A DNA stretch of 53,814 nt, from positions 1 to 53,814 of the forward strand of contig JAVBOJ010000010.1 in the NCBI GenBank assembly GCA_031550755.1. The letters run 5' to 3'. A program made the translations under genes and the position numbers. Position 1 is the stretch's first letter, and each line of letters begins with the position of its first letter. The notes under the pieces were generated by a model. The model was not told the DNA's origin. It saw only the letters and a program-made list of their open reading frames with translations, and did not search any database. The stretch comes from Oscillospiraceae bacterium. Lineage in GTDB: Bacteria; Bacillota; Clostridia; Oscillospirales; UBA929. Positions 1 through 53,814 of the stretch are shown one piece after another.

Positions 1-1
1 T

Positions 2-697
2 CAATATTCATATTGCATAAACAATGCATTGAAGTACGTTGATCCAAGTGGTCTCTCCGAAAAATTACGTCAGTATGTTGAAGGCAACAACGGAAGTGTA
101 GTATATGTTGGCATTAACAAAGATAAAAACAAAGATTTATACGACAAATATAAGGCAAGTAGCATTATATATGTTACAACAGCAAATGCTGCATCCTACA
201 ATTTAAAGCAAATGGCGGCCGCTCTACAATACTTACAGGAAAACAATCTGCTTGACTATGACGCTCTTGCGGCGAAAGCGGAGGCGGCAACTGAGCGTTT
301 TCATAATTCGGGCAATAAGTTGAAAGTCTCCGAGTCGGCTATGAAACACAATGGCGAACTTAAAGCGGCGATTGCCGATTACGCCCGGACGCGCCCCATA
401 ATTGAGGAATATAAATCGAAGAAATATAGCAATAAATATCTGGCAGAGCATGAGGCAGACATAACCGTTTACAGGGCGGCGCAGGCTACCATGCGGGAGC
501 TGCTAAACGGCGAAAAACTCCCGAAGATGGATACCCTCAAAGCCAAATGGCAGACGCTTTCGGCGGCGAAAAAATCCGGCTATCGGGATTATCGCGCTGC
601 GCAGGAGGATATGCGCGAGATAGTGGCGGTCAAGGCAAATATAGACCACCTGCTCGGCCTCACAGACCGAGACAGGAACAAGGAACAGACGCGGTAG
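2..697 (+). pseudogene. Chimeric ORF open at the window edge: RHS/YD core C-terminal junction motif followed by the C-terminal fragment of a MobA/VirD2-type relaxase
   Basis: The frame of ORF 29..697 stays open back to nt 2 and reads QYSYCINNALKYVDPSGL, which is the end-of-RHS-core motif. From ~nt 200 the product (NLKQMAAALQYLQENNLLDYDALAAKAEAATERF...GEKLPKMDTLKAKW...KANIDHLLGL) resembles the tail of Firmicute mobilisation relaxases. No N-terminal nuclease domain is present. Composition shifts near nt 215. Confidence 0.5.
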
Positions 698-731
698 CGA
701 TGGGACGCAAACAAGGCCTACAGGCCGCTGC

Positions 732-756
732 ACTTCGGGCCGAACCGGCCCGAAGT
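732..756. repeat. Perfect 11-bp-stem hairpin ACTTCGGGCCG-AAC-CGGCCCGAAGT, left flank of the blaI-blaR1 cassette
   Basis: Read directly from the sequence. It is related to the hairpin at 2981-3007 (shared CGGGCCGAnnCGGCCCG core). No T-tract follows. Confidence 0.6.
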
Positions 757-929
757 CCGTCGGGTTTGGGGCGAAGCTCCAACAAGCAATTTTTAAGTTT
801 TCCCGCGAGGGAAAATCTCGAAAATGTGCGAGTAGCTTGCCGCTTGTCCTGCTTGCAGGTTAGTGGAAACCTCGGAAACATCTTTTTTGTGGCGTTCATA
901 GGTTGTTTACAATTCTTCTTTAAAACTAC

Positions 930-958
930 TTGACAATACAGTTCTATCGTAGTAGAAT
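930..958 (+). promoter_or_regulatory. Sigma-A type promoter of blaI-blaR1
   Basis: TTGACA (930-935), 17-bp spacer, TAGAAT (953-958), about 50 bp upstream of blaI. Confidence 0.6.
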
Positions 959-976
959 GACAACGTAGGTTCTACT
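951..976. promoter_or_regulatory. Candidate BlaI operator (inverted repeat overlapping the -10)
   Basis: AGTAGAA (951-957) and TTCTACT (970-976) form a perfect 7-bp inverted repeat with a 12-bp spacer. BlaI/MecI repressors are known to autoregulate through dyads at their own promoter. Confidence 0.35.
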
Positions 977-1012
977 GCATTAGAATTTTGCCGGTAAAAG
1001 GAGCGCATGAAC

Positions 1013-1363
1013 ATGAAACTATTTGATTCGGAACTAAAGGTCATGGACATATTATGGCGAGAGGGTGATACAACCGCAAAAAGGATTTCGGAAATCTTGA
1101 GCGAGCAGATAAACTGGAGCAAGACCACAACCTATACTATTATCAAACGATGCCTTGAGAAAGGGGCGATAGTGCGGCTTGAGCCGAATTGGATCTGTCG
1201 TCCGCTTATAACAATCGAACAGGCGCGGGAGTATGAGACAACAGAACTTATTAACAAGATGTATGACGGCGCGGCAGATCATCTTGTAGCTTCCGTACTG
1301 GGAAGAGGAAACTTATCTCATGAAGAAATAGATAAGTTGAAACAGATTGTCAGCGAACTGTAA
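1013..1363 (+). CDS. blaI: BlaI/MecI/CopY family transcriptional repressor
   Basis: Product MKLFDSELKVMDILWREGDTTAKRISEIL...WSKTTTYTIIKRCLEKGAI is a typical winged-helix penicillinase-repressor N-terminus. The AAAGGAG RBS sits 9 nt before ATG 1013; the upstream ATG at 1007 is too close to the RBS. Confidence 0.85.
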   Translation: MKLFDSELKVMDILWREGDTTAKRISEILSEQINWSKTTTYTIIKRCLEKGAIVRLEPNWICRPLITIEQAREYETTELINKMYDGAADHLVASVLGRGNLSHEEIDKLKQIVSEL

Positions 1364-1376
1364 CGAGGTGGGGTGT

Positions 1377-2891
1377 ATGAGTGTATTCCAAATGAGCGTT
1401 TCGGCGTCTGTTCTCATTTTGGCAATAGTGATAATCCGTGCGCTTGCCATTCATAAGCTGCCCAAGAAAACATTTTTAGTGCTTTGGGGTGTGGTGCTGC
1501 TCCGGCTGTTGATTCCGTTCTCCTTTCCGCGACCATTTTCCACAAATACAGTCGTTGACAAGGCGGCAGAATGGTTTGCGGTGTCAGTGAACACACAGAC
1601 AATAATTCCCAATAACAACGTATTGCCAAGTGCAAATGCCTTAAACCCTATTGTATACCCAACATCGCCGGATGTCGGTACGCAAATATCTCCCATATTG
1701 GTTGTGTGGGTTATTGGAATGGTTGTTTGTGCCCTGTTCTTCCTTGTGACACATTTACGTTGCCGCAGGGAATATAAAGCGGCGCTGCCCATTGAAAACG
1801 ATTATGTCGCTGATTGGTTGCAACAGCACAAAATTAAACGATCTGTGCAGATAAGGCAGTCAGACAGAATAAGCGCCCCTATAACCTACGGGCTATGGAA
1901 GCCTGTTATCCTGTTCCCCAAGACAGCCGACTGGCAGGACACTACCCAGTTATTTTATGTACTCACACATGAACTAACGCATATCAAACGGTTGGACATT
2001 CTTTCAAAGTGTTTGCTTGCCGCCGCCTTGTGCGTCCACTGGTTTAACCCCTTGGTGTGGGTCATGTATGTGCTGGCAAACCGTGATATTGAATTGTCCT
2101 GCGATGAAAATGTTGTGCGAGCTTTCGGAGAAAGAACAAAATCCTCTTACGCTCTCACACTCATAGGATTAGAGGAAAGGAAAAGCGGTTTTTCCCTCCT
2201 ATATAATCATTTCGCTAAAAATGCGATAGAAGAAAGGATCAATGCGATTATGAAACTCAGGAAAACTACTCTATTTGGTACAGTATTGGCGCTTGTATTA
2301 GTGGCAGGTTTAATTGTAGGAACTATGGCGGTATCCGCGGCCGCGCAGGCTACTCCCGATGAGGTTACTTCCGGACAAAATACTCCCCGTAATGATGAAA
2401 TGCAGCAGCAAACTCCTAACGAATCCTCGAAACCAAATGATGCGGAGGACTTATCTGCAAAGGTTAATGTGAATGGCGCTTATTCTTGGCCGGTGCCTGA
2501 TTACTATACTATTACAACAGCATTTGGAACGCATATGCATCCTATTGAGAAAATACTCGTTTCACATGATGGCATTGACATACCCGCTCCAAGCGAGACT
2601 CCCATTTTAGCGGCTAACGCGGGCACTATTATTGAAATGAGTGAAACTGATACATATGGGTATTTTATTTGGCTTGACCACGGTGCCGAACAGCAGACCT
2701 TTTATGGACACCTGTATGGATACGCGGAGGGGCTTGCCGTCGGGGATGTGGTAAAAACAGGTGATGTAATCGGGTATGTTGGAAGCACAGGGGAAGCAAC
2801 AGGGCCGCATTTACATTTTGGCTTGAGTGTCAATGGAGAGTATATAAATCCGATTGATTATTTGGCCACAAATGACACAAATAACAACTAA
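1377..2891 (+). CDS. BlaR1-type M56 membrane metalloprotease sensor fused to a C-terminal M23 (LytM) peptidase domain
   Basis: It has the HELTH zinc motif (LTHELTHIKRLD) in a multi-TM N-terminal half and a Ser/Pro/Gln linker. The C-terminus carries HDGIDIPAP and GPHLHFGLSVNG, the M23 HxxxD and HxH motifs. A GAGGTGGGG RBS precedes the start, which overlaps the blaI end. Confidence 0.85.
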   Translation: MSVFQMSVSASVLILAIVIIRALAIHKLPKKTFLVLWGVVLLRLLIPFSFPRPFSTNTVVDKAAEWFAVSVNTQTIIPNNNVLPSANALNPIVYPTSPDVGTQISPILVVWVIGMVVCALFFLVTHLRCRREYKAALPIENDYVADWLQQHKIKRSVQIRQSDRISAPITYGLWKPVILFPKTADWQDTTQLFYVLTHELTHIKRLDILSKCLLAAALCVHWFNPLVWVMYVLANRDIELSCDENVVRAFGERTKSSYALTLIGLEERKSGFSLLYNHFAKNAIEERINAIMKLRKTTLFGTVLALVLVAGLIVGTMAVSAAAQATPDEVTSGQNTPRNDEMQQQTPNESSKPNDAEDLSAKVNVNGAYSWPVPDYYTITTAFGTHMHPIEKILVSHDGIDIPAPSETPILAANAGTIIEMSETDTYGYFIWLDHGAEQQTFYGHLYGYAEGLAVGDVVKTGDVIGYVGSTGEATGPHLHFGLSVNGEYINPIDYLATNDTNNN

Positions 2892-2980
2892 AGTTCGGTC
2901 TTGTCGATTGGAAAGAAAGTAACGTAACGAAATTCCGCTGTCAGCGATTGCTCTGGTGAGCGGTGGGATGTATCTTTAGC

Positions 2981-3007
2981 CACTCCGGGCCGATTCGGCC
3001 CGGAGTG
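2981..3007. repeat. Perfect 12-bp-stem hairpin CACTCCGGGCCG-ATT-CGGCCCGGAGTG, right flank of the blaI-blaR1 cassette
   Basis: Read directly from the sequence. It shares its core with the hairpin at 732-756. Confidence 0.6.
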
Positions 3008-3068
3008 GCACAACAATAGAAAAAGTAGTTTATCGAAAAATCCGATCTTAGAAGGGAGGGCGGATTCT

Positions 3069-3260
3069 ATGGCCGAAAACTGGATATTGGTAGTAGGATA
3101 CGACCGCCCTCATTTTGAAATAGCACGCAGAGATTGGCTGAAGTACAATGTGTATCTTCATTCCGTGGAATCAGCCGCCGAAGCTATCTCACGGTTTTAT
3201 TATCGGAAGTATCTGGCGGTCATTGCTTCATACAATGTTTTGGCAAGTGTTTCAGAATAA
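3069..3260 (+). CDS. Hypothetical small protein (63 aa)
   Basis: An ORF with a good RBS (GAAGGGAGGG, 7 nt spacing). I do not recognise a family. Confidence 0.3.
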   Translation: MAENWILVVGYDRPHFEIARRDWLKYNVYLHSVESAAEAISRFYYRKYLAVIASYNVLASVSE

Positions 3261-3281
3261 CCTGCATATCAGAGCGAATCG

Positions 3282-3314
3282 CCGCGACCCGTAACCGGGC
3301 TGCGGTTTTTCTTT
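3282..3314 (+). terminator. Probable intrinsic terminator
   Basis: An imperfect GC stem (CCGCGACCCG / CCGGGCTGCGG) is followed by TTTTTCTTTT. Confidence 0.4.
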
Positions 3315-3401
3315 TACCGTCCTTATATCCCCGCTGCCGCTCCCCGCCATCCCCATTTGATTTTTCAAGCTCAACCAAAAAATCGAATGGAGGAAAACAG
3401 T

Positions 3402-3845
3402 ATGGCAACAATCAATTTGCGGGACTTTTACCCGTGGTATACGCATGACGAGTTTGTGGATGTGCCGGACGTTATCGCCGCCGAGCTTATGACCGACAGG
3501 CGGTACAACAAAACGCAGGAGCGCATGGCGCATCGCAATAAAGTACATTCTATCGACGCGTAGGATGGTACAGTAGAAGCGGCAAGCATCCATTGCTCCG
3601 ACAGCCCGGAGGCGATTTGGGAAATGAAAGAGCGGTATTGTCGCTTGTGCCGTGCGCTAAACTCCCTGCCCGAGATACAGGGTCGCAGAGTTGAAGCGTA
3701 TTACATACTTGGCAAGAGCCGGAAAGAAATCGCCAACGCCGAGGGCGTAAGCGAAAGCGCAGTGAACGCCGCCATTGAAAAGAGACTTCTGGCAATGAAA
3801 AAATATTTGAAAAATGGCACCGGAGGGGGTTGTCAAATGCCTTAA
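3402..3845 (+). pseudogene. Mobile-element sigma-70 family factor (region 4 HTH) interrupted by a single in-frame TAG
   Basis: MATINLRDFYPWYTHDEFVDVPDVIAAEL...HSIDA is followed by TAG (3561-3563). The same frame then continues DGTVEAASIHCSDSPEAIWEMKERYCRLCRALNSLPEIQGRRVEAYYILGKSRKEIANAEGVSESAV. A GGAGGA RBS precedes ATG 3402. Confidence 0.7.
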
Positions 3846-4137
3846 TTCTGTCCTGATATGTGAATTGGCTGAAATGGATCTTTCCGAGATTGAGGCTGTA
3901 CGCAATACAGCCAAACATGAGCTTGACGGATGCAAATATCGCAGTGAGGAAATGCAGGTCAGGTATGGTGAAGTCATATCATGGACTGAACTTTACGACG
4001 CAGCAGACCTCGTGGCAAAGAAGATGATTGTCGCTAATCTCATTAACCGGGTCGAAGTCGGGACGGATTACCAAATCCATATCGACTTCAACATTGACCT
4101 TGAACACTTCAATGATCAACTTGAGTGTTGCTCTTGA
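3814..4137 (+). pseudogene. C-terminal remnant (~95 aa) of a large serine recombinase
   Basis: The tail ...YGEVISWTELYDAADLVAKKMIVANLINRVEVGTDYQIHIDFNIDLEHF matches the conserved C-terminal end of TnpX/TndX-like large serine recombinases. The catalytic N-terminal domain is absent. Confidence 0.6.
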
Positions 4138-4141
4138 GGGT

Positions 4142-4176
4142 AAAAACAAACCGCCGAAACCTTACGGCCTCGGCGG
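4142..4176. terminator. Bidirectional hairpin terminator between the recombinase remnant and tRNA-Ala
   Basis: CCGCCGA (4151-4157) pairs with TCGGCGG (4170-4176). The A-run on the plus strand reads as TTTGTTTTT on the minus strand, downstream of the tRNA. Confidence 0.6.
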
Positions 4177-4201
4177 GTATCTATGAGTGTTTTCCCTTAA
4201 A

Positions 4202-4277
<76 letters not shown>

Positions 4278-4331
4278 AGATGTGGAAAAACACTGATATT
4301 CTGTTGTTGATGTTATCGTAGACGTTTAACT

Positions 4332-4358
4332 CGCTCTCCCAGCTGAGCTATACCCCCA
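4332..4358 (-). repeat. Duplicated 5' segment (nt 1-26 plus 1 flanking nt) of the tRNA-Ala gene
   Basis: Region 4332-4358 is identical to 4252-4278 (CGCTCTCCCAGCTGAGCTATACCCCCA). The two copies are separated by a 53-bp AT-rich filler. Confidence 0.9.
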
Positions 4359-4406
4359 TATTCGATTCCGGCGCGCGGGACAACCCGCAACGCGGCGACG
4401 AAAAGA

Positions 4407-4435
4407 ATTGTACCACAGGCAAGCCGGTCTGTCAA
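4407..4435 (-). promoter_or_regulatory. Consensus promoter upstream of the tRNA-Ala fragment
   Basis: On the minus strand, TTGACA (4435..4430), a 17-bp spacer and TACAAT (4412..4407). Confidence 0.65.
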
Positions 4436-4547
4436 TACAAAAAATTATCATGCCGGCAATTCTCCTGGGGGGTACAATTCGCGCGGCTTTCGTGATATAA
4501 TCACTCGGCGACATCGCTACCCACTACTAACCGTCCCGAGGTGTTGT

Positions 4548-6791
4548 ATGGCCAAGAAAGAAAAAGCTCCGCCGACGCAAAAGCAAAACCCCGATATTAT
4601 CGGCCTGCACGCCGAGGTGGTGCGGCAGAAGATTCCCGAAACGCTGGAAAAAAACTTCATGCCCTACGCCATGAGCGTCATCGTCTCGCGCGCCATTCCG
4701 GAGATTGACGGCTTCAAGCCGTCCCACCGGAAGCTTTTGTACACCATGTACAAAATGGGACTGCTGACCGGGGCGCGCACCAAGTCGGCCAATGTCGTCG
4801 GCCAGACCATGCGGCTCAACCCCCACGGAGAGCAGGCCATTTACGAAACCATGGTGCGGCTGACGCGCGGCCATGAGGCGCTGCTGACGCCGCTGGTGGA
4901 CTCCAAGGGCAATTTTGGCAAGTCCTATTCGCGCGACATGGCCTATGCCGCGTCGCGTTATACCGAGGTCAAGCTAGACGCACTGTGCGCAGAACTTTTC
5001 CGCGACATCGACCGCGACACGGTGGATTTTATAGACAACTATGACAACACCACAAAGGAGCCCTGCCTGCTGCCGACCACCTACCCCAACGTGCTGGTGT
5101 CGGCCAATTTGGGCATTGCCGTGGCCATGGCGTCGCAAATTTGCGGCTTCAATCTGGCCGAGGTCTGTCGCACAACGGCTGCCTGGCTTAAAAACCCGGC
5201 GCATGACCTGTTGTCCACCCTGCCGGCACCCGATTTTTCCACCGGCGGCGAGCTGATTTACGACCCCGACGCCATGCGGGAGATTTACCGCACGGGGCGC
5301 GGGTCGTTCCGTCTGCGCGCGCGGTGGCGGTATATGAAGGAGGAAAACCTCATCGAGGTGTTCGAAATCCCATATACCACAACGGTCGAGGCCATCATGG
5401 ACAAGGTGGCCGAGGGCATCAAAAACGGTAAAATCAAAGAAGTATCCGACATGCGCGACGAAACCGGGCTATCCGGGCTCAAGCTGGCCATCGACCTAAA
5501 GCGCGGGGTCGATCCCGAAAAGCTCATGCAAAAGCTCATGAAGGCCACCCCGCTGATGGACACTTTTTCCTGCAATTTCAATGTTCTCATCGCCGGTACG
5601 CCGCATGTGCTGGGCGTCGGCGAGATTTTGGAGGAGTGGAGCGCCTGGCGCACCGAATGCGTCAAGCGCCGGCTGTATTTTGATCTCTCGCGGCTCAGGG
5701 AAAAGCTGCATCTGCTGCTCGGTCTGCGCAAAATCCTGCTGGACATCGACCGCGCCATTGCCATCATCCGCGAGACAGAGGAGGAGGCCGAGGTGCTGCC
5801 CAATCTGATGATTGGGTTCGGCATCGACGAAAAACAGGCGGAATTTATCGCGGAAATTCGCTTGCGCAACATCAACAAGGAATATATTTTAAAAAGGGTG
5901 GCCGAAACCGACGACCTCACCCGCGAGATCGCCAATCTGGAAGCGACCCTGTCCTCCAAGGACAAAATCCGGGCGCTCATCATCGCCGATCTGGAGGCGG
6001 TGGAGAAAAAATACGGTGCGCCGCGCAAAACGGCGCTGGTATACGAGCATGAGGTCACCCATTACAACCCGGAGGAACACATCGAGGACTATCCGGTGCA
6101 TGTATTTGTCTCGCGCGAGGGATACTTAAAGAAGATCACGCCGCAGTCGCTGCGCATGTCGGGCGAGCACAAATACAAGGAAAACGACGGCCCCAAGCAT
6201 GTTTTCGAGGCACAAAACCGCGAGGAGATTTTGGTCTTTACCAACCGGCAGCAAGCGTATAAGGCGCGGCTTTGCGACTTTGACGATGCGCGCGCGTCGG
6301 TTCTCGGCGACTTTTTGCCGGCCAAGCTGGACTTTGACGAGGGCGAAAGCGTCGTATTTGTCTGTCCGGCGGGCGACTTTTCGGGGCATATTTTGTTTTT
6401 CTTTGAAAACGGCAAGGTGGCGCGGGTCACGCTGTCGGCCTATGACACCAAGTCCAACCGCCGCCGTCTCACCGGCGCTTACAGCGATAAGAGTCCGCTG
6501 GCCGACGCGCGGGTGATTTCCGCCGATGAGGAGCTCCTGCTGCGCTCGACCGACGGGCGCGCGCTGATTTTGTACACCGCGGCGCTGACGCCCAAGACCA
6601 CCCGCAACACCCAGGGCGTCGCCGTGATGACCTGCAAAAAGCAGCACAAGCTCTGCGCCGTGGGGACGGCGACCGGCCTGACCAATCCCGCCCGGTTCCG
6701 GGTGCGCAGTCTCCCCGCCGCCGGTGCGCTGCTACGCCCGGAGGACGTGGGGGAAGAGCAAATGCAGTTAACAGTGAACAGTGAGCAGTGA
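4548..6791 (+). CDS. Type IIA DNA topoisomerase subunit A (GyrA/ParC family, ParC-like short form)
   Basis: It contains PYAMSVIVSRAIPEIDGFKPSHRKLLY, NPHGEQAIYETMVRL and the catalytic-Tyr context AYAASRYTEVKL. An extended -10 (TGATATAAT) lies upstream. Confidence 0.85.
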   Translation: MAKKEKAPPTQKQNPDIIGLHAEVVRQKIPETLEKNFMPYAMSVIVSRAIPEIDGFKPSHRKLLYTMYKMGLLTGARTKSANVVGQTMRLNPHGEQAIYETMVRLTRGHEALLTPLVDSKGNFGKSYSRDMAYAASRYTEVKLDALCAELFRDIDRDTVDFIDNYDNTTKEPCLLPTTYPNVLVSANLGIAVAMASQICGFNLAEVCRTTAAWLKNPAHDLLSTLPAPDFSTGGELIYDPDAMREIYRTGRGSFRLRARWRYMKEENLIEVFEIPYTTTVEAIMDKVAEGIKNGKIKEVSDMRDETGLSGLKLAIDLKRGVDPEKLMQKLMKATPLMDTFSCNFNVLIAGTPHVLGVGEILEEWSAWRTECVKRRLYFDLSRLREKLHLLLGLRKILLDIDRAIAIIRETEEEAEVLPNLMIGFGIDEKQAEFIAEIRLRNINKEYILKRVAETDDLTREIANLEATLSSKDKIRALIIADLEAVEKKYGAPRKTALVYEHEVTHYNPEEHIEDYPVHVFVSREGYLKKITPQSLRMSGEHKYKENDGPKHVFEAQNREEILVFTNRQQAYKARLCDFDDARASVLGDFLPAKLDFDEGESVVFVCPAGDFSGHILFFFENGKVARVTLSAYDTKSNRRRLTGAYSDKSPLADARVISADEELLLRSTDGRALILYTAALTPKTTRNTQGVAVMTCKKQHKLCAVGTATGLTNPARFRVRSLPAAGALLRPEDVGEEQMQLTVNSEQ

Positions 6792-6795
6792 ACAG
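6768..6795. repeat. Heptanucleotide tandem array TTAACAG TGAACAG TGAGCAG TGAACAG
   Basis: Read directly from the sequence. The last 7 codons and the TGA stop (6789-6791) of the topoisomerase gene lie inside it. Confidence 0.85.
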
Positions 6796-6820
6796 TTTAT
6801 CATACTGCGCGTGATTGCAT

Positions 6821-6861
6821 CCCTATGAACTACTAACTGTTAACTGTTAACTATTCACTAT
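6821..6861. repeat. CCCTAT box plus heptad array TAACTGT TAACTGT TAACTAT TCACTAT (inverse orientation of 6768-6795)
   Basis: Read directly from the sequence. Confidence 0.85.
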
Positions 6862-6877
6862 CCTGGGGTGGTGTCCG

Positions 6878-7747
6878 ATGAAACGTTCTCTCTCCCAATA
6901 CGCGCTGGATTATCTCGTCATCACGCTGGGCTCGGCGCTGATGGCGGTGTCGGTCGTGTGTTTTTTGGATCCGCAAAACATTGTGCCGGGCGGCGTGACG
7001 GGCTTGGCCATGATGGTCAATCACCTCTACAGCGCCCTGCCTATTGGCATGACCATCCTGATTATCAACCTGCCGCTGTTTATTTTGAGCTGGCGGTTCG
7101 CCGGACGCCGGTTTTTGCTGTACACCATTTACGGCACGGTGGTCTCCTCGGTATTCATCGACCTCGGCGCGCATATTTTGCCCATCATTCAGGTGGAGCC
7201 GTTGCTGGCAGCCATTTTCGGCGGACTGACGCTGGGCGCGGGGCTGGGGCTGGTCTTTACCCGGGGCGCCACCACCGGCGGCACCGATGTGGCCGCGCGG
7301 CTGCTCAAGCTGATTTTCCGCCATATGCAGATGGGGCGGCTGATGCTTTGCGTGGACGCCGTGATCATCGCGCTGGCCGGGCTGGTGTTCGGCAAGGTCG
7401 AAAACGTGATGTACGCCGTCATCTGTCTCTATGTCGGCACCCAGATCATGGACGCCATTCTCTACGGGCTCAACACCGCCAAGGTGGCGTATATCATCTC
7501 CGACCACCCCGAGCGGGTGGTGGGTGCCATTTCCGAGCATCTGGACCGGGGTGCCACCCTGCTGCAGGGCGAGGGCGGCTATACCGGCAACCCCAAAAAG
7601 GTCATCCTCTGCGCCGTCAAGCGGCAGCAGATCGCGCTGCTCAAAGAGGTGGTCAAGACCGCCGATCCGGCGGCGTTTCTCATCCTGTCGGAGGCGCACG
7701 AGGTGCTGGGCGAGGGGTTCCGGGAGTACGACAAGCACGCGCTATAA
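6878..7747 (+). CDS. yitT: YitT family membrane protein (C-terminal DUF2179)
   Basis: The N-terminus ...YALDYLVITLGSALMAVSVVCFLDPQNIVPGGVTGLAMM and the overall architecture are typical of YitT. Confidence 0.8.
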   Translation: MKRSLSQYALDYLVITLGSALMAVSVVCFLDPQNIVPGGVTGLAMMVNHLYSALPIGMTILIINLPLFILSWRFAGRRFLLYTIYGTVVSSVFIDLGAHILPIIQVEPLLAAIFGGLTLGAGLGLVFTRGATTGGTDVAARLLKLIFRHMQMGRLMLCVDAVIIALAGLVFGKVENVMYAVICLYVGTQIMDAILYGLNTAKVAYIISDHPERVVGAISEHLDRGATLLQGEGGYTGNPKKVILCAVKRQQIALLKEVVKTADPAAFLILSEAHEVLGEGFREYDKHAL

Positions 7748-7795
7748 ACTTCCTTTGAAAGCCTGATGGCTTCCAAAGGATTTGGAACAAAGATA

Positions 7796-7826
7796 TTTTT
7801 TGGCCGGAGTGAATCCGGCCAAAAAA
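7796..7826. terminator. Bidirectional intrinsic terminator
   Basis: TTTTTT-GGCCGGA-gtgaa-TCCGGCC-AAAAAA. Confidence 0.8.
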
Positions 7827-7873
7827 TAAACAATTGCGGGGGTTGGAGTACGCAGTACGAAGGAGGCTACATA

Positions 7874-8632
7874 ATGAAAGTTTTTATCAGCTGGTCGGGC
7901 AAGGGAAGTCTCAGCCACCGGGCGGCGGAGCTTCTGCGCGAGTGGATTCCCATGGTGGTGCAGTCGGCGGTTCCGTGGATTTCCAGCGAGATCAGCGCGG
8001 GGCAGATTTGGAACAACGAGGTCAACCGCCAGCTGGCATCCACCGAAATCGGCATTCTCTGCGTCACGCGCGAAAATTTCGCTGCGCCATGGCTGATTTT
8101 CGAGGCCGGCGCGCTGGCCAAGGGGATGGAGCAAACCCGGGTCATCCCGCTGCTTATTGACCTCAAGCAGTCGGACATCACAAACAGCCCGCTGACCAGT
8201 TTCCAGAGTAAGACCCTCGACCGGGCGGGGTTGTTCGAGCTGCTGCGCGATATCAACGAGCTTTGCGGGCAAAAGCTCCCCGCCGAGGCGCTGCAAGCAG
8301 TGTTTGATGCACTGTGGCCCCGGTTCGAGACTGGCTGGGCGCGCATAAAAAAAGAGCTGGCCGCCCCGAAGGAGGCCCCGCCCCGGCGGGAGGCCGCCGA
8401 TATTCTGGAGGAGGTGCTCTCACTCACCCGCGACATGTACTCCAAGCTGTCCGGTCGCATCGACCAGCTGGAGTTCGTGGCCGAGGGCAAGAGCGCGTGG
8501 GAGGTCATGAACAATGAGATCGGGTTCTTGACGGCCAAGAAGCGGCATGAGCTTTCCCCCGAGGACAGGGAGACTGTACTCTCCGCTTTCCGCGAGTGGG
8601 AAAAAGAACAGGGGGAAGCCCCCGCGGAATGA
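7874..8632 (+). CDS. TIR domain protein with an uncharacterised ~110-aa C-terminal helical region
   Basis: MKVFISWSG...AAELLREWIPMVVQSAVPWISSEISAGQIWNNEV...GILCVTRENFAAPWLIFEAGALAKG shows a TIR_2-like pattern with a candidate catalytic Glu in WLIFEAG. A GAAGGAGG RBS lies 7 nt before ATG 7874. Confidence 0.7.
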   Translation: MKVFISWSGKGSLSHRAAELLREWIPMVVQSAVPWISSEISAGQIWNNEVNRQLASTEIGILCVTRENFAAPWLIFEAGALAKGMEQTRVIPLLIDLKQSDITNSPLTSFQSKTLDRAGLFELLRDINELCGQKLPAEALQAVFDALWPRFETGWARIKKELAAPKEAPPRREAADILEEVLSLTRDMYSKLSGRIDQLEFVAEGKSAWEVMNNEIGFLTAKKRHELSPEDRETVLSAFREWEKEQGEAPAE

Positions 8633-8633
8633 C

Positions 8634-9575
8634 CTACAATATCCAGCCCAGCGCCAGCGTCACCAGTGGAATCCACGCCAGCGACACCAGCGTGGACAGG
8701 GTCAGCATCTGCGACGCCAGCTCGTAATCCGCGCCGGCGTTGCGCGCCATGATGACCCCCTGGCTCATCACCGGCATGGCCGACAGCATGGTATACACCG
8801 CCGTCATATCCGGCGGCGCGCCCAGCAGCAGACACGCCCCCAGCGTCAGCCCCGGCATGATCACAAGCCTCCCGGACAGCGCCAGCCACCCCTCGCGGGG
8901 GACGCGCAGGGAGGCTTTTCCCATGCGCGAGAGCGCCGCGCCGGTGGTCAGCAGCGAGATCGGCACCGTCAGCCCGCCGAGATAGGTCAGCGCCGACAGC
9001 GCAAACGGCGGCAGTTGGATGCCCGACAGGACAATCGCAAGACCCGCCAAAAAGCCCAGCAGCGGTGGCGAAAAAATCTTTTTGAGGAGGCCGCCGGACT
9101 TCCCTGCCCCGCCGCCGTCGCGCAGGATGCCCAAATTGCCCAGCGTCCAGAAAATCACCGTATTGGACGGGAAATAGGTCACCACCCACGGCAGCGCCTC
9201 CTCGCCGAACAGCGCCTGAATGACCGGCAGACCGATAAACACCGCGTTGGACATGGAAAACATCATGCAAAAGACGCCCCGGCGGGTCGAAGGGACGCGA
9301 AACAGGCGGCAAAGCCCCATCGCCAGCGCATAGCCGATCAACAGCACGGCGAACGGCAGCAGCAAAAACCACCCGGTTTCTCCCAGAAAATCGACCGACA
9401 GACGGGAGATCGTGGTGGTGCAAAGCAGGGCCGGAATGGCAAAGCCGATGGCGATACGCGACAGGGTTTTTTCCACCGCGTCGGTCAGCACGCCCCGCCG
9501 GGCCATCAGCACCCCGACCAAAATCAACACCAGCAGCATGAGCACCCCTTGCAGGGCATCGGAAAGCGACGGCAT
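8634..9575 (-). CDS. AEC (auxin efflux carrier) family transporter
   Basis: A ~10-TM protein with an N-terminus ...LLVLILVGVLMARRGVLTDAVEKTLSRIAIGFAIPALL typical of AEC permeases. An AAAAGGAG RBS is present. Confidence 0.75.
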   Translation of the reverse strand: MPSLSDALQGVLMLLVLILVGVLMARRGVLTDAVEKTLSRIAIGFAIPALLCTTTISRLSVDFLGETGWFLLLPFAVLLIGYALAMGLCRLFRVPSTRRGVFCMMFSMSNAVFIGLPVIQALFGEEALPWVVTYFPSNTVIFWTLGNLGILRDGGGAGKSGGLLKKIFSPPLLGFLAGLAIVLSGIQLPPFALSALTYLGGLTVPISLLTTGAALSRMGKASLRVPREGWLALSGRLVIMPGLTLGACLLLGAPPDMTAVYTMLSAMPVMSQGVIMARNAGADYELASQMLTLSTLVSLAWIPLVTLALGWIL

Positions 9576-9587
9576 ACAGATCTCCTT

Positions 9588-9980
9588 TTATAAAAAATCC
9601 GGCCCGAACGAATGCGGCAGAAGCTCAGAAAGCGTCCACGACACGAGCCCGCCCTCCGGCGTCCTGCCGAGTACCCGCAGTCCGGGCGAAAATTCGCGCA
9701 ATACTTGCCGGCAGATCCCGCACGGCGGACAGGCCGCGGCGCGGGACGCGGCAATCGCGATGGCGACAAAGGCGCGCTTGCCGGCGCAGACGGCGCGGGC
9801 GACCGCCACCCGTTCGGCGCACAGGGTCGCGCCGTAGCTGGCGTTTTCCACATTGACGCCGCAAAACACCTCGCCGTCGGCGCACAGCAGCGCCGCGCCC
9901 ACCGAAAACCCCGAATAAGGCGCATAGGCCATCGGCAAGCTGCCGATGGCCTTTTGCATCAGTTCAAAATCGGTGAGCAT
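9588..9980 (-). CDS. cdd: Cytidine deaminase
   Basis: It carries the zinc motifs CAERVAV and PCGICRQ and is 130 aa long. Confidence 0.9.
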   Translation of the reverse strand: MLTDFELMQKAIGSLPMAYAPYSGFSVGAALLCADGEVFCGVNVENASYGATLCAERVAVARAVCAGKRAFVAIAIAASRAAACPPCGICRQVLREFSPGLRVLGRTPEGGLVSWTLSELLPHSFGPDFL

Positions 9981-9981
9981 C

Positions 9982-10605
9982 TCAGGCCTGCGGCGGCGCG
10001 GGCGGCTCCTGCTGGGAACCGGGCGCCGGGGCGTAATACTGCTGCTGGGGCTGCTGCGCCTGCGGCGGCGGGGGATACTGCCCCGGCTGGCCGTAAGGCG
10101 GCGGAGAATGCGGCGCGGGATAGGGCTTGGGCTGTTTGCCCATCACCTTGCCGCGGATGATAAAAAATCCGACGGGGTGAAGGAACGCCAGCAGGGTGGC
10201 GTTTTGGGGGCTGACCTGCTTGAAGATGGGCATGGACGCGAGCGACACGGCGGCGTAGATGCCGAGCAGCGCCAGCCAAAAGCCCACAAAGGGAATCAGC
10301 GGTAGAAGCAGCACGGCATACAGCGCGACTAAGTACCACGAGGTTTGATTGAGCTTCATTTTGCCCGCCTGCATGTCGGGCACCAGCAAACCAAGCAGAT
10401 ACAGATTGGCGACGGGGATCCACGCCAAAAACGCCTTGTCGGCCGCCGGACTGCGCTTGCCCACCTCATACAGGCCAAGCGCCATGAGCACATGCAAGCC
10501 CGCGGCCACCAAACAGCCCAGCACGATCAGCACGATGACGAGCGCGCTCGGCCCGGTACGGTATACGCTGCCGCCGAACAGATCGGCCAAATCACCAAGA
10601 CCCAT
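9982..10605 (-). CDS. Hypothetical membrane protein with a Pro/Gln-rich C-terminal tail
   Basis: Four predicted hydrophobic segments are followed by KPYPAPHSPPPYGQPGQYPPPPQAQQPQQQYY. Its stop abuts the cdd start. Confidence 0.6.
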   Translation of the reverse strand: MGLGDLADLFGGSVYRTGPSALVIVLIVLGCLVAAGLHVLMALGLYEVGKRSPAADKAFLAWIPVANLYLLGLLVPDMQAGKMKLNQTSWYLVALYAVLLLPLIPFVGFWLALLGIYAAVSLASMPIFKQVSPQNATLLAFLHPVGFFIIRGKVMGKQPKPYPAPHSPPPYGQPGQYPPPPQAQQPQQQYYAPAPGSQQEPPAPPQA

Positions 10606-10696
10606 GAAAAAACCTCCTTATTACTTGGATACCTTAACTGTATCCAAGTATAGCACCGGGACAAGGCACACGTCAATTGACATTTGGAAAATCCCT

Positions 10697-12064
10697 CTAT
10701 TTTCCCACACAAAACCGGTCAAAAATCGTTTTGATGATCTCCTCACTGATGAGCTTGCCGGTAATTTCGCCCAGCGCCTCCAGCGCCTGTTCGGCATCCA
10801 TCAGGGCGGCATCGGGCGTCAGCCCCGCCTCCAGCGCACCGGCGGACAGCGCAGCCGATTTGGACGCACGCAGCACCGCCTCGGCATGGCGCAGATTGGT
10901 CAGCACGCCGCCGTCATACGGCAGGGCGTTTGTCTCGAACATCCGGCGCACCATGGAGGACAAGGCGTCCAGCCCCGCCCCGGTCTTGGCGGACACCGGG
11001 CAGACGTACAAAAACGCGGCCTCCAGCAAATCCAGATCGGCGCGGCGCGGCAGGTCGGATTTGTTCAGCAGGACAATTGACGGCACACCCCGCGCCAAAT
11101 CCATCACGGCGCGGTCGTCGTCGGTCAGCTCCTGCGACCCGTCAATGACCAAAAAAATCAGTCCGGCATTTTTGGCGGCGTCTCGCGCCCGCGCAACCCC
11201 TTGCCGCTCAATCTCATCCGGCGTTTCACGAAGACCGGCGGTGTCGGTCAGCTTCAGCCAGACGCCGCCCAGATGCGCCGATTCGGTCAGGGTGTCGCGG
11301 GTGGTGCCCGGCAGGGCGGTCACGATGGCCCGCTCGTAGCCCAGCAGGGCGTTGAGCAGCGAGGATTTTCCCACGTTGGGCCGCCCGAGGATGGCCACGC
11401 GCACCCCCTCGCGCAGGATCCGTCCGCGTTCATAGGTGCCGTGCAGCGCCGTCAGCTCGCCGGCCACCGCCCGCAGCGCCGCCGCCATGTCGGCGCGGGT
11501 GTCCGGCTCAATGGCGTCGTCGGGGAAGTCCACAGCGGCGTGAAACCGTGCGCACAGCGCGGTCAGCGCGTCATACGACCGCCCCAGCGCCGCCGACATG
11601 ACCCCTTCCACCTGCCCGGCGGCGTGGCGCGCGGCGTCGGCCGTCTCGGCCGAGACCAGATCGACCACCGCCTCGGCCTGGGTGAGATCCATCCGCCCGT
11701 GCAGAAAGGCGCGTTTGGTGAACTCGCCGGGACGAGCCGGGCGCGCCCCGTTGTCGTAAATCACCCGCAGCGCCTCGGACAGCAAGGCCGGAGAGCCGTG
11801 ACAGTGGAACTCCACCACGTCCTCGCCGGTGTAGCTGCCCGGTGCGCGGAAGACCACCGCCATGGCGGAATCGAGGGTGCGCCCCGCGCCGTCGATGAGC
11901 TGGCCGCGCACCAGACAGCGGCTGGCAAAGTCGGAAAGATCCAGCCCGTCGTGCGCCGCAAACACTTGGGCGGCAATGGATATCGCCCGATCTCCCGAGA
12001 GGCGAATAATGCCGATGGCGCCCTGCATGGGCGGGGTGGCCAGCGCCGCGATGGTATCGTACAT
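10697..12064 (-). CDS. mnmE: tRNA modification GTPase MnmE (TrmE)
   Basis: It has the N-terminus MYDTIAALATPPMQGAIGIIRLSG, the G-domain motif GRPNVGKSSL and the C-terminal CVGK tail. Confidence 0.93.
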   Translation of the reverse strand: MYDTIAALATPPMQGAIGIIRLSGDRAISIAAQVFAAHDGLDLSDFASRCLVRGQLIDGAGRTLDSAMAVVFRAPGSYTGEDVVEFHCHGSPALLSEALRVIYDNGARPARPGEFTKRAFLHGRMDLTQAEAVVDLVSAETADAARHAAGQVEGVMSAALGRSYDALTALCARFHAAVDFPDDAIEPDTRADMAAALRAVAGELTALHGTYERGRILREGVRVAILGRPNVGKSSLLNALLGYERAIVTALPGTTRDTLTESAHLGGVWLKLTDTAGLRETPDEIERQGVARARDAAKNAGLIFLVIDGSQELTDDDRAVMDLARGVPSIVLLNKSDLPRRADLDLLEAAFLYVCPVSAKTGAGLDALSSMVRRMFETNALPYDGGVLTNLRHAEAVLRASKSAALSAGALEAGLTPDAALMDAEQALEALGEITGKLISEEIIKTIFDRFCVGK

Positions 12065-12076
12065 GAAAACCCTCCG

Positions 12077-13489
12077 TTACTCGATTTTTCCGCCGTTGTC
12101 CACAATGCGCAGCTTCTCCAAAAATGCCGCCACCGACGCCCGCGCCACGGTAAATTCCGCCGGTGCGCCGTCTATTTTGGCGGCCAGATACCGCTCGTTG
12201 ACCGGGAAAAGCGCCATGACGGCCTGCCTGCCGTCCCAAAAATGAAGGGTCACGCGCAGCACCGGCTCACCGACGGGCTGCTCCCCCGCTCTGTCGGCCA
12301 GCGTGAGCTGCAACAGCGCGGCGTACAGCCGCTTTCCGTTGGTATCCAAGATCTCGCGCCCGTCCAGAGAGACCCGGAGGGCCTCCCCTTCCCACGAAAA
12401 TGCCAGCACGCGGGTGGCGTCCGGCAGCTCGATCGTGACCGTGGAAACCTCTTCAATGGGATAGATCCAGAGCAATTTTGAGAGAATTTCCGGGGTATGC
12501 AGGTTTAAAAATTGATAATTCCTCATTTCGTCCACCAGGACGCTGTTTTTGCCCTCAATCATGACGTACCGCCCGGGAAAGCTGCTGCCCGGCCAAAACC
12601 CGCCGATGAGCAGCCGCCGCGTGACGCCGTCGGCCAGCTCCACCTCCAGCGAGTACGGCTCGTCCAGCCCGTACTTCTTCAGGTCGGAGGGCTCGTCCTC
12701 AATCACCAGCGACGGACGGATGTTCGCCAATGCGTCGATGACCCGCTCGTTGAGGCTGTAGTCGTTGGCGCGGTGGGTCACCGGCTCGGTGACCAAAAAC
12801 CGGGCGGGCTCCAGCGGATCCAGCTCGTCGTCGGCCAGCCGCCGAAAGGCGTAGGTTTCGCGCCCAACCACCCGCACCCGCCGGACGGCGGCGCCGAGGT
12901 CGCCGGCGTAGTCGGACAGGTCGGGCCAAAAGCGCAGGTCGCGCAGCTCCGGTTCGCGGCGGCTGAGCGCCGCGCCGGTCTCCGCCGGGATGACATAAAT
13001 CGGCTCGGCGTCCGCGACGCGGGCATACCAGCCGTCGCCCAGCGGCGTCTTGCCGCCCAGCTCCAGCGTGACGGTTCGCCCTCCCGCCGTGACGCTCCAG
13101 ACGACCGCCGGCGGGCGCAGACCCCAGTCGGCTAGCAGCTCCTCACCGGGGGGCTCCGGCGTCAGCAGACGACCCGTGACCGACACCGCCGCCGCCGCCA
13201 CGGTGCGCAGTTCTTCCGGCCGATAGGAAAACCCCAGCCGCGCCGGGGTCAGCGCGAAGCCGCCGGGCGAGCGGGTCAGGGTGTAGTCCAACCCGTCCGC
13301 CGGGGCGATGCGGATGGCCGACACGCTCTCCACCGATTGTGCCACAAGGGAAACCGCCGCATCCGGCGCGATTGGCGACGGCGACGAAAATTCCTCCGGC
13401 AGGGTGGAGGACAGCGCCCACACGGCGCCCAGCAGTACCGCCAGCACCCCGCCGGCCACCGCGAGAGGTCGCCCAAATCCGGCGCTCAC
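12077..13489 (-). CDS. DUF4340 domain protein (accessory component of the ABC/GldG cluster)
   Basis: The GTG start (13489..13487) follows GGAGG and overlaps the upstream stop as GTGA. The N-terminal TM segment is VSAGFGRPLAVAGGVLAVLLGAVW. The longer track ORF (to 14104) runs out of frame through the upstream gene. Confidence 0.65.
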   Translation of the reverse strand: MSAGFGRPLAVAGGVLAVLLGAVWALSSTLPEEFSSPSPIAPDAAVSLVAQSVESVSAIRIAPADGLDYTLTRSPGGFALTPARLGFSYRPEELRTVAAAAVSVTGRLLTPEPPGEELLADWGLRPPAVVWSVTAGGRTVTLELGGKTPLGDGWYARVADAEPIYVIPAETGAALSRREPELRDLRFWPDLSDYAGDLGAAVRRVRVVGRETYAFRRLADDELDPLEPARFLVTEPVTHRANDYSLNERVIDALANIRPSLVIEDEPSDLKKYGLDEPYSLEVELADGVTRRLLIGGFWPGSSFPGRYVMIEGKNSVLVDEMRNYQFLNLHTPEILSKLLWIYPIEEVSTVTIELPDATRVLAFSWEGEALRVSLDGREILDTNGKRLYAALLQLTLADRAGEQPVGEPVLRVTLHFWDGRQAVMALFPVNERYLAAKIDGAPAEFTVARASVAAFLEKLRIVDNGGKIE

Positions 13490-14952
13490 AGATGCCTCCG
13501 GCGGTGCCACACCCAATATCCGGCGGCCAAAATGCCCAGCGGCAGGAGGACGACCAGCGCCCAGAAAAAGAAGACATTGTCCCGCTGGGTGTTGGTCATT
13601 CGGTTGTCGGCGTAGGACTTGGCCGGGATGCGCACGGTCTGTCCGGCCTCGGTCATGTACGAAAGAAGGCCGCTCATCAGGCTGCCGTTGAGAAAACGGT
13701 CGCCGTAGTCCACCGTCAGCGACACAGGCAGCAGCAGCACCCGGGCGGGGCGGGCGGCTCCCTGCACACTGTACCGGGTCTCCTCGCAGAGCGCCGCGAT
13801 GACAAACGGGCCGGGGGTATCGTCGGCCCGGCGGGCCGGTTCGGTCGTCCGGCTGTCGGCCGAAATGAGTCGGGCGTAAGAGGTTTCGGAGGTGAACAGC
13901 AGCGGAGATAGCGCCCGGTCGCCGGACGCGTCGCCCGTCCAGACCGAGGTGATGGGGCGGCTCATGGAGGTGACGGCGTACAGCGACGAATGCAGAAACG
14001 GCTCGGTGACGGCGTGCTCGGCCAGCTGGGGGATGAGATACAGCGGGCTTTGGATGGCCTGCGCGTCGTCCATGACAAAGCGGTCGGCGAGCTGCATGCC
14101 CCATGCCGCCAAAAACCGTTCCAGCACGGGGAGTCCCGGCGTCGCCTGATCGACCGCGACGAGGACGCTGCCGCCGTTTTTGAGATAGTCGTCCACCAGA
14201 GCGATTTCCGCCCCGGTAAAATCGGCCATGGGCGCGGAGATGATGAGCGCCGACGCGCCCTCCGGCAGGGCGGCGCGGGCCAGATCAACCGTCTCGGTTT
14301 CGTAATTGCCGGCTTGCAGCAGGGCCAGCAGCGTCTCCTGCGGGGTCTCGCCGTGACCCTCGGTGAAGACGGCCCTGGGCAGGGTGTCGGCGGTGACAGA
14401 CAGCAACGCCCCCGTGACGGCCTGATCGATTTGTAGGCCGTTGACCGTCAGGCCGACCTGAATGCCCAGACCGTACGAGTCGTACTCCGGCGTGACCGAA
14501 AACAGCTCGGTGAGGCCGAGGACTTTGTGACGCTTTTCGGTGGCCGCGATGATGTCGTAACGCGAAAGCTCGCCGCCCTCCGGCTTATATTTTTGCAGCA
14601 GACCGGCGTTGAGCTCGGGGTCGAGGTAAAATACCCGCAGCCGTCCGGCGGCGATGGTCTCGTATTTGCGCAGTGTCTCGCGCACGGCGGGCAGGTCAAA
14701 CCCGCCTGCGGTGATGGTTTCCATCTCGGCCTCGGTGGCCAGCACGTAGAGCTCCACCGACTCGGGCAGGGCGCGCAGCACGGCCTCGGTTTCGCCGGAG
14801 ATCTCGTAGATTTTTTCGGCGGTCATATCGGCCTTGAGATAAAACCGGTCGGTGAGCAGGGTGGCGAGCATGTTGACCAGCACGACGCCGGCAACAAACG
14901 CGGCGGTTAGCGCGGCGGAATACAAGCCGTAGGAAAGCCGTTTGTGTTTCAT
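13486..14952 (-). CDS. GldG-like ABC transporter auxiliary protein
   Basis: It starts with the signal anchor MKHKRLSYGLYSAALTAAFVAGVVLVNML and has a C-terminal TM segment. An ATGA overlap with the upstream permease marks the start. Confidence 0.7.
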   Translation of the reverse strand: MKHKRLSYGLYSAALTAAFVAGVVLVNMLATLLTDRFYLKADMTAEKIYEISGETEAVLRALPESVELYVLATEAEMETITAGGFDLPAVRETLRKYETIAAGRLRVFYLDPELNAGLLQKYKPEGGELSRYDIIAATEKRHKVLGLTELFSVTPEYDSYGLGIQVGLTVNGLQIDQAVTGALLSVTADTLPRAVFTEGHGETPQETLLALLQAGNYETETVDLARAALPEGASALIISAPMADFTGAEIALVDDYLKNGGSVLVAVDQATPGLPVLERFLAAWGMQLADRFVMDDAQAIQSPLYLIPQLAEHAVTEPFLHSSLYAVTSMSRPITSVWTGDASGDRALSPLLFTSETSYARLISADSRTTEPARRADDTPGPFVIAALCEETRYSVQGAARPARVLLLPVSLTVDYGDRFLNGSLMSGLLSYMTEAGQTVRIPAKSYADNRMTNTQRDNVFFFWALVVLLPLGILAAGYWVWHRRRHL

Positions 14953-15656
14953 GCCGCCCACCGTTTCCGTTCCAGCGCGCGCACAGAGAGGAACAAAAAC
15001 AGCGCGCACACGCTGAGATAAAAGACGATGTCCGACAGCGAAAACAGCCCCGCGCGGAAGCTGTCAAACCGTCCGAACAGCGAGACAAAGCCCAAAATCC
15101 TCCGCAGCCAGGCAGCGCTGACCCCCGCCGACAGCATGTCGGTCACATAGAGCGCCAAAAAAATGCCCAGCGAGCCGACAGCGGCGACAAGCTGGCTTTC
15201 GGTCAGCGCGGAGACAAACAGGCCGATGGAAATATAGGCCGCCGCGGCGAAAAACAGGGCGGTATAATTGCCCACAATGGACGCGCCGTTTGGCGTGCCG
15301 TAGATCGAGACGAGGAAGGGGAAGATCAGCGTAAGGATCAGCGCCAGAACAAACACGCCCAGCGCCGCGAAAAATTTGCCCAGCACAATATCCCGCAGAC
15401 GCACCGGCGCGGTCAGCAGCAGTTGGTCGGTCTTCTGGCGCAGGTCTTCGGAAAACAGCCGCATGGTGAGCAGCGGCGTGGTGAACATCAGCGCCAGCAG
15501 CAGAAATCCGAACAGGCCGGACAAATCCGAGAAGGCAAAGCTGAGGTTGACCAGATAAAAATAGAGGTTCGCGGCCAGCAGGAACATGGCGATATACACA
15601 TAGCCCAGCGGCGCGGTGAAATAGGCGCGGAAATCGCGCTTAAACACAGCCTTCAT
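14949..15656 (-). CDS. ABC-2 type transporter permease
   Basis: The 235-aa product MKAVFKRDFRAYFTAPLGYVYIAMFLL... is a six-TM ABC-2 pattern. It has an ATGA overlap with the ATPase gene. Confidence 0.8.
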   Translation of the reverse strand: MKAVFKRDFRAYFTAPLGYVYIAMFLLAANLYFYLVNLSFAFSDLSGLFGFLLLALMFTTPLLTMRLFSEDLRQKTDQLLLTAPVRLRDIVLGKFFAALGVFVLALILTLIFPFLVSIYGTPNGASIVGNYTALFFAAAAYISIGLFVSALTESQLVAAVGSLGIFLALYVTDMLSAGVSAAWLRRILGFVSLFGRFDSFRAGLFSLSDIVFYLSVCALFLFLSVRALERKRWAA

Positions 15657-16609
15657 AGCGCGTCCTCCTCGCCTTGCGCCCGCTGGGCGGTCAACTTGAG
15701 AAAAATTTCCTCCAGCGAGACACCGCGCGGCGCCAGGCGCAAAATCGGATACTGCGCCGCCGCCAGCGCGGCAAACAGCGGCCGTCGGATATCGGTGTTT
15801 TCCTCGACCTCCACGAGATACTCCCACGCGCCCTCCTCCGGCTCGCCCAGGACCCGCGCCGATTTGACGCCGTCGCGCGCGCGCAGCAGCGACAGGACAT
15901 TGTCCCGCGGCCCGGCAATGCGCACGGTCAGCCCGCGGTCGTTTGTCACGAGCGCCGCCAGCCTTTCGGGCCGGTCGTCGGCCACGATAACCCCTTCGGA
16001 CAGCATCAGCACCCGTTCGCAGACCGCCGACACCTCGGGCAGGATATGGGTGGACAAAAGAACGGTGCGCGACTGGCCGAGGGTTTTGATGAGCTGACGG
16101 ATCTCCTTGATCTGCTTGGGATCCAGCCCCACGGTGGGTTCGTCCAGAATCAGCACATCCGGGTCGCCGATGAGCGCCTGCGCCAGCCCCACCCGCTGGC
16201 GGTAGCCCTTGGAGAGATTGCGGATGACCCGGTGGGTGACCTCCCCGATGTCCGCCATCCGCGCGGCGTGCGCGATATGCTCCTTTTTGCGGGATTTGAC
16301 CCCTTTGAGCTCGTAGACAAACCCGAGATATTCGGCCACCGTCATGTCGAGATACAGCGGCGGCTGCTCGGGCAGATAGCCGATGTGCCGCTTGGCGGCG
16401 ACAGGATCGGCGAGGATATCGAGCCCCTGGATGCGCACCTCCCCGGAGGTGGAGGAGAGATAGCCGGTGAGGATGTTCATGACGGTGGTTTTTCCGGCGC
16501 CGTTGGGGCCCAGAAACCCCACAATTTCGCCCTCCTTGACCGAAAAGGTGAGCTCCTGCACGCCGCGGCTGCGCCCGTAGGTCTTGGTCAGACCTCGCAC
16601 ATCGATCAT
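15653..16609 (-). CDS. ABC transporter ATP-binding protein
   Basis: It has Walker A GPNGAGKTT, the signature LSKGYRQR and Walker B LILDEP. A GGAGG RBS precedes ATG 16609. Confidence 0.9.
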   Translation of the reverse strand: MIDVRGLTKTYGRSRGVQELTFSVKEGEIVGFLGPNGAGKTTVMNILTGYLSSTSGEVRIQGLDILADPVAAKRHIGYLPEQPPLYLDMTVAEYLGFVYELKGVKSRKKEHIAHAARMADIGEVTHRVIRNLSKGYRQRVGLAQALIGDPDVLILDEPTVGLDPKQIKEIRQLIKTLGQSRTVLLSTHILPEVSAVCERVLMLSEGVIVADDRPERLAALVTNDRGLTVRIAGPRDNVLSLLRARDGVKSARVLGEPEEGAWEYLVEVEENTDIRRPLFAALAAAQYPILRLAPRGVSLEEIFLKLTAQRAQGEEDAL

Positions 16610-17029
16610 CGTGCGCCTCCCCTTTCTTCCGTCTGCATGGGCTGCATTGTACCATATATATCCAAGATATGTATGAAAAAAGTGTGAATGTTGCAATATT
16701 TAATAATTATATCACTGGTGTCAAGTGGAGGAGGGGCTCGCCGGGGGGCGCTGCCGTATCCCCCGACCAAAAACAGCGCGGGTGGCAACACCGGCTGATT
16801 CACAAGAAGGCTTTCGCTTATAACATATTCCCCGTTTAAATTTATAACAATAATTTATAATCCGTCAAAATGATAACTTGCTCTTGATTGTTTGTGATAT
16901 GATATTATTGAGGTAGTATACATGGAGCGATTGCAGGCCAAAAGCTTCCCGATTTACAGGGAAAATATGAGCCGGAGAGATGTATCCGTACCGGTATGGC
17001 GGAGTATCGGGATAAGGGAAGGTGACGCT

Positions 17030-17760
17030 ATGACGCTCGAAAACCAAATGGAAAAAACATTTATCGATATTTTAACCCTGCGGGAAAACCAGTGGACATA
17101 TCGCGGTGACATCAAGACGGAAGCAGCTCTGTGGGAAAACCTGCGCGGGCATATCAACCGAATCAATCTTGCCCGGCTTGATGGCGTGCTGCTGTGCTGC
17201 TGACCGACAGCGAGTTTCAGCAGGTGCAAAACGAATTCAGACGTTTGACGCAGACGCCGTTTTTGGCGTCTCAATGGCTGCGCGGCGAAAACGGAATCGC
17301 GCAGATTTCAATCGAGCGGGAGGATATTCCCAGCGGGAATGTCGCCCTCACGCTTTTCAGCAACAAGGACATTGCGGGCGGGATATCCAGCTACGAGGTT
17401 GTGAACCAAATCGTGCCCGATACCGAAGGGCGAACCGCTCGCGGAGACGTTACCTTGCTCATAAACGGCTTGCCGGTTATTCATGTAGAGCTTAAAAGTG
17501 AGCTTGCCAAGGATGGGTATTGGCAGGCGTTTCAGCAGCTGGAACGGTATTCACAGGCGGGGTTTTTCGATGGAATTTATGCCGCTGTCCAGATTTTTGT
17601 CATTAGCAACAAGGTTTCCACAAGATATTTCGCCAGGCCTAGAACAAGCAATGATTTTTCTTGCGCCAAAAAGTTTTTATTTAACTGGCGCGAGCCGGAC
17701 AATACGACCATTGAGGATCTGTATGATTTTACCAGGAAAGTGCTTAGCATGCTCAGAAAT
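17030..17760 (+). pseudogene. hsdR: Type I restriction enzyme R subunit (HsdR), N-terminal ~245 aa only, frameshifted
   Basis: MTLENQMEKTFIDIL...GDVTLLINGLPVIHVELKS is the PD-(D/E)xK nuclease core. The frame is broken by an 8-bp tandem duplication GTGCTGCT|GTGCTGCT (17186-17201). The helicase domains are absent. Confidence 0.8.
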
Positions 17761-18024
17761 GTAAGCTTTCCCGGAAACCGTATTGATGTTCCCGCATAAA
17801 GCGCCTTGGTGTCCAATCAATACATATTCGCCGTCGTGAGTGTATTTCTCCGAATATCCTCTTAACCCGTTTTCTCCATATACTGGATATTTGCCTGCTT
17901 CGAATATGTCTTTTGAGGTTATATTACTACCGCTCCTAAAGTTGGAACCTACCTCCCCCAACGCCCGCTGCTCCCAAGCGTAACAATGTGTTAACCCAAA
18001 CAATAACCCACTGGAGCCTGCCAT
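17752..18024 (-). pseudogene. hsdS: Type I R-M specificity subunit (HsdS) N-terminal fragment
   Basis: WEQRALGEV...YPVYGENGLRGYSEKYTHDGEYVLIGHQGALCGNINTVSGKAYISEHA is a typical HsdS target-recognition-domain start. Beyond ISEHA the ORF merely reads antisense to hsdR. Confidence 0.7.
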
Positions 18025-18116
18025 TCGTAGGGGAACAGATCAATGCCCCCCCTCCTCGCCTTGGATTCCGCCATTTTTTATGATATGATAACAAAAACAT
18101 CATGAGGGATGATCGT

Positions 18117-19445
18117 ATGTCGAGCAAAAACACCGCCGCGCCGACCCCGCCGATGGGCTGGAACAGCTGGGACTGTTACGGCGCGTCGGTCAACGAGGAG
18201 CAGCTCCTCGGCAACGCCGCATATATGGCCGCCCACCTCAAGCCGTTCGGCTGGGAATATGTCGTGTGTGACATCCAATGGTATGAGCCGCAAGCGAAAT
18301 CCCATGATTACAACGCGTTTTTTCCGCTGGAGATGGACGCGTTTTCCCGGTTGCAGCCCGCGCCCAATCGGTTCCCCTCGGCGGCGGATGGGCGGGGCTT
18401 TCGCCCCGTGGCCGACAAAATCCACGCCATGGGGCTGAAATTCGGCATTCATATCATGCGCGGCATTCCGCGCCAGGCGGTGCATCAAAACACCCCCCTC
18501 CTCGGCTGCAACCAAACCGCCCGCGACATCGCCCACCCCTTCTCGCTCTGCCCGTGGAACACCGATATGTACGGCCTCAACCCCGACGCGCCCGGCGCAC
18601 GGGTCTATTACGAGTCCCTGTTCGCGCTGTACGCCTCGTGGGGGGCGGAGTTCGTCAAGGTGGACGACATCGCCAACACCGAATATACGCCCCACAACCC
18701 CTATGCGGCGCGGCGGGAGATCGAGCTCATCCGCGACGCCATCGACGCCTGCGGCCGCCCCATGGTGCTCAGTCTGTCGCCCGGCCCCGCGCCGATCGAG
18801 CAGGCGGAGCATCTGCGAACCCACGCCAACATGTGGCGTTTGACCGGCGATTTTTGGGACGGCTGGGAGCAGCTGTACCGTATGTTTGACACCTGTCACC
18901 GCTGGAGCCCCTATGTCAGCCCCGGCTGCTGGCCGGATTGCGACATGCTGCCGCTGGGGCTGCTGGCCGTCTGCAACAACCCGGCGCGCCAAACGGCCCG
19001 GCCAACCAACTTCACCCCGGAGGAGCAGCGCACCATGCTGACGCTGTGGTGCATCTTCCGTTCGCCGCTGATGCTGGGCTGCGAGCTGCGCGCGCTGGAC
19101 GAGGCCACCCTGCGGCTGATCACCAACCGGGAGGTGCTGGGCCTGCTGAAAAACACCGCCGGGGCGCGTCAGCTTACACGCACGGGCGATACGGTCATCT
19201 GGGGCTCGTCCGACGACGAGGGCCGTGCCGTGGCAGCGTTTTTCAATCTCTCCTGCGCCGAGACGCATCCGTCCCTCCCGCTTGCGCGGCTGGGGTCGTT
19301 CCGGACCGCCGCCGTGCGGGATCTCTGGCGCGGGGCGGAGCTGGGGACGGTGTCCGGCCATGTCGGCGTCACCCTGCCGCCCCACGGCGCGGCGCTGCTG
19401 CGGCTGACACCGGACGCGGACTCGGCATCTCCGCTTGACGAATAG
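18117..19445 (+). CDS. Glycoside hydrolase family 27 (alpha-galactosidase-like)
   Basis: It contains PPMGWNSWDCYG and VCDIQWYEP and has a C-terminal beta-sandwich-length tail. A GAGGGA RBS precedes ATG 18117; the alternative start is 18102. Confidence 0.75.
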   Translation: MSSKNTAAPTPPMGWNSWDCYGASVNEEQLLGNAAYMAAHLKPFGWEYVVCDIQWYEPQAKSHDYNAFFPLEMDAFSRLQPAPNRFPSAADGRGFRPVADKIHAMGLKFGIHIMRGIPRQAVHQNTPLLGCNQTARDIAHPFSLCPWNTDMYGLNPDAPGARVYYESLFALYASWGAEFVKVDDIANTEYTPHNPYAARREIELIRDAIDACGRPMVLSLSPGPAPIEQAEHLRTHANMWRLTGDFWDGWEQLYRMFDTCHRWSPYVSPGCWPDCDMLPLGLLAVCNNPARQTARPTNFTPEEQRTMLTLWCIFRSPLMLGCELRALDEATLRLITNREVLGLLKNTAGARQLTRTGDTVIWGSSDDEGRAVAAFFNLSCAETHPSLPLARLGSFRTAAVRDLWRGAELGTVSGHVGVTLPPHGAALLRLTPDADSASPLDE

Positions 19446-19548
19446 CGCGAAAACAGATATACTGAGGCGGGGACGAGTGTATATTTAGAGAGAAAGTGAT
19501 ATATACTCATAGCGGACAGAGTCGTTTTCTTGTCAGGGAGAGGGTATT

Positions 19549-20769
19549 ATGTTGACCGTCGGTCAGTACATAGACAGTTTCTTCCCCGCCGTGGACGGGG
19601 TCATCCTCACCGTCAAAAACTACGCCCATTGGCTCAACGCCGAGCATGGGCGCAGTTATGTCGTTGCGCCCGAAGCGCCCGGCTATGAGGATCATGAGAG
19701 TTTCCCGGTCTACCGCATCGCGTCGCTGCCGCTGGCGGTGCGTCCGCCGTATCGCATCGGCGTGCCGCTCGACCCGGATTTTCGCCGCGCCGCGCGGTTT
19801 GAGCGCCCCGATATCCTCCACGCGCACAGCCCCTTCGGGTTGGCGCGCGCGGCCCAAACCTGGGCCGCCAAGCACAAAATTCCGGTGGTGGCCACCTTTC
19901 ATTCCAAATTTTATGATGACTTTTTGGAGGTCGTCAAAAACGAAACCCTCGCCCGCAATATGACCAAAACCGTCATGAGCTTTTTCAACCGCGCCGACGA
20001 GGTGTGGACGGTCAATCACGCCACCGCCCAGACCCTGTATGAGTATGGTTTTCGCCGCGAGGCGGTCATCATGCCCAACGGCGTGGACATCGAATATCCG
20101 CAGGAGCCCGACGCCGCCCGCGCGGCGGCCCGGCGCACCTTCGGCCTCACCGACGATGTGTTTACCCTGCTGTTTGTGGGGCAGCAAATCTGGCAGAAAA
20201 ACCTCAAAACCCTGCTGGAGGCCTGCGCCCTGCTGCGGCGCGCCGGCCTTCCCTTCCGGCTCGTGATGGCCGGCGAGGGCGTCGCTGCCGGGGAGATCAA
20301 GGGGCTGTCGGCCGACCTCGGCCTGAACGACAACGCGGTGTTCACCGGCGTCGTGCGCGACCGGGCGCTTCTCTTGGGACTGTACTTATGCGCCGATCTG
20401 TTTTTGTTCCCGTCGGTGTACGACAACGCGCCGCTGGTGGTGCGCGAGGCGGCGGCCATGGGCTGCCCGTCGCTGCTGGTCAAGCACAGCAACGCCGCCG
20501 ACGGCGTCATCGACCGGCAAAACGGGTTTTTGGCGGAGAATTCCGCCGAGGCCATCGCCACCTATGTGTTGGAGCTGGCGGCCAATCCGGCGCTGCGCGC
20601 CGCCGCCGGAGCCTCCGCGCGCGAAACCATTCCCGTCTCGTGGCGGCAGGTGGCCCAGCGCGCCGCCGGACAATATGAACGGGTCATCCGTGAATACGCC
20701 GAAAAACACGGCGCCATGCCGCTGTCCAACTGGCAGCGCATGAAAAACGCCATGACGTTTAAACAATAA
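19549..20769 (+). CDS. Family 4 glycosyltransferase (diacylglycerol glycosyltransferase-like)
   Basis: The N-terminus FFPAVDGVILTVKNYA...ILHAHSPFG is followed by a C-terminal GT4 motif region ...LFLFPSVYDNAPLVVREAAAMGCP. Confidence 0.75.
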   Translation: MLTVGQYIDSFFPAVDGVILTVKNYAHWLNAEHGRSYVVAPEAPGYEDHESFPVYRIASLPLAVRPPYRIGVPLDPDFRRAARFERPDILHAHSPFGLARAAQTWAAKHKIPVVATFHSKFYDDFLEVVKNETLARNMTKTVMSFFNRADEVWTVNHATAQTLYEYGFRREAVIMPNGVDIEYPQEPDAARAAARRTFGLTDDVFTLLFVGQQIWQKNLKTLLEACALLRRAGLPFRLVMAGEGVAAGEIKGLSADLGLNDNAVFTGVVRDRALLLGLYLCADLFLFPSVYDNAPLVVREAAAMGCPSLLVKHSNAADGVIDRQNGFLAENSAEAIATYVLELAANPALRAAAGASARETIPVSWRQVAQRAAGQYERVIREYAEKHGAMPLSNWQRMKNAMTFKQ

Positions 20770-20785
20770 GGGGGGGCGCGGCTGT

Positions 20786-21952
20786 ATGCGCGATTTCAGC
20801 TATCACAATCAGACCCACATTGTCTTCGGCAAAAATTCCGAGGCGCAGACCGGCGCGCTGGCCCGCGCGGTATCCGACAAGGTGCTGCTGCACTACGGCG
20901 GAGGCTCGGTCGTGCGTTCGGGGCTGCTCGACCGGGTGAAGGCGTCGCTGCGGGACGCCGGAGTGGCGTTTGTCGAGCTTGGCGGGGTCTGTCCCAATCC
21001 GCGGCTGTCGCTTGTGCGCGAGGGCATTGCCCTCTGCCGCAAGGAAATTCTCGGCTGTATTCTGGCCGTCGGCGGCGGCAGCGTCATCGATTCGGCCAAG
21101 GCCGTCGGCATGGGTGCCGTCTATGACGGCGACGTTTGGGACTTCTTCTGCGGCAAGCCGTTTCCCGGCACCCTGCCGCTCGGCGTCGTGCTGACCATCC
21201 CGGCCGCCGGCAGCGAATCGAGCACCGATGCCGTCATCACCAACGAGGATGGCTGGCTCAAGCGCGGCTCCTGCGCGTCCGAAGGGATGCGCCCGGTGTT
21301 CGCCGTGCTCAATCCCGCGCTGACCTTTACCCTGCCGCCCTATCAGACGGCGGCGGGCGTTTCCGATATCATGGCGCACGTCATGGAGCGCTATCTGGTG
21401 GACGAGGGCGGTGTGGACGTCACCGACCGGCTGTGTGAGGCGGTGCTGCGCGGCGTGATGCACAGCGCGCCGATCGTACTGGAGCGCCCGGAGGATTACA
21501 ATGCGCGCGCCGAGATCATGTGGGCCGGCACACTGGCGCACAACAACCTGCTGGGCGTCGGCCGCCGGGGCGACTGGTGCTCCCATCGGCTGGGGCACGA
21601 GCTGTCGGCGCTCTATGACGCCACCCACGGCGCGACGCTGTCGGTCATGTTCCCGGCGTGGATGAAATATGTGTACAAGCAAAATCTGCCGCGCTTCGCG
21701 CAGTTTGCCCACAGGGTGATGGAGGTCTCCTGGGATCCGTGGGATTTGGACGGCATGGCGCTGGAGGGCATCCGCCGGCTGGAGGCGTTTTTTGTCCGGC
21801 TGGGTCTGCCGGTCACCATCCGCGGGCTTGGGGTGGAGAATCCCGACATCGCCGATATGGCGCGCAAGGCGACGATGCTGGATGCGAGCTTCGGCGGGCT
21901 GGTGCGGCTCGACCGCGCCGCGATTGAGGCCGTGTACCGGCTGGCGGTATAA
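20786..21952 (+). CDS. Iron-containing (group III) alcohol dehydrogenase, butanol dehydrogenase/YqhD-like
   Basis: It carries GGGSVIDSAKA and the metal-binding histidines in HVMERY / HRLGHELS. Confidence 0.85.
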   Translation: MRDFSYHNQTHIVFGKNSEAQTGALARAVSDKVLLHYGGGSVVRSGLLDRVKASLRDAGVAFVELGGVCPNPRLSLVREGIALCRKEILGCILAVGGGSVIDSAKAVGMGAVYDGDVWDFFCGKPFPGTLPLGVVLTIPAAGSESSTDAVITNEDGWLKRGSCASEGMRPVFAVLNPALTFTLPPYQTAAGVSDIMAHVMERYLVDEGGVDVTDRLCEAVLRGVMHSAPIVLERPEDYNARAEIMWAGTLAHNNLLGVGRRGDWCSHRLGHELSALYDATHGATLSVMFPAWMKYVYKQNLPRFAQFAHRVMEVSWDPWDLDGMALEGIRRLEAFFVRLGLPVTIRGLGVENPDIADMARKATMLDASFGGLVRLDRAAIEAVYRLAV

Positions 21953-21979
21953 ACACAAAAAGCCGCCCCGCAAGACGGC

Positions 21980-22008
21980 TTGGCAAACGGAAAATATTGC
22001 GGTAAAAT
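21980..22008 (+). promoter_or_regulatory. Promoter of the candidate antisense sRNA
   Basis: TTGGCA (21980-21985), 17-bp spacer, TAAAAT (22003-22008). Confidence 0.5.
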
Positions 22009-22012
22009 AGAC

Positions 22013-22108
22013 GCAGAGGGTAGGCCGTTTTGAACGGTTCGCCCAAGTTAGTAATTTATTCGAAAGAAATAAACCGAACCTCTGGCGGGGGCGGTTTATT
22101 TCTTTTTG
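22013..22108 (+). ncRNA. Candidate ~95-nt antisense sRNA (type I antitoxin-like)
   Basis: It starts just after the promoter above and contains the hairpin CCGTT-ttg-AACGG. It ends in a 12-bp-stem terminator plus TTTTT (22103-22107). It is fully complementary to the 3' end of the minus-strand toxin mRNA, including its last codons. Confidence 0.45.
22065..22107. terminator. Bidirectional intrinsic terminator shared by the toxin mRNA and the antisense sRNA
   Basis: AGAAATAAACCG (22065-22076) pairs perfectly with CGGTTTATTTCT (22092-22103). T-rich tracts follow on both strands. Confidence 0.7.
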
Positions 22109-22182
22109 TCCATATATCGAATCAGCGAAACAACAAACGCCGCAAATGCGATCATAAGCGTCAACGCTTCATACGTAGACAA
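22096..22182 (-). CDS. 28-aa holin-like (Hol-Tox type) small hydrophobic toxin candidate
   Basis: TTG start with GGAGG 9 nt upstream. The product is MSTYEALTLMIAFAAFVVSLIRYMDKKK, a single TM segment with a lysine tail. This matches my memory of the 'putative holin-like toxin' family (MS.YEAL.LM..F). It is too short for the ORF track. Confidence 0.55.
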   Translation of the reverse strand: MSTYEALTLMIAFAAFVVSLIRYMDKKK

Positions 22183-22457
22183 AGTCCATCACCTCCTTCC
22201 GGAGGCGTAGGTAATCACTGATCAAATCCTCACACGCCATCTTGGCGTGTAATTGGCCCCCACTCATCGCCGATTTATTCAGTAATTACTTAGGCAAACC
22301 GTCCCGATCCGGAAGCGCGTATGCCTCGAGCAGGGAGGCCAAGACGCGACAAGGCCGGGAAAACCAAGCCGCGCCGCAGCGCGACTGTTTTCTCGGACTG
22401 AGAGCGGCTTAGGCGACCGACCGCGAGAGGCTGGACGCGTGACAGCTACCCTCTGCT
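22183..22457 (-). promoter_or_regulatory. ~270-nt structured 5' leader of the toxin ORF with an SD-sequestering hairpin
   Basis: On the minus strand CCTCC-GGAA-GGAGG (22205..22192) pairs the SD with an anti-SD. Other elements are the hairpin ACACGCCA-tct-TGGCGTGT (22232-22250) and the stem CCTAAGCCGC/GCGGCTTGG. No convincing ORF is present. Confidence 0.5.
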
Positions 22458-22463
22458 GTGGAA

Positions 22464-22492
22464 ATTGTACGGCATTTGTCGAAATGTGTCAA
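22464..22492 (-). promoter_or_regulatory. Consensus promoter of the toxin transcript
   Basis: On the minus strand, TTGACA (22492..22487), a 17-bp spacer and TACAAT (22469..22464). Confidence 0.6.
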
Positions 22493-22525
22493 GCAGATAC
22501 CCGGGACGCCCTCCAGAACGGAGCT

Positions 22526-23866
22526 CTACGTCACCTTGTTCATCCATTTTCCCGACAGCGCGCGCACCCCGCAGACGACGCATTTAAACAGCATCTCGGC
22601 GTGCACCAGCAGCACGCAGGCCCAGATGGGGAAGCCGAAAACCCGCACGCTGAGGAAGGCCAGCGGGACGCCGATGGCCCAGACGGCCACGATGTCCATA
22701 AGCAGCGAAAACTTCGTGTCGCCGCCGCTGCGCAGGATGCCCACCATGATGGCGTACTCGACGCAGCGGATCGGCATCATGATCGCCGTCACCCAGAGCA
22801 CCTGCCGGGTCAACTCGGCCTCCAGCGGCGTGACCTTGAACAGTCCCGGCAGCAGCGGGATGACCAGCGCCAGCACAAGGCCCAGCGCCACACCCAAAAT
22901 GCCGGTCAGCCCCAGCACTTTCCGGGCGTACCGCAGCGCGGTGTCCCGGCGGCCCGCGCCCAGCTCATGCCCCAGAATGACGGCGCAGGCATTGCCCATG
23001 CCGTAGGACAGCACAATAAACAGATTGAACACCACGCCGGAGATCTGCACCGCCGTTTGGGCGGGGGTCCCGGCGTATTTATAGGCCGCGTTGTAGAGCG
23101 AATTGCCCACCGACCAGCTCAGCTCCACCAGAATGACAAACCCGGCGGTACGGAAAAACTTCGCGGCAAACGCCCGCCCGAAGCGCAGCAGTCCGCGCAG
23201 GGGCGCGGCCACCGGCATTTTTTTCGCGTAGACCAGCGCGGCCAGCACCGTGATCTCCACGGCGCGCGCGACAGACGTGGCGATGGCAGCGCCGTTTGTG
23301 CCGAGAGCCGGGAAGCCCAGCAGGCCAAAGATCAGCACGGCGTTGAGCCCGGCGTTGACCAGCAGGGCGATGACCGTGGTGAACAGCGCGGGGCGCGGCT
23401 GGCCGACGGCTCGCAGGCCCATGGAAAAACAGTAGGCGACGGCGGTGAACACATAGCTCGGCGCAACCCGCGTCAGATAACCCGCGCCGATTTCAATGAC
23501 CGCCGGATCGGCCGAATAGACCGACATCAGCGCGCGCGGGAAAAACAGCGCCAAGCCCGCAAACAGCACGGCCGCAGCCAGTGAGCAGGTCAGCATGAGG
23601 CTGACGGTTTTGTGGATCCCGGCCTCATCGCGGTTTTCGCCCCAAAATTGGGCGATAAAAATCATGCCGCCGCTGGAAATGCCAAACAACAGCACGGTGT
23701 AGATCATAAACACCTGATTGGCCAGCCCGACGGCGGTAATTTCCGCGCCGCCCAGCCGCCCGACCATGAAATTATCCAGCAGGTTGATGGCGCTGCCCAA
23801 AAACTGCTGCATAACGATGGGCAGTCCCAACCGCAGGATTTTTTTAGAAAAGGAAATGTCCTCCAT
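22526..23866 (-). CDS. MATE family efflux transporter
   Basis: MEDISFSKKILRLGLPIVMQQFLGSAINLLDNFMVGRLGGAEITAVGLANQ is the canonical MATE N-terminus, and the protein has 12 TM segments. The upstream 153 codons of the track ORF are non-coding-like. Confidence 0.88.
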   Translation of the reverse strand: MEDISFSKKILRLGLPIVMQQFLGSAINLLDNFMVGRLGGAEITAVGLANQVFMIYTVLLFGISSGGMIFIAQFWGENRDEAGIHKTVSLMLTCSLAAAVLFAGLALFFPRALMSVYSADPAVIEIGAGYLTRVAPSYVFTAVAYCFSMGLRAVGQPRPALFTTVIALLVNAGLNAVLIFGLLGFPALGTNGAAIATSVARAVEITVLAALVYAKKMPVAAPLRGLLRFGRAFAAKFFRTAGFVILVELSWSVGNSLYNAAYKYAGTPAQTAVQISGVVFNLFIVLSYGMGNACAVILGHELGAGRRDTALRYARKVLGLTGILGVALGLVLALVIPLLPGLFKVTPLEAELTRQVLWVTAIMMPIRCVEYAIMVGILRSGGDTKFSLLMDIVAVWAIGVPLAFLSVRVFGFPIWACVLLVHAEMLFKCVVCGVRALSGKWMNKVT

Positions 23867-23946
23867 ACGCCGCCGTCCATTATAAAAAACCTTTGCCGCG
23901 CGCGGCAAGTCGTTCCAGTATATCACCCTTTCGGCGGTTTTACAAG

Positions 23947-24228
23947 TTAAACTAGGTATTCCATATAATGCCGCACCACGTCGCGCGCCCGGGCGATATG
24001 CCGGCAGACCACCGACGGATGCACGCCCCATAGGTCGGCAATCTCCTTTTGCGACAGCCCCTCGCCCACATGCAGGCGGAAGGCCTCCCGCTGGCGCTCG
24101 GTGAGCTCGCGGCGCATGACCCGGCTCATCAGAGCGCCGGTTTTTTGCCACAGCGCGGCGTTGTCCCCCTCGGAGTACAGCTCGCTCCACAGCGCCGCGC
24201 GGCGGCGGGCGTCCGGCGGCCGGCTCAT
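23947..24228 (-). CDS. Small sigma-70 region-4-like HTH protein (93 aa)
   Basis: It contains LTERQREAFRLHVGEGLSQKEIADLWGVHPSVVCRHIARA. Its start forms an ATGA overlap with the upstream ORF. Confidence 0.6.
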   Translation of the reverse strand: MSRPPDARRRAALWSELYSEGDNAALWQKTGALMSRVMRRELTERQREAFRLHVGEGLSQKEIADLWGVHPSVVCRHIARARDVVRHYMEYLV

Positions 24229-24434
24229 GAGGTGCGCCTCCTGAGATAACGCTCGATTTGGGCGGCGGTGTCGCGCGCCTCCCGCCACATCTCATACAGC
24301 ATCTCGACGCGTTTTTGGCGGGCATAGGCCGGGGAGTCGTCCTCCGGCAGCCGCCGCACGGCTTTCAGCCGGCCATACAGCCGCTCGGCCTGAGCCTGGG
24401 ATTCGTCGCGCAGCGCCTCCAACGTCACGCCCAC
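24225..24434 (-). CDS. Hypothetical helical protein (69 aa)
   Basis: Overlaps at both ends indicate translational coupling to both neighbours. I do not recognise a family. Confidence 0.45.
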   Translation of the reverse strand: MGVTLEALRDESQAQAERLYGRLKAVRRLPEDDSPAYARQKRVEMLYEMWREARDTAAQIERYLRRRTS

Positions 24435-24613
24435 TCCTCCTCACGGCTCGGCGTCTGCCGCAGGCAGTCGGCAAAAAACATCTCGGCATAGCCGCCAAGG
24501 CAGTCGGGACAGACGATTTCTCCGCCGATCTCGTAGCACGGGTCGCCCGGATACAATGCGCAGCCATACCGGCACAGGCGCGTGGGCGGACGATTTTGTG
24601 GATCGGAAAACAT
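24425..24613 (-). CDS. Hypothetical Cys-rich (zinc-ribbon-like) protein (62 aa)
   Basis: MFSDPQNRPPTRLCRYGCALYPGDPCYEIGGEIVCPDCLGGY contains CxxxC...CxxC. A GAGGTG RBS lies 5 nt before ATG 24613. Confidence 0.45.
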   Translation of the reverse strand: MFSDPQNRPPTRLCRYGCALYPGDPCYEIGGEIVCPDCLGGYAEMFFADCLRQTPSREEEWA

Positions 24614-24826
24614 ACAAACACCTCGATTCGTGTTGCTCAATCTCTTGTCGTATGTAAGTCTTTTTAGTTTCTGACTTCACTATACTACACATAACGTGTA
24701 TCGTCAAGCCAAAAACATTGAGATGGCGTAGCAAAACCCGCCGGTTTGTGATATACTTCAAAGTTGAGGACTGCTTCATTTATTGTGCGCTACTTTATTC
24801 TATTCAAAAAAAACGGAGGGACACCC

Positions 24827-26260
24827 ATGCGCAAAACAAAAATCGTGGCTACGCTCGGCCCGGCGACCGATTCGGAGGAAATCCTGCGCGGATTGCTCGA
24901 CGCCGGCATGGACGTGGCGCGCTTCAATTTTTCCCACGGAGATTATGAGGAGCAGGCCGCGCGGCTGGCGCTGGCCCGCGCGGTCGCGGTGGAAAAGGGC
25001 ATCCCGCTGGCCATGCTGGCCGATACCAAGGGGCCTGAGGTGCGGCTGGGTGTGTTTGAGGAGGGCCGCGTAACCCTGACCGAGGGGCAGAAATTTTCGC
25101 TGGTCACCGTCGATTGCAAGGGCGACGCCGCCCATGTGTCGGTGTCATACGCCGAGCTGCCGCGCGACGTGACGCGCGGGTCGCATATTTTGCTGGACGA
25201 CGGGCTCATTGAGCTGGCAGTGGACAGCGTGTCGGACACCGAGATCGTCACGACGGTGCTCAACGGCGGCGTCATCTCGTCGCGCAAGGGCGTCAACATT
25301 CCCGGCGCACAGCTCTCCATGCCGTTTCTCAGCAGCCGCGACCGCGCCGACCTGCGCTTTGTGGTGGAGCAGCGGTTTGATTTCATCGCGGCGTCGTTTA
25401 CCCGCTGCGCCGAGGACATCAAGGATCTGCGCGAGGAGCTGACGCGGCTGGACGGGGACTATATCCGCGTCATTGCCAAGATCGAAAACGCGCAGGGTGT
25501 CGCCAATATCGAGGAAATTCTGGCCGCCGCCGACGGCATTATGGTGGCGCGCGGCGATATGGGCGTGGAGATTCCGCTGGAAGAGCTGCCGATCATTCAA
25601 AAGGAGCTCATCAAAAAATGCTACCGCATGGGCAAGCAGGTCATCACGGCCACCCAGATGCTGGATTCCATGATGAAAAACCCCCGTCCCACCCGCGCCG
25701 AGACCTGCGACGTGGCCAACGCCATTTATGATGGCACCAGCGCCATCATGCTGTCGGGCGAAACCGCCGCCGGCAAGTATCCGGTCGAGGCGGTCAAAAC
25801 CATGGCGCGCATCGCGTTGCGCACCGAGCGGGACATAGACTACAAAAAACGCTTCCGCAACCGCGAACCGGACGAGCATCAGAACATCACGAGCGCCATT
25901 TCCCACGCCACCTGCACCACGGCGCACGATCTGGGCGCCGCCGCCATCATCACGGTCACCCAGTCGGGCGTCACGGCGCGCGGCATTTCCAAATACCGCC
26001 CGGCGGTGCCCATCATCTGCTGCAGTCCGCTCCCGCATGTCCAGCGGCAGATGAACATGTCGTGGGGCGTGTCCTCCCTGCTGACGACCGAGCAGAAAAG
26101 CAGCGACGAGCTGTTTGCCCAGGCGGTGGAGGTCTCGCAAAAGGCCGGGCTGATTCAGGACGGCGACCTGGTGGTGCTGACCGCCGGCCTGCCGCTGGGC
26201 AAAACCGGTACGACCAATATGCTGCGGGTGCATGTGGTGGGCGACCCGATCAGAGTGTAG
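24827..26260 (+). CDS. pyk: Pyruvate kinase
   Basis: It contains MRKTKIVATLGPATDS, MVARGDMGVEIP and the MLSGETAAGKYP motif. An ACGGAGGG RBS is present. Confidence 0.93.
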   Translation: MRKTKIVATLGPATDSEEILRGLLDAGMDVARFNFSHGDYEEQAARLALARAVAVEKGIPLAMLADTKGPEVRLGVFEEGRVTLTEGQKFSLVTVDCKGDAAHVSVSYAELPRDVTRGSHILLDDGLIELAVDSVSDTEIVTTVLNGGVISSRKGVNIPGAQLSMPFLSSRDRADLRFVVEQRFDFIAASFTRCAEDIKDLREELTRLDGDYIRVIAKIENAQGVANIEEILAAADGIMVARGDMGVEIPLEELPIIQKELIKKCYRMGKQVITATQMLDSMMKNPRPTRAETCDVANAIYDGTSAIMLSGETAAGKYPVEAVKTMARIALRTERDIDYKKRFRNREPDEHQNITSAISHATCTTAHDLGAAAIITVTQSGVTARGISKYRPAVPIICCSPLPHVQRQMNMSWGVSSLLTTEQKSSDELFAQAVEVSQKAGLIQDGDLVVLTAGLPLGKTGTTNMLRVHVVGDPIRV

Positions 26261-26330
26261 ATAACAGTTAACCGATAGCGGCGTCTCCCAGCCCCCTTTA
26301 TAAAAGGGGGTGCCCCGAAGGGCCGGGGGA
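26261..26330. repeat. Heptad units ATAACAG TTAACCG ATAGCGG followed by the hairpin units CCCCCTTT-ata-AAAGGGGG and CCCCG-aagggc-CGGGG
   Basis: Read directly from the sequence. The region begins immediately after the pyk TAG stop. Confidence 0.75.
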
Positions 26331-26382
26331 TTGCTCACTATTTTCCCGCCCTGCGGCATACAATAGAAAAAGGACGATTTCC

Positions 26383-27117
26383 ATGACCTTCCTGTCCGAA
26401 CACGCGCGGGCATTTCTCACCGCCAAGCCGTTTGCCCACCGGGGTCTGCATGACGGCACCGGCCTGTGTCCCGAAAACAGCCTGATCGCGGCGGCGCGTG
26501 CCGTCGAGGCGGGCTTTCCCATCGAGCTGGACGTGCGCCTGTCGCGCGACGGCGAGGTCGTGGTGTTTCATGACGCAACGCTTTTGCGCATGACCGGGGC
26601 GGACGGCGCGGTGGCCGACAAAACGTGGGCGGATCTGTCCGCCCTGCGGCTGTTGGGCGGCAGCCACGGCATCCCCCGGCTGGCGGATGTTTTGTCGCTG
26701 GTGGCCGGCCGGGTGCCGCTGCTGGTGGAGGTCAAGCAGGACGGACGGCCCGGCGCACTGGAAAAGCAGACGGCCTCTCTGCTGCAAGGCTATCGCGGAG
26801 ACGTTGCGGTGCAGTCGTTCAACCCGCTGACGGTCGGTTTTTTTGCCCGACACGCGCCCGGCCTCCCGCGCGGTCAGCTGGCCGATCTCAACGGCGGCGG
26901 CGTGGTGGGACGCCTCCTCTCGCGGTATTTTCTCAACGGGTTCAGCTGCCCGCAGTTTGTAGCGGTGCGCGTCTCCGCCCTGCCCCATGACAAAACAGCC
27001 GCCTTGCGCACCAGGGGCTTGCCGGTTTTGGGCTGGACGGTGCGGTCGGAGGAAGCGCGCAAAGCCTGCGCGCCGTACACCGACAATATTATTTTTGAAG
27101 GGTTTGTGCCGACGTGA
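26383..27117 (+). CDS. Glycerophosphodiester phosphodiesterase family protein
   Basis: It contains FAHRGL...ENSLIAAARAVEAGFPIELDVRLSRDGEVVVFHD (GDPD motifs). Confidence 0.8.
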   Translation: MTFLSEHARAFLTAKPFAHRGLHDGTGLCPENSLIAAARAVEAGFPIELDVRLSRDGEVVVFHDATLLRMTGADGAVADKTWADLSALRLLGGSHGIPRLADVLSLVAGRVPLLVEVKQDGRPGALEKQTASLLQGYRGDVAVQSFNPLTVGFFARHAPGLPRGQLADLNGGGVVGRLLSRYFLNGFSCPQFVAVRVSALPHDKTAALRTRGLPVLGWTVRSEEARKACAPYTDNIIFEGFVPT

Positions 27118-27902
27118 CAACGCCCGGGACGTTTTTTCATACCGCGAGCGACGGCGCGCGTCTGCATATCACGCTGTGGACGCCGGAGGACGCCCCGCGC
27201 GGCGTTGTTGTGCTGGTGCACGGCTACGGCGAGCACGCCGGGCGGTATGCCGGCGCGGCGGAATTTTTCGCGGGCAAGGGGCTGGCGGTGCTGATCCCGG
27301 ATCAGCGCGGATACGGAAAAACGCCGGGCAAGCCCGGCGTGGTGCGCGGCGGATATCGGCGGCTGCTGGCGGATGTCTCCGAGCTGTGCGCGTTGGCGCG
27401 CAAACGTTTCCCAAATGTGCCGCTGTTATTGTACGGCCATTCCATGGGCGGCAACATCGCGCTACGCTTCGCCCGAGCCCATGCCGGGGCGCTGGCCGCC
27501 GTGACGGCGTCCGCGCCGTGGCTGCGATTGTACCGCGAAAAGCCGCGCCCGCTGGTGTGGCTGTCGCGCGCGGTGGGGACGGTGTTCCCCGGCTTCACCT
27601 TCCGCACGCCGGTTCAGGGGAGCGCCCCGAAACGGTACAAAGCCATGAGCGGCCGGGTGGCCGGCGAGGTGGTCGCCCAAGGGCGGAAGCTGCTGCGGGA
27701 CAAAGAAGTCTTTCCGATTCCGGCGCTCGTGCTAATCGCCGGGGAGGACCGCGTGGTGCAAAACGCGGCCATTGAACAGTGGGCGACCCAAGCCGGCGCG
27801 GAGGTGCGGCGGTATCCCGGCTTTTCCCATGAGCTGCACGGCGCGGAGGACGCCGCGCGGGTATTCGCTGACGTCTGGGGCTTCTGGGAACGGTTTTGCT
27901 GA
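27114..27902 (+). CDS. Alpha/beta hydrolase (lysophospholipase/monoglyceride lipase-like)
   Basis: It contains HGYGEHAGRY and the nucleophile elbow GHSMGG. Its GTG start overlaps the upstream stop as GTGA. Confidence 0.8.
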   Translation: MTTPGTFFHTASDGARLHITLWTPEDAPRGVVVLVHGYGEHAGRYAGAAEFFAGKGLAVLIPDQRGYGKTPGKPGVVRGGYRRLLADVSELCALARKRFPNVPLLLYGHSMGGNIALRFARAHAGALAAVTASAPWLRLYREKPRPLVWLSRAVGTVFPGFTFRTPVQGSAPKRYKAMSGRVAGEVVAQGRKLLRDKEVFPIPALVLIAGEDRVVQNAAIEQWATQAGAEVRRYPGFSHELHGAEDAARVFADVWGFWERFC

Positions 27903-28123
27903 CGACAAAGATTGACAGACAGTCCGCGATTCGGTATACAGACAAAAAGAAGTAACCGCCCCCCGGCCAAGGCAGGCGGTTGCTCTTTTTAGATAACCTT
28001 CACCTGAGCGCACCGTTCCAAACGGACTGCCCTCACCGTGAGTATACCACTTTTCGCGGGAAAGTCAGCCCCCGGGGAGTGGATTTTTCTATATTTGAGC
28101 ATGGAGGAAAGGACGGGCATCTC

Positions 28124-28891
28124 TTGGATCAACCTGTATTTATGGCGCTGCTGGGCGGACTGTACACCTGGGGCATGACCGCGCTGGGCGGCGCGGCGGT
28201 ATTTTTCTTCAAAAACATCAACCAAAAGCTGCTCAGCATCATGCTGGGCTTTGCCGCCGGCGTGATGATCGCGGCGTCCTTTTGGTCGCTTTTGCTGCCG
28301 GCACTGGAAATGGGCATGGCGCCACTTTGGATCCTGCTGGGATTTTTGAGCGGCGGGGCGTTTTTGTACGCCGCCGACCATATTTTGCCGCATCTGCACA
28401 ATCTGCCGGGCGCGGAGCCGGAGGGCATCAAATCGGGCTGGCGGCGCAGTGTGCTGCTGATTATGGCCATTACCCTGCACAACATCCCGGAGGGACTGGC
28501 CTTCGGCGTGGCGTTCGGCTCCATGGCCGCCCATCCCGACGCCCAAACCACCGCCATGGCGCTGACCATCGGCATCGGCATCCAGAACTTCCCCGAGGGG
28601 GCGGCGGTGTCCATCCCCTTGCGCCGGGAGGGCATGTCGCGCTCGCGCAGCTTTTTCTACTCCCAACTGTCCGGTCTGGTAGAGCCCATCGCCGCCGTCA
28701 TCGGCGCGCTGTTGGCCGTCACCATGACCTCTATTTTGCCGTTTATGCTGGCGTTTGCCGCCGGCGCGATGATTTTTGTGGTGGTGGAGGAGCTCATCCC
28801 CGAGGCGCAGAGCGAACAGGGCGGCCACGGCGGCACCATCGGCGCCATGCTCGGCTTCGGGCTGATGATGCTGCTGGATACGCTGTTTTAG
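28124..28891 (+). CDS. ZIP family metal transporter (ZupT-like); start uncertain (TTG 28124 or ATG 28142)
   Basis: It contains HNIPEGLAFGVAF and IGIQNFPEGAAVS and has 8 TM segments. Confidence 0.8.
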   Translation: MDQPVFMALLGGLYTWGMTALGGAAVFFFKNINQKLLSIMLGFAAGVMIAASFWSLLLPALEMGMAPLWILLGFLSGGAFLYAADHILPHLHNLPGAEPEGIKSGWRRSVLLIMAITLHNIPEGLAFGVAFGSMAAHPDAQTTAMALTIGIGIQNFPEGAAVSIPLRREGMSRSRSFFYSQLSGLVEPIAAVIGALLAVTMTSILPFMLAFAAGAMIFVVVEELIPEAQSEQGGHGGTIGAMLGFGLMMLLDTLF

Positions 28892-29032
28892 ATGCCGACA
28901 AACCGGGCGAACACGGTTCGCCCCTGCGCGACGCCGTGTCGTCGAGCGCTTCTTTTTTTGATAAAACCCGTGCAATTTTTCATTTTTGTGGTACAATAGA
29001 GGACACCATCTCACAGAGGAAGGGGCAGGCGC

Positions 29033-29791
29033 ATGAAAAAAATCTATGTGCCCATGATCCGGTTTGGCGACCGGGAGTTCGACGAGGGATACATCGGCTG
29101 GGGCTTCAACAGCTATGAGGATCAAATGCGCGACGCGCAAGCGGTTCTGACGCTGGTCGGCCGCCGCAACATAAAGATCCTCGACCTGGCCTGCGGACTG
29201 GGCATCTACCACAAGCTGTGGCTGGAAAACGGCCATACGGTGGTGGGCTCGGATCTGTCCGAGACCTTTATTTTCATGGCAAACAACACAAACGGCTCCT
29301 ACCCCAACGCATCGTACCGGGTAGAAAACTATTACGACCTGTCCGATCAGGACGAATATGACCTCGTCACCCTGATGGACACGCCGATTGAGGACGCCGA
29401 GCTGCCCACGCGGGTGTTCCGCGCGCTGAAGCCCGGCGGAGAGTTTTTGTTCCAGATCGCCAACCCCGCCTATCCGCATCCGCGCGGGCAGGTGGGGGTC
29501 AACCGCCGGGACTGGAAAGAGATGGAGGATCATTCCCTGCTGCTCACCCGGCATGAGTACAATGCCGACATCGACCGGTGGGAATATGAGGAATGGCATG
29601 TGGACATCGAGCGGGCGGAGATCGTCGTGGAGCACAGCTTTTCGCATATTTTGACCTTTGCCCAGACGGTGGACGTCCTCCGGCAGGCCGGGTTTTCCCG
29701 CATCGGGTTCTACGGCCCGGACGGCGCGCCCTATGCCGAGGGCAACACCGAGCATCGGAATTATTTCGCGCTGGCGTATAAGTCACAGTAG
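29033..29791 (+). CDS. Class I SAM-dependent methyltransferase
   Basis: It has motif I, ILDLACGLGIY...GSDLS. Confidence 0.75.
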   Translation: MKKIYVPMIRFGDREFDEGYIGWGFNSYEDQMRDAQAVLTLVGRRNIKILDLACGLGIYHKLWLENGHTVVGSDLSETFIFMANNTNGSYPNASYRVENYYDLSDQDEYDLVTLMDTPIEDAELPTRVFRALKPGGEFLFQIANPAYPHPRGQVGVNRRDWKEMEDHSLLLTRHEYNADIDRWEYEEWHVDIERAEIVVEHSFSHILTFAQTVDVLRQAGFSRIGFYGPDGAPYAEGNTEHRNYFALAYKSQ

Positions 29792-29801
29792 GGGCAACCA
29801 T

Positions 29802-29835
29802 CCCTATCTGTTATCTGTTATCCGTCATCTGCTCC
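29802..29835. repeat. CCCTAT box plus heptads CTGTTAT CTGTTAT CCGTCAT CTGCTCC
   Basis: Read directly from the sequence. It encodes the last residues (QMTDNR) and the TAA stop of the minus-strand regulator gene. Confidence 0.85.
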
Positions 29836-30971
29836 CCGCCTTCCTCCCCCATCAGGCGATACAGGGTGGACAGCCCGATGCCCAACTCGCGGGCGGCTTT
29901 CCGTTTGCCCTCCAAGGTGTTGCCGTGGACGGCGAGCGCCGCCTCGATCCTCTCCTTGATAAACCCGCGCCGCAAACGGCGCAGCGGGCCCGGGGTGGAC
30001 GCCGCCGAAAGCGGCAGGTGCGCGGCCTTGATTTTGCCGCCGGGGCAGGTAATCGCCGCCTCGATGACGGCCTCCTCCAGCTGCCGGAGGTTGCCCGGCC
30101 ATCCGTAGGTCGTCATGGCGCGGCGGGCCTCCTCTTCAAAGCCGGTGACCGGCTGCTCTCCCATGGAAAAGACCCGTTGGAGGAAATAATCGGCGGCCGG
30201 CGGAACGTCCTCCGGGCGAGCGCGCAGCGGCGCGAGCTCCACGCAGCTTCCGGCCAAAATTTCCAGCCCCAGCAAGGCGTCGGCGCAGTTTTGCGGGAGT
30301 CCCGCCATAAACCGCACGGCGCTTTTGAATACCAGCGGATACAGGGTCTCGATCTGCGTGGGCGTCAGCGCTTCGGCGTCGGGCAGGTAGACCGTACCGC
30401 CCCGACCCTCTCCCAGCGCGGCGCACAGGGAGGCAAACCAATCGTCCCCCGTCTGTTCCACGGCGGAAAACGGCTTGTCATGACCTTGGCGCAAATGCAG
30501 ATTGAAGGCGAAATCCTCCTTGCCGACGCCCTCCTCGCCGAGGAAAAACACCGGACAGGACAGTCTCGCCAGCCGGCTCATGCGCCGCTCGGTTTCCTGC
30601 ATGACGGGGCTTTTGGTGGGAATTTCGTCGTATCGGCTGCCTTCTTTTTTGGCGTCCGGCTTGAATAAGCATAGAATCCCCACCGATTCGCGCCCGGCCT
30701 TGACCGGATAAAACTCGGCCAGCCCGGTGAGCATGGCACCGTTTTCCCCCGGCAGGCTGACACGCGCGGCCGATTCCTTTTGGGTTTTGAGGCAGGTCAA
30801 AAGCGCCGGCTCGTCGGTGAGATCCACATCGTACAGAGATGGCGTGAGCGCCTCTCCGCGGGAATTGACATACACCGCGTCCCCTTGCCGGTTCATCAGA
30901 GCCGCCGGATAGGGCAGCGCGTCGAGCACCCCGAATAAAAGATCCTGTTCCATCTGTTGATAGTCGCTCAT
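29811..30971 (-). CDS. PAS-like / degenerate sigma54-interaction AAA+ / Fis-HTH transcriptional regulator lacking the GAFTGA loop
   Basis: It retains GEEGVGKE (Walker A-like), WPGNLRQLEE and a C-terminal GKRKAARELGIGLSTLYRLM. Walker B reads GGTVYLPDA instead of GGTLFLDEI. About 18 residues are missing where ESELFGHEKGAFTGA would lie. Confidence 0.7.
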   Translation of the reverse strand: MSDYQQMEQDLLFGVLDALPYPAALMNRQGDAVYVNSRGEALTPSLYDVDLTDEPALLTCLKTQKESAARVSLPGENGAMLTGLAEFYPVKAGRESVGILCLFKPDAKKEGSRYDEIPTKSPVMQETERRMSRLARLSCPVFFLGEEGVGKEDFAFNLHLRQGHDKPFSAVEQTGDDWFASLCAALGEGRGGTVYLPDAEALTPTQIETLYPLVFKSAVRFMAGLPQNCADALLGLEILAGSCVELAPLRARPEDVPPAADYFLQRVFSMGEQPVTGFEEEARRAMTTYGWPGNLRQLEEAVIEAAITCPGGKIKAAHLPLSAASTPGPLRRLRRGFIKERIEAALAVHGNTLEGKRKAARELGIGLSTLYRLMGEEGGEQMTDNR

Positions 30972-31106
30972 AGCTTGCCTACCTCCGCAATACAGTCTCG
31001 AAAAGGCTGCGGCCTTTTCATCGAATTGAGCATAGGGAAACCCCCTGCGGCGCAGTGGTTGCGCCTGCGGGGCAAATCAATTTTGGACAACGGGGAGAGC
31101 TGAGAT

Positions 31107-31958
31107 ATGAAAAAACGTCTGTCCGCGCTGGGTTTTGGGTTCCTGTATCCCATTTCGTACGCCGTGCTGCAATTTCTGACCGCGTTTGTGGCCGTCTTCG
31201 CCTACACAGTCCTGCATATCAACAGCGTCACGCAGGAGGAGCTTACCGCCTTTACGGTGAATATCTCCCTGCCGATGGTGATGGTGTCGGCGGCTCTCCT
31301 GATTTTCGGGACGGCGGGGATCTACCGCCTGTGCAAGCGCTCTTTTTGGCGGGAAACCAGGCTGACGGTCAAGCCGCGCCTTGTCGGCAAGCTGCTCCTG
31401 GGCGGCATCGGGCTCAATGTCCTGACCATCGCGCTCATGCGGATCATCCCGCTGCCGGCGGCCGAAACGGCCAATTACGAAGGGCTCATGCAGACCTTGA
31501 TGGGCGGCGGCTTGCTGCTGGCCCTGCCGATCGTCTGGTTTGTCGCGCCGGTGGCCGAGGAGATCGTCTTTCGCGGGCTTTCGTACACGGCGCTGCGGCG
31601 GGGCTTGCCGGTCTGGCTGTCGGTGCTCCTGTCGGCAATGCTGTTCGGCGCGGTGCATTTTAATTGGATCCAGAGTACATACGCCACCCTGCTGGGCGTC
31701 GCGCTGGCGCTTTGCTTCCACTGGAGCGGTAGCCTGTGGGCGCCGATTCTCCTGCATGTATCGTACAACAGCTCGGGCAATCTGGTGGGCAATCTGCTGA
31801 TCGGCGCGGAAACCCCGCTGTTTTTGATCATCGTCTGGGGTGTTTTGGGCGCAGCCCTTGCGGTCTGGTGCCTGTTTGAGGTATACTGGGAGCGGTCTTG
31901 TGAAACGGGAGCCGTTTCACAAGAATTATATCATAAGGATGCTTCTCCGGCGGAATGA
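31107..31958 (+). CDS. CPBP family intramembrane glutamic endopeptidase (CAAX protease/Abi), copy 1
   Basis: It contains APVAEEIVFRG, FGAVHF and LLHVSYNS (CPBP motifs 1-3). Confidence 0.8.
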   Translation: MKKRLSALGFGFLYPISYAVLQFLTAFVAVFAYTVLHINSVTQEELTAFTVNISLPMVMVSAALLIFGTAGIYRLCKRSFWRETRLTVKPRLVGKLLLGGIGLNVLTIALMRIIPLPAAETANYEGLMQTLMGGGLLLALPIVWFVAPVAEEIVFRGLSYTALRRGLPVWLSVLLSAMLFGAVHFNWIQSTYATLLGVALALCFHWSGSLWAPILLHVSYNSSGNLVGNLLIGAETPLFLIIVWGVLGAALAVWCLFEVYWERSCETGAVSQELYHKDASPAE

Positions 31959-32016
31959 ATCCGACTGCGAAACAAAAAAGGCACGGAAGAAAATTTCACA
32001 AAAGGAGTGGTTCCTC

Positions 32017-32814
32017 TTGAAGAAATCGGTATGGAGTTTGACGCTGGCGCTGCTGTTCCCCTTTGCCTACATCGCGCTCCAATGGGTGTTTTCCACCTCT
32101 GTGAAGGCGGCGGGCTTGCCCGAAACCAACAACATGGGGCTCGCGGTGATTTTTCTGGCCGGCGCGCTGGTGCTGTTGGGCGCGACGCAGCTGCTGCGCA
32201 AAAGCAACCTGGGTCTGTCCCGGCCGACCCTGACCCTGCCCACGGCGGGGCACGCGGTACCGGCGCTGTTTTGCGTCTTGGGCGGCATCGGGCTGAATCT
32301 GCTGGCCCGCACCACGCTGCGCCCGATTTTCGGCGTGACCTTCGGCGACGCCCAGACCATGACCGGTTTTCCCACGAATGCCAGTCTGTTTGTGGTGCTG
32401 CTGGTGTTCTGCGTCTGCATCCCGCTGATTGAGGAGCTTCTGTTCCGCGGCCTGTCCTACAAGGCGCTGCGTAACGAACTGCCGGTCTGGGTTTCGGTGG
32501 GCGGCAGCGCGCTGTTCTTCGGCGCGGCGCATATGGGACTGGGGCAGGGCGCGTACGCCGCGGTGCTCGGCGTCGTGCTGGCGTTGAGTTATGAATGGAC
32601 GGGCTATCTCTGGGCGCCCGTGATCCTGCATATTTCCTACAAAAGCGTGGGCAACCTGGTGTCCGACCTGCTCGTCGGCAAGGACACCCCGGTGATCCTG
32701 CTGGTGGTCTTCGGCCTTGTGGGCGCGGCGCTGGCCGGCTGGTGCCTGCTGCGACTATACTGGACGAAAGAAGAGGCCCGTCTACATGAGAAGCTCAATC
32801 GCAAGCAGGGTTAA
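32017..32814 (+). CDS. CPBP family intramembrane endopeptidase, copy 2
   Basis: It contains IPLIEELLFRG, FGAAHM and ILHISYKS. The TTG start lies 9 nt after AAGGAG. Confidence 0.7.
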   Translation: MKKSVWSLTLALLFPFAYIALQWVFSTSVKAAGLPETNNMGLAVIFLAGALVLLGATQLLRKSNLGLSRPTLTLPTAGHAVPALFCVLGGIGLNLLARTTLRPIFGVTFGDAQTMTGFPTNASLFVVLLVFCVCIPLIEELLFRGLSYKALRNELPVWVSVGGSALFFGAAHMGLGQGAYAAVLGVVLALSYEWTGYLWAPVILHISYKSVGNLVSDLLVGKDTPVILLVVFGLVGAALAGWCLLRLYWTKEEARLHEKLNRKQG

Positions 32815-33694
32815 AATCCTGCTTCTGGCGGCGGTCGCCCCGGCGCTCTACCATCTGCTGCAACGACTTGCGGGTGAGCTGATGGGGGCTGTCGGCGGGC
32901 GGTTTTTCTGGGCGCAGTATGCCGGTTCGGAGGCCGACGAGGCCGTGAGCGCGGCGTGGCGAGAATTTATCTATCCATGGATCAACGCCGTTGACATTGT
33001 GACGGCGGTGGTATTTTTGCTGATTTTGTGGGGCGGACTGCGGTTTTTCCACCGTCCAACGGCGGCGACGCTTGGTCTGCGCCGGATCAATGTACATGAT
33101 TTCGTCCCGGTGGCGCTGCTGGGGATTTTGTGCAACACCCTCACGGGATTTTTGGTCGCCGTGGCCAATTTTTCCGAGGAGGCCGTCGCCCAGCACGAAC
33201 AGGTCATGGAGGTCATCGGCAGCGGCCCGCCTCTGCTGGCGGCGCTGATGAGCTGTGTCCTCGCGCCGATTGCCGAGGAGGTCATGGCACGCGGCTTTTG
33301 TTACCGCATTTTGCGCCGGGGCTTCCCGATGATCGTTTCGGCGGTGCTGTCCGGGCTGGTGTTCGGGCTGGCGCACGGCAATCCGGTACAGATTTTTTAC
33401 GCCACGCTGATGGGCGTTTTATTCGGCTATTTGTATGAAAAAACGGCCAATTTGTGGGTGCCCATTTTGCTGCACATGGCCTACAATTCGTCCAATTACC
33501 TGCTGTCGGCGATGTCCGACGCCGGCATCCACTTCTGGCAGTACGCCTGGCAGCCGCCGGTGGTGCTGGGCGCAGTGATCTTTTGTATGCGGCGGGTGAT
33601 CCGGCTGCACGAGAACGAAACCGACGCGCGGGACGCGCTGTTCCCGCCGAGGGGCGTGTTTGTCGCGGACGATGCCGGCAACGGGGAATTGTAA
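32786..33694 (+). CDS. CPBP family intramembrane endopeptidase, copy 3
   Basis: It contains APIAEEVMARG, FGLAHG and LLHMAYNS. It overlaps the end of copy 2 by 29 nt. Confidence 0.75.
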   Translation: MRSSIASRVKILLLAAVAPALYHLLQRLAGELMGAVGGRFFWAQYAGSEADEAVSAAWREFIYPWINAVDIVTAVVFLLILWGGLRFFHRPTAATLGLRRINVHDFVPVALLGILCNTLTGFLVAVANFSEEAVAQHEQVMEVIGSGPPLLAALMSCVLAPIAEEVMARGFCYRILRRGFPMIVSAVLSGLVFGLAHGNPVQIFYATLMGVLFGYLYEKTANLWVPILLHMAYNSSNYLLSAMSDAGIHFWQYAWQPPVVLGAVIFCMRRVIRLHENETDARDALFPPRGVFVADDAGNGEL

Positions 33695-33702
33695 TTTGGA
33701 GG

Positions 33703-33732
33703 CGGGCGGGGGATCCCCGCCCGGCTTTTTTT
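33703..33732 (+). terminator. Intrinsic terminator after CPBP copy 3
   Basis: GGGCGGGGG-at-CCCCGCCC is followed by TTTTTTT. Confidence 0.8.
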
Positions 33733-33780
33733 GCGGGGGAATATGTAGGGGGCGCATCCAAGTCCCCAGCCCCAGTCGAC

Positions 33781-33871
33781 GGGCGACCGGGGACGGTCGC
33801 CCCTACAACGACGGGGCAGAACCCCCGCGTCCCTATCTGTTATCTATTATCTGTTCTCTGTTATCTAACTT
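33781..33871. repeat. Composite intergenic element: GGGCGACCGGGGACGGTCGCCCCTAC hairpin, GGGG-cagaa-CCCC hairpin, CGCGTCCCTAT box and five heptads
   Basis: Read directly from the sequence. The architecture is paralogous to 45722-45840. Confidence 0.85.
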
Positions 33872-34539
33872 CACCATCCGCTCTGCGCCATCGAGACAAA
33901 ATCCTCCTCGGCGACGATGATATGATCGGCCAGAAACACCCCGACCGATTCCAGCGCCTCCTTGAGCCGCAGGGTGGTGACGCGGTCGTCATGAGAAGGC
34001 AGCGCCACCCCGGAGAGGTGGTTGTGCGCCAAAATAACGCTGGACGCGTTGCACGCCAAGGCCAGTTCCACCACGCGCCGCGTGTGGATCTGGGCGGCGT
34101 TGACAATGCCCTCAAACAACTTTTTGCAAACCAGCAGCTTGCATTTTGCGTCGAGACACAGCACATAGACCTGCTCGGTCTTGAGCCCGAAAAAGCGCGG
34201 CAGGAGATACGCCCCGGCCTTTTCAATGGTGTCGAGGCAGTCGTCGCCCGCGGTGCGTGACATCTGATAGCGCCGCCAAAACGGCGGCAGGAGCTTGATC
34301 AGCACGGCGGCGTTTTGCCCCACGCCGGACACCTTGCAGAGCTCCTCCAGCGGCGCGTCCAGCACGCCGGCCAGCGACCCGAATTCCGTTAGCAGCGCGT
34401 GGGCGATGGGGTTGGTGTCCTTTTGCGGCAGCGCGTAAAAAAGCAGCAGCTCGAGGATATTGTGCTCCGGGAAATTGTCCAGTCCCTCGGCGAGAAACCT
34501 CTCCCGCAAGCGTTCCCGGTGTCCCTTGTGCGGATTCAC
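33871..34539 (-). CDS. radC: RadC family protein (JAB/MPN domain)
   Basis: It contains HKGHRERLRERF, a HhH region and ILAHNHLSG (the JAMM motif). The GTG start overlaps the pyrE stop as GTGA. Confidence 0.85.
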   Translation of the reverse strand: MNPHKGHRERLRERFLAEGLDNFPEHNILELLLFYALPQKDTNPIAHALLTEFGSLAGVLDAPLEELCKVSGVGQNAAVLIKLLPPFWRRYQMSRTAGDDCLDTIEKAGAYLLPRFFGLKTEQVYVLCLDAKCKLLVCKKLFEGIVNAAQIHTRRVVELALACNASSVILAHNHLSGVALPSHDDRVTTLRLKEALESVGVFLADHIIVAEEDFVSMAQSGW

Positions 34540-35108
34540 TGGCGGCTGCCCGGCTTGACAATGGGAAGACCCCGGGCGCACAGCGGGCAGTCTTTTTCCT
34601 CCCAGGAGGGCAGATCGATTTGCACACAGGCGCGCAGCGGTACGCCGAAATCGGCCTTGCCGCCGCTGCGGTCCACAATGGAGCCGACGCCGATAACCTG
34701 CCCGCCGGCAGCCTGCGCCAGCGACACGACCTCACGGACGGTGCCGCCGGTGGTGATGGTATCCTCCACGACCAGCACGCGCTCGCCGGGATCGATATAA
34801 AACCCGCGCCGCAGGGTCAGCGCGCCGTCCACGCGCTCGGCGAAAATATTGCGGCAGCCCAGATGCCGGCTGACCTCAAACGCCATCTGCACAGCGCCGA
34901 CCGCCGGCCCGATGACCACGTCAATTTTTTCGCCGGCAAACAGCCCGGCCAGCATGGCGCAAAGCTTTTCGGCCTCCAGCGCCCATTGGAATAGCCGGGC
35001 GCACTGCATATAGCGGTCGGAATGACGGCCGGAGGTCAGGCGGAAGTGACCCTCCTGCAAGACGCCGGTTTTTTGTAAAATATCGGTAATTTCTCGCTCG
35101 GACAACAT
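34536..35108 (-). CDS. pyrE: Orotate phosphoribosyltransferase
   Basis: It contains GHFRLTSGRHSDRY and the PRPP-binding VLVVEDTITTGGT. Confidence 0.9.
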   Translation of the reverse strand: MLSEREITDILQKTGVLQEGHFRLTSGRHSDRYMQCARLFQWALEAEKLCAMLAGLFAGEKIDVVIGPAVGAVQMAFEVSRHLGCRNIFAERVDGALTLRRGFYIDPGERVLVVEDTITTGGTVREVVSLAQAAGGQVIGVGSIVDRSGGKADFGVPLRACVQIDLPSWEEKDCPLCARGLPIVKPGSRQ

Positions 35109-35204
35109 GGCGTGAAGCCCCTCTCTCTTCTAAGTGCTATAATTTTACAACAATTTCTCATTTTTGGCAAGTGCCCAAGCGGCAAATCTCCGCCGTCCGC
35201 CCAC

Positions 35205-35234
35205 TTGACAAAATTCGGGGTGGACGGGTAAAAT
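35205..35234 (+). promoter_or_regulatory. Candidate promoter inside the pyrE-rsmA intergenic region
   Basis: TTGACA (35205-35210), 18-bp spacer, TAAAAT (35229-35234). It lies ~310 nt upstream of rsmA. Confidence 0.4.
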
Positions 35235-35420
35235 AGAAGAAGCGTCTCGCCGGCCCGAGTCGCAAAATAAGGCAAGCGGAGACGCAAAGCTTGCTTTGCG
35301 CGGAGCGCGGACTTATTTTGTGACAAAGCGCAGGTCTTTCCCGCAGGGAAAGCCGAAGCGGCAGGGCCGAGCGAGCGTGACATAGACGCAGTCCGCCGCG
35401 TCCCCGCATCCAATCCCCCA

Positions 35421-35494
35421 GTCGGCTCCGCCGACAGCCCCTTTGAAAAAGGGGTCTTGGGGGACGGCGGGCGAACGCAGTTCGCCCCTACACC
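35421..35494. repeat. Hairpin-unit cluster: GTCGGC-tcc-GCCGAC, CCCCTTT-gaa-AAAGGGG, GGGCGAACGCAGTTCGCCCCTAC
   Basis: Read directly from the sequence. The first two units recur inverted at 43555-43590 and the third recurs at 45722-45747. Confidence 0.85.
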
Positions 35495-35544
35495 AATGGC
35501 CGCCCCTGCAAACGGTTTATTTTTCACAACCCGAGGTATACGCC

Positions 35545-36399
35545 ATGGAGCTCTCCGCGCTGTGCGACCCGACGTCCATGAGGGACTTGCTCTCCCGGCA
35601 TGAGATCCGTCTGTCCCACGCGCTGGGGCAGAATTTTTTGCGTGAGGAGCACATCGTCCGCGCCATCGTGCGCGGCGCCGGGGTGGACGAGTCGGTCGGC
35701 GTGCTGGAGATCGGCCCGGGCGCCGGCGTGCTGACCCGCGCGCTGGCCGAAACGGCCGGCCGTGTGGTTTCGTTGGAGCTGGACGCGCGGTTGCTGCCGG
35801 TGCTGGCCGAGACGGTCGGAGACTGTCCGCAGGTCACTGTTTTGCACACCGACGCGCTGAAGGCCGATTTTGACGCGCTGATGGACACCTATTTCCAGGG
35901 TTTGACGCCGATTGTCTGCGCCAACCTGCCCTATCAGATCACCACGCCGATCCTCACCAAGCTGCTCTCCCGCAACCGCTTTGCCCGGATCACCGTCATG
36001 GTGCAGCGGGAGGTCGCCCGGCGCATCTGCGCCGCGCCGGACACGCCGGATTATGGCGCGTTTTCAATCTTCTGTCAGGCGCACGCCGCGCCGCGCATTT
36101 TGTTTGACGTGCCGCCGCACTGTTTTGTCCCGCCGCCCAAGGTGACCTCGTCGGTCGTGCGGCTGGATGCCGCCCCGGCCGAGCTGCCCGACAGGGAGTT
36201 TTTCTTCCGGGTGACCCGCGCGGCCTTCGGCCAGCGGCGCAAGACCCTGCTCAACGCCTTGGGGGCGCTGGGGCTGCCGCGCGAAACGGTGGCCGAGGCG
36301 CTCGCCCGGGCCGGCATCGCGCCCTCGGCGCGCGGAGAAACGCTGGGCATTCCGGAATTTGCTCGCCTGACTGCGGCGCTCAAAACCCCCGTAAAATAG
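35545..36399 (+). CDS. rsmA: 16S rRNA (adenine1518/1519-N6)-dimethyltransferase RsmA/KsgA
   Basis: It contains LGQNFL, the SAM motif VLEIGPGAGVLT and ANLPYQITTPIL. Confidence 0.9.
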   Translation: MELSALCDPTSMRDLLSRHEIRLSHALGQNFLREEHIVRAIVRGAGVDESVGVLEIGPGAGVLTRALAETAGRVVSLELDARLLPVLAETVGDCPQVTVLHTDALKADFDALMDTYFQGLTPIVCANLPYQITTPILTKLLSRNRFARITVMVQREVARRICAAPDTPDYGAFSIFCQAHAAPRILFDVPPHCFVPPPKVTSSVVRLDAAPAELPDREFFFRVTRAAFGQRRKTLLNALGALGLPRETVAEALARAGIAPSARGETLGIPEFARLTAALKTPVK

Positions 36400-36499
36400 A
36401 ATTATCGCGCAGGCGCATTCCTTGCGCCAAAAAATATCCTTACGCCATTTTCCCGCAAGCGCCTCAGCCGCTTGCAGGATCTAAAAAGGAGAATGCAAG

Positions 36500-37690
36500 G
36501 TGGATACGACACATCTCGACGACCAGAGCTACGCCATGCCCTACGGCCAGTTGGGCGTTTTGGGCATGCGCGGCTGCGAGGATCTCATCGGCAGGATTGA
36601 CGGCTACCTCACCCGCTGGCGTTCCGAAACGCACAGCGCCGAACAAATGTCGCTGGACGACTCCTCCCTTGCCTCCCAAGGCGGGCAGTATCAGATCCAG
36701 GCCTCCTGTCCGCGCTTCAACACCGGCGAGGCCAAGGCGCTGATGCTGCAATCGGTGCGCGGCTATGACCTGTATATTCTGTGTGATGTGTTCAATTACG
36801 GCGTCGATTTCCAGATGTACGGCATGACGGTGCCCATGAGTCCGGACGACCATTATCAGGATCTCAAACGGATCATCGCCGCCGCCGGCGGCAAGGCCCG
36901 CCGCATCACGGTCATCATGCCGATGCTCTATGAGGGCCGGCAGCACAAGCGCTTCGCCCGCGAATCTCTGGACTGCGCCATGGCGCTGCAAGAACTGACC
37001 AATATGGGCGTGGAGAACATCATCACCTTTGACGCGCATGACTCGCGGGTGCAAAACGCCGTGCCGCTCAAGGGGTTTGAGAACGTGCGCCCCACCTACC
37101 AGATGGTCAAGGCGCTGGTCAAAAGGGTGCCGGACATCCAGATTGACCGGGAGCATCTGATGGTCGTGTCTCCCGACGAGGGCGGCATGGCGCGCTGTAT
37201 TTTTTACTCCACCGTGCTCGGCATCGACCTCGGCATGTTTTACAAGCGCCGCGATTACACCAAGATGGAGCGCGGGCGCAATCCCATTGTGGCGCATGAG
37301 TTTCTGGGCGACAATGTCGCCGGCAAGGACATCATTGTCGTGGATGATATGATTTCCTCCGGCGAGTCGATGCTGTCGGTGGCGCAGGATCTGAAAAACC
37401 TCGGCGCGCGGCGCATTTTTGTATTCGCCACCTTCGGCCTGTTTTGCGAGGGTCTGGACAAATTCCATGAGGCGCACGCCGCCGGGCTGATCGAGAAGGT
37501 GTTTTGCACCAATCTGGTCTACCGTCCCGAGGCGCTGAAAAACAGCCCGTGGTTCTGCGAGGTGGATATGTCCAAGTACATATCCTATATCATCAACACC
37601 CTCAACTATGACCGGTCGATCAGCGACCTGCTCGACCCCACCCGGCGGATTGAGGCGCTGTTGCAGCGGCGGCGCGAACAGGGGTTATAA
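36500..37690 (+). CDS. Ribose-phosphate pyrophosphokinase family protein (long form), GTG start
   Basis: It contains MPMLYEGRQHKR, FDAHDSRVQN and the PRPP loop IIVVDDMISSGESM. Confidence 0.7.
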   Translation: MDTTHLDDQSYAMPYGQLGVLGMRGCEDLIGRIDGYLTRWRSETHSAEQMSLDDSSLASQGGQYQIQASCPRFNTGEAKALMLQSVRGYDLYILCDVFNYGVDFQMYGMTVPMSPDDHYQDLKRIIAAAGGKARRITVIMPMLYEGRQHKRFARESLDCAMALQELTNMGVENIITFDAHDSRVQNAVPLKGFENVRPTYQMVKALVKRVPDIQIDREHLMVVSPDEGGMARCIFYSTVLGIDLGMFYKRRDYTKMERGRNPIVAHEFLGDNVAGKDIIVVDDMISSGESMLSVAQDLKNLGARRIFVFATFGLFCEGLDKFHEAHAAGLIEKVFCTNLVYRPEALKNSPWFCEVDMSKYISYIINTLNYDRSISDLLDPTRRIEALLQRRREQGL

Positions 37691-37698
37691 AATGTGAC

Positions 37699-37729
37699 GG
37701 GGCGGCCGCAAGGCCGCCTCTGGTTTTTT
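37699..37729 (+). terminator. Intrinsic terminator
   Basis: GGCGGCC-gcaa-GGCCGCC is followed by TTTTTT. Confidence 0.75.
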
Positions 37730-37749
37730 GTTGACGGGGTTGTACACGC

Positions 37750-37775
37750 GGGCGACCGGGGACGGTCGCCCCTAC
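37750..37775. repeat. GGGCGACCGGGGACGGTCGCCCCTAC hairpin unit
   Basis: It is identical to 33781-33806. Confidence 0.9.
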
Positions 37776-37850
37776 TTCTCACTCTTGCCATTTCTTCCGC
37801 ATGGTGATATACTATACCATCGGTAAAAATACGAAACCGGGGGTCGTTGC

Positions 37851-39698
37851 ATGAACCGTCCGAAATATTATCTTACCACCTCCATCACTTACGCGTCGCG
37901 CGTGCCGCATATCGGCAACACATACGAGGCGGTGCTGACTGACTGCCTGGCGCGCCACAAACGCGCGCAGGGATTTGACGTCTATTACCTCACCGGCACC
38001 GATGAGCATGGGCAGAAAATCGAGGAGCAGGCCAAGAAGGACGGCCTGACCCCGCAGGCGCATGTGGACAAAATCGCCGGCGAGCTACGCCGCATTTGGG
38101 ATTTTATGGACGTCAGCTATGACGGCTTTATCCGCACGACCGACCCCGCCCATGAAAAAATCGTGCAAAAGATTTTCAAGAAGCTCTACGAGCAGGGAGA
38201 TATTTACAAATCTGCCTACGAGGGGCTGTATTGCGTCGCCTGCGAGGCGTTTTACACCGAGACACAGGCCGAGGGCCATCGCTGCCCCGACTGCGGCGCG
38301 GAGGTTTCTCCCGCCCGCGAGGAAGCCTACTTTCTCAAGCTGTCGCGCTATGCCGACCGGCTGATGCGTCATATCGAGGCGCACCCGGACTTTATCCTGC
38401 CCGAATCCCGCCGCAACGAGATGATCAACAATTTCCTCAAGCCCGGCTTGCAGGATCTTTGCGTCTCGCGCACCAGCTTTTCGTGGGGCGTGCCGGTGGA
38501 TTTTGACCCCGGCCATGTCGTCTATGTCTGGATTGACGCGCTGTCCAATTATATCACGGCGCTGGGCTATGACCCCGACGGGGTCAGCGGCCCGCTCTAC
38601 CAAAAATACTGGCCGGCCGATGTGCATGTCATCGGCAAGGACATTGTGCGGTTTCACGCCATTTATTGGCCGATCATCCTGATGGCGCTGGACATTCCGC
38701 TGCCGACGACGATTTTGGGGCATCCGTGGCTGCTCTCCGGCGACGACAAAATGTCCAAATCCAAGGGCAACGTCGTCTATGCGCGTGACCTTGTGGACGA
38801 GTTCGGCGTGGACGCCGTGCGGTACTACCTGCTGCGCGAGATGCCCTACAATGCAGACGGCACCCTGACCCGCGACCAGTTTGTCGCGCGGGTCAACTCC
38901 GATCTGGCCAACGATCTGGGCAATCTGCTTTCCCGCACGACCGCCATGTGCGAAAAATATTTCGCCGGGGCTCTGTCCGACGCGGTCGAAGCCGCGCCGC
39001 TGGACGCCGAGGTGCTGGCGCTGATCGAACAGACAGAGGCCCGCTATCACGCCGCGCTCGACGCCTTCCAAACGGCGAACGCGCTGGCCGAGGCGTGGAA
39101 GCTGGTCGCGCGCGCCAACAAATACATCGACGAGACCATGCCGTGGGCGCTGGCCAAGGACGAGGCCAACAGGCCCCGGCTGGCGGCGGTGCTGAAAACC
39201 CTTGTGACCGTGCTGCGGGCGCTGGTGCCGCTCATCGAGCCGGCCATGCCGCGCGCCGCCTCCAAGATGCGGGCGCAAATCGAGGGCGAGGTCATTCTCA
39301 AGGGCGAAAATCTCTTCCCGCGCATCGAGGCCGAGGCAAAAGCCGCGCCTGTGGTCGAAAAAACCCCGGCTATCCCGGAAATTACCATCGACGACTTCGC
39401 CAGGCTCGACCTGCGGGTGGCCCGTGTGCTCTCCTGCGAGCCGGTGGCGGGTTCGGACAAACTGCTCTGCCTCCAGGTGGACGCCGGCGAGCCGCGCCAA
39501 GTTGTCTCGGGCATCGCGCGGTTTTACAAGCCGGAGGCGCTGGTGGGCCGGTCGGTCATTTTGGTCAAAAACCTCAAGTCGGTCAAGCTGCGCGGCGTCA
39601 TGAGCCAAGGGATGATCCTCTGCGCCGAGAACAATGACGACGAGGTGTCCGTTTTGTTTGCCCCCGAGGGCATGAAGCCGGGCGCGAAGGTGCGGTGA
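37851..39698 (+). CDS. metG: Methionine--tRNA ligase with C-terminal tRNA-binding domain
   Basis: It contains ASRVPHIGNTYE (HIGH-type), the Zn knuckle CPDCG, KMSKSKGN and a C-terminal OB-fold tail. Confidence 0.93.
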   Translation: MNRPKYYLTTSITYASRVPHIGNTYEAVLTDCLARHKRAQGFDVYYLTGTDEHGQKIEEQAKKDGLTPQAHVDKIAGELRRIWDFMDVSYDGFIRTTDPAHEKIVQKIFKKLYEQGDIYKSAYEGLYCVACEAFYTETQAEGHRCPDCGAEVSPAREEAYFLKLSRYADRLMRHIEAHPDFILPESRRNEMINNFLKPGLQDLCVSRTSFSWGVPVDFDPGHVVYVWIDALSNYITALGYDPDGVSGPLYQKYWPADVHVIGKDIVRFHAIYWPIILMALDIPLPTTILGHPWLLSGDDKMSKSKGNVVYARDLVDEFGVDAVRYYLLREMPYNADGTLTRDQFVARVNSDLANDLGNLLSRTTAMCEKYFAGALSDAVEAAPLDAEVLALIEQTEARYHAALDAFQTANALAEAWKLVARANKYIDETMPWALAKDEANRPRLAAVLKTLVTVLRALVPLIEPAMPRAASKMRAQIEGEVILKGENLFPRIEAEAKAAPVVEKTPAIPEITIDDFARLDLRVARVLSCEPVAGSDKLLCLQVDAGEPRQVVSGIARFYKPEALVGRSVILVKNLKSVKLRGVMSQGMILCAENNDDEVSVLFAPEGMKPGAKVR

Positions 39699-39701
39699 GA
39701 A

Positions 39702-41612
39702 ATGGTATACAATTCCAGAGATTCTTTTTATAAGACCCCCTTCGGCGCGGTGGAAGCCGGGACCGAGGTGCGTTTCGCCATCACGCCGCCGCGCGATTGG
39801 GCGGTTTCGGCCGTGTTTTTGCACGTCGAATTTGAGTTTGACCGCGAAACGGTCGAGATTCCCATGGGCTGGGCCGGCTTGTCCGGCGCACGCGACCTGT
39901 ATCGCGCCGTGCTGCCCACGGGGGATCGGCTGGGGCCGGCTTGGTATTATTTCCGGCTGGAAAGCCCCGGCAGACCGTCGTTTTACTACGGCAACAACGA
40001 CCGGGGCTCCGGCGGCGAGGGAGCGCGGCGGGACGAGCCTGGCCGCGCTTTTCAGCTTACCGTCTACGCCAAAAACGACACGCCGGCGTGGTACGGCGCG
40101 GGTGTGACCTACCATATTTTCCCTGACCGCTTCCGCCGCACCAAGACGCCCAACCCCAAGGGGATGATTGGAAACCGGATCGTCCACAAAAACTGGGAGG
40201 ATGTGCCGGTGTTCCTGCCGGAGGAGAACGGCGAGATCACAAACCGGGACTTTTTCGGCGGATCCATTGCGGGCGTGAGGGAGAAGTTGTTGTATCTCAA
40301 CTCTCTGGGTGTCAATACGATTTATTTTAGCCCGGTGTTTGAGGCCGCCTCCAATCATCGGTACGACACCGCCGACTACCACAAAATCGACCCTATGTTC
40401 GGCACCGAGGAGGAATTCCGCGCCCTGTGCGCCCAAGCGGCGTCGCTGGGGATACGGGTGATTCTGGACGGCGTTTTTTCCCACACAGGATATGATTCCC
40501 GGTATTTCAACGCGCGCGGAAGCTACGACAGCGTCGGCGCGCACCAGTCGCAGGTCTCGCCCTATTTTTCGTGGTACGATTTCCGCGAATGGCCCTTCCA
40601 ATACTCGTCCTGGTGGGGGATTTACACCCTGCCGCAGGTGAATGAAAGCTGTCCGGCCTACATAGACTTTGTGGTAGGCGGACGAGACAGCGTCATCCGT
40701 CATTGGCTGCGCGCCGGGGCTTCCGGCTGGCGGCTGGATGTGGCCGACGAGCTGCCGGACGACTTTATCGTCCGTCTGCGCGAGACACTGCGGGAGGAAA
40801 ACCCCGACGCCGTCCTGATCGGCGAGGTGTGGGAGGACGCGTCCAACAAAATCTCCTACGACGTCCGCCGGCGCTATTTTCTGGGACGTGAGCTGCACGG
40901 CGTGATGAATTATCCGCTGCGCAACGCCCTGCTTTCCTATCTGCTGGGCGGCTTTGCCGAGGATTTCCGCGACGCGATGGAGTCCCTGCGCGAAAATTAT
41001 CCGCGCGACGCCTATATCAGCCTGATGAACAGCCTCGGCACCCATGACACCCCGCGGGTGCTGACCGTGCTGGGCGCACAGGGGCATGAATACAATCTGC
41101 CGCGCGAGGAAAAGGCGGTTTTCCAGCTCTCGCCCGAGCGATACCGGCTGGCCGCCGCCCGGCTCAAGCTGGGTGCGCTGATTTTGTTCTGTTTTCCGGG
41201 CTCGCCCTGCGTCTATTACGGCGACGAGGCCGGCTTGCAGGGCTTTGAGGATCCGTTCAACCGACGGGGCTATCCGTGGGGGCATGAGGATCACGACCTG
41301 CTGGCGTGGTACACCCTGCTGGGGCAGGCGCGCAACGAGCACCGCTGCTTGCAGGCCGGGGAGATTCAATATTTATACGCGCAGGGACCGCTGTTGGTCT
41401 TTGCCCGCGAGACGGAGGAGGAAACCGCGCTCATCGTGGCCAACCGGGGCGACGCGCCCCATGAGGCGACGTTTTCGTGGAGCGGCGGGATTATCTCCGA
41501 TCTGTTCGGGCGCAGGCTGTCGCCGGTGGGCGGCAAGCTGACGTTGACCATCCCGGCGCTGTCGGGCAATGTCTATTTTACCGCGAGGAAGCTACCCCGC
41601 AAGCGCAGGTAG
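39702..41612 (+). CDS. Glycoside hydrolase family 13 alpha-amylase-family enzyme (neopullulanase/cyclomaltodextrinase-like)
   Basis: It has the GH13 regions DGVFSHTG, GWRLDVADE, IGEVWED and GTHDTPR. Confidence 0.85.
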   Translation: MVYNSRDSFYKTPFGAVEAGTEVRFAITPPRDWAVSAVFLHVEFEFDRETVEIPMGWAGLSGARDLYRAVLPTGDRLGPAWYYFRLESPGRPSFYYGNNDRGSGGEGARRDEPGRAFQLTVYAKNDTPAWYGAGVTYHIFPDRFRRTKTPNPKGMIGNRIVHKNWEDVPVFLPEENGEITNRDFFGGSIAGVREKLLYLNSLGVNTIYFSPVFEAASNHRYDTADYHKIDPMFGTEEEFRALCAQAASLGIRVILDGVFSHTGYDSRYFNARGSYDSVGAHQSQVSPYFSWYDFREWPFQYSSWWGIYTLPQVNESCPAYIDFVVGGRDSVIRHWLRAGASGWRLDVADELPDDFIVRLRETLREENPDAVLIGEVWEDASNKISYDVRRRYFLGRELHGVMNYPLRNALLSYLLGGFAEDFRDAMESLRENYPRDAYISLMNSLGTHDTPRVLTVLGAQGHEYNLPREEKAVFQLSPERYRLAAARLKLGALILFCFPGSPCVYYGDEAGLQGFEDPFNRRGYPWGHEDHDLLAWYTLLGQARNEHRCLQAGEIQYLYAQGPLLVFARETEEETALIVANRGDAPHEATFSWSGGIISDLFGRRLSPVGGKLTLTIPALSGNVYFTARKLPRKRR

Positions 41613-41642
41613 GAACTTGTACTCACAGAGGAGGCTCTTTTT

Positions 41643-42500
41643 ATGGCCGGGAAAAATCCGGGTCTGGGCCGGGGACTGGGCGCCCTGCTGGGCGATGAGG
41701 CGCTGCGCGCGCCCGAGGGCGGCAGCGTATCGCTGCGCATCGCCGAGGTGGAGCCCAATCCCGACCAGCCCCGCAAACAATTTGACGAGCAGTCCCTGAA
41801 CGATTTGGCCGAGAGCATCCGCCGGCACGGCGTCTTGCAGCCGGTGGCGGTGCGGCGGCTTTCGTCCGGGTTTTATCAGATCATCGCGGGGGAACGCCGT
41901 TGGCGTGCCGCCCGTTTGGCGGGACTGGCCGAGATCCCCGCCATTGTCTTCGAGGCCGACGACCGCCGCGCCGCCGAGCTGGCGCTGATCGAAAACCTGC
42001 AACGGGAGGACCTAAACCCCATCGAGGAGGCCGAGGGACTCCAGTCCCTCATCGAGGAATACGGCCTGACCCAGGAGGAGGCCGCCCTGCGGGTGGGGCG
42101 CTCGCGCCCGGCCGTGGCCAATGCCATGCGGCTGCTGTCGCTGTGCCCGCCGGTGCGGGAGATGGTGCTGACCGGGGCGCTCTCGGCCGGACACGCCCGG
42201 GCGCTGCTGAGCCTGCCGGCGCAAAAGCAGGAACAGGCCGCGCGCAAAACAGTCGCCGAGGGCTTTTCGGTGCGGCAGGTGGAGGCGCTGGCGCAACGGC
42301 TTTTGTCCGAGGAAAAACCGGCCAAAAAGCAGGAACCCAATTACTTAGAGGAGCACGAAAAGCGCCTGTCCCAAGGGTTGGGCCGGCGCGTGCGCATTGT
42401 GCCGGGACGGCAAAAGGGCCGGGTCGAGCTGGAGTTTTACGGCAACGACGACCTCGACCGCCTGATGTCCCTGCTGGACACGCTCAATACGGAGGAGTAA
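41643..42500 (+). CDS. parB: ParB/Spo0J family partition protein
   Basis: It contains GLGRGLGALLG, the ParB box IIAGERRWRAA and LIENLQREDLNPIEEA. Confidence 0.9.
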   Translation: MAGKNPGLGRGLGALLGDEALRAPEGGSVSLRIAEVEPNPDQPRKQFDEQSLNDLAESIRRHGVLQPVAVRRLSSGFYQIIAGERRWRAARLAGLAEIPAIVFEADDRRAAELALIENLQREDLNPIEEAEGLQSLIEEYGLTQEEAALRVGRSRPAVANAMRLLSLCPPVREMVLTGALSAGHARALLSLPAQKQEQAARKTVAEGFSVRQVEALAQRLLSEEKPAKKQEPNYLEEHEKRLSQGLGRRVRIVPGRQKGRVELEFYGNDDLDRLMSLLDTLNTEE

Positions 42501-42504
42501 GGCC

Positions 42505-43119
42505 ATGGAACCGGAGACAAAAATTGTTCCGATCAAGCCGGACACGCCGAAAAAAAACGCCAAGTCGGTCCCGCCCAGCCCCGGGTTTCTGTTTAAATAT
42601 GTGATCGGCCTGCTGTTTGTGGCGCTGGTGCTGGTGTTTTTGTCATACATGGCGCACATGCAGCGCCAGAGCGAGGAGGATTGGGCCGAGGCGCAGAAGC
42701 AGCAGACGCAGTTTTCGGTGTCGGCCTTGCAGAGCATCGAAAAATTGCAACAGGAAAACGCGACGCTGACCCAAAATGCCGAGCAGGACGCCCTGACGAT
42801 GTCCGGGCTCCGGGCGGAAATCGACGCCATGCGGGCGGCCCGCGCGGCGCTGAAGGCCGAGCTGGCGCGCACCGAGGAGGACGCCAAGGCGCAGTTGGCG
42901 GAGCAGGCGGCGCAAGCCGCCGAAAGCGAGGCGGCGCTGAACGCCTTCTGGCAGCTCGAGCGGCTGATGGCGTTGCACAAATATACCGCCGCGCGCGCCT
43001 TTGTGGCCGACATGGAGGCGGCGGGCTATCCGGCGCTGCTGCCCGACACGGCGTCCGACGTGCTGGACACCACGCCGCGTGAGGAATGGGACCGCATCAA
43101 GGACACGCTGGGCGTATGA
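42505..43119 (+). CDS. Hypothetical membrane-anchored coiled-coil protein
   Basis: An N-terminal TM segment (FLFKYVIGLLFVALVLVFLSY) is followed by a long Ala/Glu/Gln-rich helical stretch. Confidence 0.55.
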   Translation: MEPETKIVPIKPDTPKKNAKSVPPSPGFLFKYVIGLLFVALVLVFLSYMAHMQRQSEEDWAEAQKQQTQFSVSALQSIEKLQQENATLTQNAEQDALTMSGLRAEIDAMRAARAALKAELARTEEDAKAQLAEQAAQAAESEAALNAFWQLERLMALHKYTAARAFVADMEAAGYPALLPDTASDVLDTTPREEWDRIKDTLGV

Positions 43120-43541
43120 GAGCGGATATTTCCATCAACACCCTGACGGCCAAGGATTTCGAGGTTTTGCGCGCCCAGAGCGGGATGCCGCCGCTCGACC
43201 CGGCGCAGATTGATATGTCGGTCAAGCGGTCTCTGTTTACCCTGCGTGCCGCCCTGGACGACACCCTGTGCGGCATGGCGCGGGTGGTGGGCGACGGCGC
43301 GTTTGTCTTTCTGCTGTGCGACCTGCTGGTGACCCCGGCCTACCGCCGCCAAGGCTTGGGCCGGGCGCTCGTGCGCGTGGCGGAGCGTCAGGTGGAAACC
43401 ATGCTGCCGCCCGGTCTGTGGGCTCCGCTGTCGCTGTTTTCCGCCCCCGGCAAGGAGATTTTTTATCGGAAGCTCGGATTTTCCACGCTGCCGCACAACC
43501 GCGCCGGCGCGGGGATGCAAATATATTTGCAGGGAAAGTAG
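43116..43541 (+). CDS. GNAT family N-acetyltransferase
   Basis: It contains LLVTPAYRRQGLGRALV (acetyl-CoA motif A). Its start forms an ATGA overlap with the upstream gene. Confidence 0.75.
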   Translation: MRADISINTLTAKDFEVLRAQSGMPPLDPAQIDMSVKRSLFTLRAALDDTLCGMARVVGDGAFVFLLCDLLVTPAYRRQGLGRALVRVAERQVETMLPPGLWAPLSLFSAPGKEIFYRKLGFSTLPHNRAGAGMQIYLQGK

Positions 43542-43554
43542 GGGCGGCCCCAAG

Positions 43555-43590
43555 GCCCCTTTTTCAAAGGGGCTGTCGGCGAAGCCGACG
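43555..43590. repeat. Two-hairpin unit CCCCTTT-tttc-AAAGGGG / GTCGGC-gaa-GCCGAC (inverted copy of 35421-35454)
   Basis: Read directly from the sequence. Confidence 0.85.
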
Positions 43591-43618
43591 GGGAATTCCC
43601 CACGAGGAGGATGAAAAG

Positions 43619-43975
43619 ATGAAAATACAAACCGAACTCGGCTCGATTGACATCTCGGTGGACGTGTTCACGTCCATCAGCGGATGGGTAGCCACCAATT
43701 GCTTCGGCGTCAAGGGGATGGTCGCCCGGTCGGTATCCGACGGATTTGTCTATCTGCTCAAACGCGAGAGCGTCGCCAAGGGCGTCAAGGTGACCTTTCA
43801 TGACGACGGCGAGCTGTGCGTTTCGCTGCATATTGCCGTGGAGCACGGGGTCAATATTCCGGCGGTATGCGACTCCATCCGCGCCGAGGTGCGCTATCAT
43901 GTGGAAAAACTGACCGGTGTCGCCGTTTCCGAGGTGGATGTCTGGGTGGATTCCATGCTGGCAGGGAGCAATTAA
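43619..43975 (+). CDS. Asp23/Gls24 family envelope stress protein
   Basis: MKIQTELGSIDISVDVFTSISGWVATNCFGVKGM is the typical N-terminus. A GAGGAGG RBS is present. Confidence 0.85.
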   Translation: MKIQTELGSIDISVDVFTSISGWVATNCFGVKGMVARSVSDGFVYLLKRESVAKGVKVTFHDDGELCVSLHIAVEHGVNIPAVCDSIRAEVRYHVEKLTGVAVSEVDVWVDSMLAGSN

Positions 43976-43978
43976 AGA

Positions 43979-45610
43979 ATGGTTGAGAGAATTGACGGAG
44001 CCCTATTTTCACGGATGATTGTTTCGGCGGCGGCGGCCATTGAGGCCGAACGCCAAGCGGTCAACGAGCTCAATGTCTTCCCCGTGCCCGACGGCGATAC
44101 GGGCACCAATATGTCGCTGACCATAAGCGCCGCCGCCGCGGAGCTGAAAAAGTCCGCGCCGGAGGCGCTGGGTCAGGCCGCCGGATCGGCGGCGCAGGCG
44201 CTTTTGCGCGGCGCGCGCGGCAATTCGGGCGTGATTTTGTCGCTGTTGTTTCGCGGCTTTGCCCGCGTGGCCAAGGAGCTGCCCGTCATGGACGGCTTGC
44301 AGTGGGCCGAGGCCATGCGCGAGGGAGTCCAGACAGCTTACGGCGCGGTGATGAAGCCCGCCGAGGGCACCATTCTGACCGTTTCGCGGGTGTCCTCCGA
44401 GGAGGCGTACGAATTCGCGCAAAGCAATCGGTCGCCCGACGCGGTGCTCGAAACCATGCTGCAAAGCGCCCAGCGCGCGCTGGCCGAGACGGTGCATCAA
44501 AACCCTGTGCTTCAGGCCGCCGGCGTTATCGACGCGGGCGGGCGCGGCTGGGTGATTATTCTTTCCGGCATGCTGGCCGCCCTGCGCGGGCAGGATGTTG
44601 TGAGCTCCGGCGGGGAGGTTATCGATGCCCCGCGCGAAAAAGCGCAGTTCGGCAGCTTTTCCACGGAGGACATCAAATTCGCCTATTGTACCGAATTTAT
44701 TGTCACCCGCGCCAAAAAGGGCCGCGATCCGCGCCGGCTGCAAGCCTTTTTGGAGACCGCCGGAGACAGTCTGGTCATGCTGGACGACGCCGAGCTCATC
44801 AAGGTGCATATCCATACAAACCACCCCGGCAAGGTGCTGGAGGAGGCGCTGTTTTGCGGCGCGCTGACCTCCGTGAAGATCGAAAACATGAAGGAGCAGC
44901 ACTCGGAGCAGGTTGTCCGACAGGAGGAGACCCACCGCAAGGTTCCGCCGTCCAAAAAATACGGCTTTGTGGCGGTGTGCGCCGGTACCGGCGTGGAGGC
45001 GGTCTTCCGCGATCTGGGCGCCGACGAGCTGGTGTCGGGCGGGCAGACCATGAACCCCAGCACCGAGGACATCCTCCGCGCGGTGGACAAAACCCCCGCC
45101 GAGGTCGTCTTCGTCCTGCCCAACAACAAAAATATCATTCTGGCCGCCGAGCAGTGCGTTCCGCTGACCGATAAAATGGTGGTGGTCATCCCCACCAAGT
45201 CCATCCCGCAGGGGATTTCGGCGCAGCTGGCCTTTGATCCGCAGGCCGAGCTGTCCGACAACCGCGAGGCCATGGAAGCGGCGATGTCCCGCGTCAACAC
45301 CGGGCATATCACCTACGCCGCGCGCGATTCGCAGTATGACGGGCGCGATATCGCCGCCGGCGACCATATGTCCCTGCTCGACGGGGCGCTGCTGTTCCAC
45401 GATCCCGACCGCGGCTTGGCCGTGCGGGCGCTGGCGTCGCAAATGGCGCAGAAAAATCCGTCGTTTATCACGGTGTTTTACGGCGAGGGCGTCTCGTCCG
45501 AGGAGGCCGCCGCCACCGGCGCGGTCTTTGAGCAGGAATGCCCTGGCGCGGAGGTCGGCCTGATCAACGGCGGCCAGCCGGTGTATTATTATTTGGTGTC
45601 GGCCGAGTAA
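43979..45610 (+). CDS. yloV: DAK2 domain fusion protein YloV
   Basis: It contains LNVFPVPDGDTGTNM. The 543-aa size and adjacency to Asp23 are both canonical. Confidence 0.88.
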   Translation: MVERIDGALFSRMIVSAAAAIEAERQAVNELNVFPVPDGDTGTNMSLTISAAAAELKKSAPEALGQAAGSAAQALLRGARGNSGVILSLLFRGFARVAKELPVMDGLQWAEAMREGVQTAYGAVMKPAEGTILTVSRVSSEEAYEFAQSNRSPDAVLETMLQSAQRALAETVHQNPVLQAAGVIDAGGRGWVIILSGMLAALRGQDVVSSGGEVIDAPREKAQFGSFSTEDIKFAYCTEFIVTRAKKGRDPRRLQAFLETAGDSLVMLDDAELIKVHIHTNHPGKVLEEALFCGALTSVKIENMKEQHSEQVVRQEETHRKVPPSKKYGFVAVCAGTGVEAVFRDLGADELVSGGQTMNPSTEDILRAVDKTPAEVVFVLPNNKNIILAAEQCVPLTDKMVVVIPTKSIPQGISAQLAFDPQAELSDNREAMEAAMSRVNTGHITYAARDSQYDGRDIAAGDHMSLLDGALLFHDPDRGLAVRALASQMAQKNPSFITVFYGEGVSSEEAAATGAVFEQECPGAEVGLINGGQPVYYYLVSAE

Positions 45611-45626
45611 AAATAACCATATGATA

Positions 45627-45656
45627 ACGGCAGGGGGTTCCCCTGCCGTTGTTTTT
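45627..45656 (+). terminator. Intrinsic terminator after yloV
   Basis: AACGGCAGGGG-tt-CCCCTGCCGTT is followed by GTTTTTG. Confidence 0.85.
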
Positions 45657-45721
45657 GTGTTGTTATGGACGGGAGCGGGCGAGCATCATCGACGCGTGGA
45701 GCCAACGAGAGCCAATACGCC

Positions 45722-45840
45722 GGGCGAACGCAGTTCGCCCCTACAAACGATGGGGTTTGCCCCGCTCTCATCATTCTTAATTTTTAATTCTTAATTCTTA
45801 ATTGGTTCCGCGTCCCTATCTGTTATCTGTTATCTGACTT
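45722..45840. repeat. Composite intergenic element: GGGCGAACGCAGTTCGCCCCTAC hairpin, GGGG-tttg-CCCC hairpin, four TTCTTAA-type heptads, CGCGTCCCTAT box and CTGTTAT heptads
   Basis: Read directly from the sequence. It is paralogous to 33781-33871 with an extra heptad block (45774-45801). Confidence 0.85.
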
Positions 45841-45851
45841 GGAGGTGCCCC

Positions 45852-46025
45852 ATGGACTGTCCCATCCTCTCCCCCGAGGAGCTCAACGAATTGTGGCGGC
45901 GGGTCGCGCCGCGTCTGCTGGTCGAGCAGCCCGCCGAGCCGGAGTGCGCCCGCCCGGCCAAGTCCTGCCCTCTGCCGGCGCTTACTCTTCTAGCCGGGAT
46001 AATATTGCTTTTTTTAGACCGATAA
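45852..46025 (+). CDS. Candidate small membrane protein (57 aa), not in the ORF track
   Basis: GGAGG lies 6 nt before the ATG. The first ~43 codons have G/C-rich third positions like the host genes. The product MDCPILSPEELNELWRRVAPRLLVEQPAEPECARPAKSCPLPALTLLAGIILLFLDR ends in a hydrophobic segment. The ORF overlaps the convergent ABC gene end by 44 nt. Confidence 0.3.
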   Translation: MDCPILSPEELNELWRRVAPRLLVEQPAEPECARPAKSCPLPALTLLAGIILLFLDR

Positions 46026-46722
46026 ACGGCTCCGACGCGGCAAAGTCCTCCCCGCGCGGGCGCGGCGCGTCCACCGGGAAAACGTCGGTCAGCCGCGCCG
46101 GCCGCCCCGCCAGCAGACACACCCGGTCGGCCAGCAGCAGCGCCTCCTCCACATCGTGGGTGATCAGCAGCGCCGGCAGGTTTAGACGCGCCAGCTGCGC
46201 GACGAAAAAACGGCGGGTCTCGGCCCGCGTCAGCGCGTCGAGCGCCGAAAAGGGCTCGTCGAGCAGCAGCGCCCCGCCGGAGCAAAGCGACGCCCGCAGC
46301 AGCGACGCCCGCTGGCGCATCCCGCCCGAAAGCTGGGCGGGATATTTTTTTTCATGGCCGGACAGCCCGAACGGCGCAAGCTGCGCCGCCGCCTCGGCCC
46401 GCGCCTGTTTGGGGGACACGCCCCGCAGCACCAGCGGCAGCGCGACGTTGTCCAACAGGGTTTTCCACGGTAGCAGCAGGTCCTTTTGCTGCATGAAGGC
46501 GACCGCGCCGGGGCGTCCGGTGATGTCCTCGCCGCCAAGCGTCACCCTGCCGGCGTCGGGCGGGGTCAGCCCCGCCGCGATGGAAAACAGGGTGCTTTTG
46601 CCCACGCCGGAGACGCCCAGCACCGCGACAATCTCGCCCGGAGCCACCGCAAGAGATACCTCCTCCAGCAGCGGCGCACCGTCAAATGCCTTGCAAATGC
46701 CGGAAAGCACCAGCCCGCTCAT
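45982..46722 (-). CDS. ABC transporter ATP-binding protein (NitT/TauT family; ThiZ-like)
   Basis: It has Walker A GVSGVGKST, the signature LSGGMRQR and Walker B LLLDEP. Its start forms an ATGA overlap with the upstream gene. Confidence 0.88.
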   Translation of the reverse strand: MSGLVLSGICKAFDGAPLLEEVSLAVAPGEIVAVLGVSGVGKSTLFSIAAGLTPPDAGRVTLGGEDITGRPGAVAFMQQKDLLLPWKTLLDNVALPLVLRGVSPKQARAEAAAQLAPFGLSGHEKKYPAQLSGGMRQRASLLRASLCSGGALLLDEPFSALDALTRAETRRFFVAQLARLNLPALLITHDVEEALLLADRVCLLAGRPARLTDVFPVDAPRPRGEDFAASEPFIGLKKAILSRLEE

Positions 46723-47702
46723 GAGAGGTAGTCGTTGGAAAAGCCCTCGCCCGGCGCGATGGCGCGCGGCAGCAGCTCTTCGTTGTTCAGCCAATCCATA
46801 AAACCGTCCCAGCGGGTCTGGTCGATCTCGCCCCAGCGCGGTGCCTCGGCGACAAACTGTCCGGCCAGATAGCGCAGCCCCGCCACGGCCAAATCGCGGT
46901 CCGTTTCGGGCGCGGCGGCCACCAGAATATCGGCGGCCTCGTCCGGATGCGCCGCGGCGTAGGCATAGCCCCGCGCCGCCGCCTTTAAAAATTTGCGTGC
47001 CGTGTCGGGATGCTCGCGCAAAAACGCCTCGGAGGAGGCGATGACCGGCGTGTAAAAGTCCAGCGCCGGGTCAAAATCGGAAAACAGGAAAAAGTTGGTC
47101 TCCACGCCAAGCTGCTCGGCCGCCACGCCGTCCACCCCGTAATAGACCCACACCGCGTCGATGTCGGTCGCCAGCGCGGTCATCACGTCGGTCACCGTAC
47201 TCGGCACGCGGACGAGCCGGGAAAAATCGCCGCCGTCGCGCGTCATGACCGTTTCGAGGATGGCCAGCTCCACCGGCATATCCCAGGTGGCGTAGCGCCG
47301 CCCCTCCAAATCGCGCGGCGAGCGGATGTTTTTGTTTTTGGGCGACAAGATGCCCGAGGTGTTGTGCTGCAAAATCGCGGCCACGGCAACGACCGGCAGC
47401 GGCGTCTCAGCGGTGATGGCCGCCGCCAGCTCCTCTTGAAAGCTGACGCAAAACTCGGCGTGGCCGGCGGTCAATAGCGGCAGCGCGCCGCCCTCGGGCG
47501 GCTGGAGGATCTCCACCGAAAGCCCCTCGTCGGCGAAATAATTTTGACTATCGGCAATGTATATTCCAGCGTGATTTATATTTGGAATCCAGTCCAGCAC
47601 AAAGCGTACAGGGATCGCGCCCTCCGTCGGGGAGGCCGCCGGCGCGCCGCAGGCGGTCAGCAGACAGAGTGTCAGCAGCAGGAAAATCAGTCTTTGTCGC
47701 AT
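46719..47702 (-). CDS. NMT1/THI5-like ABC substrate-binding lipoprotein (ThiY-like, pyrimidine-precursor binding)
   Basis: It has the lipobox LLTAC and contains VRFVLDWIPNINHAGIYIA. Confidence 0.8.
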   Translation of the reverse strand: MRQRLIFLLLTLCLLTACGAPAASPTEGAIPVRFVLDWIPNINHAGIYIADSQNYFADEGLSVEILQPPEGGALPLLTAGHAEFCVSFQEELAAAITAETPLPVVAVAAILQHNTSGILSPKNKNIRSPRDLEGRRYATWDMPVELAILETVMTRDGGDFSRLVRVPSTVTDVMTALATDIDAVWVYYGVDGVAAEQLGVETNFFLFSDFDPALDFYTPVIASSEAFLREHPDTARKFLKAAARGYAYAAAHPDEAADILVAAAPETDRDLAVAGLRYLAGQFVAEAPRWGEIDQTRWDGFMDWLNNEELLPRAIAPGEGFSNDYLS

Positions 47703-47729
47703 ATGGAAAATTCCCCTCAATCAATCTTT

Positions 47730-48485
47730 TCAATTTGCATTGTATTTCAACGCATTCCGTCTAATTGTCTTGCATATCGCCACAAAAAACAGGCTGAGCA
47801 GGGTGACCAGCAGGATGGCGGCGAACATTTTGTCGTAGGCGTACGATTTTTTCACCCGCATCATGTAGACGCCCAGCCCCCGGTCGCCGCCCAGCCATTC
47901 GGCGATAACCGCGCCGGTCAGCGAATAGGTCACCGCCACGGTCAGGCCGGAGAAAAACGACGGCAACGCCCCCGGCCACTTGACATGCCGAAAAATCTGC
48001 CGGCGGTTTGCGCCCATGGCGCGCAGCAGCCCGGTCATATCCGGGTCGGCGGCGGCCAGCCCGTCAAACAGCGCGATGGTCAGCGGAAAAAAGCAGGTCA
48101 GCGCCACGACGGCCGCCTTGGGCGCCGTGCCGTAGCCCAGCAGGATGACCAAAACCGGTGCCAGCGCAACGGTCGGCACCGTTTGGCTGACCACCAGCAG
48201 CGGGTAGAGCGTACGGCGTGCGACGGGGAAGGCGTCCATCAAGACCGCCGTCAAAAAACCGGCGAAAAGCGCCAGCGCCAGCCCCCAAAACGCCTCCTCC
48301 AGCGTGGCCAGCGCGTGGCCCATGAGGTCGCCGAAGCCCAGCGCAAACGCCCGCCCGATCTTGAGCGGCGACGGCAGCAAAAACGACGACGCGCCCTCTC
48401 CGCCAAGGGTTTGCCACAGCACGAGGAGCACAAGGCAAAACCCCACGGGGTAGAGATTAGCCGCGATGCTTTGTGACTTTTTCAT
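47730..48485 (-). CDS. ABC transporter permease (ThiX-like)
   Basis: A 251-aa, 6-TM protein with an EAA-like loop region. A TPP riboswitch lies upstream of the operon. Confidence 0.8.
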   Translation of the reverse strand: MKKSQSIAANLYPVGFCLVLLVLWQTLGGEGASSFLLPSPLKIGRAFALGFGDLMGHALATLEEAFWGLALALFAGFLTAVLMDAFPVARRTLYPLLVVSQTVPTVALAPVLVILLGYGTAPKAAVVALTCFFPLTIALFDGLAAADPDMTGLLRAMGANRRQIFRHVKWPGALPSFFSGLTVAVTYSLTGAVIAEWLGGDRGLGVYMMRVKKSYAYDKMFAAILLVTLLSLFFVAICKTIRRNALKYNAN

Positions 48486-48753
48486 CGGTGCTCCACACCC
48501 CTTCGGGCGCGTGATTGATCTTGAGATAGGATATGACACTGGGTGCGCCCTGGGTGATACACAGCTTGACACAGCGGGTCACCAGCGCCATTAGGACATC
48601 CAAATCGCCCTCGACGGTAGTCTCAAACGGCCCGACCTCGTAGGGAAGGCCGGAGGCGGCGATCTCGGCGATGACGGCATCCACCACCCGGATGATCTCC
48701 TCCTTGCCCGACACCCCGGGCAGAACCTGCAACGCGACAGCGGCATTCGGCAT
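48457..48753 (-). CDS. MTH1187/YkoF family thiamine-binding protein
   Basis: The 98-aa product MPNAAVALQVLPG...GLPYEVGPFETTVEGDLD is the first gene after the TPP riboswitch. Confidence 0.75.
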   Translation of the reverse strand: MPNAAVALQVLPGVSGKEEIIRVVDAVIAEIAASGLPYEVGPFETTVEGDLDVLMALVTRCVKLCITQGAPSVISYLKINHAPEGVWSTDEKVTKHRG

Positions 48754-48783
48754 AAAAACTCTCTCCTTTTAGAAAAAAATAGA

Positions 48784-48819
48784 AAAAATAAATGTCCCCG
48801 CGTAAACACACGGGGACAC
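48784..48819 (-). terminator. Riboswitch expression-platform terminator
   Basis: On the minus strand GTGTCCCCGTGTGTTTACGCGGGGACAT is followed by TTATTTTTT. Confidence 0.75.
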
Positions 48820-48835
48820 GAAAAAGCGTCCATAT

Positions 48836-48925
48836 ATTCCCTACGCCGGCATGATCCGGATCAGGTCAAAGGGTCGGAAGAAGCACTTCCCTCTCAGCCC
48901 GTGGCTCGGGCTCCCCGTGTTGGGC
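48836..48925 (-). promoter_or_regulatory. TPP (THI-box) riboswitch
   Basis: The minus strand reads ACGGGGAGCCCGAGCCACGGGCTGAGAGGGAAGTGCTTCTTCCGACCCTTTGACCTGATCCGGATCATGCCGGCGTAGGGAA. It has the conserved CTGAGA, ACCCTTTGACCTGATC-GGAT-ATGCC-GCGTAGGGAA signature. Confidence 0.9.
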
Positions 48926-48928
48926 GTC

Positions 48929-48958
48929 ATTGTATCACAGGCCGGGGGGCATTGTCAA
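48929..48958 (-). promoter_or_regulatory. Promoter of the thiamine-salvage operon
   Basis: On the minus strand, TTGACA (48958..48953), an 18-bp spacer and TACAAT (48934..48929). Confidence 0.6.
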
Positions 48959-48987
48959 CCCCCGCTATGCCCCCAAGCCTCGCCTTG

Positions 48988-49893
48988 CTACGACAAAAAT
49001 CCCGTGACGTCGGACACCGAAATCCCATCGTGCAGGCAGATGTTGATGGCGTAGCCGACCACCCGCGCCATGTCGCGCACCTGCGTGTCGATCTCCTTGG
49101 GCGTGACGATCATGTCGCCGCCGTGCCCGCGTAGCAGCGCCGGATCGAGTTCGGGGAGGTTGGCCTCCTCGGCCATATCGGCGCACAGGGTCGCCACATC
49201 GACCACCGTCGGCACGCCCACCGCGATGACCGGCACGCCCAGCGTCTCGCGGTTGAGGGCGGCGCGCGCGTTGCCCACGCCGGAGCCCGGCACGATGCCG
49301 GTGTCGGCCAGCTGCACCGTCGCGCAGATGCGCGACAGCTTGCGGGAGGCCAGCGCGTCCACGATAATCAGGCAGTCGGGGCGCACCCGTTCGACCACGC
49401 CGCGCAGAATCTCGGCGGTTTCCATGCCGGTCGAGCCCAGCACGCCCGGCGTCAGCGCGGCCACCTGCCGCATATGGCCGAACAAATCGGGCAGCTTGTC
49501 CACCAAATGCCGCGTGACCATCACGTTTTCGGCGCAGATGGGGCCGACGGCGTCGGGCGTGATGTCCCGGTTGCCCAGCCCCACCACCAGCGCCGTGGCG
49601 TTCGGCGCGACGCGCAGCAGCGGCTTAAGCTCCTGCGCCACCGCGCGGACGCTGCGCTCGAACACATCCGGGTCGCCGCGCGAAAGCCCCTGCACCTCTA
49701 TGGTCACATAGGTTCCCACCGGCTTTGCGAGCTCCCGCGCGCCCTCGTCGCTTAGTATTTTCACATGGGTGACCGGGCAGCCCTCGCGGACATAGTCCCG
49801 GGCTTCCACCCCCGGCAGCGCCGTGGTTTTCGGTGCGCTCTCGGTCCAGAGCTCGTGGGCCTCCACCGCCAGGTCGGTACGTCTTGTGAGCAA
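48988..49893 (-). CDS. gpr: GPR endopeptidase (spore germination protease)
   Basis: It contains RTDLAVEAHEL, VVGLGNRDITPDAVGP and the GVPVIAVGVPTVV pattern. Confidence 0.88.
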   Translation of the reverse strand: MLTRRTDLAVEAHELWTESAPKTTALPGVEARDYVREGCPVTHVKILSDEGARELAKPVGTYVTIEVQGLSRGDPDVFERSVRAVAQELKPLLRVAPNATALVVGLGNRDITPDAVGPICAENVMVTRHLVDKLPDLFGHMRQVAALTPGVLGSTGMETAEILRGVVERVRPDCLIIVDALASRKLSRICATVQLADTGIVPGSGVGNARAALNRETLGVPVIAVGVPTVVDVATLCADMAEEANLPELDPALLRGHGGDMIVTPKEIDTQVRDMARVVGYAINICLHDGISVSDVTGFLS

Positions 49894-49946
49894 AAAAATC
49901 CCTCCTGTCAGCCATAGTCTTTGCCGACAAGAGGGAAATTACGCAG

Positions 49947-50029
49947 TGAACAGTGAACAGTGAATAGTTAACAGTTAAAGAATGAGAGGACGTTGGAAAA
50001 TCTCCCGCGTCCTCTCACTGTTCACTATG
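49947..50029. repeat. Heptad arrays flanking a terminator hairpin: TGAACAG TGAACAG TGAATAG TTAACAG TTAAAGA ... GAGAGGACG-N15-CGTCCTCTC ... ACTGTTC ACTATGC
   Basis: Read directly from the sequence. The region lies immediately downstream of the minus-strand GGDEF gene stop (50030-50032). Confidence 0.85.
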
Positions 50030-51130
50030 CTAGTGGTCCCAGCTGCACTCCACCCGATTCCGTCCATTTTGCTTGGCCAGGTAGAGCATCCGGTCGGAGC
50101 GGGCGATGTTTTCGTCCACCGGCAGCGACGGGTCGAGCTGATGCAGCCCGAAGCTCATGGTGGCGGCAATCGTGCCGCACTGGGGATCCTCCAGCGGCTT
50201 CTGCTCGATGGTCTGGCGCAAACGCTGGGCCACCTGCCACGTGGCGTCGGGCGAGATGCCGGTGAGCAGCAGCAAAAATTCCTCGCCGCCCCAACGGAAG
50301 CAATAGTCGTTGTCGCGCAGATGCCGGGTGAGGATTTCGGCGATATGCACCAGAAAACGGTCGCCGCCCTGATGCTCATACCGGTCGTTGATGACCTTAA
50401 AATGGTCAATGTCGCACATGATGAGCTGGATGGGCGTGCCGCCGTTGAGGCGGGCGCGGGTGATCTCCCGGCCGATGATGTCGTAAAAGGCGCGGCGGTT
50501 GTACAGCTTGGTGAGCTGATCCTTGTGCGCCGATTCGGTGAGGCTGTGCGCCAGTTGAATGAGGCTGTTGCTGGTTTTTTCGCGGATATATTCCACCCCG
50601 ACCGACACCACCGTAAACACCACGAACATCATGGGCAGCCCCAGCCGCAGCTCGGGCGGATAGTCCGACAGACGCCACGCGTCAAACAGCGGGGAGAACA
50701 TGGCCAGAATATTGACCAGCGTCAGCGCGAGGTAAGGAATGGCAAACCCGTTGCCCCAGAAGAAGCAGGCGCATACCGGGAACAAAAGCAGCCAGATGAG
50801 CGGAAAGTTCTCCGCCGGGCTGCGCAGCAGCAGATAATCGGAATAGATCAGCATGGCGGAGGACAGCAGGTACGCCGACCATTGGGCGCGGTCGAGCAGC
50901 AGGATGCACAGCAGCGAGGCGATCGAGGTGCCCAGCGGGAAGAGGTAGGTAAACAGATCGAGCGTTCCGCCCTGCAAGGCGCGGATGCCCATGGCGACGA
51001 CGGAGGCCGCGGCAATCAAGGCGGACAGAAACAACGTATTGCTCTTCTGGCGTTTTCCGCCGCTGTTGAGCAAATAGTCCTCATCCACCAGCTTTTCCAA
51101 AAGACGCTGCGCCCAATGTCCCACGCTCAC
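50030..51130 (-). CDS. Membrane-anchored GGDEF diguanylate cyclase; start tentative (GTG 51130)
   Basis: It contains DIDHFKVINDRYEHQGGD and RWGGEEF and has a multi-TM N-terminus. GGAAGGGGG lies 8 nt before the GTG. The longer track ORF would overlap the upstream gene. Confidence 0.8.
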   Translation of the reverse strand: MSVGHWAQRLLEKLVDEDYLLNSGGKRQKSNTLFLSALIAAASVVAMGIRALQGGTLDLFTYLFPLGTSIASLLCILLLDRAQWSAYLLSSAMLIYSDYLLLRSPAENFPLIWLLLFPVCACFFWGNGFAIPYLALTLVNILAMFSPLFDAWRLSDYPPELRLGLPMMFVVFTVVSVGVEYIREKTSNSLIQLAHSLTESAHKDQLTKLYNRRAFYDIIGREITRARLNGGTPIQLIMCDIDHFKVINDRYEHQGGDRFLVHIAEILTRHLRDNDYCFRWGGEEFLLLLTGISPDATWQVAQRLRQTIEQKPLEDPQCGTIAATMSFGLHQLDPSLPVDENIARSDRMLYLAKQNGRNRVECSWDH

Positions 51131-51227
51131 TCGCTGCGCCCCCTTCCGCCGGACGGCATAATAACAGGATATACTTTTCAGTGTACCCCATTTATGCGAA
51201 AGAGTAAAGAGCAATTTTAAAAAAACG

Positions 51228-52916
51228 TTATTTCTCCGTTTTTTCGTTGTCCCGCGCGCGGATTTCCACCCGGCGGATCTTGCCCGAGATGGTTTTGGGC
51301 AGCGCCTCGACATATTCGATGACCCGCGGGTATTTGTACGGCGCGGTGACGGTTTTGACGTGATTTTGCAGGGTTTTGGTCAGCTCGTCCGAGGCGGCGT
51401 AACCCGGCGCCAGCACGATCGTGGCCTTGACGGCAAAGCCGCGATCGGGATCGGGCACGCCGGTGACGGCACATTCCAGCACGGCGGGATGCTCCATCAG
51501 CGCCGATTCGACCTCAAACGGGCCGATGCGGTAGCCGGAGGACTTGATGACGTCGTCGGTGCGGCCGACATACCACAAAAACCCATGCTCATCGCGGTAG
51601 GCGGTGTCTCCGGTGTGGTACAGGTCTTCATGCCACACCTTGCGGGTTGTTTCCTCGTCGCGGAAATAGCCCGAAAACAGCCCGAACGGCTTGCCGCCGC
51701 CGGCCTCGTCGGTGCGAATGCAGATCTCGCCGGTGACGCCGGCAGGGCTTTCGCGCCCGTCCTCATCGCAGACAATCAGCCGGTAGCCCGGCGCGGGCAG
51801 CCCCATCGAGCCGAGATGCGGCTCGACAAACGGATAGGCCGTCAGGCAGCAGACGGTGGTTTCCGACTGGCCGAAGCCCTCGAAAATCGACAGCCCGGTC
51901 TTGCGCTTCCAGACGTTGAACACCTCGGGGTTGAGCGCCTCGCCCGCTGTGGCGCAATGGGTGAGCGCCGACAAATCGTAGTTTTGGAGCTCCTCCTTGA
52001 TCATATAGCGGTACATGGTGGGCGGCGCGCAGAAGGAGGTCACCTTGTGGGCCGCCATTTTTTCCAGCAGATCAGGCGCGGAAAATTTGTCAAAGTCATA
52101 GACAAAGACCGCCCCGCCGGCCAGCCACTGGCCGTATGCTTTTCCCCAGAGGGACTTGAGCCAGCCCGTGTCCGAGATGGTGAAGTGCAGGCCGTCCTCC
52201 GCCACCCGCTGCCAAAACACGGCGGTCAGGATGTGCCCCAGCGGGTAGGTGTGGTCATGCCACACCATTTTGGGGTAGCCGGTCGTGCCGGAGGAAAAGG
52301 CCATAAACAGCATGTCGGACGCGCGGTGGGGATCCTTCGGGCGCTCGAACACAGCCGACGCGGCCTCGACGCCGGCGTCAAAATCCAGCCAACCGGGGCG
52401 GGAGACGCCCTTGGTGACGGCGCGGACGGTCAGCGTCGGGCATTCGGGCAGCGCCTCGTCCACGGCGCGGGTGACCTCGCCATCGCCGGTGACCACCACC
52501 ATTTTGACGGACGCGGCATTGACACGGTAGACGAAATCCTTGGGCGTCAGCAGATGGGTGGCCGGGACGGCCACGGCGCCGAGCTTGTGCAGCGCCAGCA
52601 GCGCCATCCAGAACTGATAGCCCCGCTTGAGCACCAGCATGACCATATCGCCCTTGGCAATCCCTTGGGCGGCAAACCAATTGGCGGTTTTGTCCGACAG
52701 GCGGGACAGCGCGGAGAACGAAAACGTCCGGCTGGTCCCGTCGAGTCCGACCCAGACGAGGGCGGTTTTGTCGGGAGTTTCCCGGGCCTGCAAATCAAAG
52801 CAATCATAGGCAAAGTGAAAATCGGGCGGACAGGTCACCTTGTACCGCGTACGGAAATCCTCCCACGACGAAAAGTCGTTGCGGTGGGCTCCGATATATT
52901 TTTCATACAGCGCCAT
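51228..52916 (-). CDS. AMP-forming acyl-CoA synthetase (medium-chain/ACSM-like)
   Basis: It contains the AMP-binding motif FSSGTTGYPK, YHTGD and the C-terminal SGKIRR. Confidence 0.85.
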   Translation of the reverse strand: MALYEKYIGAHRNDFSSWEDFRTRYKVTCPPDFHFAYDCFDLQARETPDKTALVWVGLDGTSRTFSFSALSRLSDKTANWFAAQGIAKGDMVMLVLKRGYQFWMALLALHKLGAVAVPATHLLTPKDFVYRVNAASVKMVVVTGDGEVTRAVDEALPECPTLTVRAVTKGVSRPGWLDFDAGVEAASAVFERPKDPHRASDMLFMAFSSGTTGYPKMVWHDHTYPLGHILTAVFWQRVAEDGLHFTISDTGWLKSLWGKAYGQWLAGGAVFVYDFDKFSAPDLLEKMAAHKVTSFCAPPTMYRYMIKEELQNYDLSALTHCATAGEALNPEVFNVWKRKTGLSIFEGFGQSETTVCCLTAYPFVEPHLGSMGLPAPGYRLIVCDEDGRESPAGVTGEICIRTDEAGGGKPFGLFSGYFRDEETTRKVWHEDLYHTGDTAYRDEHGFLWYVGRTDDVIKSSGYRIGPFEVESALMEHPAVLECAVTGVPDPDRGFAVKATIVLAPGYAASDELTKTLQNHVKTVTAPYKYPRVIEYVEALPKTISGKIRRVEIRARDNEKTEK

Positions 52917-53478
52917 GCGGCGCGCCTCCCTTCATGACCACGGCCAAAAATACGGCCGGGGCTCCGTCCAGCGCCCGCATGGCGTGGGGCTGCCCCGCGT
53001 CAAAGTAGGCGCTGTCGCCGGGGGCCAGCTCGTAGGAGATTTCTCCCACAAACAGCCGCATCCGGCCGGACAGCAAATAGTCAAACTCCTGCCCCTCATG
53101 GGTATGCAAAACCGGCGCGTCCTCCTTGGGCTCCACCGTCACGAGAAACGGGTCGGCGAGCTTTTTGCGGAAGGTGAACGCCAAGTGCTTGTAGCTGTAA
53201 GCTTTACGCCGGTCGATGGCAAAGCCTTCGCCGGCGCGTGTAATGCAGCAGGAGGATAACCTCGGACTGTCCCCGGTGAGAAGATCGACGACATCCACGC
53301 CCAGCGCCGCGGCGGCGTTGCTCAAAAACGAGAACGAAAAATCCGCCTCGCCGCGCTCATAGGCCAATAGCTCCGGCAGGCTGACGCCGGTTTTCCGGGC
53401 AAATTCCTCCGGAGAAATCTCCTCCAGCCCGCGCAGGGCGGAGAGTCTCCGTCCGATGTCCCGCAATTGTTCGGTCAT
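52903..53478 (-). CDS. XRE family HTH regulator with C-terminal cupin domain
   Basis: The HTH region IGRRLSALRGLEEISPEEFARKTGVSLPELLAYERG is followed by the cupin motif HTHEGQEFDYLLSG...GDSAYFDAGQPH. Confidence 0.85.
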   Translation of the reverse strand: MTEQLRDIGRRLSALRGLEEISPEEFARKTGVSLPELLAYERGEADFSFSFLSNAAAALGVDVVDLLTGDSPRLSSCCITRAGEGFAIDRRKAYSYKHLAFTFRKKLADPFLVTVEPKEDAPVLHTHEGQEFDYLLSGRMRLFVGEISYELAPGDSAYFDAGQPHAMRALDGAPAVFLAVVMKGGAPHGAV

Positions 53479-53625
53479 GGAATATTCCTCCTTGAAAAGT
53501 GTTTCTTATTATCATATACGGGATAGGGGTGGTTGTCAAATGAATTTGTTGTGATCCTTTTCTGAAACTATATTTACACATGTCTATATTTAACATATGT
53601 TTATTTTAACAGGAGGGTGTGAATC

Positions 53626-53814
53626 ATGTTCAAAAAGGTTAAGGTCATCTTTGTCCTGACGGCTGTTTTTCTTGTGGCCGGCGTTTTGACGGCCGGTCTG
53701 CTCACGCCGTCCGCCGTCGCCGGCCCGGACGGGCCTCAGGGACTTCTTAAACAGTCGGATTATCCCAAAAACGAGAGCGGGCAGACTTACGGCTCCTCCG
53801 CCGATGCCGCCACA
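53626..53814 (+). CDS. Secreted/membrane-anchored protein, 5' partial (runs off the window)
   Basis: An AGGAGGG RBS precedes the ATG. The product MFKKVKVIFVLTAVFLVAGVLTAGLL is signal-anchor-like, and the frame is open to the end of the window. Confidence 0.5.
   Translation, partial: MFKKVKVIFVLTAVFLVAGVLTAGLLTPSAVAGPDGPQGLLKQSDYPKNESGQTYGSSADAAT

Follow-up and report, generated by a model that had tools for sequence, protein, structure and literature searches.

The 573-bp spacer between the genes for an alcohol dehydrogenase (Fe-ADH) and a MATE transporter carries no annotation, and it contains a module consisting of a putative toxin gene and a convergent antisense RNA. The spacer is part of a window of 53,814 nt, by which we mean the whole stretch of DNA analyzed here. 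In addition to the two flanking genes, the neighborhood encodes a glycosyltransferase, a small sigma-70 region 4 (HTH) protein, pyruvate kinase, a GDPD-family protein, and a hydrolase. It includes neither an endolysin gene nor a prophage, as would be expected of a phage holin in a lysis cassette. A protein search found no exact record of the ADH protein elsewhere; its nearest relative (P0002) is from GCA_009685425.1, and the next-best matches are at most 61% identical. The module is absent from GCA_009685425.1, where an aldo-keto reductase separates ADH from MATE.

The putative toxin open reading frame (ORF; 22182..22096, minus strand) has 28 codons with a TTG start and encodes the peptide MSTYEALTLMIAFAAFVVSLIRYMDKKK. 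The peptide combines a hydrophobic core (LTLMIAFAAFVVSLI) with a charged tail (DKKK), and at 28 aa it is well inside the <60-aa range of small toxins. The original prediction of a type I toxin-antitoxin-like module with a holin-like toxin is borne out, as to the toxin family, by a Pfam match to Hol_Tox (PF16935) over profile positions 1 to 34 of 34 (48.2 bits, against a cut-off of 23.3; E = 9.7e-13). The peptide is 57% identical to the BsrE-like toxin of Bacillus subtilis plasmid pBS72 and, to the same degree, to genes annotated as "putative holin-like toxin" on plasmids of Bacillus, Enterococcus, and Listeria. NCBIfam matches fell below the curated cut-offs (ComI, 16.1 bits with a cut-off of 55; PepG1, 14.3 bits with a cut-off of 70). 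By analogy with the BsrE/BsrH type, the peptide would be toxic when over-expressed, and the sRNA would neutralize it by RNase III-dependent mRNA decay or by blocking translation. A 32-codon ORF on the same strand (22267..22169) overlaps the toxin start and lacks an SD sequence.

Only two promoter-like sites occur between 21500 and 23000, where 0.5 would be expected from shuffled sequences. These are the toxin promoter (22492..22464, minus strand; TTGACA-17-TACAAT, 11/12 consensus) and the small RNA (sRNA) promoter (21980-22008, plus strand; TTGGCA-17-TAAAAT, 10/12 consensus). A promoter nearer to the toxin ORF was sought by promoter scan and by eye, and none was found. The -35 box of the sRNA promoter (TTGGCA) is imperfect, which counts against the explanation that we prefer below. 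Toxin transcription probably starts at A22457/G22456. The SD had been predicted to be locked in a CCTCC-GGAA-GGAGG hairpin, and this element is present at 22205..22192 as the core of a stem-loop, SL1 (22212..22186, minus strand), that extends to ~10 bp. Its GGAGG lies 9 nt upstream of the TTG start. All of the other sequence features originally described (the promoters, the ORF, a hairpin at the stop codon, and an 11-nt box on both strands) were also found at the positions given for them.

A search with degenerate DNA patterns yielded 121 related loci, which are distributed over Clostridia, Negativicutes, Bacilli, and viral contigs. The modules occur in many genomic contexts, also in tandem, and have a common layout: the toxin promoter lies 51 to 84 nt upstream of the start codon, the SD is placed in a hairpin, and a strong convergent sRNA promoter, often of perfect consensus, is located 76 to 132 nt past the toxin stop codon. 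At the locus studied here, the sRNA -10 box ends 87 nt past the stop codon, inside the family range. The toxin promoter region is homologous in alignment to the toxin promoters of two relatives (L092 and L101), with the 11-nt box at equal offset. SL1 is kept in an alignment of 38 loci, with G-C/G-U exchanges. The top-scoring Rfam match was to rli28 (RF01492), which covered the full model at 22297..22111 (38.0 bits, E = 0.004; below the gathering score of 45). The match of BsrG (RF01412) to the window was partial (model positions 26 to 153; 24.7 bits, E = 8e-4; below the gathering score of 55), and the 5' part is interrupted by the leader insertions described below. Elsewhere, the same model reached 134 bits at the pBS72 locus and 48.1 bits, full length, in one relative.

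A convergent antisense sRNA had been predicted to cover the toxin 3' end, in the layout known from bsrG/SR4, bsrE/SR5, and txpA/RatA. In support of this view, a covariance model derived from 22 relatives and not from the window matches 22014-22109 (plus strand) over its full length (47.4 bits, E = 1.3e-8). In the predicted antitoxin sRNA of ~96 nt, the box at the 5' end is followed by a small hairpin, and a linker leads on to the terminator; the fold of this RNA compares with those of shuffled sequences at z = -3.6. Rfam antitoxin RNA families (e.g., RatA, RF01776) gave no match in 21900-22600 up to E = 10. The intrinsic terminator of the sRNA is at the same time stem-loop SL3 of the toxin mRNA (22108..22063), which holds the toxin stop codon in its 5' arm, has U-runs on both strands, and is kept in the aligned relatives. 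From the predicted ends of both transcripts, the sRNA would sit entirely within the toxin 3' end and 3' untranslated region (UTR). In our view, the spacer likely encodes a type I toxin-antitoxin system that belongs to the BsrE/BsrH (Pfam Hol_Tox) kind and whose RNA architecture is like those of bsrG/SR4 and bsrE/SR5.

The box (GCAGAGGGTAG) occurs at 22013-22023 on the plus strand and at 22456..22446 on the minus strand and thus constitutes an 11-bp inverted repeat. The length of the repeat is by itself only marginal evidence, because 3.2% of shuffled versions of the 573-bp spacer contain an exact inverted repeat of at least 11 bp. We attach significance to the box because it is situated 4 to 7 nt past each -10 box and is conserved in relatives. 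In the toxin mRNA, the repeat forms part of a closing helix, P1. The 5' strand of P1a (22456..22445, minus strand; GCAGAGGGTAG(C)) is the extreme 5' end of the predicted mRNA, and that of P1b (22305..22293, minus strand; GGGACGGTTTGCC) aligns with the conserved GGGACGGTTCGCC of relatives. The 3' strands are located in the toxin 3' UTR (P1b, 22044..22034; P1a, 22023..22013), as indicated by folds, covariation, and a strand test. P1a pairs at 11 of 11 positions (-22.6 kcal/mol), P1b comprises 10 bp including one G-U pair, and P1 is present in the minimum free energy fold of the 500-nt RNA here and of 15 relatives. Across loci, P1a arms pair with their cognates at -18.3 kcal/mol versus -9.2 kcal/mol for non-cognate arms, and in most loci no other arm pairs better than the cognate one. 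P1b covaries (alignment columns 166-176 with 481-491). For P1b and SL1 together, 91.5% of cells are paired, versus 79% in shuffles and 42 to 57% in slid alignments, and the covariation score is 0.50 versus 0.27, a value as high being reached in 0 of 500 shuffles.

The inverted repeat could instead act as DNA, either as an operator through which one regulator controls both promoters or as the terminal inverted repeats of a small mobile element. Such a role would suit a perfect repeat placed just past both -10 boxes, as well as modules that occur in tandem and in many genomic contexts. However, both promoters lie outside the repeat, so that an element bounded by it would have no promoter. Furthermore, the arm sequences are wholly different between subfamilies yet retain complementarity, and P1b contains ~62 G-U pairs across loci but only ~12 A-C pairs. 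Because G-U is frequent, A-C is rare, and the arms diverge and still pair, we interpret P1 as an RNA helix rather than a DNA site and regard a DNA-level function as most improbable.

A different role for the box formed part of the original prediction, in which both RNAs end, and overlap only, at one shared bidirectional terminator, and the boxes pair with the anti-SD strand (CCUACGCCUC) to switch the SD between closed and open states. This scheme is in keeping with the U-runs that the hairpin at 22108..22063 has on either strand, and with a possible pairing of 8 bp, interrupted by one bulge, between the box and 22215..22206. The energy of that pairing (-10.5 kcal/mol) is weak, however, compared to the -22.6 kcal/mol of the box with its rival partner, the 3' arm in the 3' UTR. 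The pairing is not kept in relatives, where values vary inconsistently from -4 to -14 kcal/mol, and an antitoxin whose own box opened the SD would turn the toxin on instead of repressing it. We therefore rejected the SD switch. The shared terminator is contradicted by the covariation of the 5' UTR with sequence beyond the hairpin over 38 loci. The stability of P1 is greater in the toxin sense than in the antisense in 36 of these (Wilcoxon p = 1e-7), which places both arms in one RNA. The scheme as a whole appears very unlikely, and we return to the reading in which the box is a strand of P1. The shared box is the signature of this helix, already described for bsrG RNA, and not a new regulatory element.

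Since the 5' UTR covaries with sequence beyond SL3 and the helix is favored in the toxin sense, the toxin mRNA is expected to reach past SL3. It probably ends at 21981..21960, for a length of ~500 nt. A probable terminator there (21981..21950, minus strand) has a 9-bp stem followed by UUUUUGUGUUU, with a T-run on the minus strand only. This terminator is a correction to the original prediction, which left it unused. A simple terminator scan of all loci detected a toxin-sense terminator 85 to 112 nt past the stop codon in ~20 of them, although the scan was insensitive and missed known hairpins. In the closest relatives, P1 together with the U-rich stretch after it may serve as the toxin mRNA terminator, in which case the two extremities of a 230-nt RNA would make up the stem. 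The predicted toxin RNA folds far better than shuffles, both as a 398-nt (z = -5.3) and as a 500-nt (z = -8.1) transcript. With its start opposite the P1 end and its terminator in SL3, the sRNA would be able to pair along its whole length with the last part of the ORF and with the 3' UTR, of which the P1 3' strand is a part. Its start lies exactly opposite the P1 end, and therefore its 5' end would copy the 5' end of the toxin mRNA. Read on the opposite strand, the DNA of the P1 3' strands (22044..22013) specifies the sRNA's 5' hairpin.

The unusual part of the module is its leader, which had been described as atypically long. It is the longest among the 121 loci, measuring 275 nt from the probable +1 (22457/22456) to the start codon, or 281 nt from the end of the -10 box, compared to 51 to 84 nt from the -10 box as a rule. 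The leader contains two insertions that are missing from relatives, and the P1 arms are intact despite both. Insertion 1 (22444..22306, minus strand), which none of the 37 aligned relatives has, is rod-like, 139 nt long, and 66% GC, and it occupies the junction of P1a and P1b. At its tip is a terminator-like hairpin (22386..22367, both strands; -16.4 kcal/mol) with the tail UUGGUUUUCCC. Insertion 2 (22288..22208, minus strand), situated between P1b and SL1, is a self-contained 81-nt stem-loop (-32 kcal/mol). Neither insertion has a match to an Rfam family or significant similarity to the rest of the module, the second copy described below, the recovered loci, or plasmids. Two other, otherwise intact modules are also expanded at these positions: L112 has a leader of ~150 nt, and in L138 the same junction carries a small hairpin. 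We considered whether the promoter and box could be left over from a tandem module upstream and rejected this, as the box is a perfect complement of its own module's 3' arm; nothing else of such a module is recognizable.

The window contains a second, degenerate copy 5.8 kb from the main module (27923..28068, both strands). This copy consists of the last 10 codons and stop codon of a Hol_Tox ORF (27923-27955, plus strand), an orphan sRNA gene (28036..27942, minus strand) that matches the sRNA model (41.9 bits, E = 2e-7), and a promoter-like site for the orphan sRNA (28068..28041, minus strand).

The truncated toxin and retained sRNA of the second copy raise the question of whether the main module is itself silenced or decaying. 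Transcripts would then stop mainly at the insertion 1 terminator, yielding a non-coding RNA of ~100 nt (22457..~22358); the toxin would rarely or never be expressed, and the sRNA would persist. In keeping with this idea, the first 100 nt of the nascent leader fold into a 5' stem-loop and the terminator-like hairpin, and the leader as a whole is exceptionally long. On the other hand, the module retains an intact ORF, SD hairpin, near-consensus promoter, and pair of P1 arms (P1a, 11/11; P1b, 10 bp), the U-tract of the insertion 1 hairpin is interrupted, so that termination may be only partial, and L112 and L138 carry their expansions in otherwise intact modules. We consider silencing unlikely, if still the most plausible of the alternatives considered. 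The hairpin could halt most transcripts before the ORF, and this too counts against the explanation that we prefer. As modeled, the hairpin probably attenuates toxin transcription. It is a more speculative step, and a rather improbable one, to view the insertions as an added control domain in which the insertion 1 rod is a conditional transcription attenuator, with read-through on a signal or when the box is engaged elsewhere.

Returning to the locus as a type I module, its closest counterparts are found in Bacillus. In the bsrE/bsrH type, the antisense RNA is oriented tail to tail with the toxin RNA and overlaps ~100 nt of the toxin 3' end (PMC2965217, PMC6562991). The module studied here resembles bsrE/SR5 and bsrH/as-bsrH in this overlap, in the SD hairpin, in the 5'-3' closing helix, and in its Hol_Tox toxin (28 to 30 aa; motif MST(Y/F)(E/Q)AL.LM and tail ...Y.DKKK). 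It differs in its TTG start codon, its leader (275 nt versus ~40 to 60 nt), its high-GC, Clostridia-like host genome, and its chromosomal, non-prophage context. The sRNA is also shorter (~96 nt with two hairpins, compared to 163 to 200 nt with four), and because it starts at the very end of P1, it is nested in the toxin mRNA, unlike the bsrE/bsrH type. In bsrG RNA, whose structure was probed experimentally, nucleotides 1 to 35 pair with nucleotides 232 to 262 (P1), the SD is in SL1, the stop codon is enclosed by a hairpin, and P1 leads directly into the terminator; SR4 is complementary to the P1 3' strand, and its binding releases the 5' strand (PMC3834814). P1, SL1, the stop-codon hairpin, a terminator after P1, and an antitoxin complementary to the P1 3' strand are features in common with the locus studied here. 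In contrast, BsrG is a 38-aa toxin of the TxpA/BsrG group, and SR4 tightens the bsrG SD helix from 4 to 8 bp, whereas the SD helix here is already ~10 bp and no sRNA-induced change is predicted. The Listeria RNA rli28 encodes a BsrH-like peptide and is opposed by a convergent antisense RNA (PMC9484302). The antisense RNA of rli28/rli50 is RatA-like, whereas the sRNA here gave no match to RatA (RF01776).

More distant systems share individual elements. In the full-length hok mRNA of plasmid R1, the 5' and 3' ends pair and thereby lock the molecule, with the SD buried. The toxin mRNA here has the same two features, but the hok/sok toxin family is unrelated, Sok acts at the 5' leader via the mok frame, and the antisense RNA here would act at the 3' end; the ORF overlapping the toxin start has no SD. 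The par locus (fst/RNA II) of Enterococcus pAD1 likewise has convergent transcripts, a bidirectional terminator, and repeats near both 5' ends. Direct repeats, as in par, make the 5' ends of the two RNAs complementary. With the inverted repeat found here, both 5' ends are identical instead, and the complementarity lies inside the toxin mRNA.

Taken together, these features suggest a mechanism whose later steps are drawn by analogy from Bacillus systems. Toxin mRNA would be transcribed from ~22457, and its first nucleotides (the box, then GGGACGGTTTGCC) would pair with its own 3' UTR (22023..22013 and 22044..22034) to form P1, enclosing SL1, the 28-codon TTG ORF, and SL3 over the stop codon. 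As in Bacillus, the buried SD, together with the TTG start, would hold translation low. The sRNA, presumably made in excess, would invade P1 and displace the toxin 5' strand, and the resulting sRNA:mRNA duplex of ~96 bp would be cut by RNase III. Upon loss of the sRNA, the small membrane peptide would be made and the cell harmed.

The toxin/antisense module is otherwise ordinary and of a known kind; what is unusual is the long leader split by insertions. To our knowledge, BsrE/H-type modules have been studied almost only in Bacillus. The related loci place this RNA design also in Oscillospiraceae-type Clostridia, Negativicutes, enterococci, Listeria, Paenibacillus, and many viral contigs. Two convergent promoters, each directly followed by an arm of an inverted repeat, provide a search signature that could find and delimit further modules. 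The annotation lacks a putative toxin gene and two sRNA genes in seemingly empty spacer, and these missing genes bear on cloning, on knock-outs of neighboring genes, and on the reading of transcriptomes. The interrupted leader marks sites where a toxin mRNA tolerates or exploits large insertions while retaining its closing helix. If an attenuator does operate in the insertion, it would constitute a third, transcriptional gate on a type I toxin, beside the buried SD and the antisense RNA.

We conclude that the spacer between the alcohol dehydrogenase (ADH) and MATE genes holds an unannotated but otherwise standard type I toxin-antitoxin module of the BsrE/BsrH type, situated in a high-GC, Clostridia-like chromosome among housekeeping genes and with no prophage nearby. 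All the sequence features that had been described here were recovered. A consensus scan of 21500-23000 returned two promoter-like sites (0.5 in shuffles), TTGACA-17-TACAAT for the toxin (22492..22464, minus strand) and TTGGCA-17-TAAAAT for an antisense sRNA (21980-22008, plus strand). The toxin ORF of 28 codons starts with TTG (22182..22096, minus strand), 9 nt after the Shine-Dalgarno (SD) hairpin SL1 (CCTCC-GGAA-GGAGG, 22205..22192, minus strand), and its stop codon lies within an arm of a strong hairpin, SL3, with U-runs on both strands (about 22108..22063). The 11-nt box GCAGAGGGTAG stands at the predicted 5' end of both RNAs (22013-22023, plus strand; 22456..22446, minus strand); an exact 11-bp inverted repeat is reached by 3.2% of spacer shuffles and is marginal on its own. 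The GC content of the module region is 41 to 55%, versus 60 to 73% in the window, and shuffled sequences fold far less well than the predicted RNAs. The MATE gene is closely preceded (23947-24640, minus strand) by a 113-aa protein whose only domains are sigma-70 region 4/HTH, followed by two small ORFs lacking a Pfam match; the group may represent a small regulatory or mobile-element remnant.

The predicted peptide, MSTYEALTLMIAFAAFVVSLIRYMDKKK, matches the whole Pfam Hol_Tox profile (48.2 bits; cut-off, 23.3), as anticipated, and falls below the NCBIfam cut-offs of ComI and PepG1. By tblastn it is 55 to 57% identical to "putative holin-like toxin" genes on plasmids of B. subtilis, Enterococcus, and Listeria, the best match being the peptide MSTFQALTLMLGFGMFILALLTYLDKKK of pBS72, a plasmid named as the carrier of BsrE (PMC6562991). 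The minus-strand Rfam matches of the module, to rli28 (38 bits; gathering score, 45) and BsrG (24.7 bits; gathering score, 55), all stayed below threshold. The rli28 RNA is the mRNA for a BsrH-like peptide and has a convergent antisense RNA opposite (PMC9484302). The only matches above gathering score in the window are a TPP riboswitch (48820-48927, 66.6 bits) and a tRNA gene (4205-4277), both on the minus strand. A 32-codon ATG ORF (22169-22267, minus strand), located in insertion 2 of the toxin leader (described below), extends over the SD hairpin and the start of the toxin ORF in a different frame, ending 11 nt past the TTG. Its position recalls that of mok in hok/sok; it has neither an SD nor a Pfam match and is probably a chance ORF.

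Relatives were sought by scanning with back-translated patterns of the toxin peptide, which yielded 50 loci in viral contigs, 76 in species-representative genomes, and 22 in metagenomes; all matches examined were Hol_Tox ORFs of 21 to 34 codons, and removal of duplicates left 121 related loci (numbered with an L). Recorded hosts include Oscillospiraceae, other Clostridia, Megasphaera, Veillonella, Phascolarctobacterium, Enterococcus, Listeria, Paenibacillus, and Fictibacillus, among others. The closest relatives in DNA, L092, L093, and L101, lie on three contigs from a single uncultured Oscillospiraceae genome, and L093 holds two tandem modules. Their similarity spans 22205 to 21996, from the SD hairpin through the ORF, SL3, and the antisense region to the -10 box of the sRNA promoter, and leaves out the leader. 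Tandem Hol_Tox modules about 330 to 400 bp apart occur in several Oscillospiraceae and Megasphaera genomes (L093, L073, L094, and L113), and one 25-codon, TTG-initiated Hol_Tox gene (LSTYEALSLMIAFSTLIAIVILGCK) is found again in dozens of IMG/VR viral contigs of about 40% GC (L001-L050). Hol_Tox toxins are common on phages of gut Firmicutes. Where promoters are recognizable, the toxin -10 box usually ends 51 to 84 nt upstream of the start, and the convergent promoter, often a perfect TTGACA-17-TATAAT, ends 76 to 132 nt beyond the stop. The sRNA promoter of the window is typical (87 nt). Its toxin promoter, at 281 nt, is the farthest in the set, and the leader is indeed atypically long.

The twin box has an explanation that is already known: it represents the two strands of an RNA helix in the toxin mRNA. 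In the relatives too, the toxin 5' untranslated region (UTR) and the sRNA begin with similar stretches of ~25 nt, and that of the toxin is complementary to toxin-strand sequence past the stop-codon hairpin. When RNAs running from the predicted +1 as far as the position facing the sRNA start were folded, a long end-to-end closing helix, P1, appeared in the window and in all 15 relatives tried. For its inner part, P1b, RNAalifold on 38 aligned RNAs predicted pairing with many compensatory changes (at one example pair, AU 12, CG 7, UG 5, GC 4, and UA 3). P1b and the SD hairpin together are 91.5% paired, versus 79% in shuffles and 42 to 57% with slid partners, and their covariation score is 0.50 versus 0.27, a value as high being reached by 0 of 500 shuffles. 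In the outer part, P1a, which contains the box, cognate arms average -18.3 kcal/mol, versus -9.2 kcal/mol for arms of different loci, and the cognate arm is the best-ranked one in most loci (window, -25.2 kcal/mol). In 36 of 38 loci, the toxin sense gives the whole of P1 greater stability than the antisense does (-38.6 versus -32.0 kcal/mol; p = 1e-7), because G-U pairs are frequent and A-C pairs are rare.

The helix is the P1 that was probed in bsrG RNA, where nt 1-35 pair with nt 232-262, the SD lies in SL1, the stop codon lies in SL3, and a terminator follows P1; binding of SR4 leaves the 5' strand unpaired (PMC3834814). Both the pBS72 locus (134 bits) and L093b (48 bits) align at full length with the Rfam BsrG model. 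The two RNAs share identical 5' ends as a matter of geometry, since the sRNA begins across from where P1 ends. The original prediction had both RNAs ending at a shared terminator; for the toxin mRNA this is contradicted by P1, whose 3' strand lies beyond that hairpin, so that the mRNA cannot stop there. A terminator with a U-run on the minus strand only (21981..21960) follows 30 nt after P1. In many Oscillospiraceae-type modules (L092, L093, L133, and similar loci), P1 is followed by a U-rich stretch and no separate toxin-sense terminator; in these, the RNA's first and last nucleotides, paired as P1, may make up the terminator stem. The ADH gene lacks its own plus-strand terminator (21952-22112), the T-run of the hairpin at 21960-21981 being on the opposite strand. 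Farther along the plus strand, the first terminator is the one that ends the sRNA, and ADH read-through transcripts would therefore include the whole antitoxin sequence. The proposed switch, in which the box would pair with the anti-SD strand, did not hold: pairing with CCUACGCCUC reaches -10.5 kcal/mol, versus -22.6 kcal/mol with the 3' UTR partner. Being weak and variable among relatives, it was judged fortuitous.

The antisense sRNA was upheld by a covariance model built from the predicted sRNAs of 22 relatives, the window excluded. Searched with filters off, the 53.8 kb gave two matches, one at the predicted gene (22014-22109, plus strand; 47.4 bits; E 1e-8) and one at 28036..27942 (minus strand; 41.9 bits; E 2e-7). 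The latter belongs to a degenerate copy of the module (27923-28068), flanked by hydrolase and ZIP transporter genes. All that is left of its toxin ORF is the final 10 codons (SAIRYTDKKK) plus the stop (27923-27955), directly following the hydrolase stop; the hairpin (terminator), the 3' arm of P1, and a promoter-like site for the sRNA (CTGACT-16-TATACT with TG) are retained. The two sRNAs are identical at 73 of 101 positions, and some cross-pairing of the second with the intact toxin mRNA is therefore conceivable.

The in silico evidence identifies the toxin and shows the two promoters, the sRNA gene with its nesting in the toxin 3' UTR, and P1 and SL1 with their covariation. By analogy with Bacillus systems (PMC6562991, PMC3834814), surplus sRNA would pair with the toxin 3' UTR, beginning at the terminator loop, and would open P1, baring the 5' end of the mRNA; RNase III would then cut the duplex. 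The buried SD and the TTG start would hold translation low, and the peptide, once made, would damage the membrane.

What is unusual is limited to the orphan sRNA copy and the interrupted 275-nt leader. The toxin promoter is homologous to those of relatives: its spacer matches L092 and L101, and the distance to the box is unchanged. Beyond the box, CCAGGGACGGTTCGCC comes next in the relatives, whereas in the window GGGACGGTTTGCC comes only 139 nt later. Alignment places insertion 1 (22444..22306, 139 nt) between P1a and P1b and insertion 2 (22288..22208, 81 nt) between P1b and SL1. These extra stem-loops fold independently (-61.7 and -32.2 kcal/mol) and, in the full-RNA fold, protrude from an intact P1 (P1a, 11 of 11 pairs; P1b, 10 bp with one G-U). 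The GC content of insertion 1 equals that of the surrounding genome. No sequence related to either was found in the window, the 150 fetched loci, plasmids, or Rfam, and the module is missing altogether from the closest available relative as judged by the ADH gene. Leader expansion is not unique to the window: the leader of L112 is ~150 nt long and opens with P1a, and L138 carries a small hairpin at this P1a/P1b junction.

The hairpin at the tip of insertion 1 (22358-22386) is scored as a terminator in both orientations, its toxin-strand tail being UUGGUUUUCCC, and is the first such minus-strand hairpin past the MATE gene. There is no terminator between the MATE stop (22526) and the toxin promoter; the insertion 1 hairpin may therefore also end the MATE transcript. 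MATE read-through would then include the toxin 5' box before stopping at the leader hairpin. By the same hairpin, the module may be attenuated or already silenced.

Follow-up and report, generated by a model that had tools for sequence, protein, structure and literature searches.

The window (the whole stretch of DNA analysed, 53,814 nt) is contig C33 of a 60.8% GC assembly of 1.83 Mb in 158 contigs (genome G000), an Oscillospiraceae-type gut MAG that is 87% complete. Genes were called with a dicodon model that trained itself from a seed set of SD-preceded ORFs, and a Pfam check was made on 20 ORFs; at least one membrane protein gene (31107-31958) escapes the model. The genes of the window include those for a ParC/GyrA-type topoisomerase, YitT, pyruvate kinase, a bEBP-like regulator, RadC, a GGDEF protein and the spore germination protease (GPR), and at their boundaries lie tandem arrays of 7-nt units. 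All seven heptad sites listed in the initial annotation are present when the sequence is re-read, and six of them are also listed by Tandem Repeats Finder at period 7 (6765-6796, 6834-6852, 29805-29831, 33834-33866, 45817-45836 and 49944-49975). The seventh, 26261-26281, is a decayed copy, and an additional period-7 array with the unit TTCTTAA is listed at 45773-45803. The CCCTAT box reported at four positions (6821, 29802, 33831 and 45814) likewise stands where it had been placed, and belongs to a genuine, dispersed family. The main site, next to the RadC gene, has a single arm only, preceded by a box, a small GC hairpin and a longer hairpin of a type that we call M3, and fold prediction leaves the array itself unstructured; the paired element at 49935-50040 folds with a z-score of -5.9. 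Coordinates are collected in Table 1.

Table 1. Heptad arms, boxes and hairpins in the window, with the gene boundary that each arm faces.
Feature	Position	Strand	Gene boundary faced	Context
Left arm (NNAACAG on + strand)	6765..6796	-	stop, topoisomerase	codes LTVNSEQ + TGA (6789-6791), ending the ParC/GyrA-type topoisomerase gene
Palindromic element core	6797..6833			CCCTAT box at 6821-6826
Right arm, TAACTGT x2, TAACTAT, TCACTAT	6834..6861	+	start, YitT	16 nt upstream of YitT start codon at 6878
Decayed arm + box, ATAACAG TTAACCG ATAGCGGCG	26261..26283	-	stop, pyruvate kinase	directly behind TAG stop (26258-26260)
CCCTAT box + arm (arm from 29805)	29802..29835	+	stop, bEBP-like regulator	minus-strand regulator terminates within arm (..EQMTDNR, stop 29811-29813); convergent methyltransferase gene ends nearby at 29791
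Hairpin module M3, CGGGCGACCGGGGACGGTCGCCCCTACAA	33780..33808	+		main site
Small GC hairpin, GACGGGG-cagaa-CCCCCGCGTC	33810..33831	+		adjoins main-site box
Inner GC box, CCCGCGTCCCTAT	33824..33836	+		CCCTAT is its final 6 nt
Main-site arm, CTGTTAT CTATTAT CTGTTCT CTGTTAT CTAACTT	33837..33871	+	stop, RadC	3' end meets RadC stop (33871-33873, minus strand)
M3-type hairpin, CCGGGCGAACGCAGTTCGCCCCTACAAA	45720..45747	+		in composite element
Second heptad type, TTCTTAA/TTAATTC	45772..45803			4.4 copies (Tandem Repeats Finder)
Box CCGCGTCCCTAT + arm CTGTTAT CTGTTAT CTGACTT (arm from 45820)	45808..45840	+	start, 57-codon ORF	stops directly before SD GGAGGTG (45841-45847); ATG at 45852
Long arm	49944..49981	-	start, germination protease	reads CTGTTNN in minus-strand gene sense; 50 nt upstream of GPR start 49893
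Central GC hairpin, GAGAGGACG-N15-CGTCCTCTC	49986..50018
Short arm, CTCACTGTTCACTATG	50014..50029	+	stop, GGDEF	directly behind TAG stop (50030-50032) of minus-strand GGDEF gene

The heptad arrays are real and strongly non-random. Genome-wide, 42 arrays of period 7 are found in G000, against 1-15 for periods 4-12, and 45 period-7 arrays lie within the 181 kb of intergenic DNA, where any other period has 1-5; the chance expectation for the intergenic period-7 arrays, from 30 first-order Markov simulations, is 0.2 (maximum 2). Period 7 is the dominant tandem repeat class of this genome, and 89% of the array bases are intergenic, compared with 9.9% of the genome. About 45 arrays are of the NNAACAG/CTGTTNN kind (CTGTTAT, TTCACTG, CTGTTAA) and six are of TTAATTC, with copy numbers from 2 to 7 and degenerate units.

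The arrays are parts of larger elements. Inspection of every array-bearing spacer shows a largely palindromic mosaic with the following order of parts: an arm (NNAACAG)n, the box ATAGGGACGCGG, a GC hairpin cargo, the box CCGCGTCCCTAT, inverted relative to the first, and an arm (CTGTTNN)n. Complete copies are two-armed, and many copies keep one arm only. The box CGYRTCCYTAT has 36 copies in the genome, with heptads following it in 24. Several types of cargo can be distinguished: the small palindromes H1 (GTCGGCGnAGCCGAC) and H2 (ATCGCGCnnnGCGCGAT) with AATTCAAT between them, in 6-9 copies; a GAGAGGACG..CGTCCTCTC hairpin; a longer module M1 (approximately CTTTCTTTGGCCGGGGCAAAGAAAG); module M2 (CGGTCTGCGACCCTCCGGGTCTCGCCG), with 27 genome copies; and module M3 (GGGCGA..TCGCCCCTACAA), with 26. 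Cores and arms interchange, so that one core can be flanked by CAGATAA, CAGTGAA or AATTAAG arms and one arm type can enclose several cores. Neighbouring array pairs are inverted in 15 of 16 cases, i.e. terminal inverted repeats are present, and paired arms match in unit type across these three unit families, the median arm complementarity score being 11.5 for true pairs and 3.0 for cross-paired arms (p = 0.02). In one element (C96:3929-4139) the two arms even share the rare variant units CTAGTAT and CTACTAT.

For placement scoring, all arrays were oriented to read CTGTTNN. The nearer gene boundary then lies on the 3' side of the array in 39 of 43 cases, and this boundary is of two kinds. Start codons face 22 of the 45 arms; here the gene is on the same strand, a median of 26 nt away, and the arm lies just upstream of its SD and start, with an arm-to-SD gap of 1-5 nt (for example ..TTATCTGacttGGAGGtgccccATG) before the SD of 19 genes. 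Stop codons face the remaining 23 arms; here the gene is on the other strand, a median of 2 nt away, and in nine of these cases the stop codon falls within the array. The arrays had been described as anchored to gene 3' ends, which is not borne out by this nearly even division, although where arms do meet gene ends they begin at or near the stop codon, as had been observed. The strand rule proposed with it, that the stop-bearing strand faces the incoming gene, always holds at gene ends and differs at the start-facing arms; the long arm at 49947-49981, set apart as an exception, belongs with the arms at 6834 and 45820 to the start-facing half of the rule. The rule is geometric: the arms form the outermost parts of elements that occupy the entire spacer, so that each one is directed at the gene boundary next to it. 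The genes downstream of arms are unrelated housekeeping genes with no common theme (gyrA, tilS, flgK, fliW, GPR, a plsY-like gene and others).

Array-coded C-terminal tails and stops are used by at least 13 genes (QITDNR* twice, QITVNR*, QMTDNR*, QITKNR*, QRMDNR*, QIIDNN*, TVNSVQ*, LTVNSEQ*, RIVNS* and others), and in the relative G003 a GGDEF gene likewise ends ..MADNR*. The arithmetic by which three successive units would place a stop in every frame is right for any 7-mer that contains TAA or TGA. It is trivial. In these arrays only the NNAACAG strand has the property, no stop codon being present on the strands that read CTGTTAT or CTGTTCA, and by our own estimate from base composition a random AT-rich 7-mer has a chance of roughly 0.4 of carrying a stop on a given strand. 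Because AT-rich 7-mers so often carry one, and the other strand has none, the three-frame stops are no evidence of selection.

These tails, the close contact of 23 arms with stop codons across which the TAA/TGA strand is turned toward the gene, and a G003 arm (locus L163) that is followed by a clear hairpin and T-run would all be expected if the arrays were selected 3'-end devices, acting as a frame-independent translation stop pad, as part of a transcription terminator, or both. We consider this very unlikely, since 22 of the 45 arms lie at 5' ends in the stop-free orientation and the stop-bearing property is, as estimated above, unremarkable. The association with terminators suggested in the initial annotation finds no counterpart at the main site: in a scan of 33600-34000, terminator-like sites are at 33703-33732 (+), 33639-33656 (+) and 33638-33624 (-), with no T-run behind the array or its hairpins, and the sole canonical terminator nearby, 33703-33732, serves the convergent Rce1-like gene. 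Moreover, a metatranscriptome RNA contig spans a complete paired element on contig C41, which fits co-transcription, with DNA carry-over in the library as a possible source, and in relatives the same junctions work with array-free spacers of 12-27 nt. The stop pad at gene 3' ends is a by-product at half of the arms, and closing all frames on the strand that reads inward may help an element to survive over the last codons of a gene.

Comparison with other genera of the family shows what these junctions look like without an element. In G000, spacers between tandem genes have a median length of 171 nt where arrays are present and 48 nt where they are absent, and dispersed repeats cover 70% of the array-bearing spacers, leaving 18 and 13 nt of unique DNA at the two ends. 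The spacer between the topoisomerase and YitT genes, which carries a two-armed element in the window, is 12-27 nt long and array-free in four relatives. In these four the topoisomerase ends ..QL(T/A)L*, and it is exactly there that the array of the window starts, adding ..LTVNSEQ*. The gyrB-gyrA gap tells a similar story: it is 8-28 nt in eight relatives, which represent the empty site, while G000 has two extra genes between gyrB and gyrA with a paired element at each junction, and G003 has a 703-nt mosaic ending in a box and (CTGTTAC)n immediately before the gyrA SD. Occupation of the junction upstream of gyrA in two genera could be a matter of selection rather than of a hot spot for insertion. 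From these comparisons, which are at the level of genera, we infer that the elements arrived by insertion or copying. The tight contact of arms with stops and SDs is then explained, because inserts occupy spacers with few permissive bases. On inspection of the topoisomerase-YitT and C22 junctions no target-site duplication is evident, and the variable array ends blur the boundaries. Look-ups of identical proteins for RadC (two start variants) and YitT found no other strain on record.

In place of mobility, arrays might have grown where they stand, by slippage on chance 7-mer seeds, in the manner of the long simple sequence repeats of Mrazek et al. (2007), with inverted pairs produced by local template switching. 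Copy numbers from 2 to 7, the degeneracy of the units and the variation of unit sequence between genera at a constant period of 7 are all compatible with such growth, the first unit at the topoisomerase gene overlaps codons like those of the ancestral Q-L-T-L tail, which makes a local seed possible, and Cyanothece strains differ mostly by 7-nt indels (PMC4679880). However, the arrays are attached to the same non-repetitive boxes and hairpin cores at 20-36 loci, which is more than slippage alone can produce; whole elements are missing from the orthologous junctions of relatives, and the arms of one element share rare variant units (C96:3929-4139). We therefore judge growth in place without mobility to be unlikely. 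Slippage probably alters the number of units in existing arrays, by analogy with the Cyanothece indels (PMC4679880).

Another explanation starts from the arms in front of 19 genes, all in one orientation and ending 1-5 nt ahead of the SD, and sees the heptads as binding sites of a sequence-specific RNA- or DNA-binding regulator, either in a translational regulon like that of Beggiatoaceae or with a HutP-type ring protein. HutP is a ring protein that reads triplets at 7-nt spacing, and it is encoded in G000. Its distribution in the family is nonetheless unlinked to array richness, as G001, G009, G021 and G024 lack it and the array-poor G016, G020, G008, G012 and G002 have it, and we therefore rejected it as the partner of the arrays. 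For Beggiatoaceae a translational regulon has been proposed for TAACTGA repeats (PMC4679880), to which the TAACTGT of the window is identical at 6 of 7 positions, in the same orientation to the downstream gene; in Nostoc, heptamer repeats are described in a preprint as affecting recF/recO expression (10.1101/2022.06.06.494920). Arrays in G000 also lie behind stop codons in the complementary sense, so no constant RNA sequence is presented, and at least three unit types coexist in this one genome, with TTGTCNN and ATTGACA in sister genera. As the downstream genes share no theme either, binding by a regulator seems to us a poor prospect, about as improbable as a selected role at gene 3' ends.

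To our knowledge, the heptamer tandem repeats of cyanobacteria, known for more than 30 years, have no accepted origin or function. The heptanucleotide STRR sequences of heterocystous cyanobacteria were reportedly described by Mazel and colleagues in 1990, and the units of STRR1-3 are CCCCAGT, TTGGTCA and CAACAGT. The B-type unit AACAGTG of the present arrays is one base off the STRR3 unit, read as AACAGTC. In Nostoc punctiforme, SDR elements embedded in tandem heptamers are said to have been proposed as mobile without a known enzyme (Elhai and colleagues, 2008); they resemble the present elements in having small hairpin cores with flanking heptamers and differ in sequences and host.

It was thus wrong in kind to say that no described repeat family has such an organisation, since STRR, the long simple sequence repeats of Mrazek and the TAACTGA repeats of MacGregor are all heptamer tandem families. 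Like STRR and the heptamer long simple sequence repeats (Mrazek et al. 2007, in the summary given in PMC4679880), the arrays of G000 are tandem 7-nt units in 2-7 or more copies, dispersed, mostly intergenic and with several unit families per genome. They are unlike STRR in their units (CTGTTAT, TTCACTG, CTGTTAA and TTAATTC, with exact STRR1-3 not matched), in their host (not a heterocystous cyanobacterium but an Oscillospiraceae-type Clostridia MAG, rich in GC, from the gut of an invertebrate) and in being arms of palindromic mosaics with fixed GC boxes. The TAACTGA direct repeats are found in marine Beggiatoaceae, Cyanobacteria and Bacteroidetes, patchily across phyla, many of them upstream of starts and in one orientation (MacGregor 2015, PMC4679880). 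Heptamer direct repeats, many of them before start codons, with a patchy distribution among phyla also describe the arrays reported here, but the nearest unit in G000 is TAACTGT (6834-6847), the arrays stop just before the SD, half are at gene ends in the opposite sense, and they are paired in inverted orientation around GC hairpins.

Mosaic intergenic repeats include the REP/BIME of E. coli, the BOX of pneumococci, the Correia elements of Neisseria and other MITEs. With these, as with REPINs (PMC3116915), the class of mosaic intergenic repeat used here for comparison, the elements of G000 share short non-coding palindromic modules in intergenic mosaics, tens of copies per genome, co-transcription and absence from the orthologous sites of relatives. 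Inverted termini, in 15 of the 16 pairs, and presence or absence at orthologous sites at the genus level are further points in common with MITEs. The termini are, however, heptad arrays of variable length rather than fixed inverted repeats, and neither a target-site duplication nor a RAYT or transposase partner was seen. The cassettes in relatives that share the arm design carry PF05635 genes (see below), not known transposases. The tail of a miniature mobile element, one of three guesses made initially, comes nearest to what is found.

A search for a mobiliser gave the following. The REP-associated Y1 transposase (PF01797; RAYT/IS200-type) was rejected, being absent from G000, G003 and G011 and, where present elsewhere, unlinked to arrays. 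No transposase domain was found in the genes between arms (C9:29550-30440, a YcxB-like gene), and the full composite element has no BLAST match in plasmid and phage collections. In the window, Rfam at gathering threshold returns only a TPP riboswitch and a tRNA and no family for the modules; at E <= 0.1 ten element-bearing loci return only SSU rRNA and one sub-threshold chance match. The separation of gyrB and gyrA by two genes, each bounded by elements, brought integrons to mind. In integrons each cassette is followed by attC, an imperfect palindrome whose ends are 7-bp core sites (GTTRRRY / RYYYAAC); GTTATCT and GTTCACT misfit GTTRRRY, and the elements also lie at ordinary housekeeping operon junctions, and attC was rejected.

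The explanation that we favour, with moderate confidence, is that the arrays are the outer arms of dispersed, non-coding mosaic hairpin repeats of the STRR/IVS kind, selfish or neutral, inserted in short spacers. Most likely the elements have no dedicated cellular function. A spacer that measures about 10-30 nt without an element would receive one by insertion or copying, one arm abutting or overrunning the upstream stop and the other ending 1-5 nt before the SD, and the number of units would afterwards shift by slippage. The complementary arms could zip into a stem and loop the insert out of the transcript, and so make it tolerable; such a stem would also explain tolerance at the tip of a 16S rRNA helix, described below. 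This argument leaves single-armed copies uncovered. Since the inward strand has a stop in every frame, insertion into the last codons of a gene would cost merely a short new tail. The side effects would be new C-termini and, at operon junctions, long RNA stems. The elements would further be the ORF-less counterpart of cassettes that have the same arm design and carry a gene for the four-helix-bundle protein PF05635.

The distribution of the arrays is concentrated in the family of the window. CTGTTNN x3 was found in 8 of the 15 genomes sampled from this family; among 236 genomes of the 29 remaining families in the order it was found in 10, of which a single one has three or more matches. The same element architecture is found in three other genera of the family, and in sister genera the units are different while the period is still 7: TTGTCNN in G013 and G005, and an ATTGACA array directly behind the gyrB stop in G016. 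The exact (CTGTTAT)3 is present in more than 120 contigs from many phyla, sometimes in inverted pairs.

In G011 (locus L169) an element of this kind lies in 16S rRNA, where the alignment to the SSU model has an insert of 168 nt instead of the 8-nt loop of helix 6. The insert is made up of (ACAGATA)3, a pair of palindromes resembling H1/H2 and a heptad arm in inverted orientation. In its self-contained hairpin at an rRNA helix tip it resembles an rRNA IVS; the ORF-bearing IVSs known to us are in 23S rRNA, not 16S. In G000 itself a 16S 5' fragment on contig C44 enters (CAGTGAA)n at the helix-6 site and the contig breaks there, while one metagenome contig has an array-free form. A heptad insertion in helix 6 is probable in G000 also.

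The association with PF05635, the '23S rRNA intervening-sequence' four-helix-bundle protein, is seen across the order. The gene is carried by 130 of 301 genomes, with no match in G000 (87% complete). In G005, of the family of the window, the arms on either side of it are TAGTTGT../..ACAACTA, with GGACGGGGG/CCCCGTCC boxes, and the left arm of the cassette begins at the stop codon of the upstream gene. Full flanks are available for 26 loci, and in 14 of them a period-7 array lies no more than 220 nt from the PF05635 ORF; array density near the ORF is 2.1 per kb, compared with 0.06 per kb elsewhere in these loci and in control loci, a 35-fold difference. Arrays are on both sides of the gene in ten loci, with the nearest pair clearly complementary in eight of them; the exceptions are L213, in which the arm is just past a GC box, and L231. 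PF05635 and Avd, an accessory protein of DGRs, are homologues (PMC10053308), and a literature search found no description of heptad arms around it. The cassettes are thus like the elements of G000 in the arm-plus-CCCCGTCC box design of G005 and in the inverted heptad arms that typically flank the gene in the order, and unlike them in that the G000 elements are ORF-less, lie between protein-coding genes and belong to a genome without PF05635.

We put forward tentatively a wider idea, and would sooner expect it to fail than to hold: heptad-armed hairpins would be the non-autonomous members of a class of bacterial elements that is widespread and as yet undescribed, its coding members would have PF05635 between inverted arms of 7-nt repeats, and its spread would be independent of transposases. 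Were it true, the class would colonise sites where a self-folding insert does no harm, for example the tips of rRNA helices or the small gap from a stop codon to the next SD; it would account for cyanobacterial STRR and for the heptamer repeats of many phyla; and the period of 7 would stem from the way in which arms are produced or recognised. The question of origin becomes testable through two links, namely the insertion in the 16S helix of a relative and the association of PF05635 with heptad arms across the order. In G000, a Clostridia genome from the gut, the anatomy of heptamer repeats is plain: inverted arms, fixed GC boxes and interchangeable hairpin cores, which together fit the spacers between genes exactly.

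In practical terms, the elements of G000 rewrite the C-termini and stops of at least 13 genes and lengthen operon junctions about three-fold. They can also mislead gene callers and 16S analyses, and they break short-read assemblies, with contigs ending in them: contigs from one DNA library and two metatranscriptomes (invertebrate gut) break at these repeats.

In most relatives of G000, the genome that contains the window, gyrB and gyrA are neighbours with a gap of 8–28 nt; in G000, genes for an SLH-domain-like surface protein and a YcxB-like protein lie between them, and a paired heptad element, carrying both arms, occupies each of the three junctions from gyrB to gyrA. In G016, from a sister genus of the same family, an ATTGACA heptad array lies downstream of gyrB (locus L188), and TTGTCNN heptad arrays are found across the genomes of G013 and G005, also from sister genera; these arrays take up positions equivalent to those of the G000 arrays. 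Within the family, the 7-nt period is conserved and the unit sequence is not.

Variation of the arm unit between loci is also seen at genes of the PF05635 family (“23S rRNA intervening-sequence protein”, Avd-like), which are present in 130 of the 301 genomes of the order, in multiple copies (up to nine), and are usually bracketed there by inverted heptad arms. In the relative G011, helix 6 (V1) of the 16S rRNA gene carries a 168-nt insertion made up of heptad arms and two small palindromes. At the equivalent position of the G000 16S rRNA gene there is a (CAGTGAA)n array, where the contig stops; an array-free form of this site is found in one metagenome contig.

Features associated with heptad arrays, and other features of the window
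Feature	Location	Strand
Split gyrB-gyrA region	G000:C22:1856-9096 (L124)	
PF05635 loci	L213 (G005:C53:~28250-28700); L216-L244	
16S rRNA gene with insertion, G011	L169 = G011:C61:1-575	-
16S rRNA gene with (CAGTGAA)n, G000	G000:C44:13832-13957 = L126:1033-1158	
296-aa membrane-anchored protein gene (orphan), with flanking elements	G000:C9:29441-30546	
57-codon ORF with strong Shine-Dalgarno	window 45852-46025	+
M1/M2 copies (among others), G000	C9:11196-11477; C29:1-255; C82:7430-7682; C141:1328-1863	
1094-codon antisense ORF	window 38085-41369	-
Methionyl-tRNA synthetase and alpha-amylase genes	window 37851-41612	+
TPP riboswitch	window 48820-48927	-

The 296-aa gene, whose product has no Pfam match, has its own consensus promoter (TTGCTG-17-TATAAT). 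Like cargo, the gene is enclosed on both sides: an arm and GC box stand on the left, and on the right there is a complete paired element. The 57-codon ORF, also without a Pfam match, starts 15 nt past a heptad arm; it shares 44 nt with the 3′ end of an ABC ATPase gene that converges on it. A flank resembling its own, acttggaggtgcc, also lies upstream of an unrelated 638-aa membrane protein gene on C29.

The hairpin modules M1 and M2 form a GC-rich structured repeat of roughly 100–150 nt, with 27–39 hits in G000 and no Rfam match. They are often nested, with a box on one side and an arm on the other, and occur in G003 and G011 too.

Elsewhere in the window, the 1094-codon antisense ORF lies opposite the methionyl-tRNA synthetase and alpha-amylase genes, which are the real genes here; in this GC-rich genome it is an annotation trap, one that misled a simple gene caller based on codon usage. 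The TPP riboswitch (66.6 bits) is upstream of minus-strand genes at 47730-48753.
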